In this document: piece by piece, positions 1 through 64,000 of the stretch | Layout: every line of letters begins with the position of its first letter | Numbering within the stretch: the stretch's first letter is position 1 | NCBI GenBank assembly: GCA_023396915.1 | Contig: JAEWUV010000001.1 | Span: 21,206-85,205 of the forward strand | Direction: 5' to 3' | From: Candidatus Parcubacteria bacterium | GTDB taxonomy: Bacteria > Patescibacteriota > Microgenomatia > UBA12405 | Length of the DNA: 64,000 nt | The notes under the pieces: generated by a model | Told to the model about the DNA's origin: nothing | Database searches by the model: none | The model's input: only the letters and a program-made list of their open reading frames with translations | Translations under genes and position numbers: made by a program

Positions 1-818
1 CTTCCTGCCATACTATAAAATGACACATCAGCTTCTCCGGCTACTGCTTTAGCCAACAAAGTTTTCCCCACTCCGCTTGGGCCGACTAACAACACTCCCT
101 TAGGCGCCCTGGCTCCCATTTTTTGATATTTTTCTGGGTGTTTCAAAAAATCAACCACTTCCATCAAATCATCCTTAGCCTCTTTTACCCCAGCCACATC
201 TTTAAAAGTCACATTTTGTTTACCTTTCACAAACAATTTTGCCGTTGATTTACCAAAACCAAACATTCCACCACCAGCTCCACCGGACTGCTTTCTAAAT
301 AACCACAAAATAAAAAGAATCGGAATTCCTATAGTCAGCAATATACTCAAAACATCCCCCATCATCTTCCAACCTTGTCGATTATTTACTTCCATATTTA
401 CTTTAGTCAAATCAATTCCTTCTCTTTGTAATATTTCTGTCAACGAAATCGTCGGTTCTTTGGAGGTTACCATTATTTTTTTATCATCCTTTAGTTGAGC
501 CACAATCTGATTATCCGAAACCATCAAACTCTCCACCTTGTCTTGTTTAATTGTATTTACCAACTCTGAAATAGAAACCTGATTTACTCCTGCCGATTCC
601 AACAAACCTCCCAAACTAGATAATAACCAAAAAATCAAAATCAAATAAATAAACCACTTAATTATTTGTTTTGGCCCAATTTCAATTTTTTTAATTTTTA
701 CCCCCGGTGGCAAATTTTTCAAAAAATCCTCTTCTAACTTCTTGTTTTTACCTATCTCTCCCTTATTTTTTATATCTTTACCCTCAGTTTTTTTCTTCAA
801 AACATCAAATATTTTCAT
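1..818 (-). CDS. ftsH: ATP-dependent zinc metalloprotease FtsH, N-terminal part (runs off the window at coordinate 1). TM segments plus the AAA Walker A motif.
   Basis: Reverse-strand translation from the ATG (complement of 816-818) gives [27 protein letters not shown]...[32 protein letters not shown], the classic FtsH N-terminus and AAA P-loop. Not in the ORF track because it is truncated by the window edge. Confidence 0.8.
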
Positions 819-861
819 CCTGTCATTATACCATCTCAACCAACGTCTATGAATTAATATT

Positions 862-945
862 TTGACGCAGACAATGTTTTTTGCAGGGCGCAGTCTCTGA
901 GTGGATATTACGATGGTTACAAGCCCGAAAAAAATATTGTCGAGT
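862..945. repeat. R2 repeat copy 1 (gcgcagtctctgagtggatattacgatggttacaagcccgaaaaaa core), about 44 nt upstream of the ftsH start.
   Basis: Near-identical to 7730-7830. The shared core is gggcgcagtctctgagtggatattacgatggttacaagcccgaaaaaa. Confidence 0.7.
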
Positions 946-1104
946 CAAAATAAATTTTCAAAATTCGTAACAAAAATTTAAATAAAATTATCTCCGCATT
1001 TTCTCCTTTTTTACTCCGCATCAATATTTTCAAACAAAACCTTCCTCCGGGTAAACCGGTATCCTCCCTTAAAAAAGGAGGAAGTATTCAAGCAAAAAAA
1101 AAGA

Positions 1105-1157
1105 CTGCTCCCTTTTTTAAGGGGAGCTGTCAAACGAAGTGAGACTGAGAGGTTTTT
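1105..1157. repeat. Composite GC-hairpin element, copy A: ctgctcccttttttaaggggagctgtc...gactgagaggttttt. On the minus strand it reads as a hairpin plus U-run, a possible terminator of the 95-aa gene.
   Basis: Same 5' half as the 7021-7077 copy. On the minus strand it reads gacagCTCCCCttaaaaaaGGGAGcagtcttttttttt. Further CCTCC...GGAGG and ccgggtaaaccgg hairpins lie at 1047-1082. Confidence 0.55.
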
Positions 1158-1164
1158 ACTTCAA

Positions 1165-1452
1165 TTAATACTTACTCAATTCTATCAACAAATCTTTATT
1201 ATCATTTCCTGCCGCTTCTACCCAAAAATGATGATTACAGTTCTCGCAATTATAAAAAATTCTAAATTTTCCATTTCGATATTCACTTCTGATCGGCCTC
1301 ATTAATCCTTTGCACATACTCGCCCTATCTCCTGGTATTTCTTCATCCACATGCTTTCCCCAAAGACACTTCGGACAATGATCAGTTGTCCCATTACCTA
1401 TCACTTTCTCCTCACACACTTCACAAACAAAATCTTCCACCACTTTTTTCAT
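1165..1452 (-). CDS. Small Cys-rich zinc-ribbon protein (RNHCP-like; CxxC x4).
   Basis: 95 aa with the pairs CEVC, CPKC, C...C and CENC. Resembles RNHCP-domain proteins. Confidence 0.45.
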   Translation of the reverse strand: MKKVVEDFVCEVCEEKVIGNGTTDHCPKCLWGKHVDEEIPGDRASMCKGLMRPIRSEYRNGKFRIFYNCENCNHHFWVEAAGNDNKDLLIELSKY

Positions 1453-1545
1453 ACCAAAATTATATCTTAAAATTTAAGTCTAAAACCACATTTTTATTTT
1501 TGACGAAGATATTTATTTTAAAAAATTCCATTTTTCACTTATAAA

Positions 1546-1626
1546 AATTCGAAGCTATAATTTTTCAACGAATTTCAACACGCCAGTATTGACTGAGGTG
1601 AAAAATTGATAGCAAGAATTTTAAGT
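1546..1626. repeat. R1 repeat copy 1 (~85 bp: aattcgaa..taatttttYRacgaatttcaacRcg.cagYattgactgagg..aaaaattc...agaattt).
   Basis: One of five copies of an ~85-bp family. It lies 94-174 nt upstream of the minus-strand 95-aa gene start. Confidence 0.75.
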
Positions 1627-1654
1627 AAAAAAAATAATAAATTTATTTTTAAAA

Positions 1655-4618
1655 TCATTTCCCCAACACCACTCCCATCTTCACATCCTCATCCAGTTTC
1701 AAATTAAACAACACCTTCCCCCCCACAATACTTGCTGTCGGTTCAACTTGTAATGGTTGCCAACTCTCGGGATATGATATCAGACTCACCAAACTCGTTT
1801 CTCCAGTCCCTGGCTGTTTTTGAATATACTTCATATAAGTAAACTCCTTCCCCGCACCAAAATCAAAATTACTATTGTATTTCACTTCTAAAATTCTTTT
1901 CTTCAAAACCGGTACTGTCATCAAAAACCCTACCTCTTTTTTCCCATCAACCTCCTTAATATTTATTTCGCTATTAACATAAACTTTTTTAACTGAAGTA
2001 TCATATCCATCAGCCACACTAATTTGACTTAATTCCACCTCTTTTGGCAAATAAATTCTCACATAATTCTTATAATCTCCTCCTGGCCAATTATCATTTT
2101 TAGCTGTATTTTCATAAGTCACCCGAATTGTTCTGTTTAAACTCGACTGAGTAATTTCGGTTACTTCTTCAATCCCCTTTTGAATAAAATAATTTGCCTT
2201 ATTTACACCTAAATTTGCTTCAACTAAATACCAAAAATCAGGGACACAATTTTCCCGAGCACATTTTCCATTATAAATTTTCCCATCCCATCCCAAATCA
2301 TTAATTTTCTTGGCCAAACCACTATTATTAACCGCTATCTGAATCTCATTTTTTTGAAGCAAGTCCAACATCGAATCAACCAATAACCCCATTTTTTCTA
2401 TATTTAAATTTTTAATTTCCTCAAACATCTGAGCCCCTAGCCCTCCCAAGAAACTCGCCTTTTGCACCGACCCTGGAAAAAATTTAGTCTCAGCATAAAA
2501 CTCTGCCTGTTCATAAAGATTGTCAGCCGATATTTTTTCATCAAAATCAGGTACGTGAACTTCCCCTATTACCCCCAACATCGACTTAGCCACCGCCAAA
2601 TCAATCCCTATAATTCCATCAACCTTCTGTCCTGTTTCTTTTTCCAAAAACCACTGAATGTCAGCCCCTGTCTTCACAAAATCCGCCTTCCAGTTAGCAT
2701 CTCTCATATACCAATTTGCCTCATTTAAATGACTTTTAATTTCCCAAGGAGGTTCTACATGACCCTCCAATTGACCATCTGCTTCATAAACATCTTTAAT
2801 TTTAAACTCTGTCAATTTTCCACCCTTAAAAGTTATCAACCCATAACTACCAATAAACCCTCCTGTCGGCCTCAACTCCGACTCGTTTTGAAATAAAATC
2901 ATATATTTTCTTTCCTTACCGTCTACCCCCAAAAATTCTGGCAATAAATTAACTGTCTCTTTCCCCAAAGTAATCTTCACCCTAGTCTCATCCAAAACTT
3001 TTTCACCTTTCTGCAAAGACGACCTCCAACCAGCCGGCAACCAACTATAATCCCCTGATAATCTCGCTTGTAATAAACCAATATTATTTTCTATGTCCCC
3101 AATTCCTGTTTTTAGTATATCCAATTCCGTTGTCCAGTCTATCTGATTTCCCTTAAAAATAGCATTATTAATTTCTTCTGCCGCTTTAACTGTTGTTGGT
3201 AAACTTTTTTCTAAAATCAAAAAATCCATCAAAACTTTTAACCCACTTTGATAATTTCTCCCTAAAACAAAACTATTTAAACCCAATTCGCTTATTCTAG
3301 TATCAATCTCCTCTAATCCTTTAAGTCTTTTATCTGCCAAAATCTCAACCTGATTATATTTTTTATCCTTTATCAATTCCGGTATTTCTTTAACACTCCT
3401 CATAGCTCTATTTGTCACCCAACCCCATCTCATTGGTTCAAACAACAAAACTATTAAAAAACACACTACTATCACCCACCAATATCTCCACCCTTTCCAC
3501 CTTTTTTGTTTCTTTACCTTTTTCTCATTCTTTGTCTCACCAAAGATTTCAGCGACAGCGGCCTCCTCACTTTCCTCTTCAATATAATCTTTTTCCTTTG
3601 TCTCCTTTGTCTCCTTTTTCCCTATCAACCTTGGTAAATCAAAATCGTCACTTTTTTCCTCATAAACTACCATTTTTGGTTCTACCTTCTCCTTTTCTTC
3701 GATTTTTTCCTTTGTCTCACCAAAACTTTCAACGAAAGTGGGTTTTTCCTCTACCATCTCATTTTCCTCAACTAAAATATCAAATAATTTTTCATGTGTA
3801 TCCTTTTTTATTTTTTCTTCCATTTTTTTATCCTGAGCTTGTCGAAGGACACTTGCTGTTTTTCGTCTATTCTCTTCATCCATTAAAGAAAAAAAATACT
3901 GCAAAGTTCCATCAATTCCTTTATTAAAATCCATTTCTGCTTTCCAACGTAATTGTCTTTCACTTTCATCAGCTAATTTTTCATTCCCTTGATTAATTTC
4001 TTGATTAACTTCCATCACTTTAAATCTCGTCATTTTTGCCTTATCCATCAAAACCTTAGCTAGTTGTTCAAAGGTTATCTCTTTGCCTAAAAGTAAAAAA
4101 TATTCATTAGCCGTCCCCGACAAAAAACAAGCTCTTAAAATAGCTTCCACTAAATCACTTACAGCCAATAATCTAATTGTTTTACCGGCTTCAGGTAGCT
4201 CTAAATTCTTATTTCGCACCGCCTCTTTTATAACCTTAGACAAAAAATTATTTTCACCCATTCTTTCTCCATAAACACCCAAAGCCTCTACAATTCGCCA
4301 ATCTCTATCCAAAGTAGTTGCTTCCCGACTCAAATAACTTTTTCTCGTTTCATTGTCCACTGAAACCAAAACCAGTTTCTCTCCTTTAATTTTCCCCCAA
4401 TCGTTTTTATCGCCATAGAAATCAAAAACATAATCAAATTCCCCCTCAACTTCATCCAAATTCATTGCCCATTCAAAATTTTTTAAATCAGACAATCCAT
4501 TTATCATCTCTCCCACCCCAACCACATGAATATCTTTTTCTACCAATTCTTCCGCCAATTTTTTTGCCACAAAATGATCAATTCCCAAAATTAATGCTGT
4601 TGGAACCCCATGACTCAT
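1655..4618 (-). CDS. Large membrane-anchored protein with an N-terminal Rossmann/epimerase-like domain, an E/K-rich low-complexity linker, one TM segment and a C-terminal DUF4012-like domain.
   Basis: N-terminus ALILGIDHFVAKKLAEELVEKDIHVVGVG is a Rossmann-like motif. TM segment at WVIVVCFLIVLLF. C-terminal region contains LRPTGGFIGSYGLITF, characteristic of DUF4012. Two FGETK(E/N)(K/E)K repeats sit in the linker. Confidence 0.55.
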   Translation of the reverse strand: MSHGVPTALILGIDHFVAKKLAEELVEKDIHVVGVGEMINGLSDLKNFEWAMNLDEVEGEFDYVFDFYGDKNDWGKIKGEKLVLVSVDNETRKSYLSREATTLDRDWRIVEALGVYGERMGENNFLSKVIKEAVRNKNLELPEAGKTIRLLAVSDLVEAILRACFLSGTANEYFLLLGKEITFEQLAKVLMDKAKMTRFKVMEVNQEINQGNEKLADESERQLRWKAEMDFNKGIDGTLQYFFSLMDEENRRKTASVLRQAQDKKMEEKIKKDTHEKLFDILVEENEMVEEKPTFVESFGETKEKIEEKEKVEPKMVVYEEKSDDFDLPRLIGKKETKETKEKDYIEEESEEAAVAEIFGETKNEKKVKKQKRWKGWRYWWVIVVCFLIVLLFEPMRWGWVTNRAMRSVKEIPELIKDKKYNQVEILADKRLKGLEEIDTRISELGLNSFVLGRNYQSGLKVLMDFLILEKSLPTTVKAAEEINNAIFKGNQIDWTTELDILKTGIGDIENNIGLLQARLSGDYSWLPAGWRSSLQKGEKVLDETRVKITLGKETVNLLPEFLGVDGKERKYMILFQNESELRPTGGFIGSYGLITFKGGKLTEFKIKDVYEADGQLEGHVEPPWEIKSHLNEANWYMRDANWKADFVKTGADIQWFLEKETGQKVDGIIGIDLAVAKSMLGVIGEVHVPDFDEKISADNLYEQAEFYAETKFFPGSVQKASFLGGLGAQMFEEIKNLNIEKMGLLVDSMLDLLQKNEIQIAVNNSGLAKKINDLGWDGKIYNGKCARENCVPDFWYLVEANLGVNKANYFIQKGIEEVTEITQSSLNRTIRVTYENTAKNDNWPGGDYKNYVRIYLPKEVELSQISVADGYDTSVKKVYVNSEINIKEVDGKKEVGFLMTVPVLKKRILEVKYNSNFDFGAGKEFTYMKYIQKQPGTGETSLVSLISYPESWQPLQVEPTASIVGGKVLFNLKLDEDVKMGVVLGK

Positions 4619-4942
4619 ATCAATATTTTAACCTGTTTTTACTCCTTACTACCAACCAATAACTAATAACTAAACAATACGGTAATATTTCGGTTTATTT
4701 GCGGTTATTAACTATTAAAAATGTATGAACAGCCATGAGAGGGAAGTATCAGAACGTGAAAAAACGTCATAACGTCAATATGTGTATCTGTATTTACAAA
4801 AAATTAAATTCCAAGCTAAAAATCTCAAAAACAAACAGTCTAATAATCAAAATTTACGTTCGAACCTGATTCCAAAGTTGTCAAAACAAAATCATATTTT
4901 GTACATATTCCAAAGCAAAAACAACATCAATAATTTTATATT

Positions 4943-5030
4943 TAAATTCGAAACTATAATTTTTTGACGAATTTCAACGCGACAGCATTGACTGAGGCAA
5001 AAAATTCGTAGTGAGAATTTAAAAAAACAA
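4943..5030. repeat. R1 repeat copy 2.
   Basis: aaattcgaaactataattttttgacgaatttcaacgcgacagcattgactgaggcaaaaaattcgtagtgagaattt. Followed by the shared tail aaaaaaacaaaattgttatcaggccaaaaaat. Confidence 0.75.
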
Positions 5031-5066
5031 AATTGTTATCAGGCCAAAAAATAAAATTATCCAAAC

Positions 5067-6284
5067 CTACTTTCTCTTTACCAACATCCCTGTCATCAAC
5101 ACTACCGCTATCAATTCTGTCAAAACCGTTATCCAAGCCGCTCCATTAATTCCAAAAGAGGGGATTAATAATAAGTTCCCCCCAATATTTACCACCAAAG
5201 AAACTAGACCTACCAACAAAACCTGTTTTTGTTTTCCTAAAGCAATCAAAGTAAAACCCACTAAATGCCCCAAATAAGCAAATATCATCGCTACCAACAA
5301 AATTCTCAAAACCAATACTGATTTTTCAAATCCATTTCCAGACAATACCCCAATAATCCACGGCGCCAAAAAATAAACCACCCCAGACACCACTATTGCT
5401 CCTAGAAACATCAAAACCCCGGTTTGCCAAAAAAGTCTCTTTCTGTCGTTTTGCTTATTCGACAGCATTGGAAATACACTGTTAATCAAATAATATGCTG
5501 GCTGAACCAAGTTCCCATAAATTTTGTACGCCAAACCATAAAAAGCCAAATCTCTTACCCCGATCAACTGTTTAATCAAAATCGAATCTACCGCCCTGTC
5601 GTAACCAGAAAACAAAATCATATACACCCCCATCGGCCACGACTGTTTCAAAAAATTTACCCAAAAAGTTTTATTAGGTCTAACTAGTTTTAACCTACCC
5701 AAAAGTTTACCTGTTAAACCCAAACCAACCCCCAAGCTAATAATCCGGGCTATCAAATAAACCCCAAAAACTCCAATTAAATTAACTTGGGCTTGCCAAC
5801 CGAATAACCAAACCACAAATATTAATGGGAATAAAATATCTATCCATACTTTTAACTCCATTCTCATTTCTGTTTGAAAAATTATTTCCAAACTTCCAGC
5901 CACAGCCGTAAACCCAACCATCAACAAACCCATTAACGCCTCTATTTCTATCCCATCAAAACCACTCCACAGTAAAATTACTCCCAATCCTACCAAAAAC
6001 ATTAGTAGGGAAGCAAACAACCTAAACCAAGCCACCTGAATATAAATTTCTTTTCTTTTTTCTTCGCTTTCTTTTGCTGCCTCCCTAACCCCCATCACTT
6101 TAGTTCCAAAATCAGCTGCCGAATCCAACAGTAGCCACATTGAACCAATCAACATATAATTTCCATAAACTTCCACCCCCAATTTTCTGGTCAAAATCGC
6201 TGTTGTTACCAAACTCAAACCCACAGTAATACATTTCCCCAACACTTGTACCAAGGTGTTCCAAATCGGTTTCTTCATCAACAT
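5067..6284 (-). CDS. Polysaccharide biosynthesis protein / oligosaccharide flippase (Wzx-like, MOP superfamily).
   Basis: Polytopic membrane protein. N-terminus LGKCITVGLSLVTTAILTRKLGVEVYGNYMLIGSMWLLLDSAADFG is typical of Wzx/PST-family flippases. Confidence 0.6.
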   Translation of the reverse strand: MLMKKPIWNTLVQVLGKCITVGLSLVTTAILTRKLGVEVYGNYMLIGSMWLLLDSAADFGTKVMGVREAAKESEEKRKEIYIQVAWFRLFASLLMFLVGLGVILLWSGFDGIEIEALMGLLMVGFTAVAGSLEIIFQTEMRMELKVWIDILFPLIFVVWLFGWQAQVNLIGVFGVYLIARIISLGVGLGLTGKLLGRLKLVRPNKTFWVNFLKQSWPMGVYMILFSGYDRAVDSILIKQLIGVRDLAFYGLAYKIYGNLVQPAYYLINSVFPMLSNKQNDRKRLFWQTGVLMFLGAIVVSGVVYFLAPWIIGVLSGNGFEKSVLVLRILLVAMIFAYLGHLVGFTLIALGKQKQVLLVGLVSLVVNIGGNLLLIPSFGINGAAWITVLTELIAVVLMTGMLVKRK

Positions 6285-6312
6285 AAATCTATTTTATCCT
6301 AAAATTTTTATT

Positions 6313-6400
6313 TAAATTCGAAATCGTAATTTTTTAACGAATTTCAACACGCCAGTATTGACTGAGGTAAAAAATTCATGATGAGAATTTAAAAAAATAT
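6313..6400. repeat. R1 repeat copy 3, 29-116 nt upstream of the flippase start.
   Basis: aaattcgaaatcgtaattttttaacgaatttcaacacgccagtattgactgaggtaaaaaattcatgatgagaattt, then tail aaaaaaatattaccaagccgaaaaat. Confidence 0.75.
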
Positions 6401-6418
6401 TACCAAGCCGAAAAATTT

Positions 6419-7690
6419 TTAAACCAGTGCTAATACCAAAGACAACAGCCACATGTTCTGGGGTAGGGTAAACCAATAATGATCTACCATCCCACTCATA
6501 AAAATTACCCCCAATACCACCCAACTCCATTTACCCAAGTCTCCCCATTTAATCTTTTTAGCCAATAACAAAATTGTTCCCATTAATCCCAAAATTCCTA
6601 CCTCTGACACCAAAAGCAAAAATATATTATGTACCGGTTGTAACCAAAAAGTATGGTTATTTTTTAAAACATTAGGCAAATTAGCCAAATAATTTCCCAG
6701 CCCTACTCCTACCCAAGGTGATTGTCGAATCATTTCTATTGCCGCTAAATTTAATTGACCTCTTTTGATCATTCCATTCTCATCCCACCCACCAAAAAAA
6801 TTACCCAAAGGATAATTAAAATCAACCAATTTTAATAAAAACAAAATTAAAATTAATCCCAATACTACAAATTTAATTTTATTTCTGATTTTCCAATCAT
6901 TTTGCCAAAACCAAAAACACATTACTCCCAAAGTTAAAAACCAAATTGTTCTACTTCCAGTCAAAAATATTCCCATCAATCCCAACCAAAATACCCCCCA
7001 CCATTTAATTTTTTCTAAGACTGCTCCCTTTTTTAAGGGGAGCTGTCCCGATTTATCGGGACTGAGAGGTTTGTTCCTTATCCACCACACCAACCCCACT
7101 AACAAAAAACCAGCCAAACTATTCGGGTGAGAAAAAGTTCCATAAGCCCTTACTAAACCTGTATTAACCACTGACATTTGAGCAATTCCTATTGTATTAA
7201 AATCAAATCTTCTTTCACCCAAAAACCACCACAAACCATTCAAACTTCCACCTTTAGATATTTGTCCCAATGCTAAAAGTGACTCAAGTATTATCCAATA
7301 GGGAATAACTTTAATCATAATATCTCCAACAATTCTCTTATTTTTTACTACCCAAAACCAAAAATAACCCAATTCCACCACTCTCAACCACTTATAAACC
7401 GCCACCCATTTATTAATCGACACTAAAATATTTATCCCCACAAAAACTAATCCCAATAAACACCAAAAACTAACCTCCCATTTCCTCTTCTTACTTTCTG
7501 CCAACAAATTAGTTATTAACCAAAGTACAAAGACTAAATCTACTAAATAAAAAGTCGGTGAAAAATAATCAATCCTTATTCCCAACACTGTCGACCAATC
7601 AAACCAAAAATGTTTTCCCAATTGTGTTGGAATTAACAAAATCAACCAAAACAACAAAATTTTTGTCACCTTACCCCAAAATCCTTTCAC
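6419..7690 (-). CDS. O-antigen ligase/polymerase-like (Wzy_C family) membrane protein carrying an in-frame hairpin-repeat insertion.
   Basis: C-terminal motif PVHNIFLLLVSEVGILGLMG (H-N...E.G..G) is typical of the O-antigen ligase family. Polytopic. Residues RNKPLSPDKSGQLPLKKGAV are encoded by repeat copy B at 7021-7077. Confidence 0.6.
   Translation of the reverse strand: MKGFWGKVTKILLFWLILLIPTQLGKHFWFDWSTVLGIRIDYFSPTFYLVDLVFVLWLITNLLAESKKRKWEVSFWCLLGLVFVGINILVSINKWVAVYKWLRVVELGYFWFWVVKNKRIVGDIMIKVIPYWIILESLLALGQISKGGSLNGLWWFLGERRFDFNTIGIAQMSVVNTGLVRAYGTFSHPNSLAGFLLVGLVWWIRNKPLSPDKSGQLPLKKGAVLEKIKWWGVFWLGLMGIFLTGSRTIWFLTLGVMCFWFWQNDWKIRNKIKFVVLGLILILFLLKLVDFNYPLGNFFGGWDENGMIKRGQLNLAAIEMIRQSPWVGVGLGNYLANLPNVLKNNHTFWLQPVHNIFLLLVSEVGILGLMGTILLLAKKIKWGDLGKWSWVVLGVIFMSGMVDHYWFTLPQNMWLLSLVLALV
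7021..7077. repeat. Composite GC-hairpin element, copy B (ctgctcccttttttaaggggagctGTCCCGATttaTCGGGACtgagaggtttgttcc), in frame inside the ligase-like CDS.
   Basis: First 27 nt are identical to copy A at 1105. The second hairpin CCCGAT-tta-ATCGGG is shared with the copies at 25641 and 19314. Confidence 0.7.
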
Positions 7691-7729
7691 AACCCAATCT
7701 TACCACAAAGCCAAAAGTTTAATTGTAAT

Positions 7730-7830
7730 TTTGGCGCAGATAATATTTTTGAAGGGCGCAGTCTCTGAGTGGATATTACGATGGTTACAAGCCCGAAAAA
7801 ATTGTTATCAAGCCAAAAAATTACAATAAA
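7730..7830. repeat. R2 repeat copy 2 plus the shared tail, about 40 nt upstream of the ligase-like gene start.
   Basis: ttttggcgcagataatatttttgaagggcgcagtctctgagtggatattacgatggttacaagcccgaaaaaattgttatcaagccaaaaaat. Confidence 0.7.
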
Positions 7831-7842
7831 AATATTATGTAC

Positions 7843-8313
7843 TTAAGCCTTTGGCTTAATCACCACATGCCTTTGTTCACCTTCGCCTTCCGACTCACTT
7901 ACCACCCCTTCCATTTCCGAAATCACCATATGACAAATCCGTCTTTCATAAGAACTCATATTAGCCAAAGCCACATCTTTATTGCTTACCAAACATTTCT
8001 CAGCCAGACCTCTCACCATATTTGTCAATCTTTCTTTTTGTTCATTTCGATAGTTATTAATATCAAGAAGAACTCTGACTTCTTCACCGACTTGATTCCG
8101 CACTATCAAAGCCAAAATTAACTGCACTGCCGCCAAGTTTCTTCCTCTAAAACCAATTAATCCTGCCGGATTAGCTACTGTAATTCCCACTAATACTTGA
8201 TTTTCTTCACCCTCAACGTCTTCCACAAAGGCTTTTTCCACTTCAAAATTGATCTGTGCCAAAAAATCACAAGTAAGTTGTAAGATTTTTTCATTTCTTT
8301 TTTTATTATCCAT
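7843..8313 (-). CDS. jag: Jag/KhpB-like RNA-binding protein (KH + R3H).
   Basis: R3H-like C-terminus (LTNMVRGLAEKCLVSNKDVALANMSSYERRICHMVI). Sits in the conserved yidC-jag position next to the origin. Confidence 0.7.
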   Translation of the reverse strand: MDNKKRNEKILQLTCDFLAQINFEVEKAFVEDVEGEENQVLVGITVANPAGLIGFRGRNLAAVQLILALIVRNQVGEEVRVLLDINNYRNEQKERLTNMVRGLAEKCLVSNKDVALANMSSYERRICHMVISEMEGVVSESEGEGEQRHVVIKPKA

Positions 8314-8354
8314 AGCCGCTATTTTAGCATAAAAATTTCCCGATAAAATAATAA

Positions 8355-8440
8355 ATTTAAATTTAGAAGTTATAATTTTTCAGCGAATTTCAACGCAAAG
8401 CATTGACTTAAGATGAAAAATTCGTAACAAGAAATTTAAA
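8355..8440. repeat. R1 repeat copy 4 (the most diverged), upstream of jag.
   Basis: aaatttagaagttataatttttcagcgaatttcaacgcaaagcattgacttaagatgaaaaattcgtaacaagaaattt. Confidence 0.65.
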
Positions 8441-8445
8441 TAGAA

Positions 8446-9228
8446 TTATTTTTTACTAAGTCTATTTACCAAAACCTGTTGGCCGACGGTTAATAGAGAC
8501 GTAGTAAACCAATACAACAACAAACCCAAAGCAAAATTCCAGCCAATAAAAATTGTCATCAATGGCATCATATAAAGTGATTGGGTTCTCATCGCCGCCA
8601 TCATATCATCACCTTTTTCCTTTGTAGTATCGGCAATATTTTCACTTACTTTAGGGCTAGGCATCATAATTTTTGCTGCTAAAAACTGTAAGGCTCCTGA
8701 ACCTAATAATAAAACTACTGCCATTATCAAATTCATTCCCATACCCTGAGCAAAAGCCTTTGATGGAGTCAAAGATAAATCACTCCCCAAAAAATTTAAA
8801 TTAAAATTAAAACCTTCCTCAATTCTAAAAGAGGGGATTAATTGGGCATTGATATCCGCCACACTACTTTTTTGTCCAGCTCTCGAAAAACCACTTACCA
8901 TATTAAAAGCCGAAAAGAAAAGCAATAGCACTACTATTTGTAAAATCTGTGGCAAACACCCCGACATTGGATTAACCCCTTCTTGTTTATATAAACTCAT
9001 CTGAGCCTGAGCCAAAGCTTGTTTATTAGTTCCATATTTCTCTTTTAATTTATTCAATTTAGGTTGTAATTCTCTTATTTTTCCGGCCGATTTTAAACTT
9101 GGCCAAATCAATGGAAAGAGTATTACTCTCAATAAAACTGTTACTGCTACAATCGACCAACCAAAATTCCCAAACCAATAATAAAAAGCAAACAATGCAT
9201 TAACAAATGGCGCTATTAATAAATTCAT
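8446..9228 (-). CDS. yidC: Membrane protein insertase YidC (short form).
   Basis: Motifs of the YidC/Oxa1 family (LLRVILFPL..., GCLPQILQIVVL) and the conserved origin-region gene order. Confidence 0.9.
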   Translation of the reverse strand: MNLLIAPFVNALFAFYYWFGNFGWSIVAVTVLLRVILFPLIWPSLKSAGKIRELQPKLNKLKEKYGTNKQALAQAQMSLYKQEGVNPMSGCLPQILQIVVLLLFFSAFNMVSGFSRAGQKSSVADINAQLIPSFRIEEGFNFNLNFLGSDLSLTPSKAFAQGMGMNLIMAVVLLLGSGALQFLAAKIMMPSPKVSENIADTTKEKGDDMMAAMRTQSLYMMPLMTIFIGWNFALGLLLYWFTTSLLTVGQQVLVNRLSKK

Positions 9229-9237
9229 AAGTAATAG

Positions 9238-9441
9238 TCATTTTAACAAATCAATTCCTTTTCCACCACCCGGCCTACACCTCAAAACCCGATTTAATCC
9301 CAACCATAAACCTTTTACAACTCCATATTTTTCTACCGCCTGATAGGTATATTCCGAACAAGAGGGGATAAATCTACATTGTTCACCCCTAGAAATATAT
9401 TTTTTATACCAAACCAACAACTTTAAAACTATTTTTTTCAT
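9238..9441 (-). CDS. yidD: Membrane protein insertion efficiency factor YidD.
   Basis: CRFIPSCSEY motif. 67 aa. Confidence 0.9.
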   Translation of the reverse strand: MKKIVLKLLVWYKKYISRGEQCRFIPSCSEYTYQAVEKYGVVKGLWLGLNRVLRCRPGGGKGIDLLK

Positions 9442-9773
9442 TAAAGCTTTGGGATTAACCTGTCCACCTCTTTTTCTAAATCAACCACACTTGCCTCTAA
9501 AGCTGCTTTTTTAACCAAAAACAATACCCTCAACCCACTCTGAAACTTATCCAACTTTTTACTTAAAACTACCATTAGTCTTCTCTTAATCTTATTTCTA
9601 TCAACCGCTCTTTTAGAAATCTTTTTAGAAATAATTACCCCAAATTTAAGTAATTTATCCTCTTTATCTTCCGTTACCACTCCAAAAAAAGGGGACGACA
9701 ACACCATTTTCCCTTTTTCTTTTAAATCCCCAAACTCCTTCCTTTTAGAAATCCTGTTTATCTTTTTCAGCAC
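9441..9773 (-). CDS. rnpA: RNase P protein component.
   Basis: Basic 110-aa protein immediately downstream of rpmH. Its stop overlaps the yidD start (ATGA). Confidence 0.8.
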   Translation of the reverse strand: MLKKINRISKRKEFGDLKEKGKMVLSSPFFGVVTEDKEDKLLKFGVIISKKISKRAVDRNKIKRRLMVVLSKKLDKFQSGLRVLFLVKKAALEASVVDLEKEVDRLIPKL

Positions 9774-9787
9774 AAGATAATTATACC

Positions 9788-9925
9788 TTAGGCACTAATC
9801 TTTTTTCGTCCCTTAGCCCTTCGTCTTTTCAAAACATTTCTGCCAGTAGCGCTTTTCATTCGCTTCAAAAATCCGTGAACCCGTGAATGTCTTTTACTTT
9901 TTGGTTGATATGTTCTTTTTGTCAT
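9788..9925 (-). CDS. rpmH: 50S ribosomal protein L34. Not in the ORF track because it is under 60 aa.
   Basis: Translation [45 protein letters not shown] is near-universal L34. Confidence 0.92.
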
Positions 9926-9954
9926 AAGTCGTATTTTAACATATAAAAAGTTAA

Positions 9955-10040
9955 TTATTATAAATTCGAAATCGTAATTTTTTGACGAATTTCAACACGC
10001 CAGTATTGACTGAGGCAAAAAATTCATGATAAGAATTTAT
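9955..10040. repeat. R1 repeat copy 5, 30-115 nt upstream of the rpmH start (minus strand).
   Basis: aaattcgaaatcgtaattttttgacgaatttcaacacgccagtattgactgaggcaaaaaattcatgataagaattt. Confidence 0.75.
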
Positions 10041-10051
10041 AAGTTTGCTTC

Positions 10052-10170
10052 AAATTATCCTCTTTCATTTTGTGGAAAACTCATTTATTATGATGTGGAT
10101 AACTCAAAAACAACTCCTCCGGTTGTTTGCAGTCCCGCTACTGCGGGATTATCCTTCCCCACACCACTGC
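10052..10170. promoter_or_regulatory. rpmH-dnaA intergenic region: DnaA boxes (TGTGGATAA at 10094-10102, TGTGGAAAA at 10071-10079, plus weaker ttatcctct/ttatccttc) and a palindromic hairpin TCCCGCtactGCGGGA (10133-10148).
   Basis: Direct read of 9-mers matching TTATCCACA or its reverse complement. The dnaA promoter and autoregulation region. Confidence 0.6.
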
Positions 10171-10213
10171 CTAATTTATTTTTTTAGTCATTAGAAGTTA
10201 GTTATTTTTATTT

Positions 10214-11554
10214 ATGGATTTAGATCGTCTTTGGAAAAATACTCAAGAAGAACTTAAAATTGTCATGGCTCCGGCTGTTTACCAAACATTTGTCAGTAAA
10301 ACCCAACTTATTAAATTAGAAAATAATCTTGCCATTCTAGCCTGTCCTAATTCCTATTTAGTAGATATCAACAAAAAACGCCATTATCAAACTTTTAAAC
10401 TAGCCCTAGATAACCAAACCAAAACAGATAATCATATTGAATTTACTATCCAGCAAACAGAAAAACAAAACACCTCAATAGACTCCTCTCCTTTATTTGA
10501 ATATTCTAAACAAAAAAACACTTTTCAGTCTGGTCTCCACCCAAAATACACTTTCGACACTCTTATTGTTGGTAATAGTAATAATTTTGCCTATGCTGCC
10601 GCCCAAGGTATTATCAAAAACCCCGGTCTGTCTTACAACCCTTTCTTTATTTGGGGTGGGGTAGGAGTCGGCAAAACCCATTTAATGCAAGCTATTGGTC
10701 ATGAGCTTTTAAAAAATAATCCTGATTATAAAATTTCTTATTTCCCCGCAGAAACTTTTGGTAATGAACTCATCGCCGCCCTTAAAAGCAAAACTATGAA
10801 CAAATTCAAAGATAAATACCGCAATCTTGATTGTATTTTAGTCGACGATATTCAATTCATTGCCGGAAAAGAATATATCCAAGAAGAGTTTTTCCACACT
10901 TTCAACAGTCTTCATATGAATGGCAAACAAGTAATTCTCACCTCTGACCGTAAACCCAGTGAAATTGACCACCTTGAAGACCGATTAGTTTCTCGTTTTA
11001 TGGGTGGATTAACCGTTGATATTCAACTTCCAGATTATGAAATGCGAACCGCTATTATTAACCAAAAAATAGAAGAAAAAGGCTTAAAAATTACCCCAGA
11101 AGCCGCTTCTTATTTAGCTAATAATATTGAATCAAATATTCGTGAAATTGACGGCAAATTACAACAAATAATTATTCAATCAATCGCCAATAAAACAGAA
11201 GAAATTGATATTAATTTTATTCACCAGTTTTATAGTCCCCAATCAAACTTTGGTTTTAATGACTCCAACCAAAACATTAACCCTCGTCATATTATTTCTG
11301 TTTGTGCCAAATTTTTTAATATTAAAACAGGGGATTTATGTGGTAAAAGCCGAAAAAAAGAACTTGTCCAAGCCCGTCATATTACCGCTTATCTTTTACT
11401 TAATGAAATTAATCTTCCACTTGAAGAGGTTGGTCGCCTTCTTGGGGGCCGTGACCACACCAGTATTATGCATGCCCGAGACAAAATCCACACTGACTTA
11501 TCCACTAATTCACAAATTAGCAAAGTTATTAACCAAATTAAATCTGCTTTTTAA
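10214..11554 (+). CDS. dnaA: Chromosomal replication initiator DnaA.
   Basis: AAA+ Walker A GGVGVGKTHLMQAIG and DnaA domain IV (ARHITAYLL...GGRDHTSIMHA). Confidence 0.95.
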   Translation: MDLDRLWKNTQEELKIVMAPAVYQTFVSKTQLIKLENNLAILACPNSYLVDINKKRHYQTFKLALDNQTKTDNHIEFTIQQTEKQNTSIDSSPLFEYSKQKNTFQSGLHPKYTFDTLIVGNSNNFAYAAAQGIIKNPGLSYNPFFIWGGVGVGKTHLMQAIGHELLKNNPDYKISYFPAETFGNELIAALKSKTMNKFKDKYRNLDCILVDDIQFIAGKEYIQEEFFHTFNSLHMNGKQVILTSDRKPSEIDHLEDRLVSRFMGGLTVDIQLPDYEMRTAIINQKIEEKGLKITPEAASYLANNIESNIREIDGKLQQIIIQSIANKTEEIDINFIHQFYSPQSNFGFNDSNQNINPRHIISVCAKFFNIKTGDLCGKSRKKELVQARHITAYLLLNEINLPLEEVGRLLGGRDHTSIMHARDKIHTDLSTNSQISKVINQIKSAF

Positions 11555-11833
11555 TCAAAATTTACTTATCCACAAAATTATTAGTTTATCCACCAACTTA
11601 TCCACAAAATTATTTTTCTTTTTCCCCCGAAACTTACCCCAACTCCATATTTATTTTATAAGATAATTAAAATCAAAAATAACCAAAATATCGCCAAATT
11701 TAGTTTTTAAACACAATTAATTTTCAAAAAACATGATTCTTACCACTTTTTCATCAAACTATTCCACTTATAAACCCCACCTAATAACTAACACTACTAT
11801 TTTTTTTATTAATTTATATCTATAATAAAGCCA
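11555..11833. promoter_or_regulatory. Candidate oriC between dnaA and dnaN. Three same-orientation DnaA boxes (TTATCCACA 11566-11574, TTATCCACC 11586-11594, TTATCCACA 11598-11606) are followed by an AT-rich putative unwinding element (about 11640-11830).
   Basis: Perfect consensus 9-mers read directly. The downstream stretch is extremely AT-rich with A/T tracts. Confidence 0.7.
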
Positions 11834-12949
11834 ATGAATCTCTCTCTTCTCCAGGAGAACCTCAACCTTGCCCTGACCAACGTTTCCCGTTTTGTTTCTT
11901 CTAAAAATCAACTACCAGTATTAAATAATATTTTATTGTCTACCAATCAGGGTCGTCTCAAGTTATCTGCCACTAATTTAGAACTAAGTATTAATTATTG
12001 GATTGGTGCCAAAATAGAAGAAGAGGGGAGTATCACTATCCCCTCAAAAGAAATCACCGAATTTGTTTCTTATCTACCAACAGGAAAAATTGACTTAGAA
12101 CTCAAAAACAACCTTTTAACTCTTTCTTCTGAAAAAACCAATTCCGAATTCACCACTACTCCAGCTACAGATTTCCCCGAGTTTCCTAAAATAAATCCTG
12201 AAACCATATTCGAAATTGATTTTGATCTTTTTACTCAAAGCATTAATCAAATTTCTTTTTCCGCTGCTCTTGATGACACTCGGCCTATTTTAACTGGTGT
12301 TTTATGTATTTTTGAAAAAAAATCTGTCAAATTTATTGCCACTGACGGTTTCCGTCTTTCTTTAAAAGAAATCAAATTAGAAATACCACTTGATATTAAA
12401 AAAGAATCTTTGAGTTTTTTGATTCCCGCTAAATCCTTAATAGAAGTCACTAAACTGGCTAAAAACGATTCAAAAATTAAAATAGGTCTTACATCTGATG
12501 AACACCAAGTAATATTCATTCTAGACGATATAGAACTAGTTTCTCGACTTATAGAGGGTGAGTTTCCGGATTATAAAAAATTAATTCCTGAAAACTACTC
12601 TACCAAAGTCTTTATAAATAAAGATGAATTATTCCAATCAGTTAAACTTGCCTCTGTTTTTGCCAGAGAGTCAGCTAATGTAGTTAAAATCAATATTAAA
12701 AATAATAATTTAGAATTAACCGCTAACGCCCCTCAGGTTGGCCAAAATTTAATTAAAATAGACTCAAAAACTGAAGGAGAGAACTTAGAAGTTGCTTTTA
12801 ATTATAAATTCCTAATCGATTTTCTTAATGTTTGCAAAAGTAATGAGATTCTAATTGAATTAAATGAGAGTCTCAGTCCTGTTTTTTTTCACGACCAATC
12901 CGACCCTTCCTTTACTCATATAATAATGCCAGTTCGTTTACAAGACTAA
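11834..12949 (+). CDS. dnaN: DNA polymerase III beta sliding clamp.
   Basis: MNLSLLQENLNLALTNVSRFVSS... beta-clamp N-terminus, about 370 aa, downstream of dnaA. Confidence 0.9.
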   Translation: MNLSLLQENLNLALTNVSRFVSSKNQLPVLNNILLSTNQGRLKLSATNLELSINYWIGAKIEEEGSITIPSKEITEFVSYLPTGKIDLELKNNLLTLSSEKTNSEFTTTPATDFPEFPKINPETIFEIDFDLFTQSINQISFSAALDDTRPILTGVLCIFEKKSVKFIATDGFRLSLKEIKLEIPLDIKKESLSFLIPAKSLIEVTKLAKNDSKIKIGLTSDEHQVIFILDDIELVSRLIEGEFPDYKKLIPENYSTKVFINKDELFQSVKLASVFARESANVVKINIKNNNLELTANAPQVGQNLIKIDSKTEGENLEVAFNYKFLIDFLNVCKSNEILIELNESLSPVFFHDQSDPSFTHIIMPVRLQD

Positions 12950-14688
12950 TTACTTGTCTCCACTGCATTTTCATCCCAGAATTGTGCTCCCTGAAAATAA
13001 CCTGGCCCAAAAACTTGTTGATTAGCAAGGAATAAGGACCCTGCTATAATTGCAATCAAAATTCCAGCCGACACTGCTACTGCCGCTTTTACTTTAAACC
13101 CTCCAATAGAAGAAAGTGCTCCCCCTAAACCATTAACTCCCTTCAAAAATCCACCTCCAAGCCTCGTAATTCCATTTCCCAACCCTTTTCTAATCCCTGG
13201 CCCTAATCTACTCCCTAAGTCTCCCAAAGATTTTTTCAAAAAACCACCTGTTGTTGCCGACAAGTTCTTTAATCCATTTGAAATATTTCCCATTAATCCC
13301 AATCTCATACCCCCTCCATTTGCCATACCAGCATAAACCCTCCCCATCGCATCACCAAGACTGTTCCCAGTAAACATTTTTATCGACCTTTCTATATTTT
13401 GATTTTGTTGGCTCCCAATTTTTCTTTGTCCGCCCATAAACCGGTACATATTTACTTTTGTTTCCCCAAAGAGAGCCCTTTTTCTTTGAATTCGCTCCAG
13501 TGCTCCTTTGACTTTCTCATCTTTTCTTAAAACCGCATTTACTCTGTCAAAAGCATCTAAATTAGAATCAGCTGGAATTTTTAAACCACCCAATACTACA
13601 TCTGCTTTTTCCGACTTTTCCAATATATCTCTTGTTTCTTTAGGAGATATATTTACATATCCCGCCGTTACATTAAAATTATCAACGGCAATTTTAGCTT
13701 TACCGGAAGGGTCTTTACTTAATATTGAATTTTCTTGATTTTTAATTTCATTGTCTAAATTAAGCACTTGACTAGATAATTTCTTTTTTACCCTTACAGC
13801 TTGTTTTTGCTCTTCGGTTATTTTCCCTCCATTTTCTTTTTTAACTTTTTCTACAAACCTTTCAGTCAAATAATTATCGACTGCCTCACGATGCTCAGAT
13901 GCCCATTTTTCTAACTCTAATGTTATCGCTTTAATTTTTACCTTATATTCCAATTGAGATATTTCTCCTTTAGCCACAGCTCTGGTTAAATCATTTATTT
14001 TTTCTTCATTACTCTTAATTTCTGACCCATCTATAATTCTTTCCATTTCAGTTTCAATTCTGCTTATTGTTTCCTTATCTACCTCACTCTTCCCGGATTC
14101 TTGAGCCAATTTTCTGCTTAAATCTTGAATTTTCCCCTTCACTAATTTCACATCTTCTTTAACTTTTTTATCAACAACTTCTTCCCTTACTACTGTCCCA
14201 TCTTCAGCCTTACTTTTATCTTCTGGTTTTTCCTCTATAACAACCCCTTCCTCCGCTTTAATTTTTTCACTTTTAAGTTTAGTTTGAGTCTCAATAAATC
14301 TTCTTATATTTTCATCAGCTAAACTTGGTTTTTTATCTAAAATATCTTGAATTTCTTTTAAAACAGCCTCACTACTATTATCATTTTTGGCTTGTTTTTC
14401 ATCAAACTCTTTTAATAATTCATCTAGTTTTTGCTTACTAATTTGCTCATCACCAATCTTTTTTTCCGCATCTGCTTTTCTTTCTAGACTATTGATTGCT
14501 TCGTCAACTTTGTCAGATATAACCCCTTTAACTAATTCATCGAGAGATTTTTTAAACTCACCATTTGGGTCTAACTCTCCTCCTAATTCTTTTAACTGTC
14601 GCAAATAAATTAAACCATCATCAAAAGAAATTACTTTTATACTATTCAAAAAAACAATTTGTCCTTCTCTGTCATTTGGTAACGCCAT
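12946..14688 (-). CDS. Hypothetical 580-aa protein: long coiled-coil N-terminal two-thirds, a Gly-rich (GxxG repeat) region and a C-terminal TM helix. Last gene of the VirB4 operon.
   Basis: E/K-rich heptad-like sequence, then GGGMRLGLMGNISNGLKN...GLGNGITRLGGGFLKGVNGLGGALSSIGG, then AAVAVSAGILIAIIAGSLFL. No recognisable catalytic motif. Confidence 0.4.
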   Translation of the reverse strand: MALPNDREGQIVFLNSIKVISFDDGLIYLRQLKELGGELDPNGEFKKSLDELVKGVISDKVDEAINSLERKADAEKKIGDEQISKQKLDELLKEFDEKQAKNDNSSEAVLKEIQDILDKKPSLADENIRRFIETQTKLKSEKIKAEEGVVIEEKPEDKSKAEDGTVVREEVVDKKVKEDVKLVKGKIQDLSRKLAQESGKSEVDKETISRIETEMERIIDGSEIKSNEEKINDLTRAVAKGEISQLEYKVKIKAITLELEKWASEHREAVDNYLTERFVEKVKKENGGKITEEQKQAVRVKKKLSSQVLNLDNEIKNQENSILSKDPSGKAKIAVDNFNVTAGYVNISPKETRDILEKSEKADVVLGGLKIPADSNLDAFDRVNAVLRKDEKVKGALERIQRKRALFGETKVNMYRFMGGQRKIGSQQNQNIERSIKMFTGNSLGDAMGRVYAGMANGGGMRLGLMGNISNGLKNLSATTGGFLKKSLGDLGSRLGPGIRKGLGNGITRLGGGFLKGVNGLGGALSSIGGFKVKAAVAVSAGILIAIIAGSLFLANQQVFGPGYFQGAQFWDENAVETSN

Positions 14689-14721
14689 TTACTAAATTAT
14701 AGCAACTAATTACTACGCAAA

Positions 14722-17007
14722 TTAAATTATTCCACTATCTAGTAAATCGTCAGGAGTAGGTTCGTTGCTGTTTGTTTTATTCTCAAACAAAGGCGTCGGT
14801 TTTTTTGCTAATTGTGGCGGTTGGGGAATATTGGTCTCTTCTGTTTTTACAAAAATCGGTTTTTGTTTTTGTTCTGGTTCTAGTACCTCCATTTTAGGTG
14901 GTACAAATCTGTCTTGTTTTTCTTGACTATCCAATCTAATCTCTCCTGATAAATTAGGCTTTTTAACCTCAGCTTTTTCTAACTCATCAATCTTTTTTTG
15001 AAGTATATCTTCTACTTCATTTTTTTGAACCTCTTTACTTTCCTCTGAACTTTCACTTTTTGGAGTTTCAGTCAGAGGCTGATTAACCACTGGCTGAGGA
15101 GCTGGAATTTCAGCTTTTGGTTGAGGAACTGGAGTCTCAGTCTTTGGCTGAGGAGTTGGAGTTTTTTCAAGTGTTTCCAATTTTCTTTTTCTCAAAACCT
15201 CTTCCGGGTCAGAAGTAATTAATTGATGTTCTTCCTCTGAAGCAATAACTTCTACTGCTACATGGTTCTGTCCAGCAAAAAAGAGACCTTGGCCTTTATC
15301 AGCGGTTAATAATAATTGTTTTTCTCCTTCACTTAAATAAAATACCTCACCCACCTGATCAATTGCCGCCGCGTGTTGTTTAAGTAAAATCTGAATCGAA
15401 CTATTAGTTACAATTTCTTTTCCGTAAGTACTCTTTAAAAAATCATTAACATCCTGAGTAATTGTAGTCACACCCAAATAATATTTTCTACCTCTTTTAA
15501 CTACCCCTCTTAAAAACTGAGCCGAATCTTCGTATTGCATCATATACCAAGCTTCATCTACCACTAAAATCCTTTTCTTTAATGTCTTTTTAACTATGGT
15601 CCAAATATAGTCCAAAATAATATGCATCGCTACTGGCCTCAAAGTTTCTTCTAGATTTTTTATCCCAAACACCACAAATTGATTGGTTAAATTAACTGTA
15701 GTTTTTTGATTAAAAATACCCGCAAACGACCCTTTAATATATTTTTCCATCCTAGCAGCTATCATTTGGGCTTTTTCTTCCTCTCTTCCTATTAAAGCTT
15801 TATAAACATCCTCAATCAAAGGTGGCTCTTTATTTTGGGTTTCTGGGTCTGGGGTTATCCCTTTTGCTTTATAAGCATCCATCAAAGCCTTATCTAAAAT
15901 AGACTCTTCCATTGGATCTAATGCCCCCAACATTACCTTCATTAATTTATGGACCGAAAGAGTTTTACTGTTCAAAGCATTCTCTCCTTCCTCTTCTACC
16001 AAAGACAAATCCATTGGGTTTATTTTCGACTCTTCATTGTAGCCAAAAGCAATATATTGCCCTCCGGCCGCATCGGCCAAGTCCTTATATTCGTTTTCAG
16101 GATCTATTACAATTACTTCTGTTCCAAACATCAAAGATCGCAATACTTCCAACTTAATCATATAAGACTTTCCTACGCCTGAGGTAGCAAAAACCACTGA
16201 GTTGTAGTTCGGCATGGAAAATCGGTCAAAAATTATTAACGATCCATTATGGGCATTAATCCCATACATTACTCCCTTATCGTCAGACAAATCAGAAGAT
16301 ACAAATGGAAAAGTTGTTGCCAACGAAGTGGTGTCCATATTTCTGGTTATTCCCAATCTGTCACTATTAGCCGGTAAACAAGTTATAAAACCATCTTCCA
16401 TCTGCAAAGTTGCTCTTTTACTCACTACCAACAAAGACCCTAATGCCGCCTCTAAATTTTTATTAATCCTATCCAAATCCTCTTTAGAATCTGCTGAAAT
16501 ATTTATATAAAGCCCAAACTGAAAAAACCTTTCTTCTCCTTTTACTAAATCTGCTTGTAAATTCAAAGCGTCTTCAAGCTTTGCTTGTGTTGCCGGATTT
16601 ACCAATCGACCACGTTGGATATCAGTACTTAATTCCGCCTCCATTTCTGTAATTTTGCGTCGTAAATCATCTAAAATCGCCTTGCCATCAGTTGGATAAA
16701 TATACATCGAGATATTCAGTGTCCAATCAAAATTAATCAAAGAAGACAGCCAATTCATCCCGACAAACCTTGGATAACCGGATACAAATAAGGTTCGAAA
16801 ATATTTATCACCAATTCTGACATGGTTAAAATCAACTTCCAAAGATGATGGGGCAATTATATCTTTAATCGAAACTAATCCATCGGAAAAATCTCTTTTT
16901 TTAGTATTATCAACAACTCCAGATTCCTCTGTTTTTTCCTTAGAATTACCCTTGTTTTCCACAGCCACAGTTTTTGGTTTTCTAATTATATTTTTCAATA
17001 AATCCAT
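14722..17007 (-). CDS. virB4: VirB4/TrsE/PrgJ-family type IV secretion ATPase (C-terminal 761-aa portion) with a P/Q/K/E-rich disordered tail.
   Basis: IAPSSLEVDFNHVRIGDKYFRTLFVSGYPRFVGMNWL is the CagE_TrbE_VirB N-region. Walker A is FATSGVGKS and Walker B is ILVVDEAWYMM. The tail has PTPQPKTETPVPQPKAEIPAPQP repeats. Confidence 0.85.
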   Translation of the reverse strand: MDLLKNIIRKPKTVAVENKGNSKEKTEESGVVDNTKKRDFSDGLVSIKDIIAPSSLEVDFNHVRIGDKYFRTLFVSGYPRFVGMNWLSSLINFDWTLNISMYIYPTDGKAILDDLRRKITEMEAELSTDIQRGRLVNPATQAKLEDALNLQADLVKGEERFFQFGLYINISADSKEDLDRINKNLEAALGSLLVVSKRATLQMEDGFITCLPANSDRLGITRNMDTTSLATTFPFVSSDLSDDKGVMYGINAHNGSLIIFDRFSMPNYNSVVFATSGVGKSYMIKLEVLRSLMFGTEVIVIDPENEYKDLADAAGGQYIAFGYNEESKINPMDLSLVEEEGENALNSKTLSVHKLMKVMLGALDPMEESILDKALMDAYKAKGITPDPETQNKEPPLIEDVYKALIGREEEKAQMIAARMEKYIKGSFAGIFNQKTTVNLTNQFVVFGIKNLEETLRPVAMHIILDYIWTIVKKTLKKRILVVDEAWYMMQYEDSAQFLRGVVKRGRKYYLGVTTITQDVNDFLKSTYGKEIVTNSSIQILLKQHAAAIDQVGEVFYLSEGEKQLLLTADKGQGLFFAGQNHVAVEVIASEEEHQLITSDPEEVLRKRKLETLEKTPTPQPKTETPVPQPKAEIPAPQPVVNQPLTETPKSESSEESKEVQKNEVEDILQKKIDELEKAEVKKPNLSGEIRLDSQEKQDRFVPPKMEVLEPEQKQKPIFVKTEETNIPQPPQLAKKPTPLFENKTNSNEPTPDDLLDSGII

Positions 17008-17009
17008 AG

Positions 17010-17708
17010 TTATTTGGTTGTGACCATTGGGCTGTAATAATTAACCTCTTTAAGTTTTTGGTTATCCGCTACTTCCGGGTTATATATTTTATAAAATAAT
17101 TCAGTTAACTCTTTGTTTTCCAAAAGTGAAACCTCCAAACCTAATCTCGAGAATAACCTTATCAAATGATCTTTTTTCGGTTCTAAACTCGCTTTCGCCT
17201 TTTCTAGAATATAACTTTTAGGATAAGGCAAACCAATATTTCTATCTTTTTTTATCAATCCTTTTAAACTTTGTTTACCCATACTCTTAATTCCCAATTC
17301 TGCCGAAGAAAACTTGACCACCACATAAAACGATTTAGATAAAACATCATTTCTTTTAACTATATCTTCGATAAACTTTCTATATTTTTTAATTCTCTCT
17401 TTCAACATTTTATTCTCCTGTTTTTCTTCCGCTTCATTCAACCTTTTCATATAAGACCCAATGTCTTTAGTGTCAGATTTAATTATTATTTGAACAGGAA
17501 AGTTTAAAGAATTTAAAATTCCACCGTAAGCCATTATCAACGCCGATTGTTCCCTCTCTGACAATAAATCAAAATTTACCGAAGAAACTCTTAATATTGA
17601 AACCGCTGAACCGTCTTTCAAAATAACTACATCCTCAATAATATCCTCAATCGGCAAATGCTCTTGAGTTGTACCTTTAATAGCTATTTTAAGAGGATCG
17701 TTTGGCAT
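17010..17708 (-). CDS. VirB4-family N-terminal domain fragment (232 aa). Probably the 5' part of the same virB4 gene, separated by a frameshift.
   Basis: LPIEDIIEDVVILKDGSAVSILRVSSVNFDLLSEREQSALIMAYGGILNSLNFPVQIII resembles the extreme N-terminus of Gram-positive VirB4 (PrgJ/TcpF-like). Its stop (17010-17012) lies 2 nt from the next ATG, which is in a different frame. Confidence 0.55.
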   Translation of the reverse strand: MPNDPLKIAIKGTTQEHLPIEDIIEDVVILKDGSAVSILRVSSVNFDLLSEREQSALIMAYGGILNSLNFPVQIIIKSDTKDIGSYMKRLNEAEEKQENKMLKERIKKYRKFIEDIVKRNDVLSKSFYVVVKFSSAELGIKSMGKQSLKGLIKKDRNIGLPYPKSYILEKAKASLEPKKDHLIRLFSRLGLEVSLLENKELTELFYKIYNPEVADNQKLKEVNYYSPMVTTK

Positions 17709-17722
17709 ATATTAATAATAAA

Positions 17723-18661
17723 CTAATTGTGAGCTATTATTCTAACTGGGTCAACAATTTCACCTTTCAAATCAATATTAACTCTATCAAAACCATAACC
17801 TTCCTTTTCGGCAATCAATAGATACCTTCCATTAGCCAGTGGAGTCGATATTTTAAACTGACCCAAAGCATTAGTTTTGATAACCCTAGTTGGATTCCCA
17901 TGCATGTCTTGAATTTCTATAATTACTCCATCAACTATCTTCCCTTCACTATCTGTCGCCATCCCTACAATTACATTGGAAATATCTGGTCTATTCGGCA
18001 TTGGAATACTGCCAAAAACTGCCTTTCCTGTGGCTTCCAATTTTTCTTTCTTTAAATTTAAATCAACTGTTTTCCTCTCTTGAATATTAATTTCCTCTAT
18101 TTTTTCTTCCGGTATCACTTCTGTTACTTTTCTGATTTCATCAGAAACAGGTTCAATTACTCTTTCTTTAACACTGTTTTGTTTTGGCTTTATTTCAATT
18201 GCCTCATTTTTTTTATTTTTAGCGATTTTAATTTTAAAATTACTCCCAACATTAGAAGTATTTGTTTGATCTATCTTTTTCTTAAAAACAATATCAGCGT
18301 TTTTATTTTCGTACAATTGAGCCGTTTCTTCCTCTTTTTTTTGAGGGCTACTTAATTCCAACCAGTCTTCATTTTTCTTCTTGTAAGTATATATTGTCGG
18401 AGCATAAATCGACTTTAGAAAAGCTATAGCCCATGTTTCCAAGGGCCTATCTTCAAAAGGAATAAAAGCCAACGCTAATCCTAAACCGCCGGTAGCAAAC
18501 ATTAACGGCCACTTAAATATCGCCAATAATTTCGTTTTATATATTAATATCGCAATTATTATGCCTCCGGCAGCTTTTGCAAACTGCTTTAACGTCATAT
18601 CTCCTACCAATTTAAATTCATAGGATGATATTTGTTGTGGAATCGGGTGTTGCATTTCCAT
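17723..18661 (-). CDS. PrgI-family (VirB3-like) T4SS membrane protein fused to a C-terminal carboxypeptidase-regulatory-like (CarboxypepD_reg) beta-sandwich domain.
   Basis: N-terminus QISSYEFKLVGDMTLKQFAKAAGGIIIAILIY...FIPFEDRPLETWAIAFLKSIYAPTIYTYKK matches PrgI family (PF12666) features. C-terminus GKIVDGVIIEIQDMHGNPTRVIKTNALGQFKISTPLANGRYLLIAEKEGYG matches the carboxypeptidase regulatory-like domain. Confidence 0.6.
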   Translation of the reverse strand: MEMQHPIPQQISSYEFKLVGDMTLKQFAKAAGGIIIAILIYKTKLLAIFKWPLMFATGGLGLALAFIPFEDRPLETWAIAFLKSIYAPTIYTYKKKNEDWLELSSPQKKEEETAQLYENKNADIVFKKKIDQTNTSNVGSNFKIKIAKNKKNEAIEIKPKQNSVKERVIEPVSDEIRKVTEVIPEEKIEEINIQERKTVDLNLKKEKLEATGKAVFGSIPMPNRPDISNVIVGMATDSEGKIVDGVIIEIQDMHGNPTRVIKTNALGQFKISTPLANGRYLLIAEKEGYGFDRVNIDLKGEIVDPVRIIAHN

Positions 18662-18670
18662 TACTAAATT

Positions 18671-19285
18671 CTACCGTAAAATCTCCGCCAGTTTCCAGTT
18701 TGATTTTTCATAATCACCTGGGTTATACCAATATGTTTGCCAACCCATTTGTTTAGGTATTTCTAAATTTTCCTGTTTATTATCTATGAACAAGATTTCA
18801 CTACTTTCAACCTCGGCTCTTTTTTGGGCAATTTCATAAATTTTTCTATCCGGCTTTCTGCATTTCTCTATTGACGAATCCGCAATCACATCCCAATTCA
18901 TGTTTGGAATCAATCCTTTTTCTTTAATCAAATTCAACATCCCTTCATACATATTTGTTAACAAACCCACTTTATATTTATTTTTAACACTATTTACTAT
19001 TTGCCAAATTCCTTCGTTTCTAACAAAAAAATTATTTACCATATCATCACCAATGGAATAATTATTCGGCAAATTAATCCCAAATCTATCTCTCATTATT
19101 AAGGGAAAATCTCTCAATTTTTTACCTTTTTCTAAATCTTTTTCAAAAATATCAAAAAAATCATCAAATTTTTGTTGTTGAGAATCCTTTAACCCTAGTT
19201 TTTTTAATAATACTTTCCAACCATTATCATCGTCACTCAAATCTTTTATCAATACCCCGCCAACATCAAAATAAACAAATTTCAT
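18671..19285 (-). CDS. HAD-superfamily hydrolase.
   Basis: FDVGGVL (DxG motif I), LLTN, KPD, FIDN motifs. Confidence 0.65.
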   Translation of the reverse strand: MKFVYFDVGGVLIKDLSDDDNGWKVLLKKLGLKDSQQQKFDDFFDIFEKDLEKGKKLRDFPLIMRDRFGINLPNNYSIGDDMVNNFFVRNEGIWQIVNSVKNKYKVGLLTNMYEGMLNLIKEKGLIPNMNWDVIADSSIEKCRKPDRKIYEIAQKRAEVESSEILFIDNKQENLEIPKQMGWQTYWYNPGDYEKSNWKLAEILR

Positions 19286-19313
19286 ATTTAATTCTACCTT
19301 AATCTATTTTTTA

Positions 19314-19365
19314 AGCCCTCCCTTTTTCAAGGGAGGGTGCCCGATAGGGCGGGTGGGTTTAATTC
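19314..19365. repeat. Composite GC-hairpin element, copy D (agCCCTCCCtttttcaaGGGAGGGtgCCCGatagggCGGGtgggtttaattc), immediately upstream of the 5'-3' exonuclease start.
   Basis: Shares hairpin-1 architecture and the gggtgggtttaatt tail with copy C at 25641. Confidence 0.65.
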
Positions 19366-19379
19366 TGCTAAACTACATC

Positions 19380-20270
19380 ATGTCTAAATTATTGATTATT
19401 GACGGTCATGCTGTTATTCATCGGGCTTACCATTCCATTCCTAACCTTACTGTCAATGGCCAACCAGTCAACGCTCTTTATGGGTTTTATTCCATGTTAC
19501 TTTCGGCCATTTCTCAAATTAACCCCAAATATTTAATTGTTTGCCTTGACTCTCCTGGTCCAACCTTTCGTCAATCAGAATTTGTTGGCTATCGGGCCAA
19601 ACGCAAAGCTCCAGACAGGGAATTAATTTCTCAACTTCCTCTTTTAGCCACCACTCTTGAACAATCTAATATCAAAACTTTTGCCATAGGTGGGTACGAA
19701 GCAGATGATCTTATTGGCACCATCGCTCGTAAGGCCTCAAAAAAGAAGTTTATCAGTGAAACTATAATTATCACTGGCGACAAGGATTTGATGCAATTAG
19801 TCGACTCTAAAACCCATTTACTTATGCCTCTTCGTGGTCTTTCAGAGACTAAATTATTTAAATCTCCAGATGTTGTCGAAAAATTAGGAGTAAAACCAGA
19901 CCAAGTCGTCGACCTTAAAGCTTTAATGGGGGACATGTCTGACTGCTATCCTGGCGTTGCCGGTATTGGTCCAAAAGCCGCGACAAATCTTTTATCTGAA
20001 TATCAAAATTTAGACAATATCTACTCTCACCTAGAAGAAATTAAACCAAGCATCAAAGAAAAATTAGCCAAAGAAAAAGACAATGCCTATCTTTCCCAAA
20101 AATTAGCCACTATTATTGACAACATCCCTCTTGATTTCAAATTCTCAGAAAGCAAATGGAGCCCGGAAATTATCTGTAGTCTCAAAAATATGTTTAAAAG
20201 TTATAATTTTAAATCTCTCATTTCTCGTCTCGACCAAGACACCAAACCCCAACAATCTTCTTTATTTTAA
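19380..20270 (+). CDS. 5'-3' exonuclease / FEN (Pol I N-terminal-like). The real start is likely the ATG at 19380 (MSKLLIIDGHAV...) rather than the track start at 19353.
   Basis: LLIIDGHAVIHRAYHS N-terminus and acidic metal-binding residues. The upstream in-frame codons lie within the hairpin element. Confidence 0.85.
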   Translation: MSKLLIIDGHAVIHRAYHSIPNLTVNGQPVNALYGFYSMLLSAISQINPKYLIVCLDSPGPTFRQSEFVGYRAKRKAPDRELISQLPLLATTLEQSNIKTFAIGGYEADDLIGTIARKASKKKFISETIIITGDKDLMQLVDSKTHLLMPLRGLSETKLFKSPDVVEKLGVKPDQVVDLKALMGDMSDCYPGVAGIGPKAATNLLSEYQNLDNIYSHLEEIKPSIKEKLAKEKDNAYLSQKLATIIDNIPLDFKFSESKWSPEIICSLKNMFKSYNFKSLISRLDQDTKPQQSSLF

Positions 20271-20271
20271 T

Positions 20272-21381
20272 ATGAAAAAAAATAACTTAAAAATTGCCCT
20301 TGTCCATGATTATTTAAACGAATTTGGTGGTGCTGAAAGAGTTTTGTCAGTTCTTTCAGAAATATATCCAAAAGCTCCAATTTATACCGCTTTTTACAAA
20401 AAAAACTCTACTGCTTACAACCACTTTAAAAATAAAAAAATAATTCCTTCATGGGTTCATTACATTCCTTTTTTTAGTTCAAAATTACACAGCCCTTTGC
20501 GGTTTTTAACTCCTTTAATTTGGGGAAGTTTTAATTTCTCAAAATATGATGTCATTATCGCCTCATCAAGCTGGTACATCACCAAAGGTTTTAAAAAAGG
20601 CCCAAATACCAAAGAAATTTGTTATTGTCACACTCCACCTCGTTGGCTTTATGGTTTTAAAACATCAGTTGGTTTTCAAAAATATTGGATAGTCAAACTT
20701 TATGCTATCGTCGTTGGTCATTTTATGCGTCTTTACGATTTTAAACAGGCCCAAAAAGTCGATATTTTTGTCGCCAATTCTAAAAATGTTGCCAATCGTA
20801 TCAAAAAATTTTATCGTCGTGATTCTGTTGTTATTTATCCACCAGTTTCTCTTTTACCAGTTCCAAAAGTTGAAAAAGAAGATTTTTATTTAATTATTTC
20901 TCGTATTGTTGGTGCCAAAGGTATTGATTTAGCCGTCAAAGCCGCCAATAAATTAGGAATTAATCTAAAAATTGTTGGCGAGCCAGCTGGTTATTATTCC
21001 GAATATAAGGAACTTCAAAAAATATCTGGCAACAATGTTGAATTTTTAGGCCGTCTTTCAGATGAAAATCTAGTTAAATATTATACCAAAGCTAAGGCGT
21101 TTTTAGCTTTATCAACCGATGAAGATTTCGGTATGACCCCAGTTGAATCAATGATGGCCGGTACTCCAGTAATTGCTTTTAAAGGTGGTGGTTATTTAGA
21201 AACTATTATTGATGGTAAAACTGGTGTCTTCTTTGACCAACCTACTGTTGAATCATTAATCTCTGCCATCAAACGATTTCAAAAATTAAATATAAAATCG
21301 TCAGATTGTATTTCTCAAGCTCAAAATTTTTCCAAAGCCAAATTTATTTCCAAAATTAAAAAATTGGTTTCACAAAAATAA
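20272..21381 (+). CDS. Glycosyltransferase family 4.
   Basis: MKKNNLKIALVHDYLNEFGGAERV, GT4 C-terminal E..G motifs (GEPAGY, FGMTPVESMMAGTPVIAF). The track ORF start at 20116 overlaps the exonuclease and was rejected. Confidence 0.85.
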   Translation: MKKNNLKIALVHDYLNEFGGAERVLSVLSEIYPKAPIYTAFYKKNSTAYNHFKNKKIIPSWVHYIPFFSSKLHSPLRFLTPLIWGSFNFSKYDVIIASSSWYITKGFKKGPNTKEICYCHTPPRWLYGFKTSVGFQKYWIVKLYAIVVGHFMRLYDFKQAQKVDIFVANSKNVANRIKKFYRRDSVVIYPPVSLLPVPKVEKEDFYLIISRIVGAKGIDLAVKAANKLGINLKIVGEPAGYYSEYKELQKISGNNVEFLGRLSDENLVKYYTKAKAFLALSTDEDFGMTPVESMMAGTPVIAFKGGGYLETIIDGKTGVFFDQPTVESLISAIKRFQKLNIKSSDCISQAQNFSKAKFISKIKKLVSQK

Positions 21382-21402
21382 TTATTTTTATATAATACAA
21401 GC

Positions 21403-22245
21403 ATGACTACTTTTAAAATAACCTGTCTTGCTGAAAATACCACCTATAGGCACAACTGTTTAGCTCAACACGGACAATCTTTTCTAATTGAAACTGATGG
21501 TTATAAATTACTTTTTGATGTTGGTGAAGTTCCTGGTGCCGTCGAATACAATCTTAATCAATTAGGAATTAGTTTAGATGAAATAAATGATGTTTTAATT
21601 TCTCACCGGCATATTGATCATGTGGGGGCATTAAACGAAATACTTCCAAAATTGAACAAACAACGTTTATTTTTACCAATACAACTTGGGGAAGATGATA
21701 TTAAAAACCACCCTTATAAATATAATTTTTTAAAGAAAGATAATGAGGATCAATATAATTTAGCGATTTCAAAAAAAGATTTATCGGTCATTGAAAACTA
21801 TCAATATAAAAATATCATTAGCAATGATGGCGTTGAATTACGCGATTCAATATTTTCAACCGGTTGTATCGGGGAACCAATGTCTGAACAAGCAGTAGTA
21901 ATTGACCAAGGCGATTTAGGTATCACTTTAATTTTAGGCTGTTCCCACCCAGGGGTGGAACCATTGATTAAAAAAGCTATGGAAGCAACGAAGAATAATA
22001 AACTTAGAGGAATTATTGGGGGAATGCATTATACTGATTTTTCAAATGAAGAAATGATAACCCACGCAACCAATTTAAAGCAACTTAACCCAGAGTTTAT
22101 CACTCCTGGTCACTGTACTACTATTCAAGGTTGTTCTGTTTTATCCGAGATCATCGGAAAATCTGTTATTCTATCAACAACAGGTTCTTTTGGAGCAGGT
22201 AATTCTGTTATCTTGGGAGAAAAAATTGAATTCGAATTCGTTTAA
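21403..22245 (+). CDS. MBL-fold metallo-hydrolase.
   Basis: HRHIDHVG (HxHxDH) motif. Confidence 0.75.
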   Translation: MTTFKITCLAENTTYRHNCLAQHGQSFLIETDGYKLLFDVGEVPGAVEYNLNQLGISLDEINDVLISHRHIDHVGALNEILPKLNKQRLFLPIQLGEDDIKNHPYKYNFLKKDNEDQYNLAISKKDLSVIENYQYKNIISNDGVELRDSIFSTGCIGEPMSEQAVVIDQGDLGITLILGCSHPGVEPLIKKAMEATKNNKLRGIIGGMHYTDFSNEEMITHATNLKQLNPEFITPGHCTTIQGCSVLSEIIGKSVILSTTGSFGAGNSVILGEKIEFEFV

Positions 22246-22246
22246 T

Positions 22247-23197
22247 TTATTCTTTTTCTAACCACTTCTCCGCATCCAGTGCCGCTCGACAACCTTCACC
22301 CGCCGCCACAATTGCCTGTTTATGTTTCACATTTACACAATCTCCGGCTGCAAAAATTCCTTCCATATTTGTCATCGTTACAAATTCACTATTTTTACCT
22401 GTCAATACCTGCCCGGTTTCCGATAAATCCACCAACCCTTCCAAAAATTTGGTTGCCGGTTGACTGCCAATAGCCACAAACAAACCATCTAAGACCAATT
22501 CTTTTTCTTCGTTAGTTTGATTATTAACCACTTTAATCGACTCTAGCATTTCTAGACCTTTTATTTCCTTCACTTCGCTATTCCATAAAATTTCTACATT
22601 TGGGTTATTCAAAACTTTTTTTTGTTCAGCTATTGACGCCCTAAATTGATCTCTTCGATGAATCAAATAAACTTTAGTACAAATCTTTGATAAAAAATTT
22701 GCCTCTTCACAGGCCGTATCTCCACCTCCAACCACCGCTACTGTTTTACCCCTAAAAAACATTCCATCGCAAGTGGCACAACCACTTACTCCGTGACCAA
22801 TTAATTTCTTTTCGTTTGGTAAATCCAACCATTTTACCGCCGCCCCTGTTGCCACAATTACTGCCTTACTTTCCAAAATTTCTCCGCTTTCCAACTCAAC
22901 CTTAAATTTCTCACTTATTTTTTTAACTAATCCCGATTTTATTTCCACTCCTAAATTCTTCACCTGTTGCTGCATATCCATCATTAACTTCACTCCACCA
23001 GTTCCAGTCGGAAACCCCGGCCAATTATCTACCAAAGTCGTAATTGTTAACTGTCCTCCCGGTTGATTTCCAGCAACTACTATTGTTTTTAAATCAGCCC
23101 TGGCATTATAAATTGCCGCCGTCAATCCAGCCGGCCCCGAACCAATAATTACTACATCATAAATTTGATTTTTTTCTTCCATAGATGATTTTAGCAT
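22247..23197 (-). CDS. trxB: Thioredoxin-disulfide reductase.
   Basis: FAD-binding IIGSGPAGLTAA, redox-active SGCATCDG, NAD(P)-binding VVGGGDTA. Confidence 0.9.
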   Translation of the reverse strand: MLKSSMEEKNQIYDVVIIGSGPAGLTAAIYNARADLKTIVVAGNQPGGQLTITTLVDNWPGFPTGTGGVKLMMDMQQQVKNLGVEIKSGLVKKISEKFKVELESGEILESKAVIVATGAAVKWLDLPNEKKLIGHGVSGCATCDGMFFRGKTVAVVGGGDTACEEANFLSKICTKVYLIHRRDQFRASIAEQKKVLNNPNVEILWNSEVKEIKGLEMLESIKVVNNQTNEEKELVLDGLFVAIGSQPATKFLEGLVDLSETGQVLTGKNSEFVTMTNMEGIFAAGDCVNVKHKQAIVAAGEGCRAALDAEKWLEKE

Positions 23198-23249
23198 TAC
23201 TTTTGGCTTTACTTTTTACTTCTTTAACCGGATAATTTAATAAACTGCC

Positions 23250-24170
23250 ATGATTAAAAAAACCAAAATTACCTTATTTTTAATTTTCAAGATTATCCAA
23301 GATAAGCCCCGTTTTTTGTTTTGGTTTTTTATTCGTTTTCTTTCCTCTCTTTTACCACTCCTAACCATTTATCTCTATTCCCGAGTTATTGAAAATATTG
23401 AAACTAAAGTAGTTTTTAGTACTCTTTTCTTTTTGATTCTTATTATCCTTCTGGTTCGTTTAGTAGATAATTTTCTGCGTTTAAAATCAATTTTTAAACT
23501 AGATGAGTGTATTAGTGATATTAGTTTTGATATTCATAATTTTTTTACCAAAGATCTCCATACCAAAGACAAAGAAGAACGCCATCAAAGCATTCAGGCC
23601 ATTAGAAACTTTTCCGATGCCAGCGCTATGACTTTAACTTTATTTCGGCAACCTGGAATCGACAGTATCGTTTCTTTGTCTATCATCCCTGCAATCTTGT
23701 GGTTTGTTGATCTTCGGGTATTTGTCTTAGAAATGGTTTACATCGTTATTTATATGATTATTGACTATTACACTACTCAAAAATATGTCAAACTCAGAGA
23801 TTTGCAAAACACTAAAACTGAAACTTATTATGGCAAATTACAAGAAAGTAATGATGTTGAATTAGAGCAAAAATCTTTTACCAGACATTTTACTCGTCTT
23901 TCAAACTGGAATTTTACAGAATGGTTTGTTCTCCAAAATGGTGCCGTTTTCTTTTATTGTCTTATTTTGGCTTATTCCATAATTGCTGTTTACTCTGGCA
24001 CAAAACAAATCTCGGACATAGTTTTAATCATGGGTTATGTTTCTTCCACCCAGACTTATCTTAATTCATTTTCAGATATCAAAGATAGTTTAGCTGACAT
24101 GACTGTTGCTGTCGATCACCTTGCTAAAAACAAAAGTATTTCCGTCATCGACCTCGACGATTTAGTCTAA
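23250..24170 (+). CDS. Membrane protein resembling an ABC-exporter transmembrane domain only (no nucleotide-binding domain encoded). Possibly a truncated or remnant gene.
   Basis: Six predicted TM helices. The N-terminus resembles ABC_membrane domain starts. The ORF ends where an NBD would begin. Confidence 0.35.
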   Translation: MIKKTKITLFLIFKIIQDKPRFLFWFFIRFLSSLLPLLTIYLYSRVIENIETKVVFSTLFFLILIILLVRLVDNFLRLKSIFKLDECISDISFDIHNFFTKDLHTKDKEERHQSIQAIRNFSDASAMTLTLFRQPGIDSIVSLSIIPAILWFVDLRVFVLEMVYIVIYMIIDYYTTQKYVKLRDLQNTKTETYYGKLQESNDVELEQKSFTRHFTRLSNWNFTEWFVLQNGAVFFYCLILAYSIIAVYSGTKQISDIVLIMGYVSSTQTYLNSFSDIKDSLADMTVAVDHLAKNKSISVIDLDDLV

Positions 24171-24171
24171 A

Positions 24172-24732
24172 TTAATTAAAAGGTTCATTAATTGCTGTAT
24201 CTACAATTAAATAAGCCTCGGTTGCTCCATGAATTAACATGTCTCTTTGTTCCGGTTCTTTACCTGCAGTTATTTTTGACATAAATTCTATAAACACCGG
24301 ATCAATCTCTCTAACTATTTCAATTTTTCTTTTAACAAAATCAACCAAATTCCCTGACATTTTCCCTTCCATATTTTTCGCAAGCCGTTTATCGACATCT
24401 TTATCCTTTATAGAAGGAAAAGGAAAGTTTCCATTACTAGTTTCAAAAGAATTCTTAATTAATTTTAATCCGAGATAAAAACCTTCTGTTATATCCCCAC
24501 GTTCTGTGTAATTAACCGTATTAACATCAGCAATACGACTTAATAATTTAATTAAACTCAAGTTTTCTTTTTTATTGGTAAAATCATACATTTCACGGCA
24601 CACCTGTGCCAAACCCCCAGAAGTAATTTCTACCAAAGTTCGTTCTGCGACATCTGTACTTATTGGCAAAGGAAGCCCGCTTCCTACTTTTTCCCCAATC
24701 ACCTTAAATTCTTTCATGGCGTATAGTAGCAT
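24172..24732 (-). CDS. Hypothetical protein (186 aa).
   Basis: Intact ORF with coding-like composition. No recognisable motifs. Confidence 0.4.
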   Translation of the reverse strand: MLLYAMKEFKVIGEKVGSGLPLPISTDVAERTLVEITSGGLAQVCREMYDFTNKKENLSLIKLLSRIADVNTVNYTERGDITEGFYLGLKLIKNSFETSNGNFPFPSIKDKDVDKRLAKNMEGKMSGNLVDFVKRKIEIVREIDPVFIEFMSKITAGKEPEQRDMLIHGATEAYLIVDTAINEPFN

Positions 24733-24796
24733 AAAGCTGTTTTTGGTTCTAGAGTTATACTAATAGCTACTTATTAATTAACTAGATTGCTAATTT

Positions 24797-25639
24797 ATGC
24801 CTGAGCTTCCCGAAGTCGAAACAGTCCGTCTCTTTTTAGACAGCCATATTTTAAATAAAACCATTTCTAATATCGAGATTTTAAACACTAAGTCTTTTGT
24901 CGGCGATCCAAAATTAGCTCTTAACCAAAAAATAATTTCTACATCCCGTCTAGGTAAACAACTTTCAATTCATCTAAAAAATGGTCTAATTCTTCTTTTC
25001 CATCTCAAAATGACCGGTCAGATTATTATTGGCGATTCAGTTTTAGGTCATCCTACCCCAAAAGAAAACAAGTCTCATCTACCCAATAAATCTACTCGTC
25101 TCATTTTCACCTTTTCCGATAGCACTAAACTATTTTTCAACGATCAACGCAAGTTCGGTTGGGTTAAATTATTTACTCAAACTGAATTAAAAAATTTTCA
25201 GAAAAATGTTGGTGTCGATATTTTGGATTCGGCATTTACTAATAATTATTTTTACAACCAAATCCAAAAAACCTCCCGAGCTATCAAATTAGTTTTACTT
25301 GATCAATCAAAATTTGCCGGCATTGGTAATATCTATGACAATGATGCTTTGTTTTTAAGCCATATTCACCCCGAAACTTCAGCCAATAAATTAACTAAAA
25401 ATCAATCTCAAAAACTTCATCAAAATTTAGTCGATTTAATGAAAGAATCACTGTTTCATGGTGGTTCTACCGCCAAAGATAATAAATATATTCACCCCGA
25501 CGGTTCTGTTGGTCAACATCAATATTTCTTTCGGGTTTATCAAAGAGCAGGGGAACCTTGTCTTGTCTGTAAAACGCCTATTAAACGAATAAAAATCGGT
25601 GGTCGGGGTACTTTCTTTTGTCCCCATTGTCAGAATTAA
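24797..25639 (+). CDS. mutM: Formamidopyrimidine-DNA glycosylase (Fpg/MutM).
   Basis: MPELPEVETVR N-terminus (catalytic Pro2, Glu3) and C-terminal zinc finger CLVCKTPIKRIKIGGRGTFFCPHCQ. Confidence 0.9.
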   Translation: MPELPEVETVRLFLDSHILNKTISNIEILNTKSFVGDPKLALNQKIISTSRLGKQLSIHLKNGLILLFHLKMTGQIIIGDSVLGHPTPKENKSHLPNKSTRLIFTFSDSTKLFFNDQRKFGWVKLFTQTELKNFQKNVGVDILDSAFTNNYFYNQIQKTSRAIKLVLLDQSKFAGIGNIYDNDALFLSHIHPETSANKLTKNQSQKLHQNLVDLMKESLFHGGSTAKDNKYIHPDGSVGQHQYFFRVYQRAGEPCLVCKTPIKRIKIGGRGTFFCPHCQN

Positions 25640-25640
25640 A

Positions 25641-25693
25641 AGCCTCCTTTTTTAAGGGAGGTCCCGATTTATCGGGGGTGGGTTTAATTTTCC
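25641..25693. repeat. Composite GC-hairpin element, copy C (agCCTCCttttttaaGGGAGGTCCCGATttATCGGGggtgggtttaattttcc), between mutM and the iscRS fusion.
   Basis: Two consecutive hairpins followed by the gggtgggtttaatt tail. May act as the mutM terminator and/or the isc leader. Confidence 0.65.
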
Positions 25694-25758
25694 TCATTGA
25701 CACATTTTTATTTTTTTAATAAAATCAATTCGGACAAGTTTAGTCCGATATAAACTAA

Positions 25759-27282
25759 ATGAAGTTATCTACTAAATCTCGTTATGCGCTTCGCGCTTTG
25801 GCCAACCTAATGGATCAAGGTTGTTGTTGCTCCGTCAAAAAAATTGCCCAAAATGAACATTTACCCTCTGATTATCTTGAAAAAATTTTTGCCAAACTAA
25901 AAAAAGTTGGAGTTCTTGAAGTCGAAAGAGGTGCGTCTGGCGGTTATATGCTTTCTCGTGACCCCAAAGATATTTCTCTAAAAGAGATTATTACCGCCCT
26001 AGAAAAACCGGAGTTTTCTTGCCCTGACGTCTGTCAGTGTCACACCAAAAATCTTTACCAACAAATTCAAACTGGATTTAATCAAGTTCTTAGTTCAATT
26101 AGTCTAGACTCTGTCGGTGATTCCAATAAAACAGTTTATTTAGATTATGCCGCCTCCACTCCAGTTGACCCCCAAGTTGTTTCCACTTTAGTTTCATATT
26201 TAAACCCTAAATACTCCGGTAATTCTTCTTCTCTTCATCAATTTGGTCTAAATGCGGCCCAGGTAGTCGAGGACAGTCGTACTGTTTTTGCTAAGATTTT
26301 AAATGCCAAAGAAGAGGAAATAGTTTTTACTTCTTCAGCTACCGAATCCAACAACACGGTTTTAAAAGGTGTTGCTTGGGCCAACTCTAAAAAAGGCAAA
26401 CACATTATAATTTCCAGTATTGAGCATGATTGTGTCAGAAATTCAGCCCAATGGTTAAAAACCCAAGGTTTTGAGATTACTCAAATTCCAGTAAATCAGC
26501 AAGGCTTTGTTGATATAGATTTTATAAAGTCCAGTATTCGTCCCGACACTGTTTTGGTTTCTGTCATTCATGGCAATAACGAAATTGGTACTGTTCAGGA
26601 TATCCGAAAAATCGGTGAAATTTGTCATAAACATGGAGCTTATTTCCATACAGATGCCGCTCAAAGTTTTTCAAAACTACCTATTGATGTCCAAAAAGAT
26701 AATATCGATTTTTTAACTATTTCCTCTCAAAAAATTTATGGCCCAAAAGGAGTTGCTCTTTTATATGTCAAATCTGGCTCAAAAATTACTCCACTACTTC
26801 ATGGTGGTGGTCATGAGTTTGGAATTCGTTCTTCCACGGTCAATGTGCCTTTAATCGCCGCCTTTACCAAGGCCGCCCAAATTGCTATTGATTCTATGGA
26901 TTCGGAGAACAAACGACTTACTCAACTTCGCGATTATCTTATTAAAAATATTTTAACCAAAATCCCAGATACTCATTTAAACGGTTCCGTCAAAAATCGT
27001 CTTTGTAATAATATCAATATTTCTTTTGACAAGATTGAAGGAGAGTCAATTTTACTTGATCTCGACATGAATGGCATTATTTGTTCTACTGGTTCCGCTT
27101 GCTCTTCACATTCTTTAGAACCAAGTCATGTTTTATTGGCTCTAGGCCAAAAACCAGAACAAGCCCACAGTTCCATTCGTTTTAGTCTTGGTCGTTTTAC
27201 TACCAAAGCCGATTTAGATTATTTGTTAAAAATTTTGCCTCAAACTATCAAAAAATTAAGGCAACTTTCACCCTTTAAATAA
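25759..27282 (+). CDS. iscS: Fusion protein: Rrf2/IscR-family transcriptional regulator (N-terminal, about 120 aa) plus cysteine desulfurase IscS/NifS (C-terminal).
   Basis: N-terminus MKLSTKSRYALRALANLM...GASGGYMLSRDP (Rrf2 HTH) and CPDVCQCH (3 Cys + His). Then VYLDYAASTPVDPQV...HGNNEIGTVQD...SSQKIYGPKGVALLYVK...STGSACSS (class V aminotransferase/IscS). Single continuous ORF. Confidence 0.8.
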   Translation: MKLSTKSRYALRALANLMDQGCCCSVKKIAQNEHLPSDYLEKIFAKLKKVGVLEVERGASGGYMLSRDPKDISLKEIITALEKPEFSCPDVCQCHTKNLYQQIQTGFNQVLSSISLDSVGDSNKTVYLDYAASTPVDPQVVSTLVSYLNPKYSGNSSSLHQFGLNAAQVVEDSRTVFAKILNAKEEEIVFTSSATESNNTVLKGVAWANSKKGKHIIISSIEHDCVRNSAQWLKTQGFEITQIPVNQQGFVDIDFIKSSIRPDTVLVSVIHGNNEIGTVQDIRKIGEICHKHGAYFHTDAAQSFSKLPIDVQKDNIDFLTISSQKIYGPKGVALLYVKSGSKITPLLHGGGHEFGIRSSTVNVPLIAAFTKAAQIAIDSMDSENKRLTQLRDYLIKNILTKIPDTHLNGSVKNRLCNNINISFDKIEGESILLDLDMNGIICSTGSACSSHSLEPSHVLLALGQKPEQAHSSIRFSLGRFTTKADLDYLLKILPQTIKKLRQLSPFK

Positions 27283-27283
27283 T

Positions 27284-27760
27284 ATGGCTCAACCCGTCGG
27301 TTATTCCAAAAAAGTTTTAGAACATTTCAGAAATCCACATAATTTTGGGGTTATTAAAAATGCCACTACTGTTGGCCAAGTAGGGAACCCCGCTTGTGGT
27401 GATGTTATGAAACTTTATTTAAAAATTGACAAAAATAAACAAGGTCAAGATTTTATTAAGGATGTTAAATTTGAAACCATGGGTTGTGCTGCCGCCATTG
27501 CCACCAGTAGTGTTGTTACCGATTTAGCTTTTAGTAAGACCATAGAAGATGCTCTAAAGTTGGACAATAAAGATGTTATCGAGGCGCTCGAATATCTTCC
27601 CGATATCAAGATTCATTGTTCTCTTTTAGCCATCGATGCTCTAAACGAAGCTATTTTTAATTATTACCAACAAATTAAACATTCCATTTCAGAGTCTCTT
27701 CAAAAGAAACACGATAGAATTACTGTTTGTCAAGCTAGGCTCCATGACCAACATCGATAA
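27284..27760 (+). CDS. iscU: Fe-S cluster assembly scaffold IscU/NifU-like, with a C-terminal extension.
   Basis: Three conserved Cys: GNPACGDVMKL, GCAAAIATSS, IHCSLLA. Confidence 0.88.
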   Translation: MAQPVGYSKKVLEHFRNPHNFGVIKNATTVGQVGNPACGDVMKLYLKIDKNKQGQDFIKDVKFETMGCAAAIATSSVVTDLAFSKTIEDALKLDNKDVIEALEYLPDIKIHCSLLAIDALNEAIFNYYQQIKHSISESLQKKHDRITVCQARLHDQHR

Positions 27761-28817
27761 ATTTTCTTGCCCAGATTGCCATCCTCAAAAGAAATCTAAC
27801 CTATTGTTTTTGGTTATTTTTATAGTTCTAGTTTTTTTCTTTTTTATCTTCAATCAATTTAATCTTCTTCCGTTACTTAGTCTTGATTTTCAAAGTTCTC
27901 TCCCTTTATTTTTTCTTCTGGGTGTTTTAGCCAGCCTTTCCAGTTGTAGCGCTATTATTGGCGGCCTATTGCTTTCAATTTCTAAAAATTGGTTGGATTT
28001 TAAATCACATTTATTTTTCAATTTATCCAGAATTATCACTTTTGTCCTTCTAGGTGGATTACTTGGACTAATTGGTTCTTTTATTAATATTTCTTCCTCA
28101 GTTTTTCCAATCATAATTACTACTATTTCCTTAATTATGATTTACTCTTCTTTACCACTTTTAGGGATTAACCTTCCAAAAATTTCTTTTCTCCCCAAAA
28201 AGTTTCTTAACAAAACATTTTCTCAAAATCTTTCACCAATTATTTTTGGTATTTTAACCTTTCTTCTCCCTTGTGGTTTTACTTTTACCGCCCAAAGTTC
28301 TGCTTTAATTTCAGCCAATCCGCTTAGAGGTTCTCTTATTCTTCTCTTCTTTGTTCTGGGTACTACCCCCAGTCTTTTATTAATCGGTTTTTTTAGTTCC
28401 AAACTTTTCAAAAACCCTGCTCTTTCTAAAAAATTTTCTCTTTTAGCTGGCTTTCTTATATTATTTTTCGCCTTATCCAACATTTTTATTCAGGCCAAAA
28501 ATCTATTCCCATCAAAAAACAGTTCATCGGTTGTCATCTCCGATCAAAAACAAATTATCAATATGACCGTGACCAACTCTGCTTATTCCCCCAGTTATTT
28601 TGAAGTCAAAACCAACACTCCAATTGTCTGGCAAATTACCCCAAAAGGTATTACTAGCTGTACCACCACTTTAGTCTCACCTTTAATTTTGGATAAACCA
28701 ATTAATCTTTCACCTTTTCAAAGTACAACCGTTGAATTTACTATCAAAAAGCCAGGAACATATAGTTTTTTCTGTTCTATGGGGATGGTTACTGGAATTA
28801 TCAAAGCAGTCGACTGA
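27744..28817 (+). CDS. Membrane protein with an N-terminal CxxC, a TauE/DsbD_2-like TM domain and a C-terminal cupredoxin-like domain. Putative metal handling.
   Basis: FSCPDCHP, LLGGLLGLIGS...LTFLLPCGFTF TM motifs. C-terminus TTVEFTIKKPGTYSFFCSMGM resembles cupredoxin-like domains, although His ligands are not evident. Confidence 0.45.
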   Translation: MTNIDKFSCPDCHPQKKSNLLFLVIFIVLVFFFFIFNQFNLLPLLSLDFQSSLPLFFLLGVLASLSSCSAIIGGLLLSISKNWLDFKSHLFFNLSRIITFVLLGGLLGLIGSFINISSSVFPIIITTISLIMIYSSLPLLGINLPKISFLPKKFLNKTFSQNLSPIIFGILTFLLPCGFTFTAQSSALISANPLRGSLILLFFVLGTTPSLLLIGFFSSKLFKNPALSKKFSLLAGFLILFFALSNIFIQAKNLFPSKNSSSVVISDQKQIINMTVTNSAYSPSYFEVKTNTPIVWQITPKGITSCTTTLVSPLILDKPINLSPFQSTTVEFTIKKPGTYSFFCSMGMVTGIIKAVD

Positions 28818-28842
28818 TTATTAATTTAAAGGGAGGCCACAT

Positions 28843-28929
28843 ATGGCAGCATCAAAAAAATGTAGCTGCGGTTGCACTAGCTGCAATTGCGGTCCAAAGT
28901 GTTCTTGCGGTTGTAATTCTAAAAAATAA
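28843..28929 (+). CDS. 28-aa Cys-rich metallothionein-like peptide (MAASKKCSCGCTSCNCGPKCSCGCNSKK). Not in the ORF track.
   Basis: Strong SD aaagggagg 7-15 nt upstream and 9 Cys in CxC/CxxC arrays like small fungal Cu-metallothioneins. Followed by a strong terminator hairpin. Confidence 0.55.
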   Translation: MAASKKCSCGCTSCNCGPKCSCGCNSKK

Positions 28930-28932
28930 ACC

Positions 28933-28972
28933 GCCCACAAGATAGCCCCGCTTTTAGGGGCTGTCTTGTTGT
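28933..28972 (+). terminator. Rho-independent terminator-like hairpin (ACAAGAtAGCCCCgctttta GGGGCTgTCTTGTtgtt) after the Cys-rich peptide gene.
   Basis: Near-perfect 12-bp inverted repeat with a T-rich tail. Confidence 0.6.
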
Positions 28973-28989
28973 TATAATTTAAACATCTT

Positions 28990-29448
28990 ATGTTTCTAGT
29001 AAAAGCTGCTTACGCTCAATGCCCGGTTTGTATTGTCACCGTTGGGGGGGGGATGATTTTGGCCAAAAAACTTGGTATTGATGATTTTTTGGTTTCTCTT
29101 TGGATTTCAGGACTCAACACGGCTATCTCTTTTTGGCTAGCTCAAAAAATAAAAAATAAATTTTTTGGCAATCCAATTATCTTGTCTGTTTTAATGTTGG
29201 GAGCCACCTTGTCTTATTTTATGTTTACTGACCAAACCGGTTCTGCCAGTAATCAATTGTTTGGTCTAGATAAAATTATTTTTGGCCAATCTTTAGGTTT
29301 ATTAATTTGGCTTTTGGGTATTTTTGTTGATCGTAAAACACGTGTTTTAAATGGTGGTAAAATTCTTTTCCCTTATCAAAAAGTTATTTTCCCTCTTGGA
29401 ATTTTAACTTTACTAACTATTTTATTTAAATTAATATTTAAGTTATAA
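28990..29448 (+). CDS. Hypothetical membrane protein (152 aa, 4 TM).
   Basis: Hydrophobic segments. No motif. Confidence 0.45.
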   Translation: MFLVKAAYAQCPVCIVTVGGGMILAKKLGIDDFLVSLWISGLNTAISFWLAQKIKNKFFGNPIILSVLMLGATLSYFMFTDQTGSASNQLFGLDKIIFGQSLGLLIWLLGIFVDRKTRVLNGGKILFPYQKVIFPLGILTLLTILFKLIFKL

Positions 29449-29502
29449 AACCCCATTCCCCGTCTTGTCAAAGAAGGGGTTAGGGGAAGATTGAATTAAA
29501 TT

Positions 29503-30036
29503 ATGAATTCAAAAGACCTTCAAAAATTTATCGACAAAGCCAAATCACTTGAAAAAGGTCATCAAATGGACTTATCTTCCGGTGAAGATTTATCCGTTGC
29601 TATCATGAATCTTATTGGAATTGAGGAACATATGTTTTTTACCTCTCAAAAACTAGGCGACACCAAGTATATTGATGTTTTAAATACTGCCCGAGAAATG
29701 AGAAAGGAGTTAATGAAAAAAATAGTCAAAGAAGGCCAAGGTGAAGTTTGGTGTACCAGTAAACACCTTTTATCAGCTTCTATGAGACTTATGGAAGTTG
29801 GCACAAAAAGTTTAACTAAAGGTGACAAAAAAGAGGCCAATGATTATTTCAAAAAATCTTTTGATCTTTATAATCTTTTTTGGAGTTTAAATTTAGGTTT
29901 AATCAAACCAGATAATTCTGTAGAGACGCATCATGATGCGTCTCTACCTGTAAAAGAAAAGCCACTACCAACCAAAGATTTTTTGGGTAAAGTCGGCCAG
30001 ACTATCAATAAAATTCTTGATTGCTGCCGAGAATAA
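29503..30036 (+). CDS. Hypothetical protein (177 aa).
   Basis: Intact ORF preceded by a hairpin and AT-rich leader. No motif. Confidence 0.4.
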   Translation: MNSKDLQKFIDKAKSLEKGHQMDLSSGEDLSVAIMNLIGIEEHMFFTSQKLGDTKYIDVLNTAREMRKELMKKIVKEGQGEVWCTSKHLLSASMRLMEVGTKSLTKGDKKEANDYFKKSFDLYNLFWSLNLGLIKPDNSVETHHDASLPVKEKPLPTKDFLGKVGQTINKILDCCRE

Positions 30037-30069
30037 TTACTTTTTAAAATATCATTTTAATATCCAAAC

Positions 30070-30738
30070 ATGTCAGGTGAGGGGGGCGAAAAACCACAAC
30101 CAAAAATTCACATAAAACACGGGCTTAATCAAACTCGTGCCGATCAAGTCCTTCAAACACCTCACCCTTATCAAGGTCCCTCTGTTATAGATACCGCCCA
30201 AAATATTTTTGATCATATAGAATCACTCAAAAAAATAATTGAAAGATTAAAAAATGAAAAGAAAATTAATTCACGGACCCAACTTCCTAATGAAGAGGCT
30301 CTAAATGAATTTATTAACATTTTTGATAATAAACCAGGTAGTATTATTGCCACCTATATAGATCTTAAAGGTTTTGGAGAAATTAACCGAACCGTTGGTC
30401 ATAATGCGGCCAATAAAAAAATTTATGAATTTGGTAATTTCTTTCAAGAAAAAATTAGAGAAAATGATCTATTGTTCCATTTACACGGGGATGAGTTTGT
30501 ATTACTTTCTACTTATAGAATTGACCCCAAGGAACCAAATAACCCACAAGAAGGTTTAAAAAATCACCTAGAATCTATAAACGGGGAATCAGAAGTTAAA
30601 TTTGATTTTGTTTCAGTTATTTATGATAAGAGTAAACACAAAAGTCTTATTGATACTGTAAAAGAAGCGGATAAAATCCTTATGGCAAAAAAAGAAGCTG
30701 CTCGGGAAGCTAGAAAAACAACCCCAAATTCATCCTAA
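30070..30738 (+). CDS. GGDEF-like domain protein with a degenerate HGDEF signature.
   Basis: YIDLKGFGEINRTVGHNAANKK...LLFHLHGDEFVLL follows the GGDEF domain pattern (D.K.F..iN...GH ... GGDEF) with the first Gly replaced by His. Confidence 0.55.
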   Translation: MSGEGGEKPQPKIHIKHGLNQTRADQVLQTPHPYQGPSVIDTAQNIFDHIESLKKIIERLKNEKKINSRTQLPNEEALNEFINIFDNKPGSIIATYIDLKGFGEINRTVGHNAANKKIYEFGNFFQEKIRENDLLFHLHGDEFVLLSTYRIDPKEPNNPQEGLKNHLESINGESEVKFDFVSVIYDKSKHKSLIDTVKEADKILMAKKEAAREARKTTPNSS

Positions 30739-30747
30739 CTCTAGTTT

Positions 30748-31992
30748 TCATAACTTCTCTAACTCATAAAACCTAATATTTTCATTTAAACTTTCCTCTC
30801 TTTTTACCTCAAACTTTCCAAAGGAATTCACTTCCCATACCGTTTCAATTTCTGGTGGTCGATCGACTGGCGCGACTAAAAATAATGTTTTTGCTTTTGG
30901 ATATTCTTCCACTCCCATCGGTTTACATCCTTTAATAATCAATAAAAATCTCAAATCATAAGATCTCGTATCACCCGTAAGAGTACTTGTTATGTTGTAA
31001 TTTTCAGGACATCCGTTTATTAAGATTTTATTTACTGCTTCTTTTTGTCTTAAATAATTCCATCCTTTTGGACTTTTATATGGCAAAGGATAATTAAGCA
31101 AACGCATTTGTATCAAACTAACTCCTATAATCATTACTAAACAAACTAAAAGTTTACCCTTTTTAATTTTATTTAATATCCAAGCCAATCCCCAAAAAAT
31201 AAAAATACCCAAGGAATGGGTAAAATAATATAGTTCTAAGTGTTCTTTACCTAAAGTTTGTCCCATTACCAAAAAGACTGTCTTTATATTGTAAAAATTA
31301 TTTCTAATTTCAAAAATAAACCAAGGTAAATCGCCTATTACAAAAAATAAAGAAACAATTAATATTTTCCAATTCAACAATTTTTTATTTTTCAATAAAA
31401 CTATTAACAATGGGATAGCCCAAAGTACGGATGAATAGTGGAACCCAAATGCTAACCCCCACAAAATACCAAAACCTAAAATATATTTAATTTTTTCAGT
31501 TTGAACATATTTATCCAACGCTACCACTGCCATTATTCCTAGTGGTAACAAAAAATGTGGGTTCCAAAAAAAACGACTATGCATAATAAAGTACTTTGAA
31601 AAAGATATTAATCCAAATATTGTCAACGCTTCCACCACCCCATATTTTTTACGTATCCAATTTACAAAATATACGAAAAATATTAATTCAATAAACAAAA
31701 AACTTAGGCTAATCAATATTGGATTCCATCTGGTCAATTGGCCAAAAATTGCCAAGACATAATAATATTGAGGTCCAATAAAAAACCCTCTATCCAAAAA
31801 CGTCTTTGAAGTCACCATTGGGCCAATCAGTCGAATATCTTTATTAGTCACCATTTCCCAAGTTTCTAATAATTGAAAACCTTGATCTAAACCAAAGGCT
31901 GTTTTTTCTTCAAACTTAAAAATCCGTAAAAATAAATAGATCCCTACTAAAGTCATTAACCCAATCACGAAAATTATTTTTTTACCTTTCAT
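30748..31992 (-). CDS. Polytopic membrane glycosyltransferase-like protein (GT39/GT83 ArnT/PMT-like).
   Basis: More than 10 TM helices and a conserved loop after the N-terminal TM helix. Weak family assignment. Confidence 0.4.
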   Translation of the reverse strand: MKGKKIIFVIGLMTLVGIYLFLRIFKFEEKTAFGLDQGFQLLETWEMVTNKDIRLIGPMVTSKTFLDRGFFIGPQYYYVLAIFGQLTRWNPILISLSFLFIELIFFVYFVNWIRKKYGVVEALTIFGLISFSKYFIMHSRFFWNPHFLLPLGIMAVVALDKYVQTEKIKYILGFGILWGLAFGFHYSSVLWAIPLLIVLLKNKKLLNWKILIVSLFFVIGDLPWFIFEIRNNFYNIKTVFLVMGQTLGKEHLELYYFTHSLGIFIFWGLAWILNKIKKGKLLVCLVMIIGVSLIQMRLLNYPLPYKSPKGWNYLRQKEAVNKILINGCPENYNITSTLTGDTRSYDLRFLLIIKGCKPMGVEEYPKAKTLFLVAPVDRPPEIETVWEVNSFGKFEVKREESLNENIRFYELEKL

Positions 31993-32017
31993 TAATTCTT
32001 AAGTTTATAATACATTA

Positions 32018-33748
32018 ATGCGTTGGTTGGCCAAAACTATTTTTATTTTTGTCTTATTTTTATTTCTTCACCAATCTACTCTCGCCAACGAAAAGTTTGT
32101 TACTATAGTCAACCCGGTCAGAAGTCGCGAGTTGTGGAAAGACAAGAGCTTAAAACCTCTAGATAATCAATATCAAATCATCGACAGGCTTCAACTCAAG
32201 GCCACCTGGTTACTCCAAAATGATGTTTTTAGTGACGTCGATTTAGTTTCTAAATTTAAAAAATTTAACTCCAATCAAGAATTCGGACTTTTTTTGGAAA
32301 TCAGTCCCCATTTAGCCACCAAAGCCAGAGTTTATTACCCCAGCCAAACTGAGTGGTATTCACCCAAGGCTGTTTTTCTTTCTGCCTATAATCCCACCGA
32401 CCGAAAAAAACTCATTGATCAGATAGTTTTAGATTTCAAAAATACTTTCGGCTTTATCCCAAAATCTGCCGGTGCTTGGTGGATTGACAGTTGGTCCCAA
32501 AATTATTTGGCTCAAAAGTACAAAATTTATTCATTAATGATTGTTGCTGACCAAAAAACCACCGATAATTACGGGGTTTGGGGACAGTGGTGGGGTTATC
32601 CTTACATTGCTTCATCTCAAAATATTTTAGTTCCCGGAAATTCTCAAACTGTTGTTATCCAATGGGCTCAGAGGGATTTAGAAAAAGCTTACAACGGTTC
32701 TGGACCTTTAGTTTCTAACTATTCACTCCAGGCCAATGATTATTTAAGTCAAAAGTTAGATTTTAACTATTTTAAAAATTTAGCTAGTCAATATTTATCA
32801 GTTGAACCATTGGGACAAATTACCGTTGGTTTAGAAACCGGTATGGAAAGTGTTGGTTATGAACAGGAATATAAAAAACAGTTAACCTGGATTTCAGAAA
32901 ATAAAATAAATCCTCTTACCATGAGTCAGTTTTCTGATGTTTACAAACAAATTTACAATAACCACAATCCATCAGAAATTAAGTTGGGGAATTGGTCATT
33001 AACTTCTCAATCACGTAGCAATCCAAATTTATCTGATGAAATTATTTATCAGCCAAATATTAGTTTTTCTGACAAATTTATTGCCGACCAAAATTCCTTT
33101 TTAAATCGGGATTTGAATAATTTATCAGCCAAAATTGAAATTTTTTATTTTCCTTTTTTTCTCTTATTAATCCCAGTTTTATGTTGGTACAGTAAAAGTT
33201 TTGTCCCGGTTATTTTTACTCTCATATTATATTTTCCTATTTTTAGATCATTTTATGGATCTGGTTGGAAAATATTTTATGGTCCGGTTCTAAATAATTT
33301 ATTACTTTGGCAGGTTTTAATCTTAATTATTTTTACAGTTTTAATTACTAAATTTAATCAAAAATTTAAAATTCACTGGACATCCTGGTTTTCTGTCTGG
33401 GTTTTGAATTTACTTCTTTTCACTGCTAGGTATTCAATTGTCGACGGTCAACGCTATTTTGGTTTTTTGCTCGATAAATTTAGGTTTATCGGAATTACTC
33501 TCGGAAATAGGGTTCACTTTTTTAACCAAGATTTATCCGGTTTGGTTGCTTCGTCTATGCTCAAATTTGACCCGAGTTGGATTTGGCAAAACTGGTGGTC
33601 CTGGACTTTGGTTTATCCAATCATGGAAATAATTTTAGTTTTAATAATTAACAAAATTATTCTCAAAAAGTTAAGATTTTTTATGTTTATTTTGTCAGGC
33701 TTATTTATAATTTACTTATTCAACCAAATTCCTTTATGGGTAAAGTAA
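32018..33748 (+). CDS. Hypothetical exported protein with a C-terminal multi-TM region (576 aa).
   Basis: Signal peptide or TM at the N-terminus, Trp-rich soluble domain, hydrophobic C-terminal third. Overlaps the next gene by 13 nt. Confidence 0.4.
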   Translation: MRWLAKTIFIFVLFLFLHQSTLANEKFVTIVNPVRSRELWKDKSLKPLDNQYQIIDRLQLKATWLLQNDVFSDVDLVSKFKKFNSNQEFGLFLEISPHLATKARVYYPSQTEWYSPKAVFLSAYNPTDRKKLIDQIVLDFKNTFGFIPKSAGAWWIDSWSQNYLAQKYKIYSLMIVADQKTTDNYGVWGQWWGYPYIASSQNILVPGNSQTVVIQWAQRDLEKAYNGSGPLVSNYSLQANDYLSQKLDFNYFKNLASQYLSVEPLGQITVGLETGMESVGYEQEYKKQLTWISENKINPLTMSQFSDVYKQIYNNHNPSEIKLGNWSLTSQSRSNPNLSDEIIYQPNISFSDKFIADQNSFLNRDLNNLSAKIEIFYFPFFLLLIPVLCWYSKSFVPVIFTLILYFPIFRSFYGSGWKIFYGPVLNNLLLWQVLILIIFTVLITKFNQKFKIHWTSWFSVWVLNLLLFTARYSIVDGQRYFGFLLDKFRFIGITLGNRVHFFNQDLSGLVASSMLKFDPSWIWQNWWSWTLVYPIMEIILVLIINKIILKKLRFFMFILSGLFIIYLFNQIPLWVK

Positions 33749-35076
33749 TTTCCCAAAAAATTAAAATTCTCTTTTTCTCCTTAGCCTTTATCATTTTATT
33801 TCTTTTGCCTGCCAAAACTTTTGATTCAATTGATGGGTTAATGTATTTAAACACAGCCAAAAGTATTGTTTATCAGGGTAATTTTTCAATCAATGAAAAA
33901 ATACCCAGTTTAATCAAGGGAGTTACCGGAGAATTCTATTCTGTTGGTGGTCTAGGTTGGACTATTTGTTTAGTAATTCCAATTTGGATTAATAAAATTG
34001 CTGGCGGAAATATTGAAAATATTCAACTTGTTGCCAATTTTACTAATCCGTTTTTATCTTTTTGTTTACTTATAGTTTTATATAAACTCTATTCACTTAT
34101 TTCTAAAAATCAAAAAATTGCTTTAATTGTCGCCGCTATCACTGTTTTTTCCACTAACTTATTACCCTTATCCAAGCATTCATTTGCCCACATGTTTTCA
34201 ATTTTAACCATAATTTCCAGTATTTATTTTGGGTTGAAATGCTCTTCACTTAAGAAAACTAAAAATCTGATTCTATCAGGAATCTTTTATGGATTATTTA
34301 TTCTTAGTTACAATTATAGTTTTGTTTTGGTTAGTTTTGTCTTATTTTTAGTCTTAATTTTCAAAAAAGTTCTTAATAAAAAAATTATCACTTACTGGTT
34401 TATTGGAGTAATCCCGTTTATCTCTCTCTTCTTCTTTTACAATTACTTCCGGTTCGGAAATATTTTTGAAACTGGTTATCTTGCCGGCAGCAGTACCAGT
34501 ACAGAAACCAATCTTAGAAATAGTTTTATCGACGGATTTTGGGGGTTACTCTTAAGTCCTGGTAAAAGTATTTGGGTTTATAGCCCTATTCTGATTTATA
34601 GTTTTTATTTAAGTCTTAAAAATATCAAAAAAAACTGGGTTTATGCCCTGTTTGTAAGTTTCCTCACCTTAAACACTATTTTCTATGCCAGACTGGCTTT
34701 TTGGAGTGGAGAACTAAGTTATGGCCCTCGATATTTTGCCATACTTATTCCATTTGGTGGTTTAGTTTTGGTTCAGCATTGGCACCAAATTAATAAAAAA
34801 ATCTTGACTGGTTTAGTGCTACTTGGGCTATGGGTTCAGTTTGTTGGAGTATCAATCCCTTATACAAAACAGTACCAATGGTACGATATGGAATTTATGT
34901 GTGTTGGCAGTCAAGGCCTAAGTCGTCAAGGCGAGTTTGATTATTGGTCTATTGGCCAATTTATTCCTCGATATTCTCCTCCATATAGGCTTAAAAAAGA
35001 ATTATTTCAAAGATGGAATAATCTAATTTTTAAACGAAATGGGGATCTTCCTGATTTTTGGTGGGTAAAAGACTAA
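33736..35076 (+). CDS. Polytopic membrane protein, GT39/ArnT-like glycosyltransferase family (tentative).
   Basis: More than 10 TM helices. Gene context with the other envelope glycosylation genes. Confidence 0.4.
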   Translation: MGKVISQKIKILFFSLAFIILFLLPAKTFDSIDGLMYLNTAKSIVYQGNFSINEKIPSLIKGVTGEFYSVGGLGWTICLVIPIWINKIAGGNIENIQLVANFTNPFLSFCLLIVLYKLYSLISKNQKIALIVAAITVFSTNLLPLSKHSFAHMFSILTIISSIYFGLKCSSLKKTKNLILSGIFYGLFILSYNYSFVLVSFVLFLVLIFKKVLNKKIITYWFIGVIPFISLFFFYNYFRFGNIFETGYLAGSSTSTETNLRNSFIDGFWGLLLSPGKSIWVYSPILIYSFYLSLKNIKKNWVYALFVSFLTLNTIFYARLAFWSGELSYGPRYFAILIPFGGLVLVQHWHQINKKILTGLVLLGLWVQFVGVSIPYTKQYQWYDMEFMCVGSQGLSRQGEFDYWSIGQFIPRYSPPYRLKKELFQRWNNLIFKRNGDLPDFWWVKD

Positions 35077-35684
35077 CTCTTAAACTTTTCTCCCCACGCC
35101 TCTACCAACGAATAACAACAACCGCAATAATTTTGCTTATAGAACCCGCTGGTTTTTAAATCTTTTACAACTTTTTTCGGTATCAAAAATTTTATTCCAT
35201 ATTCTTTTTCTAGCGTCTTTCCGATTTCCTCAATTTTATTTTTATTCTGATAATGACTGGTTAATAGGGTAGTTGAAACCGCCTCAAAATTATTTTTAGA
35301 TGCATACTCAAACGTCTTTCTTAATCTCAACTCCCAACACCCATCGCATCTGGTTTTACTTTTTAATGGCTCCATTTCATCAAGGGGAGCTGTCCGCAGG
35401 ACTGAGGGGTTTTGTTTTAAAGTCTCCCTTTCTTCAAAGGGAGAAGCGGCGTAGCCGAGAGGGATTTTAGAAAACCATTCTCTTGGGCTCCAATCAGCCA
35501 CCACCAATTTAATTTTATTCTCTTCCGCTATTTTTTGAATCGCTTTTAATCTGGATAAATATTCTGCTCTCGGATGAATATTTGGATTATAAAAATAAGC
35601 CGTTACTTCAATGTCTTCATTCTTCAATGACGCCACCATTTTTACCAAACAATCCGCACAACAAGCATGAATTAGAACCTTCAT
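35073..35684 (-). CDS. queH: Epoxyqueuosine reductase QueH (DUF208) containing an in-frame insertion of about 34 codons derived from tandem hairpin repeats.
   Basis: HACCADC, YFYNPNIHPRAEYLSRL, RCDGCWELRLRKT, TTLLTSHYQNK are QueH hallmarks. The insert is GYAASPFEERETLKQNPSVLRTAPLDEMEPLKSK. Confidence 0.75.
   Translation of the reverse strand: MKVLIHACCADCLVKMVASLKNEDIEVTAYFYNPNIHPRAEYLSRLKAIQKIAEENKIKLVVADWSPREWFSKIPLGYAASPFEERETLKQNPSVLRTAPLDEMEPLKSKTRCDGCWELRLRKTFEYASKNNFEAVSTTLLTSHYQNKNKIEEIGKTLEKEYGIKFLIPKKVVKDLKTSGFYKQNYCGCCYSLVEAWGEKFKS
35369..35470. repeat. Two tandem copies of the composite GC-hairpin element (copies E1 and E2) inside queH, in frame.
   Basis: E1 is gGCTCCatttcatcaaGGGGAGCtGTCCgcaGGACtgaggggtttt. 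E2 is gtCTCCCtttcttcaaaGGGAGaagCGGCgtaGCCGagagggatttt. Confidence 0.7.
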
Positions 35685-36841
35685 TTTTTTGCCAAAAGCT
35701 CCCTTATTCCTTCTAACCCTTCTTTTGCCTCTCCGCTTTCAAAATGTTTTCTGGCCGGCTCTAACTTTTCAATCAACCAATCAGCCAAGCCATTTTTTAA
35801 ATCTAATGGGAATAATTCTCCTGATTTATAGTCTTCAATTAATTTATTAACGTTTGTATACAACAAATCACCTCCAAATTTTTCTGGTCTAGAAATTTTA
35901 AATTCACCCGTTTTTTCTCCCCAAAAGACTAAGGTTTCTACCCAATTTATTAATGGGTTAAACTCAATTTCTTGTGGTGGTCCGTATGCTTTTCTCACTT
36001 TATCCCTAATTTCATCAGGTGTGTCATGAATAAAAATTGCACTATTTGGCTTTGATTTACTCATTTTCAAACTTTCTTCAACTGCAATTTCTCTGTTTTC
36101 TTCAACTGCTTTTTTATCTTGTTTAATTTCAAAAGCTTTATCTGGTCCAGTTAATCCCGCAATCAAATTTTGGTGAATTGCAATTGGAGCAATTACTTCA
36201 CCTTTTTTATTTCTAAGTGGGTTAATAGTTAGTTTTTTGGCCACATCTCGGGCAATCACATGGGCCTTTCTTTGGTCCATTCCTGCATGAGCAATGTTTG
36301 CTTTTAAGGTAAAAATATCGGCCACTTGCAGTGGAGGATAAAACAGTGTTGACATATTTACGTCTGTCCCTTGAGTCTTACCCATAATCGAAATTGACCG
36401 TAAATTTCTGGATAAAGTTACATTACTACCTACTTCCATAAATGTTTCCCAGTGAATCAAGTTGTTTTCATATAAATCTCGTCCCATCACAAATTCAACC
36501 TGATTTTCTTCCACTCCAAAACATTTTAACGAGGCAATTAACCCTTGTTTAAAGTAATGCTCAGTTGCCCAGCGAATATTTTCCCAGTTCCCTCCAAGTT
36601 TGTTATTTAAATAAGAATGGAAATCTGCCAAAAATATCTTACATTTAATCCCAGCTTTTATAAAATCAGCAATTTTCCCCATCGACATTAATCCTGTGCC
36701 TAAGTGAATTAATCCTGAAATTTCAAATCCAATATAATGATTTATTTCAGTTCCAGATTCAATTAGCTTCCTTAAATCTTCTTCGGTCAAAACTTCCTGA
36801 CAGTTTCTGGTTATCAAATGGATTTTTTCTTCAGTAGTCAT
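35681..36841 (-). CDS. tyrS: Tyrosyl-tRNA synthetase, archaeal/eukaryal type. Probable start is MTTEEK at 36841; the track start is at 36895.
   Basis: YIGFEISGLIHLG (HIGH-like), KMSKS, RPEKFGGDL and LDLKN align closely to M. jannaschii-type TyrRS. Confidence 0.85.
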   Translation of the reverse strand: MTTEEKIHLITRNCQEVLTEEDLRKLIESGTEINHYIGFEISGLIHLGTGLMSMGKIADFIKAGIKCKIFLADFHSYLNNKLGGNWENIRWATEHYFKQGLIASLKCFGVEENQVEFVMGRDLYENNLIHWETFMEVGSNVTLSRNLRSISIMGKTQGTDVNMSTLFYPPLQVADIFTLKANIAHAGMDQRKAHVIARDVAKKLTINPLRNKKGEVIAPIAIHQNLIAGLTGPDKAFEIKQDKKAVEENREIAVEESLKMSKSKPNSAIFIHDTPDEIRDKVRKAYGPPQEIEFNPLINWVETLVFWGEKTGEFKISRPEKFGGDLLYTNVNKLIEDYKSGELFPLDLKNGLADWLIEKLEPARKHFESGEAKEGLEGIRELLAKK

Positions 36842-36852
36842 ATTTTTTAGCC

Positions 36853-37338
36853 TTATTTTTTGTAGTATTCCTTTACTTGGAACAAGACATACCAACTTAA
36901 CCCGGTTCCGATAATTAATTTTCCTAAATCCATACTCAAAAGTGCCCCGACTGCATTAATTAAAGACATCCAAAACATTATTTTCCAAACTCTTTTTTCT
37001 CTTTTAAATAATCCCGGAATAATTATTACTGCCAAAATTGCTCCTACCAACAAAAATAATATTGAAAGTGAATAAGTCAGACCAAAATGCATCCCTCTCA
37101 TAAAGTAAAACGGAGTCAACATCGAGAAACCCAAAAGTGCTAAAACCATTGGAATAGTTACTATCAAACTTAAAATCACCAAATAAGGGGCAATTTTAAC
37201 TATTACTTCCCGTACTTTTTTAGGTAATTGCCAAACTTTTTTGGTAAAAAACTCATCTAATTTTTTCTCTAAATTATTAACCATCTCGACAAAACCAGTT
37301 GCTTTTTTATTTGTTTCTTTTTTTACTTCTTTTTTCAT
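36853..37338 (-). CDS. Hypothetical membrane protein (161 aa, about 4 TM).
   Basis: Hydrophobic helices. No motif. Confidence 0.45.
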   Translation of the reverse strand: MKKEVKKETNKKATGFVEMVNNLEKKLDEFFTKKVWQLPKKVREVIVKIAPYLVILSLIVTIPMVLALLGFSMLTPFYFMRGMHFGLTYSLSILFLLVGAILAVIIIPGLFKREKRVWKIMFWMSLINAVGALLSMDLGKLIIGTGLSWYVLFQVKEYYKK

Positions 37339-37393
37339 ATAACCGATTTTATCATTCTTTTCTTGTTTTTATAAAAATATTGGTTTATAGTAA

Positions 37394-38779
37394 ATGACTC
37401 TTACCCCTATGTTTACCAAAACCAAAGCTATTATCAAAAAACCCATCTTTAAATCGTTAATTAGTCTTTCTATTCCCATAATTTTAGCTAACCTTTTTCA
37501 GGTTATGTATCAGATGACCGATTCTTTTTGGCTAGGTCGTCTAGGCGGTGCTGCTTTGGCTTCAGTTTCAATTTGTTCCCCAATTATTTTTTTAACTGTA
37601 GCCTTGGGAATTGGCTTTGCTATCGCCGGATCAACTTTAGTGGCTCAATATTTCGGTGCCAAAAATTATCACATGGTTTCTCATTCAGCCGCTCAAACCC
37701 TTTTAATGATTACTGCTACCTCATTAGTTTTTAGTACTCTTGGTTTTATTTTTGCTCCTCAAATTCTTCATTTTATGGGAGCCAATAGTGAAATATTTCC
37801 CTCTGCCCTCGGATTTTTAAGAGTTTCATTCTTGGCCATTATCTTTAATTTTTCTTTTTTCATGTTTCAATCTATTATGCGGGGGATTGGTCGACCCCAG
37901 ATTCCAGTTTACATTGTTGTTGGTACCGTTTTGCTCAATTTTTTTCTTGACCCATTGTTTATTTTTGGTTGGAAATCAATTCCTGCTTTGGGAGTTTTAG
38001 GAGCCGTTATTGCCACTATTATTACCCAAGGAATTGCCGCCATAATTGGCTTAGCTATTCTTTTTGGTGGTAAATATGGAGTCGATTTAAAAATAAAACA
38101 TTTTATTCCTGATTTTAAATTCATTAAAAAATCGTTTTTTATTGGATTGCCAGCATCAATTGAACAATCCAGTCGTAATTTAGCCATGGCTTTCATGATT
38201 TCTTTGGTTGCTGGTTTTGGTACCACCGCCGTCGCTTCTTATGGTGCCGGATCAAACATTATCCAAGTAGCCATTTTCATTGGTATGGGTTTAGCAGTTG
38301 CTAATGGTACTTTAGTTGGTCAAAATATTGGCGCAAATCAAATCGACGAGGCAGTTAAAGTTTCCAAACTTAGTGCTGTAATCTCTTTTTTAGTTTTATC
38401 CCTCCTCGGTGTTGTTACTTTTATTTTTTCCAAAAACTTAGTTTCCTTTTTTATTCCAAACGACTCAAATGTTATTCAAAGTGGTTCAATTTTTATAAAA
38501 ATTGTTGCCCTAAGTTTTGGTTTTATTGGACTTCATATGTCTTTTGGAAATGTTTTTTCAGCCGCCGGTCTTACTCGAGTTCCTATGTTTTTAACCATTG
38601 CTTCCCAATGGCTTTTCCAAATTCCTTTGTCTTTTATTCTTTCTAAATATACTTCTCTTGGTCTTTATGGTGTTTGGCTCTCTATCCCTTTTACTAATAT
38701 CCTCGTTTCTTCGATTGCCTTTATTTTATACGCCCGTGGTTCTTGGAAAAAAGTTCGACTTATCGAAGATCATAAATAA
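37394..38779 (+). CDS. MATE-family efflux transporter.
   Basis: 12 TM helices. N-terminus PIILANLFQVMYQMTDSFWLGRLG is typical of MATE. Confidence 0.8.
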   Translation: MTLTPMFTKTKAIIKKPIFKSLISLSIPIILANLFQVMYQMTDSFWLGRLGGAALASVSICSPIIFLTVALGIGFAIAGSTLVAQYFGAKNYHMVSHSAAQTLLMITATSLVFSTLGFIFAPQILHFMGANSEIFPSALGFLRVSFLAIIFNFSFFMFQSIMRGIGRPQIPVYIVVGTVLLNFFLDPLFIFGWKSIPALGVLGAVIATIITQGIAAIIGLAILFGGKYGVDLKIKHFIPDFKFIKKSFFIGLPASIEQSSRNLAMAFMISLVAGFGTTAVASYGAGSNIIQVAIFIGMGLAVANGTLVGQNIGANQIDEAVKVSKLSAVISFLVLSLLGVVTFIFSKNLVSFFIPNDSNVIQSGSIFIKIVALSFGFIGLHMSFGNVFSAAGLTRVPMFLTIASQWLFQIPLSFILSKYTSLGLYGVWLSIPFTNILVSSIAFILYARGSWKKVRLIEDHK

Positions 38780-38820
38780 TTTTTCAGCTTCTTTTCAGTT
38801 TCCGGACTATAATAATACTT

Positions 38821-39489
38821 ATGAAAATACTTGTTATCGAAGACGAACATTTAATCGCCACTTCACTCAAAAAAGGTCTAGAGCAAGAGCACTATACTGT
38901 TGATGTCGCTTTTGATGGTATCGAAGGTTATGATTTGGCCTCAGCCGAAAATTATGATCTTATTCTTCTTGACCTCATGCTTCCGGGTATGGACGGACTT
39001 TCTATTTGTAAAAAATTACGAGAAGACAAAAATAATACCCCAATTTTAATGCTAACTGCCAAAAGCCAATTAGAAGATAAAGTTAATGGTCTAAATTGTG
39101 GTGCTGACGATTATCTAACCAAACCTTTTGCTTTCGAAGAATTATTAGCCAGAATTCGTGCCCTTAGTCGTCGTCCTCAACAAAGTACGGGTAAAGCACT
39201 AATCGTAGGCGACTTAACCCTTGATACTACTTCTTATCAAGTTAAACGAGCTAACAAAGAAATTCGTTTATCTAGCAAAGAATATTCCCTTCTCGAGTGT
39301 CTCATGCGTCATTCCGGCCAAATTTTAAACAAAGATCAACTTATTCAATATGTCTGGAGTTATGAATCTGACATCCTCCCCAACACTGTCGAAGTTTATA
39401 TTAGAAATCTCCGTCAAAAAATCGACAAAAATTTCAAGAAAAAGTTAATCCAAACCATTCGTGGTTTCGGTTACAAATTAAGTGAATAA
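38821..39489 (+). CDS. OmpR-family two-component response regulator.
   Basis: Receiver DLILLDLMLPGMDG and a winged-helix C-terminus. Confidence 0.9.
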   Translation: MKILVIEDEHLIATSLKKGLEQEHYTVDVAFDGIEGYDLASAENYDLILLDLMLPGMDGLSICKKLREDKNNTPILMLTAKSQLEDKVNGLNCGADDYLTKPFAFEELLARIRALSRRPQQSTGKALIVGDLTLDTTSYQVKRANKEIRLSSKEYSLLECLMRHSGQILNKDQLIQYVWSYESDILPNTVEVYIRNLRQKIDKNFKKKLIQTIRGFGYKLSE

Positions 39490-39523
39490 TATAAATACTA
39501 AAAAATTTTTTGAATTAATATTT

Positions 39524-39570
39524 CTCCCTTTCATCAAGGGGAGATATCAATTTATTGACAGAGGGGTTTT
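39524..39570. repeat. Composite GC-hairpin element, copy F (CTCCCtttcatcaaGGGGAGatATCAATttaTTGAcagaggggtttt), ending 3 nt before the kinase ATG.
   Basis: Hairpin1 + hairpin2 + AGAGGGG SD-like tail, then tttaa and ATG. Confidence 0.65.
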
Positions 39571-39572
39571 AA

Positions 39573-40589
39573 ATGTTTAAACAAGCCCGTCTTAAATTAA
39601 CTGCCTGGTACCTTTTAATCATCACTGTCATTAGTTTATTTTTTAGTTTTTTAATTTATAATCTTGCCGACAAAGAAATTAATCGTTTTGCCGCTTCTCA
39701 ACGAAATCGAATTGAGCGTCGTTTGGTTATCCTTAACCCGGAATTACCGCCCCAACCAGTTACTATCGTCGATCAAGATCTCATTAACGAAAGTCGAGAG
39801 CGCCTTAAATTAAGCCTTTTAATAATTAATGGAATCATTATATTTTTATCCGGCAGTCTTTCTTATTTTTTGGCAGGTCTTACTCTTAAACCAATCCAAG
39901 AAATGTCCGAAGACCAAAAGCGTTTTATTTCCGATGCTAGTCATGAATTAAAAACTCCGATTACCGCCTTAAAATCTCTTTTTGAAGTTACTCTTCGTGA
40001 TAAAAAACTAAGTCTAAAAGAAGCCCAAAATGCTCTTAAATTAGGTATTGACCAAAGTAATCGTCTTACCAATCTCTCCAATTCTCTTTTAGAGCTTAGC
40101 CGTCTTGAAATAAATCATATTGCCAGTCAATTTTCACTTCTTGATCTAAAGAAAATAATTTCTGAATCCATCTCTCAAATCAAACCACAAGCTGACAAAA
40201 AAAAGATAAAAATTATTTCTCGCCTTACCTCTTCAAAAGTCAAAGGAGATCAAAACAGACTTGTTGAACTTTTTACTATCTTTCTTGATAACGCCATCAA
40301 ATATAGTCCCCAAAAAACTACCATAAAAATCATTTCTGAAAACAAAAACAAACAAGTATCGATAAAAATTATTGATCACGGTATAGGTATTGACCAAAAA
40401 GATTTAAATAAAATTTTTGATCGTTTTTATCAAATAGACAATTCTCGAACTAAAGTAAATAATTCTGGTTATGGCCTAGGACTTGCCATTGCCAAAAAAA
40501 TTATCAGCTCACACCACGGTTCCATCAAAGTTTTTAGTAAACTCAACCAAGGAAGTAAATTTATTATTACCTTGCCTCTTTTCAGTTAG
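39573..40589 (+). CDS. Sensor histidine kinase.
   Basis: 2 TM helices, H-box FISDASHELKTPITAL, G-box GYGLGLAIAKKII. Confidence 0.9.
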   Translation: MFKQARLKLTAWYLLIITVISLFFSFLIYNLADKEINRFAASQRNRIERRLVILNPELPPQPVTIVDQDLINESRERLKLSLLIINGIIIFLSGSLSYFLAGLTLKPIQEMSEDQKRFISDASHELKTPITALKSLFEVTLRDKKLSLKEAQNALKLGIDQSNRLTNLSNSLLELSRLEINHIASQFSLLDLKKIISESISQIKPQADKKKIKIISRLTSSKVKGDQNRLVELFTIFLDNAIKYSPQKTTIKIISENKNKQVSIKIIDHGIGIDQKDLNKIFDRFYQIDNSRTKVNNSGYGLGLAIAKKIISSHHGSIKVFSKLNQGSKFIITLPLFS

Positions 40590-40619
40590 TCTTCAGTTTA
40601 GAATCCTAAACTCCCGATT

Positions 40620-42005
40620 ATGAAAGCTATCAAAACTTTTTTTGCCACTTTTTTGGCAAAATTTACCTCTTTACCAAAGTTTTTAAGAATTTTAATTATC
40701 ATTGTTTTGGCCGGCGGAATCGCTTTTTTTACCTACTCTAAAATTCATAATTCAGGTAAATCTCAAACCAGTTACAAAACTACTACTGTTGAAAAAGGCA
40801 CCTTAATTACCTCAATTTCTGCCACTGGTACCATCACTTCCAGCAACAAAACCGCCATTACTACCGGAGCTACCGGTACTATCAAAAAAGTTTATGTTAA
40901 AAATGGCGACACTGTCACCAAAGGTCAAAAAATTGCCGATATTACTCTAGATGATGATGGTATTTATAATCAAACCACTGCTTGGGCCAACTACACTTCC
41001 ATGCTTGAAAAACAGCAACAAGCCATTGCTGATCAGACCAGTGCTGATATTCAAATGTGGAATGATCGTCAAAGCCTTTTAGATGCCGAAAAAGAATATA
41101 ACAAGATGATTGCCGGCGCTTGGAACGATAAAACCAAAGCCGAATACACTTATAACGAAAAGGCCATTGTCACCAAGACTTTTGAATTAGCCAAAGAAAA
41201 ATTTACCACCGATGAAACTACTTTTAATAACTATAACGCCGTTATTGCCAAAGCCAAACAACAAACTAGTAATGCCTATAATAACTACAAAAAAGTTTCT
41301 TCGGTTATTTATGCCCCTGTATCTGGTGTTATTAGCAATTTAAGTCTCGCCGAAGGTGTCATTATCAGTAATTCTTCCACCTCTATTACTGTTTCTACTG
41401 GCACCAATAGCAGTGAAAATTCATCTTCTGTTACCTCTCATACTGTTGGTAGTATCACTAATCCAAAAGGTCAATATCAATCAACCTTAAGCCTGACCGA
41501 ATCGGAAATTGTCAAAATCAAATCTGGTCAAAAAGTTACTATGACTTTAGATGCCTTTTCGGATGCTACCTTTACTGGTGAAGTTTTATCAGTTGATGTC
41601 GCTGGGTCCACCAATTCCGGGGTTACTTCTTACTCGGTTGTGGTTTTACTTGACGATACCGACAAAGAAATTTATACCAATATGGCCGTAACTGCCACTA
41701 TTATTATTAACTCTCAATCAGACGTTTTATTAATTCCATCCACTGCCATTGATACTGACGCCAATGGAAATTCTACAGTCCAGTTAATCAAAGACGGAGT
41801 AACTTCTAGCGTTATTATTACTGTTGGCTCTACTAATGACAGTCAAACCGTAGTTACTCAAGGCCTAAGTGAAGGCGACACTATTATTGCTTCATCCGTT
41901 ACCAATCAGGCCAAATCCAACAATAATACTTCCTCTGACTTCAGTTCTAGCAACAACAGAAGTGGTGCTGGATTTATTATGGGTGGTGCTCCTTTGGGAA
42001 GATAA
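40620..42005 (+). CDS. HlyD/MacA-family periplasmic adaptor (membrane fusion protein).
   Basis: N-terminal TM helix, lipoyl-like KGQKIADI hairpin, beta-barrel C-terminus. Sits upstream of the MacB-type ABC pair. Confidence 0.7.
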   Translation: MKAIKTFFATFLAKFTSLPKFLRILIIIVLAGGIAFFTYSKIHNSGKSQTSYKTTTVEKGTLITSISATGTITSSNKTAITTGATGTIKKVYVKNGDTVTKGQKIADITLDDDGIYNQTTAWANYTSMLEKQQQAIADQTSADIQMWNDRQSLLDAEKEYNKMIAGAWNDKTKAEYTYNEKAIVTKTFELAKEKFTTDETTFNNYNAVIAKAKQQTSNAYNNYKKVSSVIYAPVSGVISNLSLAEGVIISNSSTSITVSTGTNSSENSSSVTSHTVGSITNPKGQYQSTLSLTESEIVKIKSGQKVTMTLDAFSDATFTGEVLSVDVAGSTNSGVTSYSVVVLLDDTDKEIYTNMAVTATIIINSQSDVLLIPSTAIDTDANGNSTVQLIKDGVTSSVIITVGSTNDSQTVVTQGLSEGDTIIASSVTNQAKSNNNTSSDFSSSNNRSGAGFIMGGAPLGR

Positions 42006-42007
42006 TT

Positions 42008-42748
42008 ATGTCCAAAACCAAGGCAATTATTGTTGTTAAAAATCTTTCCAAGATTTATCAAACCGACATGCTAAAAACGGTTGCTGTCGATAATGTTTCC
42101 TTCCAAATTAACCAAGGTGAATTTGTGGCCATTATGGGTCCATCCGGTTCTGGTAAATCAACCTTAATGCATATTTTAGGTGCTTTAGACAAACCCACCT
42201 CTGGTCAATATATTCTTGACGGCAAAGATGTTAGTCATCTTTCCGAAGATGACTTAGCTGACATCAGAAACCGTAAAATTGGTTTTATCTTTCAGGCATT
42301 TAATCTTTTACCTCGTACTTCAACTCTAAAAAATGTTATGTTGCCCATGTCTTATGCCGGCATTCCCAAAGAAGAACGTGAAGCCACTGCCACTAAATTT
42401 TTAAAAATGGTTGGGCTAGGGGATCGCCTCAATCACACCAGTAATCAAATTTCGGGCGGTCAACAACAACGGGTCGCTATTGCCCGATCTTTAGTTTTAA
42501 ATCCAGCCCTAATCTTAGCCGACGAACCCACCGGTAATATCGCCACTTCTCAGGCCGACGAAATTATGGAAATTTTTGAAAAGTTAAACGACGACGGCCA
42601 CACCATTGTCATGATTACTCACGAACCCGATATTGCCGAGCACGCCAAAAGAATTATTTTTATTCGAGACGGCAAAATTGTCAAAGACAGTATCAACCAC
42701 CAACGTCGTGGTTCCTCAATCAAAAAGGAGGTTGCCAAAAATGACTGA
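42008..42748 (+). CDS. ABC transporter ATP-binding protein (MacB/LolD-like).
   Basis: Walker A GPSGSGKST, signature LSGGQQQRVAIARSL, Walker B ILADEPTGN. Confidence 0.95.
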   Translation: MSKTKAIIVVKNLSKIYQTDMLKTVAVDNVSFQINQGEFVAIMGPSGSGKSTLMHILGALDKPTSGQYILDGKDVSHLSEDDLADIRNRKIGFIFQAFNLLPRTSTLKNVMLPMSYAGIPKEEREATATKFLKMVGLGDRLNHTSNQISGGQQQRVAIARSLVLNPALILADEPTGNIATSQADEIMEIFEKLNDDGHTIVMITHEPDIAEHAKRIIFIRDGKIVKDSINHQRRGSSIKKEVAKND

Positions 42749-43964
42749 ATTTTGGGAATTACTCAAAGAAAGTTTTTTAAGTCTTAAACTCAACAAAATG
42801 AGAACTGGCCTAGCTATGCTGGGCATTATTATTGGTATTGGATCAGTCATTGGTCTTATTTCTATTGGTGAATCATCAAAAAAATCCATCACTTCTCAAA
42901 TCGAGGCCTTGGGTTCTAATCTAATTACTGTTTCGCCTGGTTCTCAGCGTTCCGGTATGGTTCGAAGTTCTAGTACTGTCAAAACTCTCACTCTAGCCGA
43001 TGCTCAAGCCTTAGAAAAGGAAAATTTATCAGCCATTTCTTTAGTTTCTCCAGAATATTCAAATCGTTACCAAGTTGTTGCCGGTGACGCTAATACCAAT
43101 ACCACCATTTATGGGGTTACCTCCGCCTATACCACTGTTCATAATCTCAAGGTCAGCAGTGGTCGTTTTATTACTGACAGTGACAATAATTCCAATTCTC
43201 ATGTAGCTGTTATTGGGCCCGATACCGTTTCCGAACTTTATGGTGATGCCAATTACAATTGTCTAGGGCAAACCATTCGTATTAATGGTCAAAATTTTAC
43301 CATCATTGGTATTACTGTCGCCAAAGGAACCACTGGTATGAGCAGTACCGACAGTGCTATTTATATTCCGCTTTCAACGGGGCTAAAACAGCTTTTTGGA
43401 GTTAATTATTTAACTTCTTTATCCATCCAGTCTGCTAGTAGTGATGTTATTATTCAGGCCCAAAATCAAGTTGGTTATTTTCTTCTTGCTCGTCACCAAA
43501 TTAGTGATCCATCCAGTGCCGATTTTTATATTCGATCTTCTGCCGAAATGTTAGAAACTGTCAATAGTGTTACCGGCACTTTTACCTCTCTTTTATCCGG
43601 CGTTGCCGCTATATCACTAATTGTCGGCGGTATCGGTATTATGAATATTATGTTAGTGACCGTCACTGAACGTACCCGCGAAATTGGTCTTCGCAAAGCT
43701 CTTGGTGCCAAGAAAAAAACCATTATCACTCAATTTTTAACCGAGTCAGTTATCCTTACATTTGGCGGAGGCGTCATTGGGGTAGTCTTAGGAATTGCCC
43801 TATCTTATGGTTATTCTATTTACAATTCGTCCATTTTCACTATTTCTATCAACTCTGTTTTATTAGCCTTTTTTGTCTCTGTCGGTATTGGAATTCTTTT
43901 TGGTTGGTATCCTGCCAAAAAAGCTTCATCTCTTCAACCCATCGAAGCCCTAAGATACGAGTAA
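42741..43964 (+). CDS. ABC transporter permease (FtsX/MacB-type). The start at 42741 overlaps the previous stop (ATGACTGA); the longer track ORF start was rejected.
   Basis: MTEFWELLKESFLSLKLNKMRTGLAMLGIIIGIGSV N-terminus and four FtsX-type TM helices. Confidence 0.88.
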   Translation: MTEFWELLKESFLSLKLNKMRTGLAMLGIIIGIGSVIGLISIGESSKKSITSQIEALGSNLITVSPGSQRSGMVRSSSTVKTLTLADAQALEKENLSAISLVSPEYSNRYQVVAGDANTNTTIYGVTSAYTTVHNLKVSSGRFITDSDNNSNSHVAVIGPDTVSELYGDANYNCLGQTIRINGQNFTIIGITVAKGTTGMSSTDSAIYIPLSTGLKQLFGVNYLTSLSIQSASSDVIIQAQNQVGYFLLARHQISDPSSADFYIRSSAEMLETVNSVTGTFTSLLSGVAAISLIVGGIGIMNIMLVTVTERTREIGLRKALGAKKKTIITQFLTESVILTFGGGVIGVVLGIALSYGYSIYNSSIFTISINSVLLAFFVSVGIGILFGWYPAKKASSLQPIEALRYE

Positions 43965-44079
43965 TTTTTTTAGTTTAAATAGGTCGAATTTTGAAGCATA
44001 GCATCAAAATTTGCCTATTTACACAATCCCGCTACTGCGGGACAAAACACATTATTAATTAATTATTAATTAAAAAAAT

Positions 44080-44565
44080 ATGACAGAAAAAAATAAAAAA
44101 TATATTCTTCCCGTCTCTTTGTCCGTCGTCTTTTTAGTTGTTGGTTTTGGTCTAGGCATTCTTTATCAAAACAATCATATTAAATCTACTTTCACCTCTC
44201 GCATGGGTCAATTTCAAACCGGTGAAGGCTTAGGTAATCGCACCGGCACTGTTCGTAACAATACTGGCACCAGAGGTACTGGTATGGGTCTTCGGGATGG
44301 TTCTGGTAGTGGTGCCACTTTTGGTGAAGTTACCAAATTGGACGACTCTTCTTTAACCATCAAAACCGCCGATGGTAGTTCCAAAATTATTTTACTTTCC
44401 GATAGCACTGTTTTTAACCAATCTATTACCGCCGCCAAAACTGACTTAAAAGTTGGCGATCAAGTCCGAGTTGATGGTACTACTGACAGCAATACCGGCA
44501 GTGTTAATGGCGAAACTATTGAAATAAATCCCGCCAGAATCGGTCAAGATACCCCTCAACAATAA
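44080..44565 (+). CDS. Hypothetical membrane-anchored Gly/Thr-rich protein.
   Basis: N-terminal TM, then GNRTGTVRNNTGTRGTGMGLRDGSGSG. Confidence 0.45.
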   Translation: MTEKNKKYILPVSLSVVFLVVGFGLGILYQNNHIKSTFTSRMGQFQTGEGLGNRTGTVRNNTGTRGTGMGLRDGSGSGATFGEVTKLDDSSLTIKTADGSSKIILLSDSTVFNQSITAAKTDLKVGDQVRVDGTTDSNTGSVNGETIEINPARIGQDTPQQ

Positions 44566-44581
44566 TAAATTCTTAAAATAT

Positions 44582-44625
44582 TTCCCCTCCTTTCCTCAAA
44601 GGAGGGGAATAAGTGGTAGATTTTG
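44582..44625. repeat. GC-hairpin element copy G (CCCCTCCtttcctcaaaGGAGGGGaataagtggtagatttt). Likely a terminator for the upstream + gene.
   Basis: 7-bp GC stem with a U-rich loop, followed by a T-rich tract. Confidence 0.55.
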
Positions 44626-44675
44626 ATTTATTTTATTCTAAATCTGACTAACTGATTAACTGAAAAGCTGACAAT

Positions 44676-44969
44676 CTAATTTTTATTTTTCCCCGCCCAC
44701 AAATTCAACCCACCAATCACCATCGCCGGCATATAAATTACCCACGCTTCCAAACTCATCACCATAAAAGCTATTTCCAAAACCAGCCACAAAATCCCTC
44801 CCAAAACCTCTTTCTTCCACGAAATTATTGTCACTATTATCAATACAAAACTCGGTATCAAATGCATCATCAACGCCACCAACCATTGTTCTTCTCCAAC
44901 CACATCCACCACAAACAAACTAATAAACAAAATAAAAACTATCGATAATATCCTAGTTATTTTCTTCAT
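44676..44969 (-). CDS. Small membrane protein (97 aa, 3 TM). Last gene of the island operon.
   Basis: Hydrophobic helices. Overlaps the fic stop region. Confidence 0.4.
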
Positions 44970-45819
44970 AATAATAAGAATAATCTATTCCTTTCATAAA
45001 TATTTCCCGACTATTAATTTTATTAGTTAAAGCCTTTTTTAATAATTTTTTTATTTCACTATTATCTTTCGGGCTTTGTATCATCGCTTTTAGATAATCA
45101 TTTTTGCCTATTTTGCTCCAGTCAACGCATTTTTTTAGCTGTTTTTTAAAAATCAAATCCAACCAGATCCGGGTAGTTCTACCGTTACCTTCCATAAATG
45201 GATGAGCCAGATTCATCTCCACATATTTATCGGTAATTTGGTTAAAAGTATCTTGAGGCATTTGCTCAATCTGTTTTAGAGTATTGTCTAAAAATTGAGC
45301 CATGGCAAATTGAAACCCGCCTTTTGATATATTTTTTTGCCTGATTTGCCCGGCAAAATTATATAATCCACCAAACAAATAAGCATGGATCTGTTGCAAA
45401 CCTTTAATTGTACCGATTTCTATTTCATCTATTAAATTACTTTCAAACAAAGCATAAGCTTTTTTCTTGCTTTGCCCATCAATAGTATTGTCACTATAAG
45501 TAAACCAATCAAGAAACGACATAGATTTTTTACTCGGAATTGCTTTTACCACCTCAACAATGTCATCTTGTGAAAAACAATCAGTAGCGTATTTTTTCCC
45601 ATCTGATGCGACTAATTTCAGTTGCCTACATTTTGTAGTCAACTGATTTCCTTCTTTTTTTAATCGTGTTTTCAACACACTCCAATATTTTCGTGGATTC
45701 GCACTTTCCGTCAAAGCAGCCACGATATCAAGAACTGAAAACCACCACTTATTTTTCTCTTCATCCCAAACCGCCCGCACTTCTTTATCATCAAAAAACC
45801 GAATTGATATTTTATCCAT
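44953..45819 (-). CDS. Fic/DOC-family protein with an N-terminal BRO-N/DinD-like domain.
   Basis: Fic motif [12 protein letters not shown] (HPFx[DE]GNGR). N-terminus [34 protein letters not shown] resembles BRO-N/RhuM-N. Confidence 0.8.
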
Positions 45820-45845
45820 AATTATTCTTTAACCTATCTTAACAT

Positions 45846-46607
45846 TTATTTAATCTTTTCAACTGCCTTCACATAATTGCAGTAATCACAATCAGCACTA
45901 GATTCAGGAATTTCTTTGCTATTCAAACACTTATAAATATCCTTAATCGTTTGCTCAATCCAATCAGTCTTGCCAGTATAAGGTAGTAATTTAATATCAA
46001 ATTCCAATTTTCCATCAAAAGCCACTCTATCAGTTTTCCCGTTACAATAGACAAAATAGCCAGTATCCGACACCTCAAAACCATTTTTTCTAAATAGCCA
46101 CTGATACACTTCCATCTGTCTTTTGTATCCATCTTGCCATTCCGCATCCAAGTTTACTTCACTTTCTTTTGATGTCGATTTGTAATCTACAATTATCAAT
46201 TCATTTTTTGAATTAATCCAAACATCATCGACTGCTCCAGTAATTAACAAATTAGTTTCTGGATCCAAATAGGTAATTCCTTTAAAATTTTCTCGCCATT
46301 CATCCATTTTTGGATGTTCAAAAGGTACTGCATCCAATCCATAAGCTTTCATCAATGGGTGAGTTGTATGTTTATTTCTATGAATATCAAATTCTTTTTT
46401 AAGCAGCTTATCAACCGCTGAATTTAATGAAAAGGGGAATCCTGGTGGTTGGGCAATTCCAAGCACTCGATCCAAATAAAAACACCTTGGACATTTTATA
46501 AACAAATCAATCTTCGACCGACTTATCTTAAACGCTTGTCGGCCTGTGGCCGAGTTTTTTCCTTCATACAATCCCAGTTGTCTGTTTGGCTTATAGTATT
46601 GCGACAT
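45846..46607 (-). CDS. PD-(D/E)xK nuclease with a 4-Cys (Fe-S) cluster, Cas4/AddB-nuclease-like.
   Basis: N-terminal CPRCFYL, core IIVDYKS (D...(D/E)xK), C-terminal CDYCNY. This is the Cas4-type Cx(n)CxxC arrangement. Confidence 0.65.
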   Translation of the reverse strand: MSQYYKPNRQLGLYEGKNSATGRQAFKISRSKIDLFIKCPRCFYLDRVLGIAQPPGFPFSLNSAVDKLLKKEFDIHRNKHTTHPLMKAYGLDAVPFEHPKMDEWRENFKGITYLDPETNLLITGAVDDVWINSKNELIIVDYKSTSKESEVNLDAEWQDGYKRQMEVYQWLFRKNGFEVSDTGYFVYCNGKTDRVAFDGKLEFDIKLLPYTGKTDWIEQTIKDIYKCLNSKEIPESSADCDYCNYVKAVEKIK

Positions 46608-46662
46608 AAGCTATTTTACTCTAAGAACAAATCGTATCAAAAAATAGTTGTTAAAGATTACT

Positions 46663-47541
46663 CTAAGCAATCCTAAAAATTGCAGTATCCGAAGGCTGGA
46701 ACTCACTGTGTTTAATGTATTTCTTTAATGAAAAAAAATCTTCATTATTTGATGACAATATTTTTGGTGTAATTGTACCTTCTTTGATATGTACATCAAT
46801 ATTTTTATCTTTGCAAAATTTTATTACGTAATTTACCATAGAATTATAAAACTCTTTGACACCAACTTGATTAGAAATCATACTATTATAATTCCATCTA
46901 CCAAACACAATTTTATCCACAAATGAAATCGACTCCAAGATAGTCTTAATGTCTTGCTTTACTATATTTGATGTTGGATATGGTTCCATACTAACCCATG
47001 TTTTTAACCCAGATTTATGTAGCTCTTTTAGAGACTCTATTCTCTTTTTAATCGGAGCAGCTCCAGGTTCAAATTTCTTCCTATATTCTTCTGATAACGA
47101 AACTATTGTTGAACCATATTCGTTTAAAGAATTATATTTACTAGCGTTAATTAATTCTTTTGGATATATCCCTTTTGTTATTATTGTTGACCTTATACCA
47201 TAAGTATTTAATTTTTCTAGTATTTTCAACGTCAATTTAATAACTTCTAGTTGTTTATACATAAATGGATCAGATGAAAAACACAAAAACACACAGTGGA
47301 TTTTATTTTTTAGTCTTGGAAGTTCTTTATCCAATAATTCCATTGCATTTCCAACAATTTTTGGGGATATCCACTCATTATAACTTTTAACGACTCCACA
47401 TCTTTTTTTCATCATGTATGCATAACAGGGAAATTTACATCCATGAGAACAACCTTCGATATGATTCAATCCATAATCCGCATATTCGACATTACTTTTG
47501 TATAGAAGTGATTTACGATTTATTTTAGGTAAACTTTTCAC
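46663..47541 (-). CDS. Three-Cys-motif (CSHGCKFPC = Cx3Cx3C) radical-SAM-like protein.
   Basis: GCSHGCKFPCYAY near the N-terminus. Paired with the RlmJ/TcmP-like gene 21 nt upstream. Confidence 0.45.
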   Translation of the reverse strand: MKSLPKINRKSLLYKSNVEYADYGLNHIEGCSHGCKFPCYAYMMKKRCGVVKSYNEWISPKIVGNAMELLDKELPRLKNKIHCVFLCFSSDPFMYKQLEVIKLTLKILEKLNTYGIRSTIITKGIYPKELINASKYNSLNEYGSTIVSLSEEYRKKFEPGAAPIKKRIESLKELHKSGLKTWVSMEPYPTSNIVKQDIKTILESISFVDKIVFGRWNYNSMISNQVGVKEFYNSMVNYVIKFCKDKNIDVHIKEGTITPKILSSNNEDFFSLKKYIKHSEFQPSDTAIFRIA

Positions 47542-47562
47542 TTATTTAGTTTAGCAGTATTT

Positions 47563-48486
47563 TTACTTTGGAGTATAGTCTTCTTTATCAAACATATACA
47601 TTTGTCCTGTGTATGTGGATTTATCTTTATTTTTAAATATATGGTCTATTATTTTTTTTGCACTTGGACATCTTGATGCAAATAAAAGAAAATAGGAGGT
47701 TTCATTTTTATTCGGTCTTAACATTTGGTATACAGATAATTGATTTAATTTTGAATCAGCAAATATTTCTTTAATAATCATCAACATTAAATCTTTGTCT
47801 TTTTTACTAAAACTATCAGTTAATGATTCAATCTCATGAAGCGATTTTACAGAATTTAATAGTTTTTCTATTTTTTCTTTATTTCCATTGTTACTAATTA
47901 ATTTCTTTACATAAGCCAAAACTCTCGATGTTCCACAAATATAGTTTAATATCAAATCATTAGGGCTTTTCTCTCCACGGCTTACTATTTGTTTTATTGT
48001 TTCTTTCTTTATTTCTTTTGGTCCCCACGGATCAATAAAAAATAAAACTGGTCTATATTTTATTTTTTCAATAATATTTCCAATTTCTATATTAATATCA
48101 CCCAGTATAAGATCAATATTAACAAATTTTCTGTAAGGTTCACAAAAATTCTCCAATTCTTTAACTGATTTTTTATTTTTTTCAACAAAAATACAATTCA
48201 GCTTTACAGTTCCAGAGTGTTTCAAATAAAGAGATTTTGCATATTCTAAGGCAATTAATGGAGATCCATTTATCGAATCCATTATTCCATTATTGTGATA
48301 CATTCCTCTCCCAGCATAACAGTCTATATAATAAGCAGTTTTTGCCCATTGTTTTTGATGATTTAGATATTGAGCAAAAATAATAGTAGCCCATTTATTA
48401 AGATATTCTTTTAAAATTTCCAATTTTCTTTTAGTATGGGGTCTATTTGTTATATCCCAATAATTACTTTTATTCATAAAACACAA
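47563..48486 (-). CDS. RlmJ-like / TcmP-like protein (putative N6-adenine methyltransferase fold; 'three-Cys-motif partner protein').
   Basis: YIDCYAGRGMY, GSPLIALEYAK and LFFIDPWGPKE parallel RlmJ motifs (YLDTHAGAGRY, GSPLIA, LIDPPYE). Its start is 1 nt after the upstream RM-like gene stop. Confidence 0.5.
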   Translation of the reverse strand: MCFMNKSNYWDITNRPHTKRKLEILKEYLNKWATIIFAQYLNHQKQWAKTAYYIDCYAGRGMYHNNGIMDSINGSPLIALEYAKSLYLKHSGTVKLNCIFVEKNKKSVKELENFCEPYRKFVNIDLILGDINIEIGNIIEKIKYRPVLFFIDPWGPKEIKKETIKQIVSRGEKSPNDLILNYICGTSRVLAYVKKLISNNGNKEKIEKLLNSVKSLHEIESLTDSFSKKDKDLMLMIIKEIFADSKLNQLSVYQMLRPNKNETSYFLLFASRCPSAKKIIDHIFKNKDKSTYTGQMYMFDKEDYTPK

Positions 48487-48487
48487 T

Positions 48488-51400
48488 CTATTTTACATTT
48501 TCTTCTGTAATTTTAATTTCTTCCTCAATTTTTAAATATACTTTATCAATTCTAATTTGAATTTCTTTTGTTAATTTTAATACTGTCACCACCCTACAAT
48601 AATGTCGAATATCTTCATCTGATAAAGTTTTTTCCACCCTATCTTTAAGCCACTTATCTAATACTTGATATCCGCCAATATAATAATTCCAAATCTCAGG
48701 AGTAACATCATCAAAATATTGAGAATCATTTATATAAACACGATTGTTTTCTAGATCGTATTTTCTTTTGTTAACTTTTCCTTCTCCCTGACCAAAAAAT
48801 CTTGTAGAAGGGTTATCTAATTCTGATGAATTTAATAAATGTAGATTTATTAAATCTTCACCTAAAGAAGATAGTAATTGAAAAGTTTCTAAGTTTTCTG
48901 TAAAAGGAATCCTAGGAAAATCTATTTTTAAAAATTCTTTGTATTTCTCTCGATAGATATTTGAATAAAGAATCGCATAAATATAATAAAAAATTGCCTC
49001 ATTTGTTTGAATAAAATTACCTGATATTTTTGATGCGAATGATGGAACTTGTTGGATAAAATTTGGTAACTTTGACCAGTTGTAATTTGACGACCTAATT
49101 TTTGATTCCGACAACTCTTGTTGAGAACTGTAAATATAAAGTGGAAATGTATATGCCGAATCTTGAGCATTATCTAAATAATGAAAATCGGTTATGGTAT
49201 TTGTTATACCAAAATAATTTAAACTTAACTGACGGTTTCTTTTAGCAGATATTAATATCAAATTGTTCCGCATAAAAATATGTTTTGTAACTTCATTGCG
49301 TACTCTCCATATAGCAGATGGATGATTGAATATCCAACGATTATCAAATGGTCTATAACTGTAGTTTGAATAATATTTATTAATATTCTCAAGATTTTTT
49401 AATTTCAATTTTGTTTCAGGAATTCGTTCAGAATAAATCTTACTTAATTTAAAAGTATTTTTAATAAATTCATCATCACCAACACTGTTTATAAAACTAT
49501 TAATTTTTGTTTCGAGTTTATGTTTATCAAAATCAATCACAAAGTTATCATTCGCGGTTAGAATACCAGTACTATAAATATTAAAAATATCCGTTAAAGG
49601 TATAAACTTTTGGTATTTTTCATTACCTTCTTCATTTCTTGGAACTAAGAAATAATAAGGTTTAGATGGAATTAATTTTTGCCATTTTGTTGTTGTAATA
49701 TCATTTGATTCAAGCCATTTATATTTATCTTCACGTAAACCCCATTGATCACAATAGAATATTTGTTTAGTTTTAACAGGTGTCTTACATAATAAAACAA
49801 TAGATACTCCAGTTTGAATATCAAAAACATTTTCGTCTTTTTTACCTTCAGGTGTCTTTTCCTTTTTAAGGATACTACCGTGTAAATTAACAACATATAT
49901 TTCATTAAAAGTATTTAACATGGAATATCTCATACCACGGAAAGTTGGATTATCAAGCCAAGCATGATTAGTAATAAATCCTAAAATTCCCTGTTTATTT
50001 TGTTCAATCTTCCATTGAGAAAATCTGAAAAATTTTACATAATCATCTTGCAACCAATCTTTTTTTTCATTTAATTTTTCTCCCTCAATCTGGCGATATT
50101 CATTAATTTCCCCCAGTATCCAATCTCCTTTATTTGTAGAAACAGCTGAATAGGGTGGATTACCCATAATAACCATTACCTTTTTATTTTTTTTAACATC
50201 ATTAGCTTGACGAGATTCTTCTGATAAATCAGAAAATAATGGAAGATCCATGTGTGGAAGATTATTCAAATCAAGCGTATTAGTTAAAAAAAGATTAAAT
50301 CGTTCATACTGCCCTAATTTATATTTGTGTTCATCAAAAATCAAAGATGCTTTAATGTGTCCTAAAACATAAGGTGACATCATTAATTCAAAAGCAAAAA
50401 AATGAGGGATAATATGATTTTTTATCAAATTATTAATTCCTCCATCACCATATCTGTTTTTATATTCATCTATGGCTACTTTAATTGCTTCAATCGGAAA
50501 GGTTAATGTACCAGCAGCAGGATCAAGTAAAGTTACTGAATTACTAGCTAATCCATCCGGTCTTTTAAATTTTTTTTGAAGAATTTTATGAACTGAATTT
50601 ACTATATATTTAACTACTGGCTCCGGTGTGTAATATACTCCTCTTTTTGCCCTCTCTTTTGGATCATACTCAGCAAGAAAAGTTTCATAAAAATGGATAA
50701 TAGGATCATTACCCTTACCATTTAAATAATAATTATCAACAATCTTTGTAACATCCGTGTTTTTAAGTAATTCGGCAATATCGTCAATAATCCATTCCAT
50801 ATTTTTAGGTAAATCGTTAGATGAAATGAAACGAAATATGCTTCTTAAAACTCCAATTGTAGATGGAATAGTTTTAAAAGCATTTAAACGATTAAAATCT
50901 GATGATGATCGAAGACGAGCTGCGAATAAACCAAAAGTAATGGTTTGAGAAAACAAATTTGCAAAATCATCAAGATTTAAAGAGGATATTAAATATTCTT
51001 TGAACAGTTTATAAATTCCCTCAAGTGTTTGAGTTCCAGTTTGTGTTTCCTCTTTTAACTCCTCAATAATGCAGTTTTCTTTAAGAAAACTAGTTCTTTT
51101 AGCAAGTTCTATTGCTAAAGTTTTAGCTGTATTGATTTTTGGAGTAGAAAAAGAGAAAAATTCAGCTAATAACTTTTGGAGATATAACTCATTTTCTACC
51201 GGCGGAACAATCCCAAGCTGATTAAGGATAACAGGACGACCTATCATTACTTTATCTATTTGTTCTCCGTTGCGGTAAAGTCTAAATTCGAGAAAATTTG
51301 TCAAAATCAAATTAGGGAAAGTTTTAAGGTATCTTTGTAGTTGTTCTGTTTGTTCTATAGCGTCGAGGTTTTCAATATTTGGTTCTTTTGCTTCTATATA

Positions 51401-51607
51401 ACCAATAAGTTGATATTTCTGAGTTTGAATTCTGAAATCAGGATTTCCTGCTTCAGTTTTTTTAGGCAAAATAGTTACACTAATTTCTTTTTTATTTTGG
51501 ATTGCATAAGCCTCAATTAATTTTTTCAGATCTGGGTAATAACTTTCTTCACGAACATCTCCAGCGTTAGTAGTCGCAGACAAATCAGATAAATATTCTT
51601 TAAACAT
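48488..51607 (-). CDS. MmeI-like type IIL/IIG restriction-modification enzyme: N-terminal PD-ExK nuclease, gamma-class N6-adenine methyltransferase, C-terminal target-recognition region.
   Basis: NPDFRIQ...GYIEAKEP (PD...ExK), MTase motif I LLDPAAGTLTF, motif IV MGNPPYS. 1039 aa. Very AT-rich codon usage. Confidence 0.75.
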   Translation of the reverse strand: MFKEYLSDLSATTNAGDVREESYYPDLKKLIEAYAIQNKKEISVTILPKKTEAGNPDFRIQTQKYQLIGYIEAKEPNIENLDAIEQTEQLQRYLKTFPNLILTNFLEFRLYRNGEQIDKVMIGRPVILNQLGIVPPVENELYLQKLLAEFFSFSTPKINTAKTLAIELAKRTSFLKENCIIEELKEETQTGTQTLEGIYKLFKEYLISSLNLDDFANLFSQTITFGLFAARLRSSSDFNRLNAFKTIPSTIGVLRSIFRFISSNDLPKNMEWIIDDIAELLKNTDVTKIVDNYYLNGKGNDPIIHFYETFLAEYDPKERAKRGVYYTPEPVVKYIVNSVHKILQKKFKRPDGLASNSVTLLDPAAGTLTFPIEAIKVAIDEYKNRYGDGGINNLIKNHIIPHFFAFELMMSPYVLGHIKASLIFDEHKYKLGQYERFNLFLTNTLDLNNLPHMDLPLFSDLSEESRQANDVKKNKKVMVIMGNPPYSAVSTNKGDWILGEINEYRQIEGEKLNEKKDWLQDDYVKFFRFSQWKIEQNKQGILGFITNHAWLDNPTFRGMRYSMLNTFNEIYVVNLHGSILKKEKTPEGKKDENVFDIQTGVSIVLLCKTPVKTKQIFYCDQWGLREDKYKWLESNDITTTKWQKLIPSKPYYFLVPRNEEGNEKYQKFIPLTDIFNIYSTGILTANDNFVIDFDKHKLETKINSFINSVGDDEFIKNTFKLSKIYSERIPETKLKLKNLENINKYYSNYSYRPFDNRWIFNHPSAIWRVRNEVTKHIFMRNNLILISAKRNRQLSLNYFGITNTITDFHYLDNAQDSAYTFPLYIYSSQQELSESKIRSSNYNWSKLPNFIQQVPSFASKISGNFIQTNEAIFYYIYAILYSNIYREKYKEFLKIDFPRIPFTENLETFQLLSSLGEDLINLHLLNSSELDNPSTRFFGQGEGKVNKRKYDLENNRVYINDSQYFDDVTPEIWNYYIGGYQVLDKWLKDRVEKTLSDEDIRHYCRVVTVLKLTKEIQIRIDKVYLKIEEEIKITEENVK

Positions 51608-51656
51608 ATCCCTATTTTACCTCAAACCTCATCTTTTCTCGCGCTATACTTTACCT

Positions 51657-52178
51657 ATGGAATATTTAATTATCATTGTTTTAATGGTTGTACTTTTTAA
51701 GATTTTTTATAAACGCATTTTTATACAAGATGAATCAGAAAGTCATAATAAAAAATTTTCAAATTCATCCAAAATCACTCCAGGCAATTTTCGACTTCGT
51801 CCATCACTTTTAAATAGTAATGAACGAGTCTTTTTTGAACAACTCAAATTAGCAGTAGGGAATCAATACGATATCTATCCTCAAACTTCTTTAAGTGCTA
51901 TTTTTGAACCAATTGAACATTGGAATAACTGGGGTGATCTAAGTCGTTTGAACAAAAGAATTGATTTTGTTTTGTTTGACAAAAATACTCAAACTCCAAA
52001 GATTGCTATCGAGCTAGACGGTGACTCCCATTCTAAGTTTAAAAGTATTAAACGTGATGAATTTGTTGGCGATCTTTTTGAAAAATTTAATATTCCTTTA
52101 GTCCGCTTTAATAATGGCAATTATTCTGCCGAAGAGATTAAAAACAAACTTTCTATTTTTCAATTACTTTCTTTTTAA
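51657..52178 (+). CDS. DUF559/Vsr-like PD-(D/E)xK endonuclease-domain protein with an N-terminal TM helix.
   Basis: RIDFVLFDKNTQTPKIAIELDGDSHS...KRDEF...NIPLVRF is the DUF559/DUF2726 signature. Convergent with, and overlapping, the RhuM gene's 3' end. Confidence 0.55.
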   Translation: MEYLIIIVLMVVLFKIFYKRIFIQDESESHNKKFSNSSKITPGNFRLRPSLLNSNERVFFEQLKLAVGNQYDIYPQTSLSAIFEPIEHWNNWGDLSRLNKRIDFVLFDKNTQTPKIAIELDGDSHSKFKSIKRDEFVGDLFEKFNIPLVRFNNGNYSAEEIKNKLSIFQLLSF

Positions 52179-53163
52179 CTTTTTTCTCTACTGCTTTGAT
52201 ACTTTCCAAATAATCTTCTTCCACCGGTGACAGAGTTTTTATTTGATATTTTTTATATTCTGCCAAGGCTTTTACTTCAGCTTCAATTTTGCTGATTTTA
52301 CCGGCATTTTGTAATACAGTTCTGTCCATTGAAACCACCAACTTATCCAATTGATTTATATAATCTTCCATAGTTGTCTGTATTCCGTCAATTGCCCTCA
52401 ATTCGGCGATGTCAAAATAAGCCGATACTATATTATTTAATTTTTTAAGTTCCTGTTCGGTCAAATAATTTTTAGCCACAGTTATATCGGATTTTCTGAC
52501 TCCGTCTTTTGAAAAAGTCATCAATCCCATAAATGGTTTATCTGCATCAGCCCGTTCAGAAATTAATTCAGATGCTGTTTTTCCGTTGGCAGCATAATGA
52601 AGTTTATTTTGTACTATGGCAAAAAACTTTTTCGATTCCTGACTTTGTGGATTGTAATCAATACTGGTGGCATACAAATCTAATACTTGTCTGTACAAAA
52701 CCTTTTCACTACTACGAATATCCCGAATTCTATCCAAAAGCTCTTTCCAATAATTTCCACCACCATTATTTTTTAGTCGCTCATCATCCAAAGTAAAACC
52801 TTTAACAATATACTCGCGAAGTCGTGCCGTTGCCCATTGGCGAAAACGAGTCCCTTCTATTGAACTAACCCTATACCCAACAGAAATGATAACGTCCAAA
52901 TTGTAATGTTTTACGACATATTCTTTACCATCAGATCCAGTCCGTCGGAATTCCCGACATACTGAATTTTCTTCCAATTCTCCTTCATTAAAAATATTTA
53001 AAATGTGTTCAGTAATAGTAGATCGACCTTTATTAAACAGTTCAGCAAGCTGATCCTGATTAAGCCATACTGTTTCACTCTCTATTCGTACCTCAATTTT
53101 CGGCTGACCGCCGTCTCCTTGATAAATAATTATTTGGTTATCCGGTTGTTTATTTTTATCCAT
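52153..53163 (-). CDS. RhuM-family (DinD-like) protein.
   Basis: KIEVRIESETVWLNQDQLAELFNKGRSTITEHILNIFNEGEL...YNLDVIISVGYRV...FRQWATARLREYIVKGF matches RhuM-family hallmarks. Confidence 0.8.
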   Translation of the reverse strand: MDKNKQPDNQIIIYQGDGGQPKIEVRIESETVWLNQDQLAELFNKGRSTITEHILNIFNEGELEENSVCREFRRTGSDGKEYVVKHYNLDVIISVGYRVSSIEGTRFRQWATARLREYIVKGFTLDDERLKNNGGGNYWKELLDRIRDIRSSEKVLYRQVLDLYATSIDYNPQSQESKKFFAIVQNKLHYAANGKTASELISERADADKPFMGLMTFSKDGVRKSDITVAKNYLTEQELKKLNNIVSAYFDIAELRAIDGIQTTMEDYINQLDKLVVSMDRTVLQNAGKISKIEAEVKALAEYKKYQIKTLSPVEEDYLESIKAVEKKVKKKVIEK

Positions 53164-53241
53164 GTTTTATTTATAACCCAAATAAAACCCGAAATCAATC
53201 ACTATTGCTAATTTTTTTTATTTACTTCTATAATTAACCAA

Positions 53242-53628
53242 ATGCTTAAACAATTTTTTGTGGCTTTGGGGAGTTTTTTAGTTGTTGATGGTCTGTGGCT
53301 TACCCTAATTGCCAAAAATTTTTATAACAAACACCTTGGTTTTTTGATGGCTAAAACCCCAAATTTAATTGCCGCCGGCATTTTTTACCTCATCTACGTT
53401 TTTGCCATGGTATTTTTTGTTGTTTCCCCGGGAATTGAAAAAGGTTCTTTTTGGTCCACTGTTTTAAGTGGTGCTTTGTTTGGTTTAGTTTGCTATGCCA
53501 CTTATGATTTAACTAACCTGGCCACTGTCCAGGGTTGGCCGTTAGTCGTCACTATTGTTGATTTAATCTGGGGAACTTTTTTGTCGGCCACTATTGCCGC
53601 TATTAGTTTTTTGATTTTTCAAAAATAA
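53242..53628 (+). CDS. DUF2177-like small membrane protein.
   Basis: 4 TM. GSFLVVDGLWLTLIAKNFY...ATYDLTN pattern. Confidence 0.45.
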   Translation: MLKQFFVALGSFLVVDGLWLTLIAKNFYNKHLGFLMAKTPNLIAAGIFYLIYVFAMVFFVVSPGIEKGSFWSTVLSGALFGLVCYATYDLTNLATVQGWPLVVTIVDLIWGTFLSATIAAISFLIFQK

Positions 53629-53630
53629 AT

Positions 53631-54497
53631 TTATCTCGACAACCCTAGTGCTCCTAAAATCATCACTGCTGCTGCCGCAAATCGAACTATATATACTTTG
53701 ACTGTATGTTTTTCCAATAAATCCGGTTTCCAAAAAACAAAAAATAACGACAATACCATCGATAATGGCAAGCTAAAAATTATTGACGACACCCCAACAT
53801 TCCCTTCATATGCCTTGTATACTGCCAAATCACTTAATCCTCCAAAAATTGCCAACAACACCACCCCACTATAATCCTTTATTTTTGTCTTTTTTAAATC
53901 TTTATAAAATCGCGGGTAGTTTATCCCAAAAGAAAAAATAATGGATATAATCACCATCCACATCATCCCGGTCCAATAACTGTTTTGACTTAAGGCTCTG
54001 TTAATCAAAAGTACTTGGATTGAAGCAAAAAACATTAAAAATATCCCTAACATTATATTTTTATTCAAAAATGACTTTAAACTAAAACGTTCATCCATAG
54101 TGGCAAAAATTCCGGCTACCACCACCACTCCTATCAAAACCATCATTCTGGTTGTTAATATTTCACCCAAGAAAAAATATCCCAATAAAACTGTCGCCAC
54201 CGATTTTAAATTAAATAAAGGGGACAAGACTGTCACGTCTAATTTTTTAACTACTATCAGATAAATTAAGTTACTAATGGCCAAAAATAACCCGGCCAAA
54301 ATAATGAAAGTCCAATTTTTTGGCCACCCGGCTCCATTTAATAACGCCATTCCGATAGTGATAAATCCTCCAAATAAAGTGGCAAAAAAAGAAAATTGAG
54401 ACGGATTAGTAATCTTATATTTTCCCGTTAGTTTGGCAATAATCGCATAAAATCCCAGCAAAAGTGTTCCTACCCAAGCATAAACATAATAAGGCAT
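53631..54497 (-). CDS. EamA/DMT-family transporter.
   Basis: 10 TM helices in two EamA-like halves. Confidence 0.55.
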   Translation of the reverse strand: MPYYVYAWVGTLLLGFYAIIAKLTGKYKITNPSQFSFFATLFGGFITIGMALLNGAGWPKNWTFIILAGLFLAISNLIYLIVVKKLDVTVLSPLFNLKSVATVLLGYFFLGEILTTRMMVLIGVVVVAGIFATMDERFSLKSFLNKNIMLGIFLMFFASIQVLLINRALSQNSYWTGMMWMVIISIIFSFGINYPRFYKDLKKTKIKDYSGVVLLAIFGGLSDLAVYKAYEGNVGVSSIIFSLPLSMVLSLFFVFWKPDLLEKHTVKVYIVRFAAAAVMILGALGLSR

Positions 54498-54535
54498 GAA
54501 GTGATTTTAGTACAAATCAATAACCACCACAATGA

Positions 54536-55060
54536 TTGGAATTTTACACATTTTTGCTACTATTAAATATGTCTCTTAAAATTAATCCAGATTATTTTCG
54601 CAGTATTGTTTTTGGTTGCCAAGATGCTTTGGTTTCTACCACCGGTGTTGTCGTTGGTATCAGTGTTGGTGTTCAAAATCGTCAATTTATTATTCTTTCG
54701 GGTTTAGTCACCATTGCCGTCGAAGCTTTGTCCATGGGTGTCGGCCAATATTTATCCGAAAAATCAGTTCATCAATTACCTGGAAGTAACCACAAAGACA
54801 ATTTAATTACCGGGGGAGTATTGATGTTTTTATTTTATCTTATCGGTGGTTTTGTCCCTCTTTTACCAATATTTTTTACTCTACCTCCATTTAGCTCACT
54901 TTTATCTGTTGCTTTTGCTTTTGTCGGTTTATTTACCTTAGGTTTTTTCAAAGCCAAATTATTTGCCAGTCATATTTGGCGCAGTGCTTTTGAAATGTTA
55001 GTCCTTGGTGGTTTAGCTACCTTAATTGGTCTGGCTGTCGGTCTTATTTTCAAAATTTAG
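54536..55060 (+). CDS. VIT1/CCC1-family (DUF125) metal transporter. Alternative start at 54569.
   Basis: GCQDALVSTTGVVVGIS...LSMGVGQYLSEKS signature. Confidence 0.65.
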   Translation: MEFYTFLLLLNMSLKINPDYFRSIVFGCQDALVSTTGVVVGISVGVQNRQFIILSGLVTIAVEALSMGVGQYLSEKSVHQLPGSNHKDNLITGGVLMFLFYLIGGFVPLLPIFFTLPPFSSLLSVAFAFVGLFTLGFFKAKLFASHIWRSAFEMLVLGGLATLIGLAVGLIFKI

Positions 55061-55467
55061 TTTTTCTTTTCCAATATTTCCAAAATCTTATTTAGTTTTT
55101 CGTTTTCAATTCTAGCCAAAGATTTTTGCAAATCTTCAATTTCCCGCTTGGCTGCTTTATTTGTATCAAAATCACTTTTTGCCTGTACTCTATCGCGCTG
55201 ATTTTGTCGGTTTTGAGCCATCATGATAATTGGTGCCGCATAAGCCGCTTGAGTCGAGAATAATAAATTAAGCAAAATAAACGGATATGGATCCCAATGA
55301 TTAATATAAGCGGTCAAGTTAAAGGCTATCCAAACCAAAATCATCACTGTTTGGGCGATTATAAAAGCCCAACTTCCCATAACCCTAGTTATTTCATCAG
55401 CAATTTTTTGTCCGGGGGTTAATTTTTGACGATGTTGTTGATGCCAATCTAAAGTATTTTCATCCAT
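55057..55467 (-). CDS. DUF1003 family membrane protein.
   Basis: GSWAFI...WDPYPFILLNLLFSTQAAYAAPIIMMAQNRQNQRDR is the DUF1003 signature. Confidence 0.75.
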   Translation of the reverse strand: MDENTLDWHQQHRQKLTPGQKIADEITRVMGSWAFIIAQTVMILVWIAFNLTAYINHWDPYPFILLNLLFSTQAAYAAPIIMMAQNRQNQRDRVQAKSDFDTNKAAKREIEDLQKSLARIENEKLNKILEILEKKN

Positions 55468-55528
55468 AACTTAACTATACACTATATTTTTTTAGCGTTT
55501 ATAGCTTTAATGTTAAAATAGGCTATCT

Positions 55529-56026
55529 ATGAAACAAAAAAGAATTGCCGTTTATGCCGGTACTTTTGACCCTCCTACCAATGGTCATCTTTGGATGATT
55601 CAAAAAGGAGCCTCTCTTTTTGACCAGCTTATTGTCGCCATCGGTAGCAATCCTGACAAAAAAGCTGTTTTTACAGTTGAGCAACGCCTGGAGATGCTCA
55701 AAGCCTTAGGAAAAAATATTAAAAATATTACTTTGACCCATTTTGATAATCAATATTTGGTTGATTTTGCCAAAACCACCAAAGCTAATTTTATTCTTCG
55801 CGGTGTTCGCAGTCAGTCAGATTTCCTTTACGAGCAAGAAATGTGCAATATTAATCAGGATATAAACAAAAATATTACCACCGTATTTTTAATGCCCCCC
55901 AGAAAACTTTGTGAAGTCAGTTCCAGTATGGTCAAAGGCCTGGTTGGTCCCGCTAGTTGGCCGGAAAATGTCAGCAAATATGTCCCTTCTGCAGTTCTTG
56001 ATCAAATGGTCAAAAAATTCAAATAA
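55529..56026 (+). CDS. coaD: Phosphopantetheine adenylyltransferase.
   Basis: IAVYAGTFDPPTNGHLWMI (T/HxGH). Confidence 0.9.
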   Translation: MKQKRIAVYAGTFDPPTNGHLWMIQKGASLFDQLIVAIGSNPDKKAVFTVEQRLEMLKALGKNIKNITLTHFDNQYLVDFAKTTKANFILRGVRSQSDFLYEQEMCNINQDINKNITTVFLMPPRKLCEVSSSMVKGLVGPASWPENVSKYVPSAVLDQMVKKFK

Positions 56027-56028
56027 TT

Positions 56029-56610
56029 TTACAAAACCAATTTTGCCTTCGTCGGTTTCATTAAGTATTTGTATAATTTTTCTGTTTTTTCTTCTAATTC
56101 TTTCAAACTACATTCCGTATCAATTACCACATCCGCTTTTTTCTTTATCAAACTTTCTTTACTTTGGTTTTTAATCCTTAAATTAATCTCTTTATCAGTC
56201 AAATTATTTCTCTTTTTTATTCTCTTTTTTCGTTCATCAATTTCACAAACTGTCACTATATTTTTTACCATGTCCTTGTTTTTGCCGGTTTCAAACAAAA
56301 TCGCTGTTTCCACTAAAACTATTTTTTCTTCACTTAGTTTTTTAATTAATTTATCTAATTTTAACCATACCTTAGGGTGAATTAAACTTTCAACCTCTTT
56401 TTTCTTTTTTGAATTTTTAAAAATAATTTCTTTATTTTTTCCCCAAATTTTTTCCAAGCTTTTTTTAATTTTACTTATTTTACTTATTTTTTTTGCCTCT
56501 GCATCACAGTCAAAAACTACTATATTAGAATATTTTTTTTGTAACATTTTTGCCACCGTACTTTTTCCACTTCCAATTCCACCAGTTAACCCAAAAATTT
56601 TTTTAGTCAT
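56029..56610 (-). CDS. coaE: Dephospho-CoA kinase. Start taken at MTKKIFGLTGG; the track extends to 56652.
   Basis: P-loop GLTGGIGSGKST. Confidence 0.8.
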   Translation of the reverse strand: MTKKIFGLTGGIGSGKSTVAKMLQKKYSNIVVFDCDAEAKKISKISKIKKSLEKIWGKNKEIIFKNSKKKKEVESLIHPKVWLKLDKLIKKLSEEKIVLVETAILFETGKNKDMVKNIVTVCEIDERKKRIKKRNNLTDKEINLRIKNQSKESLIKKKADVVIDTECSLKELEEKTEKLYKYLMKPTKAKLVL

Positions 56611-57700
56611 TTTTATAAAAAGCGGCGATAGCCACTCCCTGAGCACAGGCATTAATACTCATGTCATCGCCACACAAAACCGGTTGTTCTCCTTTTGCTT
56701 TATCTATTATTTGACTAACTCTATTCATTACTCCCGGCACTCTAAAACCACCACCATGGTAGGCTACTACTGTGTCTCCGGCTTTAGTCATTAAATTATT
56801 AATGTTAGCCACTCCAACTATTCCACAAGCGAGCAATATTGCCGAATTTTCATAAAGTTTTTTGGCCAGTTCATCACCTTGTTGGTATTTATTACTTATT
56901 TCTATTCCACTCAAACTCTCTCCGGTTATTTTTTTATAAATACTTTCCACTCCGGCTCCACTAGCCGCCACTCTTTCAATACAAACATAATCTCGTCCCA
57001 ACAAACCACATGGGGTATCTTGTTTATGCCAATTTAGTTCATCTGCCAATCTGGTATGACCCACTTCAGTGGCAATGATTTTATTGTTTTTTATAAACGC
57101 TAACCCAAATCCACCCCCATCTATTACAAATTCCAACGACCCGTTTTCTTTCATTTTGCCGCTTATTCTGGCTTCTACTGCCGCAGTTTTAATTCCCGCC
57201 TGAGCATCATTATTAACTGCTTTTAAAGTCGGGAACAAATTGGCAAAATCTCCATTATATTTTCTGTCTAAATCAGCTTTAAAATCAGTCGCATTGGGGA
57301 TTCCCTGAGGGCATGTTCCTGTCAAAGGTCCAGCAAAAGAAATTGCTACATTCATTTTTCTTACTCTTGCTTCCTCAGCCGCTTTTTCAAAAAATTCTGT
57401 ATAGTTAGCTCCCTTATCTATTTTTTTAACTCTTTCAATTGAATTAGTGTCGGCTACCAATCGTCCCTTAATTATTTTCCAAAAAATCCTAGTTACCTTA
57501 TCTCCACCCATATCTACTGTTAACAATTCGGCTCCTTCATTATCTTGAATTAATCTTATCGCCTTATCCGGATTAAACTCTTCCACTTCCTGTTGAAATA
57601 CATTCTCAGGTACAAATAATTTCATCTGTTCATCGGGCAAATTTGGCACTTCTGCCAAAGTCAATAAATCTTTTCCCAAAGACGTATCTATGCAATGCAT
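56603..57700 (-). CDS. ASKHA-superfamily sugar kinase (ROK/BadF-like, N-acetylglucosamine-kinase-like).
   Basis: VDMGGDKV, DGGGFGLAF, HGGGF gly-rich ATPase motifs. Confidence 0.5.
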   Translation of the reverse strand: MHCIDTSLGKDLLTLAEVPNLPDEQMKLFVPENVFQQEVEEFNPDKAIRLIQDNEGAELLTVDMGGDKVTRIFWKIIKGRLVADTNSIERVKKIDKGANYTEFFEKAAEEARVRKMNVAISFAGPLTGTCPQGIPNATDFKADLDRKYNGDFANLFPTLKAVNNDAQAGIKTAAVEARISGKMKENGSLEFVIDGGGFGLAFIKNNKIIATEVGHTRLADELNWHKQDTPCGLLGRDYVCIERVAASGAGVESIYKKITGESLSGIEISNKYQQGDELAKKLYENSAILLACGIVGVANINNLMTKAGDTVVAYHGGGFRVPGVMNRVSQIIDKAKGEQPVLCGDDMSINACAQGVAIAAFYKND

Positions 57701-57775
57701 AAAGTCATTATAGCAACCCTCGTCAAATTAAAATTATCAAATTCAAAATTTAGTAATTTTGTATTATAATTCCCT

Positions 57776-59128
57776 GTGACTAAAAAAACTTTTGACGTTG
57801 TTGTCGTCGGTGCCGGTCCGGCTGGAATTTTTGCCTGTTATCAACTTATCCAAAAAAACAAAAAACTCAAGATCGCTTTAATTGATCGAGGTAATCGAAT
57901 TGAAAATCGCAAAGCTAATGAAATCATGTTTGGTTTTGGTGGTGCCGGAGCTTATTCCGACGGCAAACTTCACTTCACCCCTAAACTTTCTCACGAACGA
58001 ACCTTTGATATTATCGACCCCGAAGATTATGCCAAAATCCTTGATCAAGTAGATAAGATTTTTATGGATTTTGGAGTTGATACCCCGGAATTTCCCAAAA
58101 ACAAAGCCGAAGTTAATCAGTTAGTTGAAGAAGCCCAAATCCACGACATTGAATTAGTTGTCAGAAGAGCCAAACACGTTGGTACCGACAAACTAAAAAT
58201 CGTTATGGAAAAATTCCAAAAATATTTAGAGAAAAATGGCGTCACTTTTTTTGATAAAACCGAAGTAACCGATTTAATTGTCAAAAACAAAGAACTTACT
58301 GGTGTTAAAACCGAAAAGTTTGATTTATTTGCCAAAAAAGTTTTACTTGCCCCGGGGCGGGGAATGGCTCGATGGTTTCAAATCATGTCTGATAAATACA
58401 AAATCCAATACACCTATGATATGGTCGAAGTTGGTGTCAGAGTCGAATTTCCTGCTTATGTTATGCGCCGTCATGCCGAAGCCTTGTATGAAGTCGTTTT
58501 TAAGATTAGAACCAAAACTTTTGACGATATTATCCGAACCTTTTGTAGTTGTCCTAACGGTTATGTTGCCAAAGAAGATTACGCTGGTTATGTTTGTGTC
58601 AACGGCCATTCACTTTCTGACCACGCTTCACCCAATTCTAATTTTGCCTTTGTTTGTGAAGTTCATTTAACCGAACCGGTCGAAAATTCATTACTTTACG
58701 CCCGATCTATTGCCGAATTAGCTACTACCATTGGTGGTGGTAAACCTGTTCTTCAGCGCCTTGCCGATTTAAAAATGGGTCGCCGCACTACTGTTTCTCG
58801 TCTCCGAAAATCCATGGTTACTCCTTCATTAAAAGATGTTACCCCGGGGGATATTTCTATGGCCCTACCTCATCGTATTGTTACCGACATCCTCGAAGGT
58901 TTAGAACAACTAGACAAAGCTATGCCGGGAATTAACTCTGGTTCAACTTTATTGTATGCTCCCGAAGTTAAATTTAGATCTACCAAAGTCAAAGCTGATT
59001 CTAATATGCAAGCCAATATTAAAAATTTATTTATTGCCGGTGATGCTTCTGGTATGGCTGGTTCAATTACTGGTGCCGCCGCTACCGGTATCATGGCCGC
59101 TGATGGTATTCTTAACACTTTAAAGTAA
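57776..59128 (+). CDS. FAD-dependent oxidoreductase (COG2509-like).
   Basis: VVVGAGPAGIFA dinucleotide-binding motif at the N-terminus and GDASGMAG near the C-terminus. Confidence 0.6.
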   Translation: MTKKTFDVVVVGAGPAGIFACYQLIQKNKKLKIALIDRGNRIENRKANEIMFGFGGAGAYSDGKLHFTPKLSHERTFDIIDPEDYAKILDQVDKIFMDFGVDTPEFPKNKAEVNQLVEEAQIHDIELVVRRAKHVGTDKLKIVMEKFQKYLEKNGVTFFDKTEVTDLIVKNKELTGVKTEKFDLFAKKVLLAPGRGMARWFQIMSDKYKIQYTYDMVEVGVRVEFPAYVMRRHAEALYEVVFKIRTKTFDDIIRTFCSCPNGYVAKEDYAGYVCVNGHSLSDHASPNSNFAFVCEVHLTEPVENSLLYARSIAELATTIGGGKPVLQRLADLKMGRRTTVSRLRKSMVTPSLKDVTPGDISMALPHRIVTDILEGLEQLDKAMPGINSGSTLLYAPEVKFRSTKVKADSNMQANIKNLFIAGDASGMAGSITGAAATGIMAADGILNTLK

Positions 59129-59137
59129 AATTAGTTA

Positions 59138-60544
59138 ATGAAACAAACATCTGTTGTTGATTTTTCTTCTTATACCTCTCCTTTTACTTGGCGTTACTCC
59201 TCTCCCGAAATGCGTTTTCTCTTTAGTGAAGAATATAAATTCAAAACCTGGCGTCAACTTTGGGTGGCTTTAGCCGAATCTCAATACAAATTAGGTCTAA
59301 TTAGTAAACAAGAATTTTTAGATTTAAAAAATAATCAAGACAATCTCGACATCGACAGAATTTTAGAAATCGAAAAAGAAACCAAACACGATGTGGTTGC
59401 CGCTATCAAAGAATTTAGCGAAAAAGCCACAGTCGGTGGGGGGAAGATTCATTTAGGGGCTACCAGTATGGACATTAATGATAATGCCGAAACTTACCGC
59501 ATTAAACAAGCCTTAGATTTAATCGAAAGCAAAGTAAAAGATATTCTCAAACTTTTTTCCCAAAAAATTAATGAATTTATTGATGTTCCTTGCATTGGTT
59601 ATACTCATCTTCAACCAGCCGAACCAACCACTATTGGTTACCGCTTTGCTCTTTATGCTCAAGATTTATTAATCGATTTTAATTTCCTTCAATTTGTCAA
59701 AAAAGAATTAAAGACCAAAGGTTTTAAAGGCGCTGTTGGCACTGCCGCCAGTTATGACGAACTATTTAATCACAAACATTCTGACACTCAAAAAATGGAA
59801 GATTTAATTATGAAATCTCTCGGACTCGAGGCTTTTTTAATTACTTCCCAAACCTCTACCAGAAAAATTGATTACCTTCTTCTATGTCTCCTTTCATCAA
59901 TTGCCTCAACTCTTGCTAAATTTTCTGGTGATCTTCGAATTCTCCAATCACCTAACAATGGCGAATGGCAAGAACCTTTTTCATCAACTCAAGTTGGATC
60001 TTCAGCCATGCCTTTCAAAAAAAATCCCATAAGTTCCGAAAAAATTTGTTCTTTAGCTCGTTATATTAGTACTCTTCCTCAAGTCGCTCTCGAAAATGCT
60101 ACCCTTTCGTATCTCGAGCGAACTCTTGATGATTCAGCTAATCGCCGCATTATTATTTCTGAAAGCTTTCTAGCTCTTGATGAAATTTTAATTACCGCCC
60201 AAAAAAATATTTCCGGGCTTATTATTAACAAAACCAAAGTCCAACAAAACTTTGACAATTTTGCTCCTTTTGCCGCTACCGAATCAATTATTATCGAATC
60301 AGTCAAAAAAGGTGCCAATCGCCAGGAAATGCACGAAACCCTCAGACAATTATCTCTAACTGCTTGGGCCGAAATCCAACAAGGCAAATCAAATCCGCTC
60401 AAAGAACTTATTATTAACAACCCCGAAATTAAAAAATATTTATCAGAAATTGAAATAAATAGTCTTTTTAATCTGAATTCTCACTTGGGGACTGCTACTA
60501 TTCGTTCCCAAAAACTAGTCAAACTTATCAATCAAATCCTCTAA
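59138..60544 (+). CDS. purB: Adenylosuccinate lyase.
   Basis: Fumarate-lyase family (GATSMDINDN, SSAMPFKKNP signature region). Confidence 0.85.
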   Translation: MKQTSVVDFSSYTSPFTWRYSSPEMRFLFSEEYKFKTWRQLWVALAESQYKLGLISKQEFLDLKNNQDNLDIDRILEIEKETKHDVVAAIKEFSEKATVGGGKIHLGATSMDINDNAETYRIKQALDLIESKVKDILKLFSQKINEFIDVPCIGYTHLQPAEPTTIGYRFALYAQDLLIDFNFLQFVKKELKTKGFKGAVGTAASYDELFNHKHSDTQKMEDLIMKSLGLEAFLITSQTSTRKIDYLLLCLLSSIASTLAKFSGDLRILQSPNNGEWQEPFSSTQVGSSAMPFKKNPISSEKICSLARYISTLPQVALENATLSYLERTLDDSANRRIIISESFLALDEILITAQKNISGLIINKTKVQQNFDNFAPFAATESIIIESVKKGANRQEMHETLRQLSLTAWAEIQQGKSNPLKELIINNPEIKKYLSEIEINSLFNLNSHLGTATIRSQKLVKLINQIL

Positions 60545-61477
60545 CCAGGATTCTCCGTAACCACCTAAACTTATCGAGGCTAATTTTGTTCCAATTTGTG
60601 CTGCCTCTTCAATAGTTTTATTTTTAATCATCCCATACAAAAACCCGGCCGCAAAAGTATCTCCCGCTCCAGTACTATCAATAATTTTTTTTGGTTTAAC
60701 CGAAGGCATTTTAAATTGTTTTTCAGCCGTTGTTATCAAAACTCCATCACTCCCCAAAGTACAAACCACTATTTTAGGGCCATATTCTAGCAGTTTTTTA
60801 CTTTCATAAACAAAATCTTTGGTTTCATTCAATCTTTCCATTTCCCATTTATTAGAAAAATATACTTCTGTTTTTTTTAGTATTGGTTTTAATTTATTTA
60901 ATCCATAACCAACATATGTGGCCGAAGGGGTAAAAGTAATTTTTGGTCCTTTAATTTCATCCACTAAATCAACTACTTTTTCAAAAGTAACTTCCATATC
61001 TTTAGTAAAAAATGGCGACAAATGAATAAATTTAGACTGGTTTATATAATCCATATTAATCTTATTAAAGACATTATCTTCTTTTTTATTTGCATAAACT
61101 ACAAAAGTTCTTTCTTGCCCTTTATTAGTTATTAGGCAAAAACATTTAGCCGTTTCTCCTCCGCTTATGACTTCATCGATATCAATACTTTTTATTTTTT
61201 CGCGAACAAATTTCCCATCACTATCATTACCAATAATTCCCAAAGTACCGCATTTTAATCCTAATTTAGACAAAACCATTATCGTATTTACGGTCATTCC
61301 TCCCAGACTTTTAGTTTTTAATTTCAATCCTTTTAAAAACAATTTTTGATTTTTTTTAAATTTATCTTCCCACAGACAGTCTTCTTCTATCGTTAGACCA
61401 ACTTTTTTTAAGTGATCTACTTCAGTTTCAAAAAAATAATCAACAAAAATTGATCCTAAGCCGACGACATCAAGCAT
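60515..61477 (-). CDS. PfkB-family carbohydrate/ribo-kinase.
   Basis: [16 protein letters not shown] signature. Confidence 0.85.
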
Positions 61478-62036
61478 GCCTTTATGTTATCATCAATTTA
61501 TCATGAATAATCCAACTATTAGCATCATTATGGGTTCAGATTCCGATTTGCCTATAATGCAAGACGCCGCTACTTTTTTAGAAGAAATGGGAATTAGTTG
61601 TGAAGTTTCGGTAATTTCAGCTCATCGTACTCCGGATTTAGCCTTTGATTACGCCAAAAAAGCCAAAGACAGGGGAGTTAAAGTTATCATTGCCGGTGCC
61701 GGCTACGCTGCACATCTTCCTGGTGTCATTGCCGCTTTAACCACTTTACCGGTTATTGGCGTTCCTATCATGAGTAAATCCCTCCAGGGACTAGATGCTC
61801 TTTTATCAATTGTTCAAATGCCTTCCGGTATTCCTGTGGCTACTGTCGGTATCGACAATGCCAAAAATGCCGCTATTTTAGCCGCCAAAATTTTAGCTCT
61901 TAACAACCAAGATTTACACCAAAAACTGGTTGAATTCCAACAACAATTAGCTACTAAAGTTTCTGAAAAAAATACTAAACTTCAACAAATTGGTTACCAA
62001 CAATATGTTAATGATTTACTTAAGGATAAAAAATAA
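61476..62036 (+). CDS. purE: N5-carboxyaminoimidazole ribonucleotide mutase PurE.
   Basis: [14 protein letters not shown]...VISAHRTP. Confidence 0.9.
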
Positions 62037-63002
62037 ATGGTCTCAGAGTTAGATGTCAAAAATGCTTTAGACAATGTTTTAAAAACAGTCGATCTCCCTT
62101 TTTTGGGCGAAAAACACCAAGGTAAGGTTCGTGATTTTTATATGGTTGGGGATAAAAGAGTTTTAATCACCACCGACCGCCAATCAGCTTTTGACGTAAT
62201 TTTAGGACATATCCCTTACAAAGGTACCGTTTTAAATTTACTAACTCAATTTTGGCTCGAAAATACCAAAGACATTGTTCAAAACCATATGGTTTCTGTT
62301 CCTGACCCAAACGTTATGATCAGTCAAAATTGTGGCCTTATTCCTATCGAAATGATTGTCCGAGGTTACATTACTGGCGTTACCAACACTTCTATTTGGA
62401 CTGCTTATCAAAAAGGGGAAAGAGTTTTTTGTGGCAATGTTCTTCCTGAAGGTTTAGTTAAAAATCAAAAACTAGAAAAACCCATTATTACTCCTTCAAC
62501 TCACGCCGAAGCCGGAGCCCACGACGTCAATATGAGTCGAGCCGAAATTATTGAGCAAGGAATTGTCAGTGAGGATATTTATTCCCAAATGGAAACAGCC
62601 GCTCTAAAATTATTCGCTCGTGGTACTGAAATTTGTCAACAAAAAGGCTTAATTTTAGTTGATACTAAATACGAATTTGGATTGCTTAATGGAGAATTGA
62701 TATTAATTGACGAAATTCATACTCCGGACTCTTCTCGTTTCTGGAAACTTGATTCTTACCAAGATAGATTATCCCAAGGCCTAGAACCAGAAAATTTTGA
62801 CAAAGAATTTATCCGTCTTTGGTATGTTGATCATGGTTACAAAGGCGACGGGGAACCTCCCAAAATGCCCATAGAGTTGGCTGTCGCCGCTTCTCAAAGA
62901 TATGTTGGAAATTATGAGCTTATAACAGGGAATGAATTTAAACCTTACCAATATCCTATCAATCAACGCATCATCGACAATCTAAAAGATTTGAAGATTT
63001 AA
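62037..63002 (+). CDS. purC: SAICAR synthetase (long form).
   Basis: GKVRDFYMVGDKRVLITTDRQSAFD. Confidence 0.85.
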   Translation: MVSELDVKNALDNVLKTVDLPFLGEKHQGKVRDFYMVGDKRVLITTDRQSAFDVILGHIPYKGTVLNLLTQFWLENTKDIVQNHMVSVPDPNVMISQNCGLIPIEMIVRGYITGVTNTSIWTAYQKGERVFCGNVLPEGLVKNQKLEKPIITPSTHAEAGAHDVNMSRAEIIEQGIVSEDIYSQMETAALKLFARGTEICQQKGLILVDTKYEFGLLNGELILIDEIHTPDSSRFWKLDSYQDRLSQGLEPENFDKEFIRLWYVDHGYKGDGEPPKMPIELAVAASQRYVGNYELITGNEFKPYQYPINQRIIDNLKDLKI

Positions 63003-63003
63003 T

Positions 63004-63405
63004 TTATCTTTTGTCTCCACATTTGAGACAAAAATCTCTGTGAACACAAAGTAATTCCCAACACTTTTTACACGTCCATTTCTTTTTCTGATTATCAAAA
63101 AACTTTTTAAGCCCCAACTTTTTAATATTTTCCAAATTTTCAATCATACTCATTTGATATTTTGTTCTGTATCTTTTATCTAAATCTTTTAGTCGTTTAC
63201 ATGGATATTTTTCACATTTACTCGAACAAAATTCCATTTTATTGTCTTTTAAAATCTGACAACTTCTAATAATACATTTTCTCCCATAACTACTCTCATA
63301 GGCGTCTCTTTTTTTACATCCCGGACATCTATTTTTTTCTCTTTGATACCCCAAACAAAGTCGACAATCCATTCCGCACGGTGCAATTAAGTTTTTATTT
63401 GTCAT
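63004..63405 (-). CDS. DUF3795-like Cys-rich protein.
   Basis: CGMDCRLCLGY...CPGC...C arrays. Confidence 0.5.
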   Translation of the reverse strand: MTNKNLIAPCGMDCRLCLGYQREKNRCPGCKKRDAYESSYGRKCIIRSCQILKDNKMEFCSSKCEKYPCKRLKDLDKRYRTKYQMSMIENLENIKKLGLKKFFDNQKKKWTCKKCWELLCVHRDFCLKCGDKR

Positions 63406-63424
63406 ATACAGTTATAATACCAAT

Positions 63425-64000
63425 ATGAAAGCAAAGAGGGTGATTATCGTTACCAATGGGGTATTAGACCAAGATTTTATTAAAGATATAAAAGCATCTG
63501 ATTTTATTATTGGCGTTGACCATGCCGCTTATTGGCTAATCAAACACAACATTACCCCTAACCTGGCTATTGGCGATTTTGACTCTACCACCAAAAAAGA
63601 ATTACTCGATATAAAAAAATCTTGTCCAAATACTCAAATTTTTTCATCCAAAAAAGATTTCACTGACACTGAGTTAGCTGTTAAAAAAGCCATTAAACTA
63701 AACCCTCAAAGTGTTATAATTTACGGGGCCATAGGTAACAGAATAGACCATACATTAGGCAATATTTTACTTTTAGAAAAACTACTAAAAAAAGGAATAG
63801 TCACCTCTATTAAAAATTCAAACAACCAAATTTATTTAATTGATAAAACTTTAATTTTAGACAAAGACAAAAATTTTCCTTATCTTTCCATTTTGCCGCT
63901 TACTAAATCTATTAATATTTCCTTAACTGGTTTTGCATATAATCTAAACCACAAAATCATTACCCGCGGCCAATCTATTGGTGTTAGTAATCAGATCACA
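63425..64000 (+). CDS. Thiamine pyrophosphokinase (5' partial; runs off the window).
   Basis: MKAKRVIIVTNGVLD...AIGDFDST...TDTELAV...YGAIGNRIDHTLGN are TPK motifs. Confidence 0.7.
   Translation, partial: MKAKRVIIVTNGVLDQDFIKDIKASDFIIGVDHAAYWLIKHNITPNLAIGDFDSTTKKELLDIKKSCPNTQIFSSKKDFTDTELAVKKAIKLNPQSVIIYGAIGNRIDHTLGNILLLEKLLKKGIVTSIKNSNNQIYLIDKTLILDKDKNFPYLSILPLTKSINISLTGFAYNLNHKIITRGQSIGVSNQIT

Follow-up and report, generated by a model that had tools for sequence, protein, structure and literature searches.

A Type IIG restriction enzyme gene coupled to a TcmP-radical-SAM pair in a mosaic defence island of a Candidatus Parcubacteria bacterium

Six closely spaced minus-strand genes of a Candidatus Parcubacteria bacterium encode a restriction-modification enzyme (IIG), a methyltransferase-fold protein (TcmP), a radical-SAM enzyme (rSAM), a Cas4-like nuclease, a Fic protein and a small membrane protein. 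Do these genes form a single defence system, or is the locus composed of independent parts? We addressed this question in a window of 64,000 nucleotides, the whole stretch of DNA analysed here, and in a survey of 137 non-redundant TcmP-rSAM loci drawn from viral contigs as well as from bacteria and archaea. The literature searched contained neither experiments nor papers on the TcmP-rSAM pair.

Layout and boundaries of the island

All eight ORFs of the block, their coordinates and the five junctions between the minus-strand genes were exactly as given in a preliminary description of this DNA (Table 1). Read from the IIG gene to the DUF7670 gene, the gaps are 1, 21, 55 and 26 nt, and the last junction is a 17-nt overlap; the first gap becomes 10 nt instead of 1 with the TcmP ATG start of the source record. 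The domain identities proposed in that description were essentially right by Pfam, PADLOC and NCBIfam profile searches; the convergent gene, described as Vsr/DUF559-like, was assigned to DUF2726 by Pfam. The view that this is a defence-type island is supported, and so is the view that its gene combination fits no named defence system: PADLOC matched the block piecewise only.

Table 1. Features of the island in window coordinates
Feature	Position	Strand	Basis
12-bp GC-rich hairpin	44582..44609	.	Terminator scan, inverted repeat I5
DUF7670 small membrane protein, 97 aa	44676..44969	-	Pfam 61.5 bits, residues 4-90
BRO-N DNA-binding domain fused to class III (NmFic-like) Fic AMP-transferase	44953..45819	-	Pfam Fic and Bro-N
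Cas4/RecB-like PD-(D/E)xK nuclease, stand-alone, 253 aa	45846..46607	-	Pfam PDDEXK_1 53.7 bits
Promoter-like site TTGATA-16-TAAAAT, 10/12 match	46613..46640	-	55-nt gap, rSAM to Cas4-like gene
Non-canonical radical-SAM enzyme (rSAM), 292 aa	46663..47541	-	C31-x3-C35-x3-C39, spore-photoproduct-lyase-like fold
TcmP, short-form RlmJ-like SAM-dependent methyltransferase-fold protein	47563..48486	-	307 aa from TTG
Single-chain Type IIG/IIL restriction-modification enzyme (IIG), 1039 aa	48488..51607	-	Pfam, PADLOC, PDB, motifs
DUF2726 protein, restriction-endonuclease-like fold	51657..52178	+	Pfam DUF2726 80.2 bits
RhuM-family protein, 336 aa	52153..53163	-	Pfam Virulence_RhuM 349 bits; PADLOC PDC-S05 494 bits

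Core genes lie on both sides of the block, as had been proposed and as was confirmed from precomputed Pfam matches on the 906,714-bp source scaffold. One flank contains MFP, ABC, MacB, HisKA and response regulator genes, and the other contains DUF2177, EamA, VIT1, DUF1003, CoaD and CoaE. The left edge of the island is the hairpin that separates the DUF7670 gene from the convergent DUF5666-like gene and is likely to act as a bidirectional terminator; relatives retain MFP-ABC-MacB-DUF5666 as far as this hairpin and then diverge in content. Among the six minus-strand genes, the terminator scan detected no strong internal terminator. The promoter-like site may provide a separate start for the Cas4-like, Fic and DUF7670 genes, although it is weak evidence, as such sites are no more numerous in the region than in the shuffled expectation. 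No CRISPR-like array was found within the window.

A mosaic of imported and native genes

The block had been described as AT-rich. Gene GC z-scores, with the 53 other genes of the window as the reference, bear this out for rSAM (-1.9), TcmP (-3.0), IIG (-2.1; GC3 z, -2.9) and DUF2726 (-2.0), but not for the Cas4-like (0.0), Fic (-0.6) and RhuM (0.0) genes, whose GC content is ordinary. By composition, some of the block is imported and the rest is native.

The Cas4-like nuclease carries D..DYK and QxxxY motifs and 2+2 cysteines (C39, C42, C240 and C243), and scored under the Cas4 cut-offs (Cas_Cas4, 20.6 bits; TIGR00372, 33 bits vs 65). Its family is very large and highly conserved, with at least 8000 homologues, and those at 70-87% identity occupy three other contexts, none of which contains TcmP or rSAM. 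The BRO-N/Fic protein contains the 12-residue Fic active-site motif and scored 272.6 bits with the NCBIfam NmFic model (cut-off, 230), 503 bits with PADLOC PDC-S04 and 229 bits with NmFic of the PDB. In place of the 97-aa DUF7670 protein, the source record gives a 67-aa version. The DUF2726 protein has an N-terminal hydrophobic segment, and its gene is divergent from IIG (49-nt spacer) and convergent with RhuM, the 3' end of which it overlaps by 26 nt. By the profile matches, the RhuM-family protein is a single-gene defence candidate, and Fic (PDC-S04), RhuM (PDC-S05) and DUF2726 are separate single-gene entities.

The per-gene composition, the pair-free Cas4-like homologues and the separate PADLOC candidates for Fic and RhuM lead us to conclude that this block of 8.5 kb is a mosaic defence island and not one six-gene machine; the Cas4/RecB-like nuclease, BRO-N/Fic, DUF7670, DUF2726 and RhuM share the hotspot as independent single genes. 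Joint action of the six minus-strand genes as a single system, which the preliminary description had suggested, is already contradicted by synteny, since the three closest rSAM relatives have only IIG-TcmP-rSAM in common, and we regard it as very improbable. Tight spacing on one strand and the missing internal terminator would favour such a system, as would the Cas4-like gene directly after rSAM at locus L008 (10 nt, 90% identical) and ~3 kb downstream at L056 (57% identical), a recurrence that makes a loose link to the pair possible, and the BRO-N/Fic gene after rSAM at L054 and L078. However, the Cas4-like gene is present in only 2/136 other TcmP-rSAM loci, Fic or RhuM occurs in only a handful of them in varying order, and DUF7670 was not found in TcmP-rSAM loci outside the window's own genome. 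The division in composition, the Cas4-like homologues without the pair and, as weak evidence, the promoter-like site also argue against it.

The TcmP-rSAM pair

TcmP and the CX3CX3C rSAM constitute an obligate, mobile two-protein unit, the only constant element across the 137 loci. TcmP was located directly upstream of rSAM and co-directional with it in 116 of these, with a median gap of 18 nt, and at least three natural fusions join the two in a single protein (L089:13450-15216, 588 aa; P0258, 634 aa; P0262, 592 aa). The median pairwise identity was 58% for rSAM and 20% for TcmP, and TcmP was less than 40% identical in 55 of the 114 locus pairs whose rSAM proteins were more than 80% identical. 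Such a contrast of a hypervariable TcmP with a conserved rSAM is typical of conflict systems.

TcmP scored 138 bits with NCBIfam TIGR04474 (cut-off, 53) and matched PDC-M30A and PDC-M41A of PADLOC; the source record uses an alternative ATG start at 48477, giving 304 aa. TcmP keeps the D55-x3-G59-x-G61 motif of SAM binding and a D-P-[F/Y/W]-[G/A] that resembles motif IV, and long TcmP forms have a C-terminal winged-helix domain (GMT-wHTH). Its closest fold is that of RlmJ (23S rRNA m6A2030 methyltransferase; PDB 6qe5, 2oo3), with which it showed no sequence-level match (identity, 15-17%). The rRNA target of RlmJ leaves an RNA substrate possible for TcmP.

The rSAM protein belongs to a family of its own, which is highly conserved and has a CX3CX3C motif; it scores as Radical_SAM (Pfam, 49.9 bits). 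In NCBIfam it comes nearest to the models of the PA0069 and Rv2578c families, labelled 'DNA repair photolyase' by some sources, and its closest fold is spore photoproduct lyase (SplB; PDB 4fhc). A viral-locus member of the family matched no PADLOC model.

Association of the pair with restriction enzymes

In the IIG enzyme, a PD...EAK nuclease motif at the N-terminal end is joined to a gamma-class N6-adenine methyltransferase (motif I, DPAAGT; motif IV, NPPY) and to a C-terminal specificity domain like that of Type ISP enzymes. It matched Type_ISP_C (244 bits, 2.3e-72) and N6_Mtase in Pfam, REase_MTase_IIG in PADLOC (834 bits), and the PDB sequences of LlaBIII (6e-39), DrdV (7lo5; 3e-38) and LlaGI (1e-32); the MmeI-specific Pfam domains gave no match. 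A motif alignment showed the nuclease motifs and the methyltransferase motifs alike to be intact in most TcmP-linked IIG enzymes.

All three closest rSAM relatives (88, 72 and 67% identity) have the arrangement IIG-TcmP-rSAM, with junctions of -29 to +2 nt. Across the survey, a Type IIG gene lies directly upstream of the pair at 7 loci (IIG-TcmP junction, -41 to +42 nt); such pairs occupy three or more places in the rSAM tree, and the linked enzymes come from at least two unrelated families, the Type_ISP_C type and the TaqI_C/Eco57I type. A Type III Mod gene was found directly 3' of the pair at 11 loci, 9 nt past rSAM in 8, followed by Res and an AbiU/AIPR protein. Type IIG is always upstream and Type III always downstream, and loci with closely related rSAM keep this architecture even where the restriction partner has been exchanged. 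Restriction-type family HMMs matched 51/137 TcmP-rSAM loci as compared with 1/80 control loci, an enrichment that is overstated because the TcmP loci themselves supplied the HMMs and because the taxonomic mix of the controls differs. The earlier suggestion of a restriction enzyme coupled to a DNA base-modification module and a Cas4-like nuclease holds insofar as IIG is physically coupled to TcmP-rSAM, which may plausibly be such a module; by synteny, the Cas4-like nuclease is not part of it.

In about 60% of the pair loci, no restriction-type gene was detected within reach; the pair is therefore evidently able to work alone. If the pair were a two-gene system of defence or counter-defence in its own right, of the PDC-M30/PDC-M41 class, it would have no biochemical coupling to IIG and would cluster with restriction genes only because both gather in defence islands; such a system would account for this finding. 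It would also agree with the PADLOC models of TcmP as candidate defence components, with prophage-like and island settings beside GmrSD and AbiU, and with a variable TcmP and conserved rSAM as in a sensor/effector design. Nevertheless, the tight or overlapping junctions, the fixed positions and the partner swaps look like operon integration and not loose clustering, and we consider full autonomy rather unlikely.

Possible function of the pair

The fold of rSAM raises the possibility of a DNA-damage repair or restriction-alleviation module, in which TcmP would recruit a damage-induced, SPL-like lyase that undoes a DNA lesion or cross-link, and which would travel with restriction enzymes so as to limit self-damage. 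In addition to the fold and the NCBIfam models, LexA or S24 repressors directly upstream of the pair (5-7 loci), a Cro/C1 HTH gene with a divergent M78/IrrE-domain gene upstream (15-18 loci) and Y-family polymerase genes downstream (2 loci) are consistent with this. The LexA/S24 and polymerase neighbours weigh against the reading preferred below, being compatible with DNA repair too. However, HTH/S24 regulators are also ordinary in mobile elements and restriction operons, the similarity to SPL is negligible (profile E, 0.84), and a frequently swapped partner at such low median identity would be unexpected of a repair enzyme. The distribution is also sporadic, on islands or prophages rather than in the core genome. 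We regard the repair module as improbable.

Modification of rRNA or tRNA, as by RlmJ, with no relation to DNA or defence, is suggested by the TcmP fold and by the location of the pair amid housekeeping genes in some loci (L007). It has very little probability in our view, as the pair occurs patchily over bacteria, archaea and viral contigs and is built into restriction operons, the long TcmP forms carry a winged helix, TcmP is extremely variable, and the best fold match of rSAM is a DNA enzyme.

We prefer a reading, to which we give about an even chance as a whole, of an IIG-TcmP-rSAM triad with a DNA-acting accessory pair, set within a mosaic island of independent residents. The core would be a three-gene operon imported together, consisting of a complete single-chain Type IIG/IIL enzyme, TcmP and the CX3CX3C rSAM. 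The order of the genes, their folds and motifs, the linkage, the fusions and the unequal evolutionary rates were observed; we infer a DNA substrate, a chemistry and a functional coupling to restriction. In this view, restriction enzymes that methylate adenine with SAM would have TcmP-rSAM as an accessory; the rapidly evolving TcmP may select the target and either bind a flipped base or methylate it, and the conserved rSAM may use radical chemistry to install or extend a base modification, or to reverse one. One point against this is that the sites of a Type IIG enzyme are protected by the enzyme itself, which may make a second modification unnecessary.

Comparison with known systems

Spore photoproduct lyase acts on bases that are flipped out of double-stranded DNA. 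The window rSAM differs from SplB in sequence (identity, 15%), in its cluster motif (CX3CX2C in SplB), in the obligate methyltransferase-like partner of its family, and in being distributed on islands and prophages, whereas SplB is tied to sporulation. RlmJ is an N6-adenine methyltransferase acting on rRNA, with DPPY as motif IV; TcmP has D-P-[FYW]-[GA] instead, and is hypervariable, mobile and partnered with a radical-SAM enzyme. As in the pair of TIGR04474 with PF07505 (DUF5131), TcmP adjoins a three-cysteine, radical-SAM-related partner, but the window rSAM is not a DUF5131 member (22.9 bits vs a cut-off of 28.9), and it matches PDC-M41B weakly (25 bits). No known function for the TcmP/DUF5131, PDC-M41 or PDC-M30 pairs was found in the literature searched.

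Other restriction loci also have embedded accessory genes: the prr locus consists of EcoprrI with the anticodon nuclease PrrC within it, and RhuM and Fic genes are recurrent companions of restriction loci, inside Type I loci. The window locus likewise carries extra genes, but its putative accessory is a two-enzyme SAM/radical-SAM unit and not a toxin-like single gene. The IIG enzyme has the same PD-ExK nuclease, NPPY N6-adenine methyltransferase and specificity domain on one polypeptide as the Type IIL/IIG (DrdV, MmeI class) and Type ISP (LlaBIII, LlaGI) enzymes, without the helicase of the latter. To our knowledge, the characterised enzymes of these types act alone, whereas that of the window is operon-coupled to TcmP and rSAM.

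Composition and Boundaries of the Island

ORF analysis recovered six minus-strand genes at exactly the coordinates proposed in the preliminary description, separated by gaps of 1, 21, 55 and 26 nt and by a 17-nt overlap at the final junction. Profile searches upheld nearly all of the domain assignments made there, except that the convergent gene read as a Vsr/DUF559-like endonuclease is a DUF2726 gene. The housekeeping flanks agreed with the precomputed annotation of the 906,714-bp metagenomic source scaffold, with MacB/ABC/MFP genes and a two-component pair bordering the island at one end and DUF2177, EamA, VIT1, CoaD and CoaE genes at the other. A patescibacterial source, as supposed in the preliminary description, would agree with the size of this scaffold, its AT-rich composition and the CPR origin of the nearest homologues. 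The source record carries a 67-aa ORF (44683-44886) at the place of the 97-aa DUF7670 ORF (44676-44969). The longer form, which overlaps the Fic gene, is supported as the probable gene by a Pfam match spanning residues 4-90.

Genes of the minus-strand block
Feature	Position	Strand	Remark
Type IIG enzyme gene	48488-51607	minus	
TcmP gene	47563-48486	minus	
rSAM (radical-SAM) gene	46663-47541	minus	
Cas4-like nuclease gene	45846-46607	minus	
BRO-N/Fic gene	44953-45819	minus	
DUF7670 membrane-protein gene	44676-44969	minus	ORF coordinates

The 1-kb GC profile fell to 0.26-0.29 at 47-51 kb, as compared with ~0.34 elsewhere. Only four genes showed deviant GC z-scores, namely rSAM (-1.9), TcmP (-3.0), IIG (-2.1; GC3 -2.9) and DUF2726 (-2.0), whereas the values for the Cas4-like nuclease (0.0), Fic (-0.6) and RhuM (0.0) genes were ordinary. 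The AT richness attributed earlier to the whole island thus holds for the first four genes and not for the latter three; the AT-rich block is an insertion among resident genes and makes up only part of the island. DUF2726 and RhuM are convergent, their 3' ends overlapping by 26 nt (52153-52178), and the composition of the imported block is seen in DUF2726 only. Elsewhere in the window, GC skew at 1-9000 takes very strongly negative values, between -0.28 and -0.55 per kb, along a series of minus-strand genes, one of which is a 987-aa ORF (1655-4618), and the cumulative skew is negative across the whole window. A 27-nt tandem repeat (2.7 copies, score 95) lies at 15091-15162, inside a 761-aa minus-strand ORF (14722-17007).

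A terminator scan located a 12-bp GC-rich hairpin (44582-44609) that ends the block on the left. The 55-nt gap preceding the Cas4-like gene contains a promoter-like site, which carries little weight since such sites were no commoner in the region than in shuffled sequence. A Pfam search of the island ORFs found no integrase domain, the window holds no tRNA gene, and a repeat search of the window gave no flanking direct repeats beyond chance-like AT-rich matches; with all three features missing in these searches, the island does not classify as a mobile genomic island of the integrative type. Metagenome contigs were also screened for an empty site, using the MacB permease as the query. Relatives with 52-75% identity retained the MFP-ABC-MacB-DUF5666 order, and none of the island genes occurred within 10 kb downstream in these relatives, which fixes the left boundary and indicates that the island is absent there. 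The right-flank genes of the window were also missing from that stretch and synteny was too eroded for any of these relatives to serve as a clean empty site.

The TcmP and rSAM Proteins

TcmP, an RlmJ-fold methyltransferase-like protein, scored 138.1 bits against TIGR04474 (cut-off 53), with residues 16-287 aligned to model positions 1-262 of 263. In an alignment of 109 TcmP sequences, the near-invariant residues were K21, Y28, D55, G59, G61, D152, P153 and R188, which make up a SAM motif I together with a D-P-[F/Y/W]-[G/A] resembling motif IV. Long TcmP forms carry a C-terminal winged-helix domain. The adjoining three-Cys partner, 21 nt away, scored only 22.9 against DUF5131 (PF07505; cut-off 28.9) and is a member of a distinct, Radical_SAM-scoring family. 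It matched PF04055 above the gathering score (49.9 bits) with a partial TIM-barrel radical-SAM fold, which places it in that superfamily. Its cluster motif is C31-x3-C35-x3-C39, and this CX3CX3C spacing occurred in 133 of 137 family members, none of the 133 having the canonical CX3CX2C, which the rSAM protein of the window likewise lacks. A further cysteine, C243, is near-invariant in the family.

Scores of the rSAM protein against the NCBIfam PA0069 and Rv2578c models were far under their cut-offs. Membership in the spore photoproduct lyase (SPL) family was considered and rejected, since the profile matched the SPL structure in the PDB with an E value of 0.84 and the similarity is one of fold only. 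For PADLOC PDC-M41, component A was matched at full length (55 bits) and component B weakly (25 bits over residues 15-113), and a PHROGs search returned only families of unknown function. Long rSAM homologues held no informative extra domains besides TcmP fusions. Some rSAM homologues (P0297, P0304, P0347 and P0360) matched the rSAM profile piecewise, a pattern that insertions, perhaps inteins, would produce. Catalogues list the two proteins under no other names than 'TcmP' and 'radical SAM protein', and in the literature searched we found no functional work on either family beyond incidental mentions. In Sinorhizobium, TcmP has been noted adjoining the defence gene Hna (PMC12445080), and DUF5131 has been placed beside SPL within a radical-SAM megacluster (PMC9477430).

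A Conserved rSAM Protein with a Variable Partner

Candidate scoring gave 5969 rSAM homologues, the best 120 of which were 57-93% identical to the query and came from very different phyla; at 50% clustering, the family comprised 208 clusters at E < 1e-30 and 1393 at E < 1e-10. A TcmP homologue preceded rSAM on the same strand in all six contexts that were examined one by one. We then assembled loci carrying rSAM homologues, 80 from species-representative genomes (among them CPR groups, Omnitrophota, Nitrospirota, Actinomycetota, DPANN and other archaea) and 61 from IMG/VR viral contigs, giving 137 non-redundant loci (numbered with the prefix L). In 116 of them TcmP was the gene immediately preceding rSAM on the same strand (median gap, 18 nt), and the others were mostly cut by a contig end. 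Natural TcmP-rSAM fusions were found at L089:13450-15216 (588 aa) and in P0258 (634 aa) and P0262 (592 aa), both of them cluster representatives. Two small genes separate the L089 fusion (minus) from an upstream gene (16970-20050, minus) for a 1026-aa IIG enzyme that is 44% identical to the IIG of the window, and the same contig also has an unfused pair (8861-10837, plus). Among cultured phages and plasmids, matches were limited to two faecal 'Bacteriophage sp.' fragments lacking annotation and a single, distant gene on a haloarchaeal plasmid; this near absence explains why the pair has been overlooked.

The two proteins differ markedly in conservation. In the 108 loci with both proteins, the median pairwise identity was 58% for rSAM and 20% for TcmP, with a weak correlation between them (Spearman 0.16), and TcmP was less than 40% identical in 55 of the 114 locus pairs whose rSAM proteins were more than 80% identical. 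The locus with the nearest rSAM, L008, shares 88% identity with the window in rSAM and 90% in the Cas4-like nuclease, as compared with ~30% in TcmP by BLAST (24% in the multiple alignment), and its IIG family differs. Conversely, the nearest TcmP (49%, L036) accompanies an rSAM of only 56% identity. The phylogenies of the two proteins are incongruent across the 108 loci, which implies partner swapping.

Genes Beside the Operon

The Cas4-like nuclease matched PDDEXK_1 and fell below the Cas4 cut-offs (TIGR00372, 33.3 vs. 65; Pfam Cas_Cas4, 20.6 vs. 22.7). The island ORFs showed no cas genes, and the 64-kb window contained no CRISPR-like array of repeats. The nuclease family is very large and highly conserved, with at least 8000 matches, the best 120 being 66-88% identical. 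Members with 70-87% identity were situated beside an EcoRI-type methylase and a GmrSD/HNH protein, in a Dnd-associated/DarT island, or among housekeeping genes, and TcmP and rSAM were missing from all three contexts, which rules against the nuclease as a system component. Only two of the 136 other loci had the Cas4-like gene, directly after rSAM in L008 and ~3 kb downstream in L056 (57% identical). Besides this nuclease, the stretch downstream of the pair in L056 (1567-5063) encodes a 483-aa ABC-type ATPase, another radical-SAM protein of 331 aa that is unrelated to the first, and a BRO-N fragment.

The Fic protein scored 272.6 against NF046029 (cut-off 230) and 229 bits against NmFic in the PDB, as a class III Fic AMP-transferase of the NmFic type, and the active-site motif HxFx(D/E)GNGRxxR was seen in its sequence. 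RhuM matched its models at full length (PF13310, 349 bits; PDC-S05, 494 bits). The two are separate single-gene candidates in PADLOC (PDC-S04 and PDC-S05, respectively). BRO-N/Fic follows rSAM in L054 and L078, RhuM occurs near the pair in L064, L078 and L044 in differing order, and neither DUF7670 nor DUF2726 recurs elsewhere in the locus set. The earlier proposal that the six genes work as one system appears very improbable in view of the Cas4-like homologues found without TcmP/rSAM and the split in composition. The island is instead a mosaic, and the unit of note is the imported IIG-TcmP-rSAM operon or, more broadly, the TcmP-rSAM pair.

Linkage to Restriction Enzymes and Regulators

The IIG protein combines a nuclease, an N6-adenine methyltransferase and a specificity domain in a single polypeptide, as is characteristic of Type IIG/IIL enzymes. 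The motifs PD(57)...E72-A-K74, DPAAGT and NPPY were read from the sequence aligned with relatives; the profile matches included Type_ISP_C (244 bits), N6_Mtase and PADLOC REase_MTase_IIG (834 bits), and DrdV and LlaBIII were matched in the PDB. It is therefore predicted to be a complete restriction-modification enzyme. PADLOC found no signature components of BREX (PglZ/BrxC), DISARM (DrmA/B) or MADS (the mad gene set) among the island ORFs, the sole MADS-type match being a weak one of mad2 (48 bits) to the methyltransferase domain of IIG.

The order IIG-TcmP-rSAM was shared by all of the three closest rSAM relatives (88, 72 and 67% identity), whose junctions ranged from -29 to +2 nt. A count of Pfam families in the two genes preceding the pair in the genome loci was led by Eco57I and N6_Mtase (9 members each), followed by Peptidase_S24 and ResIII (6 members each), and no family dominated downstream. 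Neighbour clustering showed that two unrelated IIG families adjoin the pair, one of the Type_ISP_C type and the other of the TaqI_C/Eco57I type, and that the two intermingle in at least three parts of the rSAM tree. In most of these enzymes the nuclease motif, motif I and the NPPY motif are all retained, which marks those enzymes as complete. L008 differs in having a separate PLD-SNF2 helicase upstream.

A different arrangement recurs in the IMG/VR contigs (L136:5658-17549, and similarly L099, L103, L115, L123, L131 and L141), in which a divergent 644-aa M78/IrrE-domain protein and a Cro/C1 HTH protein are followed by TcmP, rSAM, Type III Mod and Res, and AbiU/AIPR or GmrSD. TcmP in this cassette is often present as two paralogues, one PDC-M30A-like (~379 aa) and the other PDC-M41A-like (~289 aa). 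Type III Mod directly follows rSAM in 11 loci, with a 9-nt gap in eight of them. HMMs of restriction-type families matched 51 of 137 TcmP-rSAM loci, as compared with 1 of 80 MacB-anchored loci, a rough control in that the HMMs were derived from the TcmP-rSAM test set and the taxonomic mix differs. That the pair acts as an autonomous defence unit is a possible reading of lower probability.

In some loci the pair is preceded by regulators. A same-strand LexA (LexA_DNA_bind plus Peptidase_S24) or other S24 repressor gene lies directly upstream of TcmP at L047:176-865, L059:177-854, L014:517-1176 and L060:8279-8854, an arrangement suggesting that in certain lineages the pair may respond to DNA damage. 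These LexA/S24 genes, together with the upstream HTH/M78 regulators, also speak for a damage-inducible repair or restriction-alleviation role, which we consider unlikely overall.

Proposed Role of the Pair and Comparison with Known Systems

Judged from sequence, the IIG-TcmP-rSAM triad is a predicted restriction-modification system with an uncharacterised accessory pair. The protein folds, the winged-helix extension found in the longer TcmP proteins, the occurrence of natural fusions, the way the pair is built into restriction operons and the combination of a conserved engine with a hypervariable partner argue for a conflict-related, DNA-directed function of the pair, often coupled to SAM-dependent N6-adenine-methylating restriction enzymes. 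A role in RNA modification seems highly improbable. The reading that we rank first, at roughly an even chance with the coupling included, is a putative base-modifying or modification-reversing role coupled to restriction. In a bolder and less probable version, rSAM-TcmP could add a further, non-methyl mark at or close to the adenine that the linked IIG or Type III enzyme methylates; another option is an attack on foreign DNA via hydrogen abstraction. The hypervariable TcmP would serve in both versions as an exchangeable target-recognition subunit. The pair would then be a new restriction accessory performing radical chemistry on DNA and spread over CPR, DPANN archaea, Omnitrophota, Nitrospirota and gut prophages.

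If this is true, the pair would represent DNA-modification or restriction chemistry not described before. Its incorporation into the operons of these restriction enzymes in many uncultivated lineages indicates that DNA marking, repair or attack has a layer that has gone unrecognised. The conserved-engine/hypervariable-partner design offers a clear experimental handle and could yield new DNA-modifying chemistry.

To our knowledge, SAM-dependent restriction enzymes that methylate one strand (IIG/IIL and III) act alone. As for the accompanying genes, the Fic protein of the window differs from NmFic in its extra N-terminal BRO-N domain. The PADLOC candidates PDC-M30 and PDC-M41 include TcmP models, whereas the rSAM family of the window falls outside the PADLOC models. 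Similarly, the TcmP family TIGR04474 is defined by adjacency to three-Cys-motif DUF5131 proteins, whereas the partner here comes from a different, Radical_SAM-scoring family.

Follow-up and report, generated by a model that had tools for sequence, protein, structure and literature searches.

[quoted passage not shown] The TcmP superfamily comprises 12,196 clusters at 50% identity. RlmJ is the E. coli 23S rRNA m6A2030 methyltransferase (PDB 6qe5, 2oo3), a housekeeping enzyme whose catalytic residues are K18 and D164 of a DPPY motif. Spore photoproduct lyase (SPL or SplB; PDB 4fhc) acts on DNA, and SplB-like COG1533 genes, represented by the likewise uncharacterised PA0069 and Rv2578c, were reported as core members of the LexA regulon (PMC4951493; PMC3765255). 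In addition, the PADLOC collection lists the two-gene systems PDC-M41 and PDC-M30 as defence candidates. Here, we describe a pair that is a variant of the TcmP pairs already catalogued in databases and that recurs in hundreds of microbes and prophages; our literature search found no functional, biochemical or genetic study of it.

The pair is located in a 64,000-nucleotide stretch of DNA from a Candidatus Parcubacteria bacterium (contig JAEWUV010000001.1; hereafter, the window), which contains the following features:

44953..45819, minus strand: gene for a BRO-N plus Fic adenylyltransferase protein, island cargo (NF046029, 272 bits; PADLOC PDC-S04, 503 bits).
45846..46607, minus strand: gene for a PD-(D/E)XK / Cas4-like nuclease with four Cys (PF12705, 53.7 bits).
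46663..47541, minus strand: radical-SAM gene of the spore-photoproduct-lyase-like branch, Cx3Cx3C clade.
47419..47454, minus strand: predicted cluster-binding motif GCSHGCKFPCYA (C31, C35 and C39), from translation.
47563..48486, minus strand: TcmP gene, encoding an RlmJ-like Rossmann-fold SAM-binding protein (three-Cys-motif partner protein).
48019..48036, minus strand: motif IV-like IDPWGP of TcmP, from translation.
48250..48267, minus strand: GSPLIA motif of TcmP, from translation.
48298..48327, minus strand: motif I of TcmP, IDCYAGRGMY, predicted to bind SAM (D-x-x-A-G-x-G-x-Y), from translation and hhalign.
48488..51607, minus strand: Type IIG restriction-modification (RM) gene, immediately upstream of TcmP in the same orientation.
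51657..53163: DUF2726 gene (plus strand) and RhuM gene (minus strand), at the opposite edge of the low-GC island.

Both open reading frames of the pair are thus present on the minus strand where the first-pass annotation had placed them, separated by a gap of 21 nt. That annotation had also described the pair as translationally coupled to the RM gene across a 1-nt gap. The gap holds for the longest TcmP open reading frame, which starts at TTG 48486 and encodes 307 aa; however, homologues place the start at ATG 48477, as does the gene call in the database (P0121, 304 aa). Judging from these sequences, ATG 48477 is likely the true start codon, and 10 nt then separate TcmP from the stop codon of the RM gene. 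The proposed translational coupling rests on the doubtful TTG codon. No obvious Shine-Dalgarno sequence precedes ATG 48477. Because no terminator-like site was found between the RM, TcmP and radical-SAM genes, their co-transcription is plausible; a promoter-like scan of the window performed no better than on shuffled sequence.

The RM product matches PADLOC REase_MTase_IIG (834 bits), Pfam Type_ISP_C (244 bits) and N6_Mtase, and its translation contains GNPPY and an N-terminal D...EAK. By these sequence features, it is a Type IIG enzyme that combines a nuclease, a gamma-class N6-adenine methyltransferase (NPPY) and a Type ISP-like specificity domain in one polypeptide. The GC content is 0.26–0.30 at approximately 46–52 kb of the window versus approximately 0.34 elsewhere. 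A search for mobile-element borders around this low-GC island found no convincing repeats on its flanks, and the window is devoid of tRNA genes. The PD-(D/E)XK nuclease gene lies 55 nt downstream of the radical-SAM gene, and it and the Fic gene were considered as conserved third components and rejected: an orthologue of the nuclease was found near only one other pair (L036), and the nuclease is island cargo rather than a conserved part of the pair.

The 307-residue protein scored 138.1 bits against TIGR04474 (cut-off 53), covering profile positions 1–262 of 263, which establishes it as the TcmP that the first-pass annotation had proposed. The RlmJ-like motifs noticed there are borne out by translation: motif I was aligned by hhalign to RlmJ LDTHAGAGRY, GSPLIA is identical to the E. 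coli RlmJ motif, and IDPWGP has the RlmJ counterpart IDPPYE. Four motifs are common to the two proteins. Residues G74 and S75 are nearly invariant among TcmP homologues and D152 and P153 are invariant in 62 TcmPs; the invariant K21 and D152-P153 fall in motifs that correspond to those of RlmJ, with the aromatic residue shifted (DPWG). Methyl transfer is therefore not assured, because motif IV of TcmP is DP[WFY]G instead of DPPY. RlmJ was the top match of TcmP in a fold search, so that the closest solved structure is an rRNA m6A methyltransferase. At the sequence level, searching PDB sequences with the TcmP profile gave RlmJ only at an E value of about 1.6 and nothing significant, no RlmJ-type Pfam model matched TcmP, and hhalign of the TcmP profile with E. 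coli RlmJ gave a probability of 10% over motif I only. In cassettes with two TcmPs, the SAM motif is degenerate in one copy. Longer TcmPs bear a C-terminal winged-helix domain.

The downstream protein carries the Cx3Cx3C motif GCSHGCKFPCYA, and its cysteine triad, as predicted by the first-pass annotation, is conserved. C31, C35 and C39 are invariant in all 19 sequences of an alignment spanning bacteria and archaea, and the motif was found in 273 of 275 members of the family; it is therefore not a chance occurrence. This clade has thousands of members in bacteria, archaea and prophages. The motif had been set apart from the canonical radical-SAM Cx3Cx2C spacing. [quoted passage not shown] Against SPL GCMGHCHY-CY, the motif aligns with a single extra residue, Pro38, and thus corresponds to the canonical CxxxCxxC plus one proline. 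It is a putative cluster and SAM-cleavage site. SPL was the top match in the fold search, and RlmN, Cfr and MiaB were not; the same search among viral proteins returned generic radical-SAM matches only. With the radical-SAM profile, no PDB sequence matched at E ≤ 1 (SPL appeared at E = 1.1), and the Pfam SPL model PF20903 did not match the window protein at E ≤ 0.01, although its homologue P0044 scored 26.8 against the cut-off of 27. In addition, C87 lies in a LCF[ST]TDPF motif present in 266 of the 275 relatives, and Y40 is also conserved. Both residues occur at an SPL-like spacing; a fragment search for a residue-level alignment of C87 to the SPL catalytic cysteine found none.

Sequence models of related families confirm that the partner lies apart from them. 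It scored 22.9 bits against DUF5131/PF07505 (cut-off 28.9; residues 16–109 only), so that of the TcmP/three-Cys pair put forward by the first-pass annotation, TcmP stands while the partner falls outside the canonical family. It also scored far below the cut-offs of the PA0069 and Rv2578c families (NF033668, 51.6 versus 360; NF038135, 39.5 versus 430), which are nevertheless its nearest NCBIfam sequence families, and of Radical SAM mobile pair protein B (TIGR04470, 41.6 versus 410). The remote radical-SAM genes of Bacteroides phages belong to a different family and lie in replication modules where no TcmP is annotated. Ophion, a defence system with a radical-SAM component, is unrelated and has different partners.

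In the window and 80 genome loci taken together, 64 of 82 radical-SAM genes have TcmP as their immediate upstream neighbour; on viral contigs, 66 of 72 loci show this arrangement. Fused TcmP–radical-SAM proteins of approximately 586 aa, with Cx3Cx3C retained, also exist. Over 61 paired loci, the median identity is 61% for the radical-SAM protein and 21% for TcmP, a difference that fits a variable targeting subunit and a constrained catalytic subunit. From the gene order, motifs, folds, conserved pairing, fusions and neighbourhood statistics (described below), we infer that the two proteins form a complex, and we tentatively favour, at a likelihood somewhat short of even, the reading that the pair makes up a single DNA-modifying enzyme of two subunits, SAM-dependent, autonomous and horizontally mobile. 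TcmP would bind SAM through D55-x-x-A-G-x-G, and K21 together with the D152-P-W-G motif would form its pocket for a flipped base, probably adenine. TcmP would either N-methylate this base or merely target it, the specificity being set by this fast-evolving subunit. In the partner, C31, C35 and C39 would ligate a [4Fe-4S] cluster, and cleavage of a second SAM would yield a 5'-deoxyadenosyl radical, which would abstract a hydrogen atom at the same DNA site, with a probable radical relay through C87 and Y40 as in SPL. The net outcome would be a radical-SAM-dependent modification of a DNA base by a system that defence islands and prophages carry alongside RM enzymes (Type IIG here) without its depending on them. 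From the same observations we infer DNA as the most likely common target of the two proteins.

The surroundings of the pair vary, and RM genes are the commonest neighbours, often in the same operon; the RM association noted in the first-pass annotation thus recurs in unrelated organisms and prophages. A Type IIG enzyme lies immediately upstream of the pair in four loci besides the window (L017, L018, L032 and L043), and the RM family of the window adjoins the pair in three phyla, with full-length orthologues beside the pair in L046 and beside a fused TcmP–radical-SAM gene in L061. In 17 prophage loci, the pair is followed directly by Type III Mod and Res genes; enzymes of Types II and IV also neighbour it, and the same prophage slot holds GmrSD, MvaI/BcnI, HindIII, Dam and other methyltransferase genes elsewhere. 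Locus L056 has the order AlwI REase, methyltransferase, radical-SAM protein, with a true N6/N4 DNA methylase in the place of TcmP. These neighbours, this substitution, the winged-helix TcmPs and the listing under PDC-M41A and PDC-M30A argue for DNA modification. An RM enzyme as an obligate partner was rejected: the closest relatives of the window TcmP have no RM neighbour and lie next to RarA, dnaA/dnaN or PolX, or inside the str operon. The pair is therefore autonomous and not necessarily an RM accessory, and its adjacency to RM genes may be island co-location. The role in DNA hypermodification or modification sensing that the first-pass annotation had proposed stays a hypothesis, to which DNA repair is a serious rival.

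A more specific form of the DNA-modification reading is that the pair writes an undescribed base mark at positions selected by TcmP, such as an adenine or pyrimidine derivative that is C-alkylated or bridged. Prophages and defence islands would use it as a portable self or protective mark beside RM enzymes with single-strand methylation (Type IIG and Type III). We regard this form as doubtful. Two further observations speak against the DNA-modification reading: the SPL-like fold and the apparent retention of a Cys/Tyr relay of the SPL type suggest that the reaction is a lyase or repair step and not the writing of a mark, and RlmJ itself is an RNA enzyme.

The first of these leads to the alternative, which we consider unlikely, that the pair reverses DNA lesions in an SOS-type response, with TcmP flipping and recognising the damaged base and the radical-SAM enzyme restoring it through redox-neutral radical chemistry, as SPL does for the spore photoproduct. 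Besides the structural match to SPL and the proximity to the LexA-regulated PA0069 and Rv2578c families, a LexA-like S24 or a Cro/ImmA-type regulator is often at the operon head (S24 directly upstream of TcmP in L003, L031, L039, L040 and L165), ImmA/Cro-type switches flank the pair in prophages, and RarA, UvrB, PolX, RuvC and Y-family polymerases are among the neighbours. The high conservation of the radical-SAM protein would also be expected for an invariant substrate. However, a methyltransferase-like partner whose SAM and DPxG motifs are intact is not known to be required in any repair pathway, divergence of TcmP to 21% identity is unexpected for a lesion-recognition subunit, and RM and DNA-methylase genes are the commonest neighbours. 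Nor are S24 and HTH/M78 regulators specific to repair; they also govern mobile elements and defence operons.

Quite unlikely, in our estimate, is a stand-alone anti-phage effector of the PDC-M41 type, in which TcmP would sense or target incoming foreign DNA, for example at sites that lack methylation or are hypermodified, and the partner would damage the DNA or strip the modification, with or without neighbouring restriction enzymes. TcmP matches PDC-M41A (55.1 bits, full length) and PDC-M30A (70.6 bits), and the radical-SAM protein weakly matches PDC-M41B. Defence-island contexts occur in L061 (NACHT, SMODS and Type IIG) and in the window (RhuM, Fic and DUF2726), the prophage cargo slot of the pair is also used by RM, GmrSD and AIPR genes, and the fast evolution of TcmP is typical of conflict systems. 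These points are countered by the insertion of the pair among housekeeping genes in tiny CPR genomes and by the absence of an obvious self/non-self discrimination when the pair stands alone, which is its usual situation. The PADLOC candidate status is guilt by association, and the PDC-M41B match (25.1 bits) covers residues 15–113 only, that is, the N-terminal 100 residues.

The RNA substrate of RlmJ suggests a further alternative, in which an rRNA or tRNA nucleotide is modified as by RlmJ, RlmN or Cfr, for example as protection from a toxin that attacks the ribosome. Resistance genes that are mobile and modify rRNA offer a precedent, and the str operon of L166 carries the pair between rpsG and fusA. 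By contrast, the partner resembles the DNA enzyme SPL instead of RlmN, Cfr or MiaB, the neighbourhoods are dominated by RM genes, DNA methylases and prophage regulators, and the str-operon context was seen only once. The DNA methylase of L056 and the winged-helix domains of long TcmPs also speak against this alternative, which we consider very improbable.

The conserved pairing, fusions, RlmJ-like and SPL-like folds and recurrent RM linkage make the pair a concrete target, whose study could uncover novel DNA chemistry or a previously unseen anaerobic route for repair or defence, and would also clarify the role of the related SOS-regulated SplB-like enzymes. If the pair does write a DNA mark, it would be the first SPL-type enzyme to install a mark instead of repairing a lesion.

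Comparison of the pair with known systems revealed that (i) its TcmP is a member of TIGR04474 at the curated score, and its three-Cys protein forms a highly conserved SPL-like clade separate from DUF5131, with Cx3Cx3C compared with Cx6Cx2C in one canonical Gp37/Gp68 example from a Streptomyces plasmid and the canonical Cx3Cx2C in a Halopiger TcmP neighbour; (ii) TcmP shares the fold of RlmJ, but differs in motif IV (DPWG versus DPPY), in its sequence profile and in being mobile, paired with a radical-SAM protein and located in RM and prophage contexts; (iii) the radical-SAM protein shares the fold of SplB at 16% identity, but has the extra proline in its cluster motif, is shorter (292 versus about 340 aa) and has an apparently obligate methyltransferase-like partner, which SplB lacks; (iv) the PA0069 and Rv2578c families, although likewise linked to LexA-type regulation, stand alone or are linked to DUF4130/UDG without TcmP and have the canonical Cx3Cx2C; (v) PDC-M41 and PDC-M30 share the two-gene concept and the TcmP component, with a weak and partial match of the radical-SAM protein to PDC-M41B; and (vi) the radical-SAM adenine C-methyl synthases RlmN and Cfr, in which SN2 transfer of a methyl group from SAM is coupled to radical chemistry on adenine by means of extra conserved cysteines, are a functional analogy only to the pair.

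The TcmP–radical-SAM pair of the window lies within five consecutive minus-strand genes:

48488-51607, minus strand: 1039-aa protein, the first of the five, a complete Type IIG restriction-modification (RM) enzyme
[quoted passage not shown]
46663-47541, minus strand: 292-aa radical-SAM protein
45846-46607, minus strand: 253-aa Cas4-like PD-(D/E)XK nuclease with four cysteines
44953-45819, minus strand: 288-aa BRO-N and Fic fusion (PADLOC PDC-S04)

No terminator-like hairpins were seen between the first three genes. The 1-nt gap between the RM and TcmP genes described in the first-pass annotation holds if TcmP starts at the TTG at 48486, but not if it starts at the ATG at 48477, which is separated from the RM stop codon by 10 nt and is the start used in homologues and in the database gene call. 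The GC content is 0.26-0.30 over about 46-52 kb, compared with about 0.34 in the rest of the window, which is part of a 907-kb metagenomic scaffold. Besides the BRO-N and Fic fusion, this low-GC island holds a DUF2726 gene and a RhuM gene (PDC-S05), which are convergent with a 26 bp overlap (51657-52178 and 52153-53163). RhuM and BRO-N genes recur close to the pair elsewhere (homologous loci L028, L044, L050, and L123; L036, L071, and L079). In a gammaproteobacterial MAG, an orthologue of the nuclease (57% identical; L036:4308-5063) is preceded by a BRO-N fragment and located 3 kb downstream of a TcmP–radical-SAM pair, in the company of an ABC-type ATPase and one more radical-SAM gene. The 64-kb window has no tRNA genes, and its GC skew is negative throughout, reaching -0.45 to -0.53 in the first 8 kb, the site of long minus-strand genes.

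The sequence motifs quoted in the first-pass annotation were all found at the expected codons, and TIGR04474 assigns the 307-aa protein to TcmP, as proposed (138 bits, cut-off 53). Its proposed likeness to RlmJ extends to the fold and to four motifs, identified by direct reading of the RlmJ sequence, but not to the sequence family; profile methods detect motif I only, and TcmP is thus RlmJ-like in fold and outside the RlmJ sequence family. The four motifs are (i) an N-terminal H...K, of which K21 is invariant in TcmP; (ii) LDTHAGAGRY in RlmJ and IDCYAGRGMY in TcmP; (iii) GSPLIA, identical in both; and (iv) IDPPY in RlmJ, where TcmP has IDPWG. A full HMMER scan revealed 12,196 TcmP-like clusters at 50% identity.

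The 292-aa protein passes the Pfam Radical_SAM model (49.9 against 29.5) but falls below the cut-off (22.9 against 28.9) of DUF5131, the canonical TcmP partner family and a recognised radical-SAM subgroup adjoining spore photoproduct lyase (SPL) (PMC9477430). It also scores far under the cut-offs of the PA0069, Rv2578c, and mobile-pair-B families. A PDB sequence search with its family returned only weak matches, which were to SPL. In this alignment, SPL has a one-residue gap facing Pro38; the three-Cys motif is thus the canonical CxxxCxxC into which a proline has been inserted. The cysteine triad is conserved in homologues: C31, C35, and C39 are invariant, and Cx3Cx3C is present in 273 of 275 sequences. 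A fourth cysteine, in the motif LCF[ST]TDPF, is present in 266 of the 275. Judged by spacing, C87 and Y40 may match the H-donor cysteine and relay tyrosine of SPL. The family comprises 5970 detectable clusters at 90% identity and is ~60% identical across CPR bacteria, DPANN archaea, Omnitrophota, Firmicutes, and others.

The window and 80 genome loci together contain 82 radical-SAM genes, of which 64 have a co-oriented TcmP directly upstream; for several of the other 18, the available upstream sequence is too short to judge. Among 72 viral-contig loci, 66 show the same arrangement. Fusions of the two proteins, with TcmP first (about 586 aa), occur naturally in several lineages and keep the motif, and no third gene conserved alongside the pair was found in the compared loci. 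Across the 61 loci in which both genes are present, pairwise identity has a median of 21% for TcmP and 61% for the radical-SAM protein, and the two sets of identities correlate only weakly (rho 0.20). Elsewhere, TcmP has partners from other radical-SAM branches: on a Streptomyces plasmid, a Gp37/Gp68 protein with Cx6Cx2C, and on a Halopiger plasmid, a radical-SAM protein whose motif is the canonical Cx3Cx2C. At locus L051 (6285-8368), the Cx3Cx3C family member has no TcmP; 1.6 kb upstream of it lies another, distinct radical-SAM gene, which has the canonical Cx3Cx2C and adjoins an AbiEii-like nucleotidyltransferase.

The conserved adjacency and natural fusions, the SPL-like catalytic subunit, the base-flipping subunit that resembles RlmJ and keeps its SAM and DPxG motifs intact, and the winged-helix extensions of longer TcmPs point to a single two-subunit enzyme acting on DNA. 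So does locus L056, in which a true N6/N4 DNA methylase takes the TcmP position (order AlwI REase, MTase, radical-SAM gene). That the pair modifies RNA instead is very unlikely.

The commonest neighbours of the pair are RM genes. In genome loci, the top upstream Pfam families include ResIII, N6_Mtase, N6_N4_Mtase, Eco57I, MmeI_Mtase, TaqI_C, and HSDR_N, and the top downstream family is N6_N4_Mtase. A Type IIG enzyme is immediately upstream and co-oriented at four loci (L017, L018, L032, and L043), and L023 has the order Mod, Res-S24 fusion, TcmP, radical-SAM gene; the fusion (L023:3141-6305) is a Type III Res helicase with a C-terminal S24 (LexA-like) peptidase domain. Full-length orthologues of the window RM enzyme occur next to the pair in a contig from Nitrospirota and next to a fused TcmP–radical-SAM gene in a defence island from Actinomycetota. 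The latter contig (L061:4466-20050) also carries a split pair 3 kb from the fused 588-aa gene, and its surroundings include a NACHT NTPase, an SMODS cyclase, and DUF5615; its orthologue is 44% identical to the window Type IIG enzyme.

Prophage-like contigs share a layout of two divergent arms, one with an ImmA-like M78 gene and replication genes, the other with a Cro/C1 HTH gene, TcmP (sometimes two paralogues), the radical-SAM gene, and variable cargo. This cargo is Type III Mod and Res in 17 loci; elsewhere it is GmrSD, MvaI/BcnI or HindIII with methylases, Dam, or AIPR. At L139 (7950-9985) and 11 similar viral loci (e.g., L101, L115, L123, and L145), two tandem TcmP paralogues, one of about 379 aa whose SAM motif is degenerate and one of about 289 aa in which it is intact, precede the radical-SAM gene, and Type III Mod (and Res) comes next in 12 of 13 two-TcmP cassettes.

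A role as a writer of DNA modification is tentatively favoured, given that the partner resembles a methyltransferase, that TcmP evolves fast, and that RM enzymes of many kinds are linked to the pair in operons. A role as a defence effector is unlikely.

Regulation of the DNA-damage type, together with repair, is a second theme of the neighbourhoods. In at least 5 loci of different phyla, a LexA-like S24 gene is directly upstream of TcmP, and close relatives of the window TcmP sit near RarA, UvrB, PolX, RuvC, and dnaA/dnaN. In a JGI 3300024265 contig (L166:7001-8796), a pair whose TcmP is 48% identical to that of the window is inserted between rpsG and fusA of an otherwise canonical str operon (rpoC-rpsL-rpsG-[TcmP-radical-SAM]-fusA-tuf-rpsJ). 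The closest relatives of the window TcmP have no RM neighbours, which suggests that the pair works on its own. The LexA-type regulators, the SPL-like fold, and the published SOS regulation of related SplB-like genes (PMC4951493, PMC3765255) are consistent with a DNA repair system, a rather doubtful reading that ranks second after the writer role.

No experimental work on the TcmP/three-Cys pair was found in literature searches. The interest of the pair is chiefly that hypotheses about it are now directly testable. NCBIfam already encodes the TcmP/three-Cys pairing, and the related PADLOC models PDC-M41 and PDC-M30 are candidates. New here are the SPL-like identity and invariant Cx3Cx3C of a widespread clade of TcmP partners, the existence of fused forms, the strongly asymmetric conservation of the two subunits, and the recurrent linkage to RM genes and SOS-type switches.

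Follow-up and report, generated by a model that had tools for sequence, protein, structure and literature searches.

The only structurally studied member of the DrdV type of Type IIL restriction-modification enzymes is DrdV itself, from Deinococcus wulumuqiensis (PDB 7LO5/7LVV). It is a protein of 1029 amino acids, in which the active-site residues of the nuclease are E25, D64, E79 and K81 (bioRxiv 10.1101/2021.01.06.425610), and it recognises CATGNAC and cuts at 10/8, both values being DrdV's own. Members of the MmeI family have been defined as showing significant similarity to MmeI along their whole length, with E<1e-20 (Morgan et al. 2009, PMC2731913). In the Type ISP enzymes, including LlaBIII and LlaGI (PDB 4XQK, 5FFJ), the nuclease is separated from the methyltransferase by a helicase-like ATPase, and DNA is cut after translocation and collision (PMC4872093). 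BREX PglX has no nuclease domain, and depends on the remaining BREX genes (brxA/B/C/Z/L), with which it is encoded.

We describe here a gene on the reverse strand of a 64-kb window, this being the whole stretch of DNA analysed. We consider it highly probable that its product is a functional Type IIG/IIL restriction-modification (RM) enzyme of the DrdV kind, made up of a single polypeptide. Such a protein would be an ordinary bacterial immune enzyme, which methylates the DNA of its own cell and cuts foreign DNA lacking this mark. It represents an uncharacterised and widespread subfamily that is added to this type. The value of the gene is practical rather than conceptual.

The gene and its domains

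The RM gene (Table 1) is a real and intact open reading frame. It begins with an ATG, with GAGG and AGGGA a short way upstream, and the chance of a frame of 1039 codons remaining open is about 1e-39, calculated from a stop-codon frequency of approximately 8% in DNA of 28% GC. A called protein identical to the 1039-residue product is present on a 906-kb metagenome scaffold. A tandem-repeat search found no simple-sequence tracts in the gene, and there is therefore no sign of phase variation. A promoter scan of 44.5-53.3 kb gave 42 sites against 47.7 expected from shuffled sequences; it is uninformative, and no promoter was assigned to the gene. The gene has a GC content of 28.3%, compared to 33.8% for the window, and is the largest part of a block of 26-29% GC at about 47-51 kb. 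It was originally described as the most AT-rich gene in the window, but is in fact third, behind the TcmP reading frame at 47563..48486 (25.6% GC) and a frame at 56029..56652 (27.2%).

Table 1. Features of the RM gene and of the protein that it encodes
Feature	Residues	Coordinates	Strand	Basis
RM gene, complete	1039 aa	48488..51607	-	Stop codon 48488-48490; ORF list and translation; homologues span 99-100% of length
PD-(D/E)XK nuclease domain	1-130	51218..51607	-	Conservation, DrdV alignment, AF2 topology
Predicted catalytic residues	E20; D57; E72-A-K74; Q89xxxY93	D57 51437-51439; E72-A-K74 51386-51394; Q89xxxY93 51329-51343	-	
All-helical connector	131-300	50708..51217	-	AF2 secondary structure (helices H140-296)
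Gamma-class N6-adenine methyltransferase domain	301-640	49688..50707	-	
Motif X region, GVYYTP	323-328		-	
Motif I, DPAAGTLTF	362-370	50498-50524	-	
Motif IV, NPPY	483-486	50150-50161	-	
Target-recognition domain (TRD; Type_ISP_C)	641-1039	48491..49687	-	Pfam
Hypervariable TRD core	721-880	48968-49447	-	Identity drop among homologues
Conserved DFPRIPF motif	896-902		-	

The order of domains is a PD-(D/E)XK nuclease, a helical connector, a gamma-class N6-adenine methyltransferase and Type_ISP_C. Pfam assigns N6_Mtase and Type_ISP_C, the latter (PF18135) matching residues 673-1013 with E 2e-72, while a search of NCBIfam gave no meaningful model for the protein. The original prediction placed a PD...ExK signature at the N-terminus, followed by methyltransferase motif I and NPPY, and both observations are borne out. 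NPDF occupies residues 55-58 and EAK residues 72-74, and in an alignment of 120 homologues of 50-84% identity the residues E20, P56, D57, E72, K74, Q89, R92 and Y93 of the nuclease are invariant, as are D362, P363, G366, T367 and F370 of motif I and N483, P484, P485 and Y486 of motif IV. The matches to nuclease and methyltransferase motifs are thus not due to chance. GVYYTP, DPAAGTLTF and NPPY are all conserved among the homologues.

Of 64 full-length relatives at greater distance, 61-64 retain the nuclease residues, and for E20, D57, E72 and K74 the number is 62-64. The AF2 model of the nuclease domain has a helix-3 strands-helix-strand topology, with pLDDT of 84-96. One homologue (L098) gave a weak match to HSDR_N. 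The N-terminal module was found in 1987 cluster representatives, and the full-length ones have a median length of 1051 residues, with the module at the N-terminus. The RM family occurs in at least 597 species genomes, from both bacteria and archaea, as stand-alone genes that have no partner methyltransferase or helicase.

Comparison with DrdV and with other single-chain enzymes

The PADLOC REase_MTase_IIG model matches the protein with 834 bits, and sequence searches gave matches to DrdV, LlaBIII and LlaGI. In a Foldseek search the best full-length structural match was to DrdV, with E 5e-40 and an alignment of 1110 columns. DrdV is also the best match of a profile of the RM family (E 1e-77), the methyltransferase and TRD aligning over residues 307-991. 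The relationship is nevertheless remote, since the identity is only about 20%, and the alignment of the N-terminal region is weak when taken alone (residues 2-126 against 6-129 of DrdV, 15.3 bits, E 0.031, conditional E 1.8e-7). Within it, E20, D57, E72 and K74 align with E25, D64, E79 and K81 of DrdV. The two proteins have the same domain order and closely similar lengths, their adenine-pocket residues align, and neither has an ATPase. They differ in motif I, which is GTGTF in DrdV and GTLTF here, and in the residues following ExK, where DrdV uses K94 and the RM protein has QxxxY. With the catalytic residues aligned, the fold matched over its full length and the homologues standing alone, the initial reading of the gene as a single-chain Type IIG/IIL enzyme holds. 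The closest solved relatives are DrdV and the methyltransferase-TRD halves of LlaBIII and LlaGI; MmeI, BpuSI and BREX PglX are far more distant.

The protein was first called MmeI-like, which is correct for its architecture but not for its family. Like MmeI (PDB 5HR4), it has a conserved Glu before helix 2, an Asp where strand 2 begins and ExK in strand 3, followed by a helical region and by a gamma-class methyltransferase with N6A methylation motifs. The helical region corresponds to the arm of MmeI and to the connector of DrdV. MmeI is described as having no flanking methyltransferase (PMC2731913), and no canonical DNA methyltransferase gene was identified within about 10 kb of the RM gene; MmeI is also among the fold matches. 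This match is, however, much weaker than that to DrdV, and the TRD belongs to a different family, Type_ISP_C. None of the Pfam domains of MmeI matches the protein at E<=10, and with the same limit neither phmmer nor the family profile retrieved 5HR4. Membership of the family of MmeI, NmeAIII and their relatives, with cutting about 20/18 nt from the site, is therefore rejected as most improbable. An even less credible alternative is that this is a Type ISP enzyme, translocating along DNA by means of an ATPase motor. The methyltransferase and TRD are closest to those of LlaBIII and LlaGI, Type_ISP_C is present, and several homologues bear source names (NCBI, JGI) such as 'type ISP restriction/modification enzyme' or 'predicted helicase'. 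Against this, nuclease and methyltransferase are separated by a helical linker of 170 residues, the length is about 1040 residues compared to 1400-1580 for Type ISP enzymes, and no helicase gene is among the neighbours. A motif search found no Walker A or DEAD motif in the protein, and no helicase Pfam domain matched it. It is concluded that the protein has no ATPase motor; the Type ISP assignment is rejected because the domain between nuclease and methyltransferase is missing, and since the RM proteins are without a motor the public names of these homologues are wrong. BREX PglX, which together with a nuclease-less HsdM had been named as the best homologue that would speak against a single-chain RM enzyme, is likewise rejected: DrdV ranks first, the nuclease residues are present and conserved, there is no PADLOC match to PglX, and the BrxX/PglX structures rank far below DrdV.

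Divergence of the recognition domain and proposed mechanism

Identity to the homologues falls to 26-32% in residues 721-880, compared to about 60% in the remaining regions. The closest relative of the RM protein (P0002) is 84% identical overall and 51% identical in this core, and its gene occupies the same chromosomal slot in a related genome. Because the differences between the two lie mainly in residues 721-880, the pair looks, from comparison of the sequences, like a recognition-domain swap. It would form a natural experiment for mapping the determinants of specificity, useful for engineering.

By homology with DrdV, the methyltransferase and TRD would together close around a short asymmetric site, from which one adenine would be flipped into the NPPY pocket. 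In the presence of S-adenosylmethionine the flipped adenine would be methylated slowly, on one strand only, so protecting the host DNA. On DNA with several unmethylated sites, site-bound molecules are expected to oligomerise and to swap their N-terminal nuclease domains onto each other's DNA, so that both strands are cut, always equally far from the site and on one side of it. Specificity would reside in the hypervariable core, which may be exchanged among close relatives.

It is also conceivable, although unlikely, that the protein is a remnant that is inactive or can only methylate, whether as an orphan methyltransferase or because the enzyme is silenced in vivo. Motif I departs from the canonical GTGTF, with L replacing the second G, and some characterised Type IIL genes, such as DraRI, are inactive in their hosts (PMC2731913). 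GTLTF is, however, the consensus of the subfamily (115 of the 120 homologues) and not a private mutation, and both forms are present in the wider family. The full-length frame is intact, the residues of both active sites are conserved in hundreds of relatives, and the lack of simple-sequence tracts gives nothing to suggest phase-off switching. The concentration of diversity in the TRD argues for continuing selection on specificity. About equally unlikely is that the protein forms the methyltransferase and recognition part of a multi-gene system and does not restrict alone. Its partners would then be the TcmP, radical-SAM (rSAM) and PD-(D/E)XK genes that lie downstream, or else it would act like BREX PglX or the methyltransferases of DISARM or MADS. 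This is suggested by the tight packing of genes on the same strand as far as a terminator-like hairpin at 44582-44609, by the recurrence of the order RM-TcmP-rSAM elsewhere, and by a weak PADLOC match to mad2 (1e-13). The protein has its own invariant nuclease, however, and within 10 kb of the gene the Pfam list of called genes contains no BREX genes, nor any for DISARM or a helicase. TcmP and rSAM are missing from 78 of 80 genome loci of homologues and from the P0002 locus, two further homologue genes (P0016 and P0024) are solitary, and the TcmP-rSAM pair is found alone in other places. The preferred reading is a single-polypeptide enzyme of the DrdV kind.

Genomic neighbourhood

The neighbouring genes encode RhuM, DUF2726, TcmP, rSAM, PD-(D/E)XK and Fic proteins. 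The original prediction noted the absence of a separate methyltransferase. Pfam indeed identifies no canonical DNA methyltransferase (N6_Mtase, C5 or N4) among the genes called over about 10 kb to each side, but the statement has to be qualified for the adjacent TcmP gene (47563..48477), 10 nt downstream of the RM gene. The predicted structure of TcmP has a class I SAM-methyltransferase fold, and its best PDB match is the rRNA m6A methyltransferase RlmJ. TcmP is assigned to a cassette of its own, together with the radical-SAM gene.

In a tblastn search of 88 loci, TcmP/rSAM was found only in the source contigs and, by way of rSAM, at L086, where TcmP is too divergent for tblastn but is recognised by NCBIfam. 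There the pair follows the RM gene directly, while at L098/L099 it lies at a distance of 2 kb. The RM family precedes TcmP-rSAM in three lineages that are independent of one another, represented by the window, by L086 and by L098/L099, and the TcmP proteins of these are very divergent. Conversely, the RM gene is absent from the loci of three close relatives of TcmP and from most of 80 metagenome TcmP loci. Together with the loci of RM homologues that have no such pair, this leads us to reject an obligate linkage. Given the spacing of 10 nt, the genes may be co-transcribed, with some functional coupling. That they constitute a functional unit is very unlikely; in such a unit the TcmP-rSAM pair might, for example, introduce a second modification of nucleic acid that depends on radical SAM, or might serve in repair or as a backup, cooperating with restriction based on m6A on one strand.

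No tRNA was found in the window, and there is consequently no tRNA-linked island boundary. In its host, an uncultured bacterium that is probably of the Patescibacteria type with a small genome, the RM gene marks a variable defence island of low GC content.

Reading frame and family of the restriction-modification protein

The restriction-modification (RM) gene is, as originally predicted, a real reading frame, with an ATG start and 1039 codons without interruption. GAGG and AGGGA lie immediately 5′ of the start codon, and simple arithmetic puts the chance of an open frame of this length at about 1e-39 in DNA of 28% GC, where about 8% of random codons are stops. The identical protein is also predicted on a metagenome scaffold of 906 kb and on 15 other contigs. 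The gene makes up most of a block of 26-29% GC at about 47-51 kb, compared with a window mean of 33.8%. The claim that it is the most AT-rich gene in the window was slightly too strong: it has 28.3% GC, while the TcmP ORF has 25.6% and an ORF at 56029..56652 has 27.2%.

Pfam matches in the RM protein are N6_Mtase (aa 301-489) and Type_ISP_C (aa 673-1013, E 2e-72). There is no other Pfam match at E<=10, the MmeI_N, hel, Mtase, TRD and C models all being unmatched. Against the PADLOC model REase_MTase_IIG (PDLC03610) the protein reaches 834 bits. The only significant matches among PDB sequences are the Type IIL enzyme DrdV and the Type ISP enzymes LlaBIII and LlaGI. A profile of 120 RM homologues finds the same three (DrdV 1e-77, LlaBIII 5e-75, LlaGI 3e-66) and does not detect MmeI even at E<=10. 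The AlphaFold model, made from the 120-sequence alignment, has a mean pLDDT of 83.7. In a Foldseek search with this model the top matches are DrdV chains (E 5e-40), over about 1110 aligned columns, which spans the whole protein; Type ISP enzymes come next (about 1e-35), with CamA and MmeI (about 6e-13), BpuSI (1e-11) and BrxX/PglX (about 1e-10) at lower ranks.

The best label is a DrdV-like Type IIL/IIG enzyme, related to DrdV only remotely (about 20% identity). The protein was originally called MmeI-like. In MmeI, a Glu precedes helix 2, strand 2 has the D and strand 3 the ExK; a helical arm and then an N6A methyltransferase come next, and there is no flanking methyltransferase (PMC2731913). 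This layout is common to the RM protein. It would be expected to work as MmeI and other Type IIL enzymes do, and the functional interpretation was essentially correct. The family label was not: membership of the MmeI family is defined by significant whole-length similarity to MmeI, which the RM protein lacks. A PglX-like identity was also rejected, because the protein has a nuclease and no BREX genes lie in its neighbourhood. The enzyme class is known, and this is an ordinary, uncharacterised representative of it.

Domains and proposed mechanism

The motifs originally listed were all found: NPDF at aa 55, EAK at 72-74, DPAAGTLTF at 362-370 and NPPY at 483-486. In the model, the first 130 residues form a canonical PD-(D/E)XK core (pLDDT 84-96), with a helix (20-37), three strands (42-46, 58-62 and 67-73), a second helix (88-96) and a further strand (99-103). 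E20 is at the start of the first helix, D57 right before strand 2, and E72-x-K74 ends strand 3; Q89xxxY93 sits on the helix that follows, in the manner of motif III in the HsdR nucleases of Type I systems. All six residues (E20, D57, E72, K74, Q89, Y93) are invariant across the 120 homologues (50-84% identity), and the nuclease residues are kept in 61-64 of 64 full-length relatives with only 32-58% identity in this region. One RM homologue, at locus L098, has a weak HSDR_N match. In both HMMER alignments E20, D57, E72 and K74 align with DrdV E25, D64, E79 and K81, although the N-terminal alignment taken alone is weak (15.3 bits, E 0.031, conditional E 1.8e-7). In the cryo-EM structure of DrdV these four residues coordinate the metal and the scissile phosphate, and catalysis requires K81 (bioRxiv 10.1101/2021.01.06.425610).

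Residues 131-300 are all helical in the model. They contain no Walker A or DEAD-box motif and no helicase match, so the RM protein lacks the motor of Type ISP enzymes. It has the methyltransferase-TRD (target-recognition domain) unit in common with them but not their ATPase (PMC4872093). The methyltransferase motifs GVYYTP, DPAAGTLTF and NPPY are all conserved in the 120 homologues; GTLTF instead of GTGTF is the subfamily consensus (115/120), and the wider family has both forms. DrdV holds the flipped adenine with N448, Y451, F304 and F562 (bioRxiv 10.1101/2021.01.06.425610), for which sequence alignments give N483, Y486, Y325 and F595 as counterparts. Homologues share about 60% identity with the protein across its nuclease, connector and methyltransferase but 26-32% in aa 721-880; the closest relative, P0002 (84% identity overall), reaches 89-93% in the first three domains and just 51% in aa 721-880. 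This is the pattern that would be expected of a recognition domain exchanging specificity.

Relatives of the family were found by profile in at least 597 species-representative genomes, from many bacterial phyla and some archaea, and the nuclease-connector module alone in 1987 representatives of 50%-identity clusters. Full-length proteins bearing the module, which is N-terminal, have 974-1540 aa (median 1051). The RM homologues inspected in long contigs are solitary: neither a methyltransferase nor a helicase gene lies next to them. Homologues including P0004, P0011, P0014 and P0016 carry the NCBI name "type ISP restriction/modification enzyme" or the JGI name "predicted helicase". These homologues of about 1040 aa have no helicase domain, and for such motor-less proteins the names are misleading; they presumably come from the Type_ISP_C domain or a COG assignment.

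Domain composition, intact catalytic motifs and stand-alone occurrence are established, and the remaining steps of its mechanism are modelled on DrdV. By this analogy, the methyltransferase-TRD clamp would bind an asymmetric site and flip one adenine, and AdoMet-dependent N6 methylation of that one strand would protect host DNA. On unmethylated DNA, several site-bound molecules would oligomerise and swap nuclease domains.

The variable island and the TcmP/radical-SAM cassette

In related genomes the corresponding chromosomal position, between DUF2177 and MatE genes, holds P0002 with other neighbours, which makes the RM locus a variable defence island. Five genes (RM, TcmP, radical-SAM, Cas4-like and Bro-N/Fic) are packed on the minus strand; one more small ORF follows Bro-N/Fic, and a hairpin closes the block that the RM gene opens. 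No terminator-like site was found between the RM, TcmP and radical-SAM genes.

Features of the RM locus (window positions)
Feature	Position	Strand	Remarks
Variable island holding RM gene	~44.6-53.2 kb		related: L003-L005
Hairpin, terminator-like	44582..44609	-	strong; 12-bp stem, 6 GC pairs, then T-rich tail
Bro-N + Fic gene	44953..45819	-	NmFic-type adenylyltransferase; PADLOC PDC-S04
Cas4-like PD-(D/E)XK nuclease gene	45846..46607	-	
TcmP/radical-SAM cassette	46663..48477	-	begins 10 nt past RM stop codon
Radical SAM	46663..47541	-	
TcmP	47563..48477	-	TIGR04474, 138 bits
RM gene	48488..51607	-	
DUF2726 gene	51657..52178	+	
RhuM-family gene	52153..53163	-	PADLOC PDC-S05

The original claim that there is no separate methyltransferase is right in so far as no canonical DNA methyltransferase lies within about 10 kb, but the next gene, TcmP, models as a methyltransferase fold. 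TcmP has no Pfam domain. Its model is a class I SAM-methyltransferase fold (pLDDT 85.9), for which the best structural match is the rRNA m6A methyltransferase RlmJ (E 6e-7, TM about 0.4), and D-x-x-A-G-x-G, GSPLIAL and F-x-D-P are invariant. Together with the radical-SAM protein (rSAM) it matches the PADLOC candidate systems PDC-M41A/B and PDC-M30A.

The RM family and the TcmP-rSAM pair are juxtaposed in three independent lineages: the window, L086, where an RM-family gene directly precedes the pair, and L098/L099, where it precedes the pair by 2 kb, with an S24 peptidase gene between. However, TcmP is missing beside 78 of 80 RM homologues, and the pair is present without RM at the loci of close TcmP relatives (L089-L091). 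Across 80 metagenome loci, nearly all TcmP genes are followed by rSAM if the contig extends far enough. The pair is a self-contained cassette, and its functional coupling to the RM protein is improbable; the three juxtapositions are treated as defence-island clustering.

At L091 (6001..7796) the pair is inserted in the str operon, with rpsG (S7) on one side and fusA (EF-G) on the other, which is an unusual place for a mobile cassette to land. The TcmP-partnered rSAM proteins of the window (47425..47451, aa 31-39), L089, L090 and L091 have CSHGCxxPC, with CxxxCxxxC spacing instead of the canonical CxxxCxxC, which is found in the distant L086 partner. These rSAM proteins weakly match the DUF5131, "radical SAM mobile pair protein B", PA0069 and Rv2578c families.

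The L003-L005 island has the 84%-identical RM gene beside the same DUF2177 flank, and cargo that otherwise differs: unknown proteins of 781 and 322 aa, an AAA protein, DUF1508 and an HTH-SocA/Panacea pair. It also has a 67%-identical PD-(D/E)XK gene and Fic and Bro-N genes. Directly upstream of the RM gene, the DUF2726 and RhuM genes overlap tail-to-tail, and are probably another module of the island.

GC skew is negative over almost the whole window, well beyond gene strand bias alone, and very strongly so in 1..8000 (-0.42 to -0.55 per kb). The host may be an uncultured bacterium of the Patescibacteria/CPR type, with which a scaffold of about 0.9 Mb would agree. Among named organisms, the closest relatives of its adenylosuccinate lyase (59138..60544) are from Roizmanbacteria and Patescibacteria, at about 63% identity.
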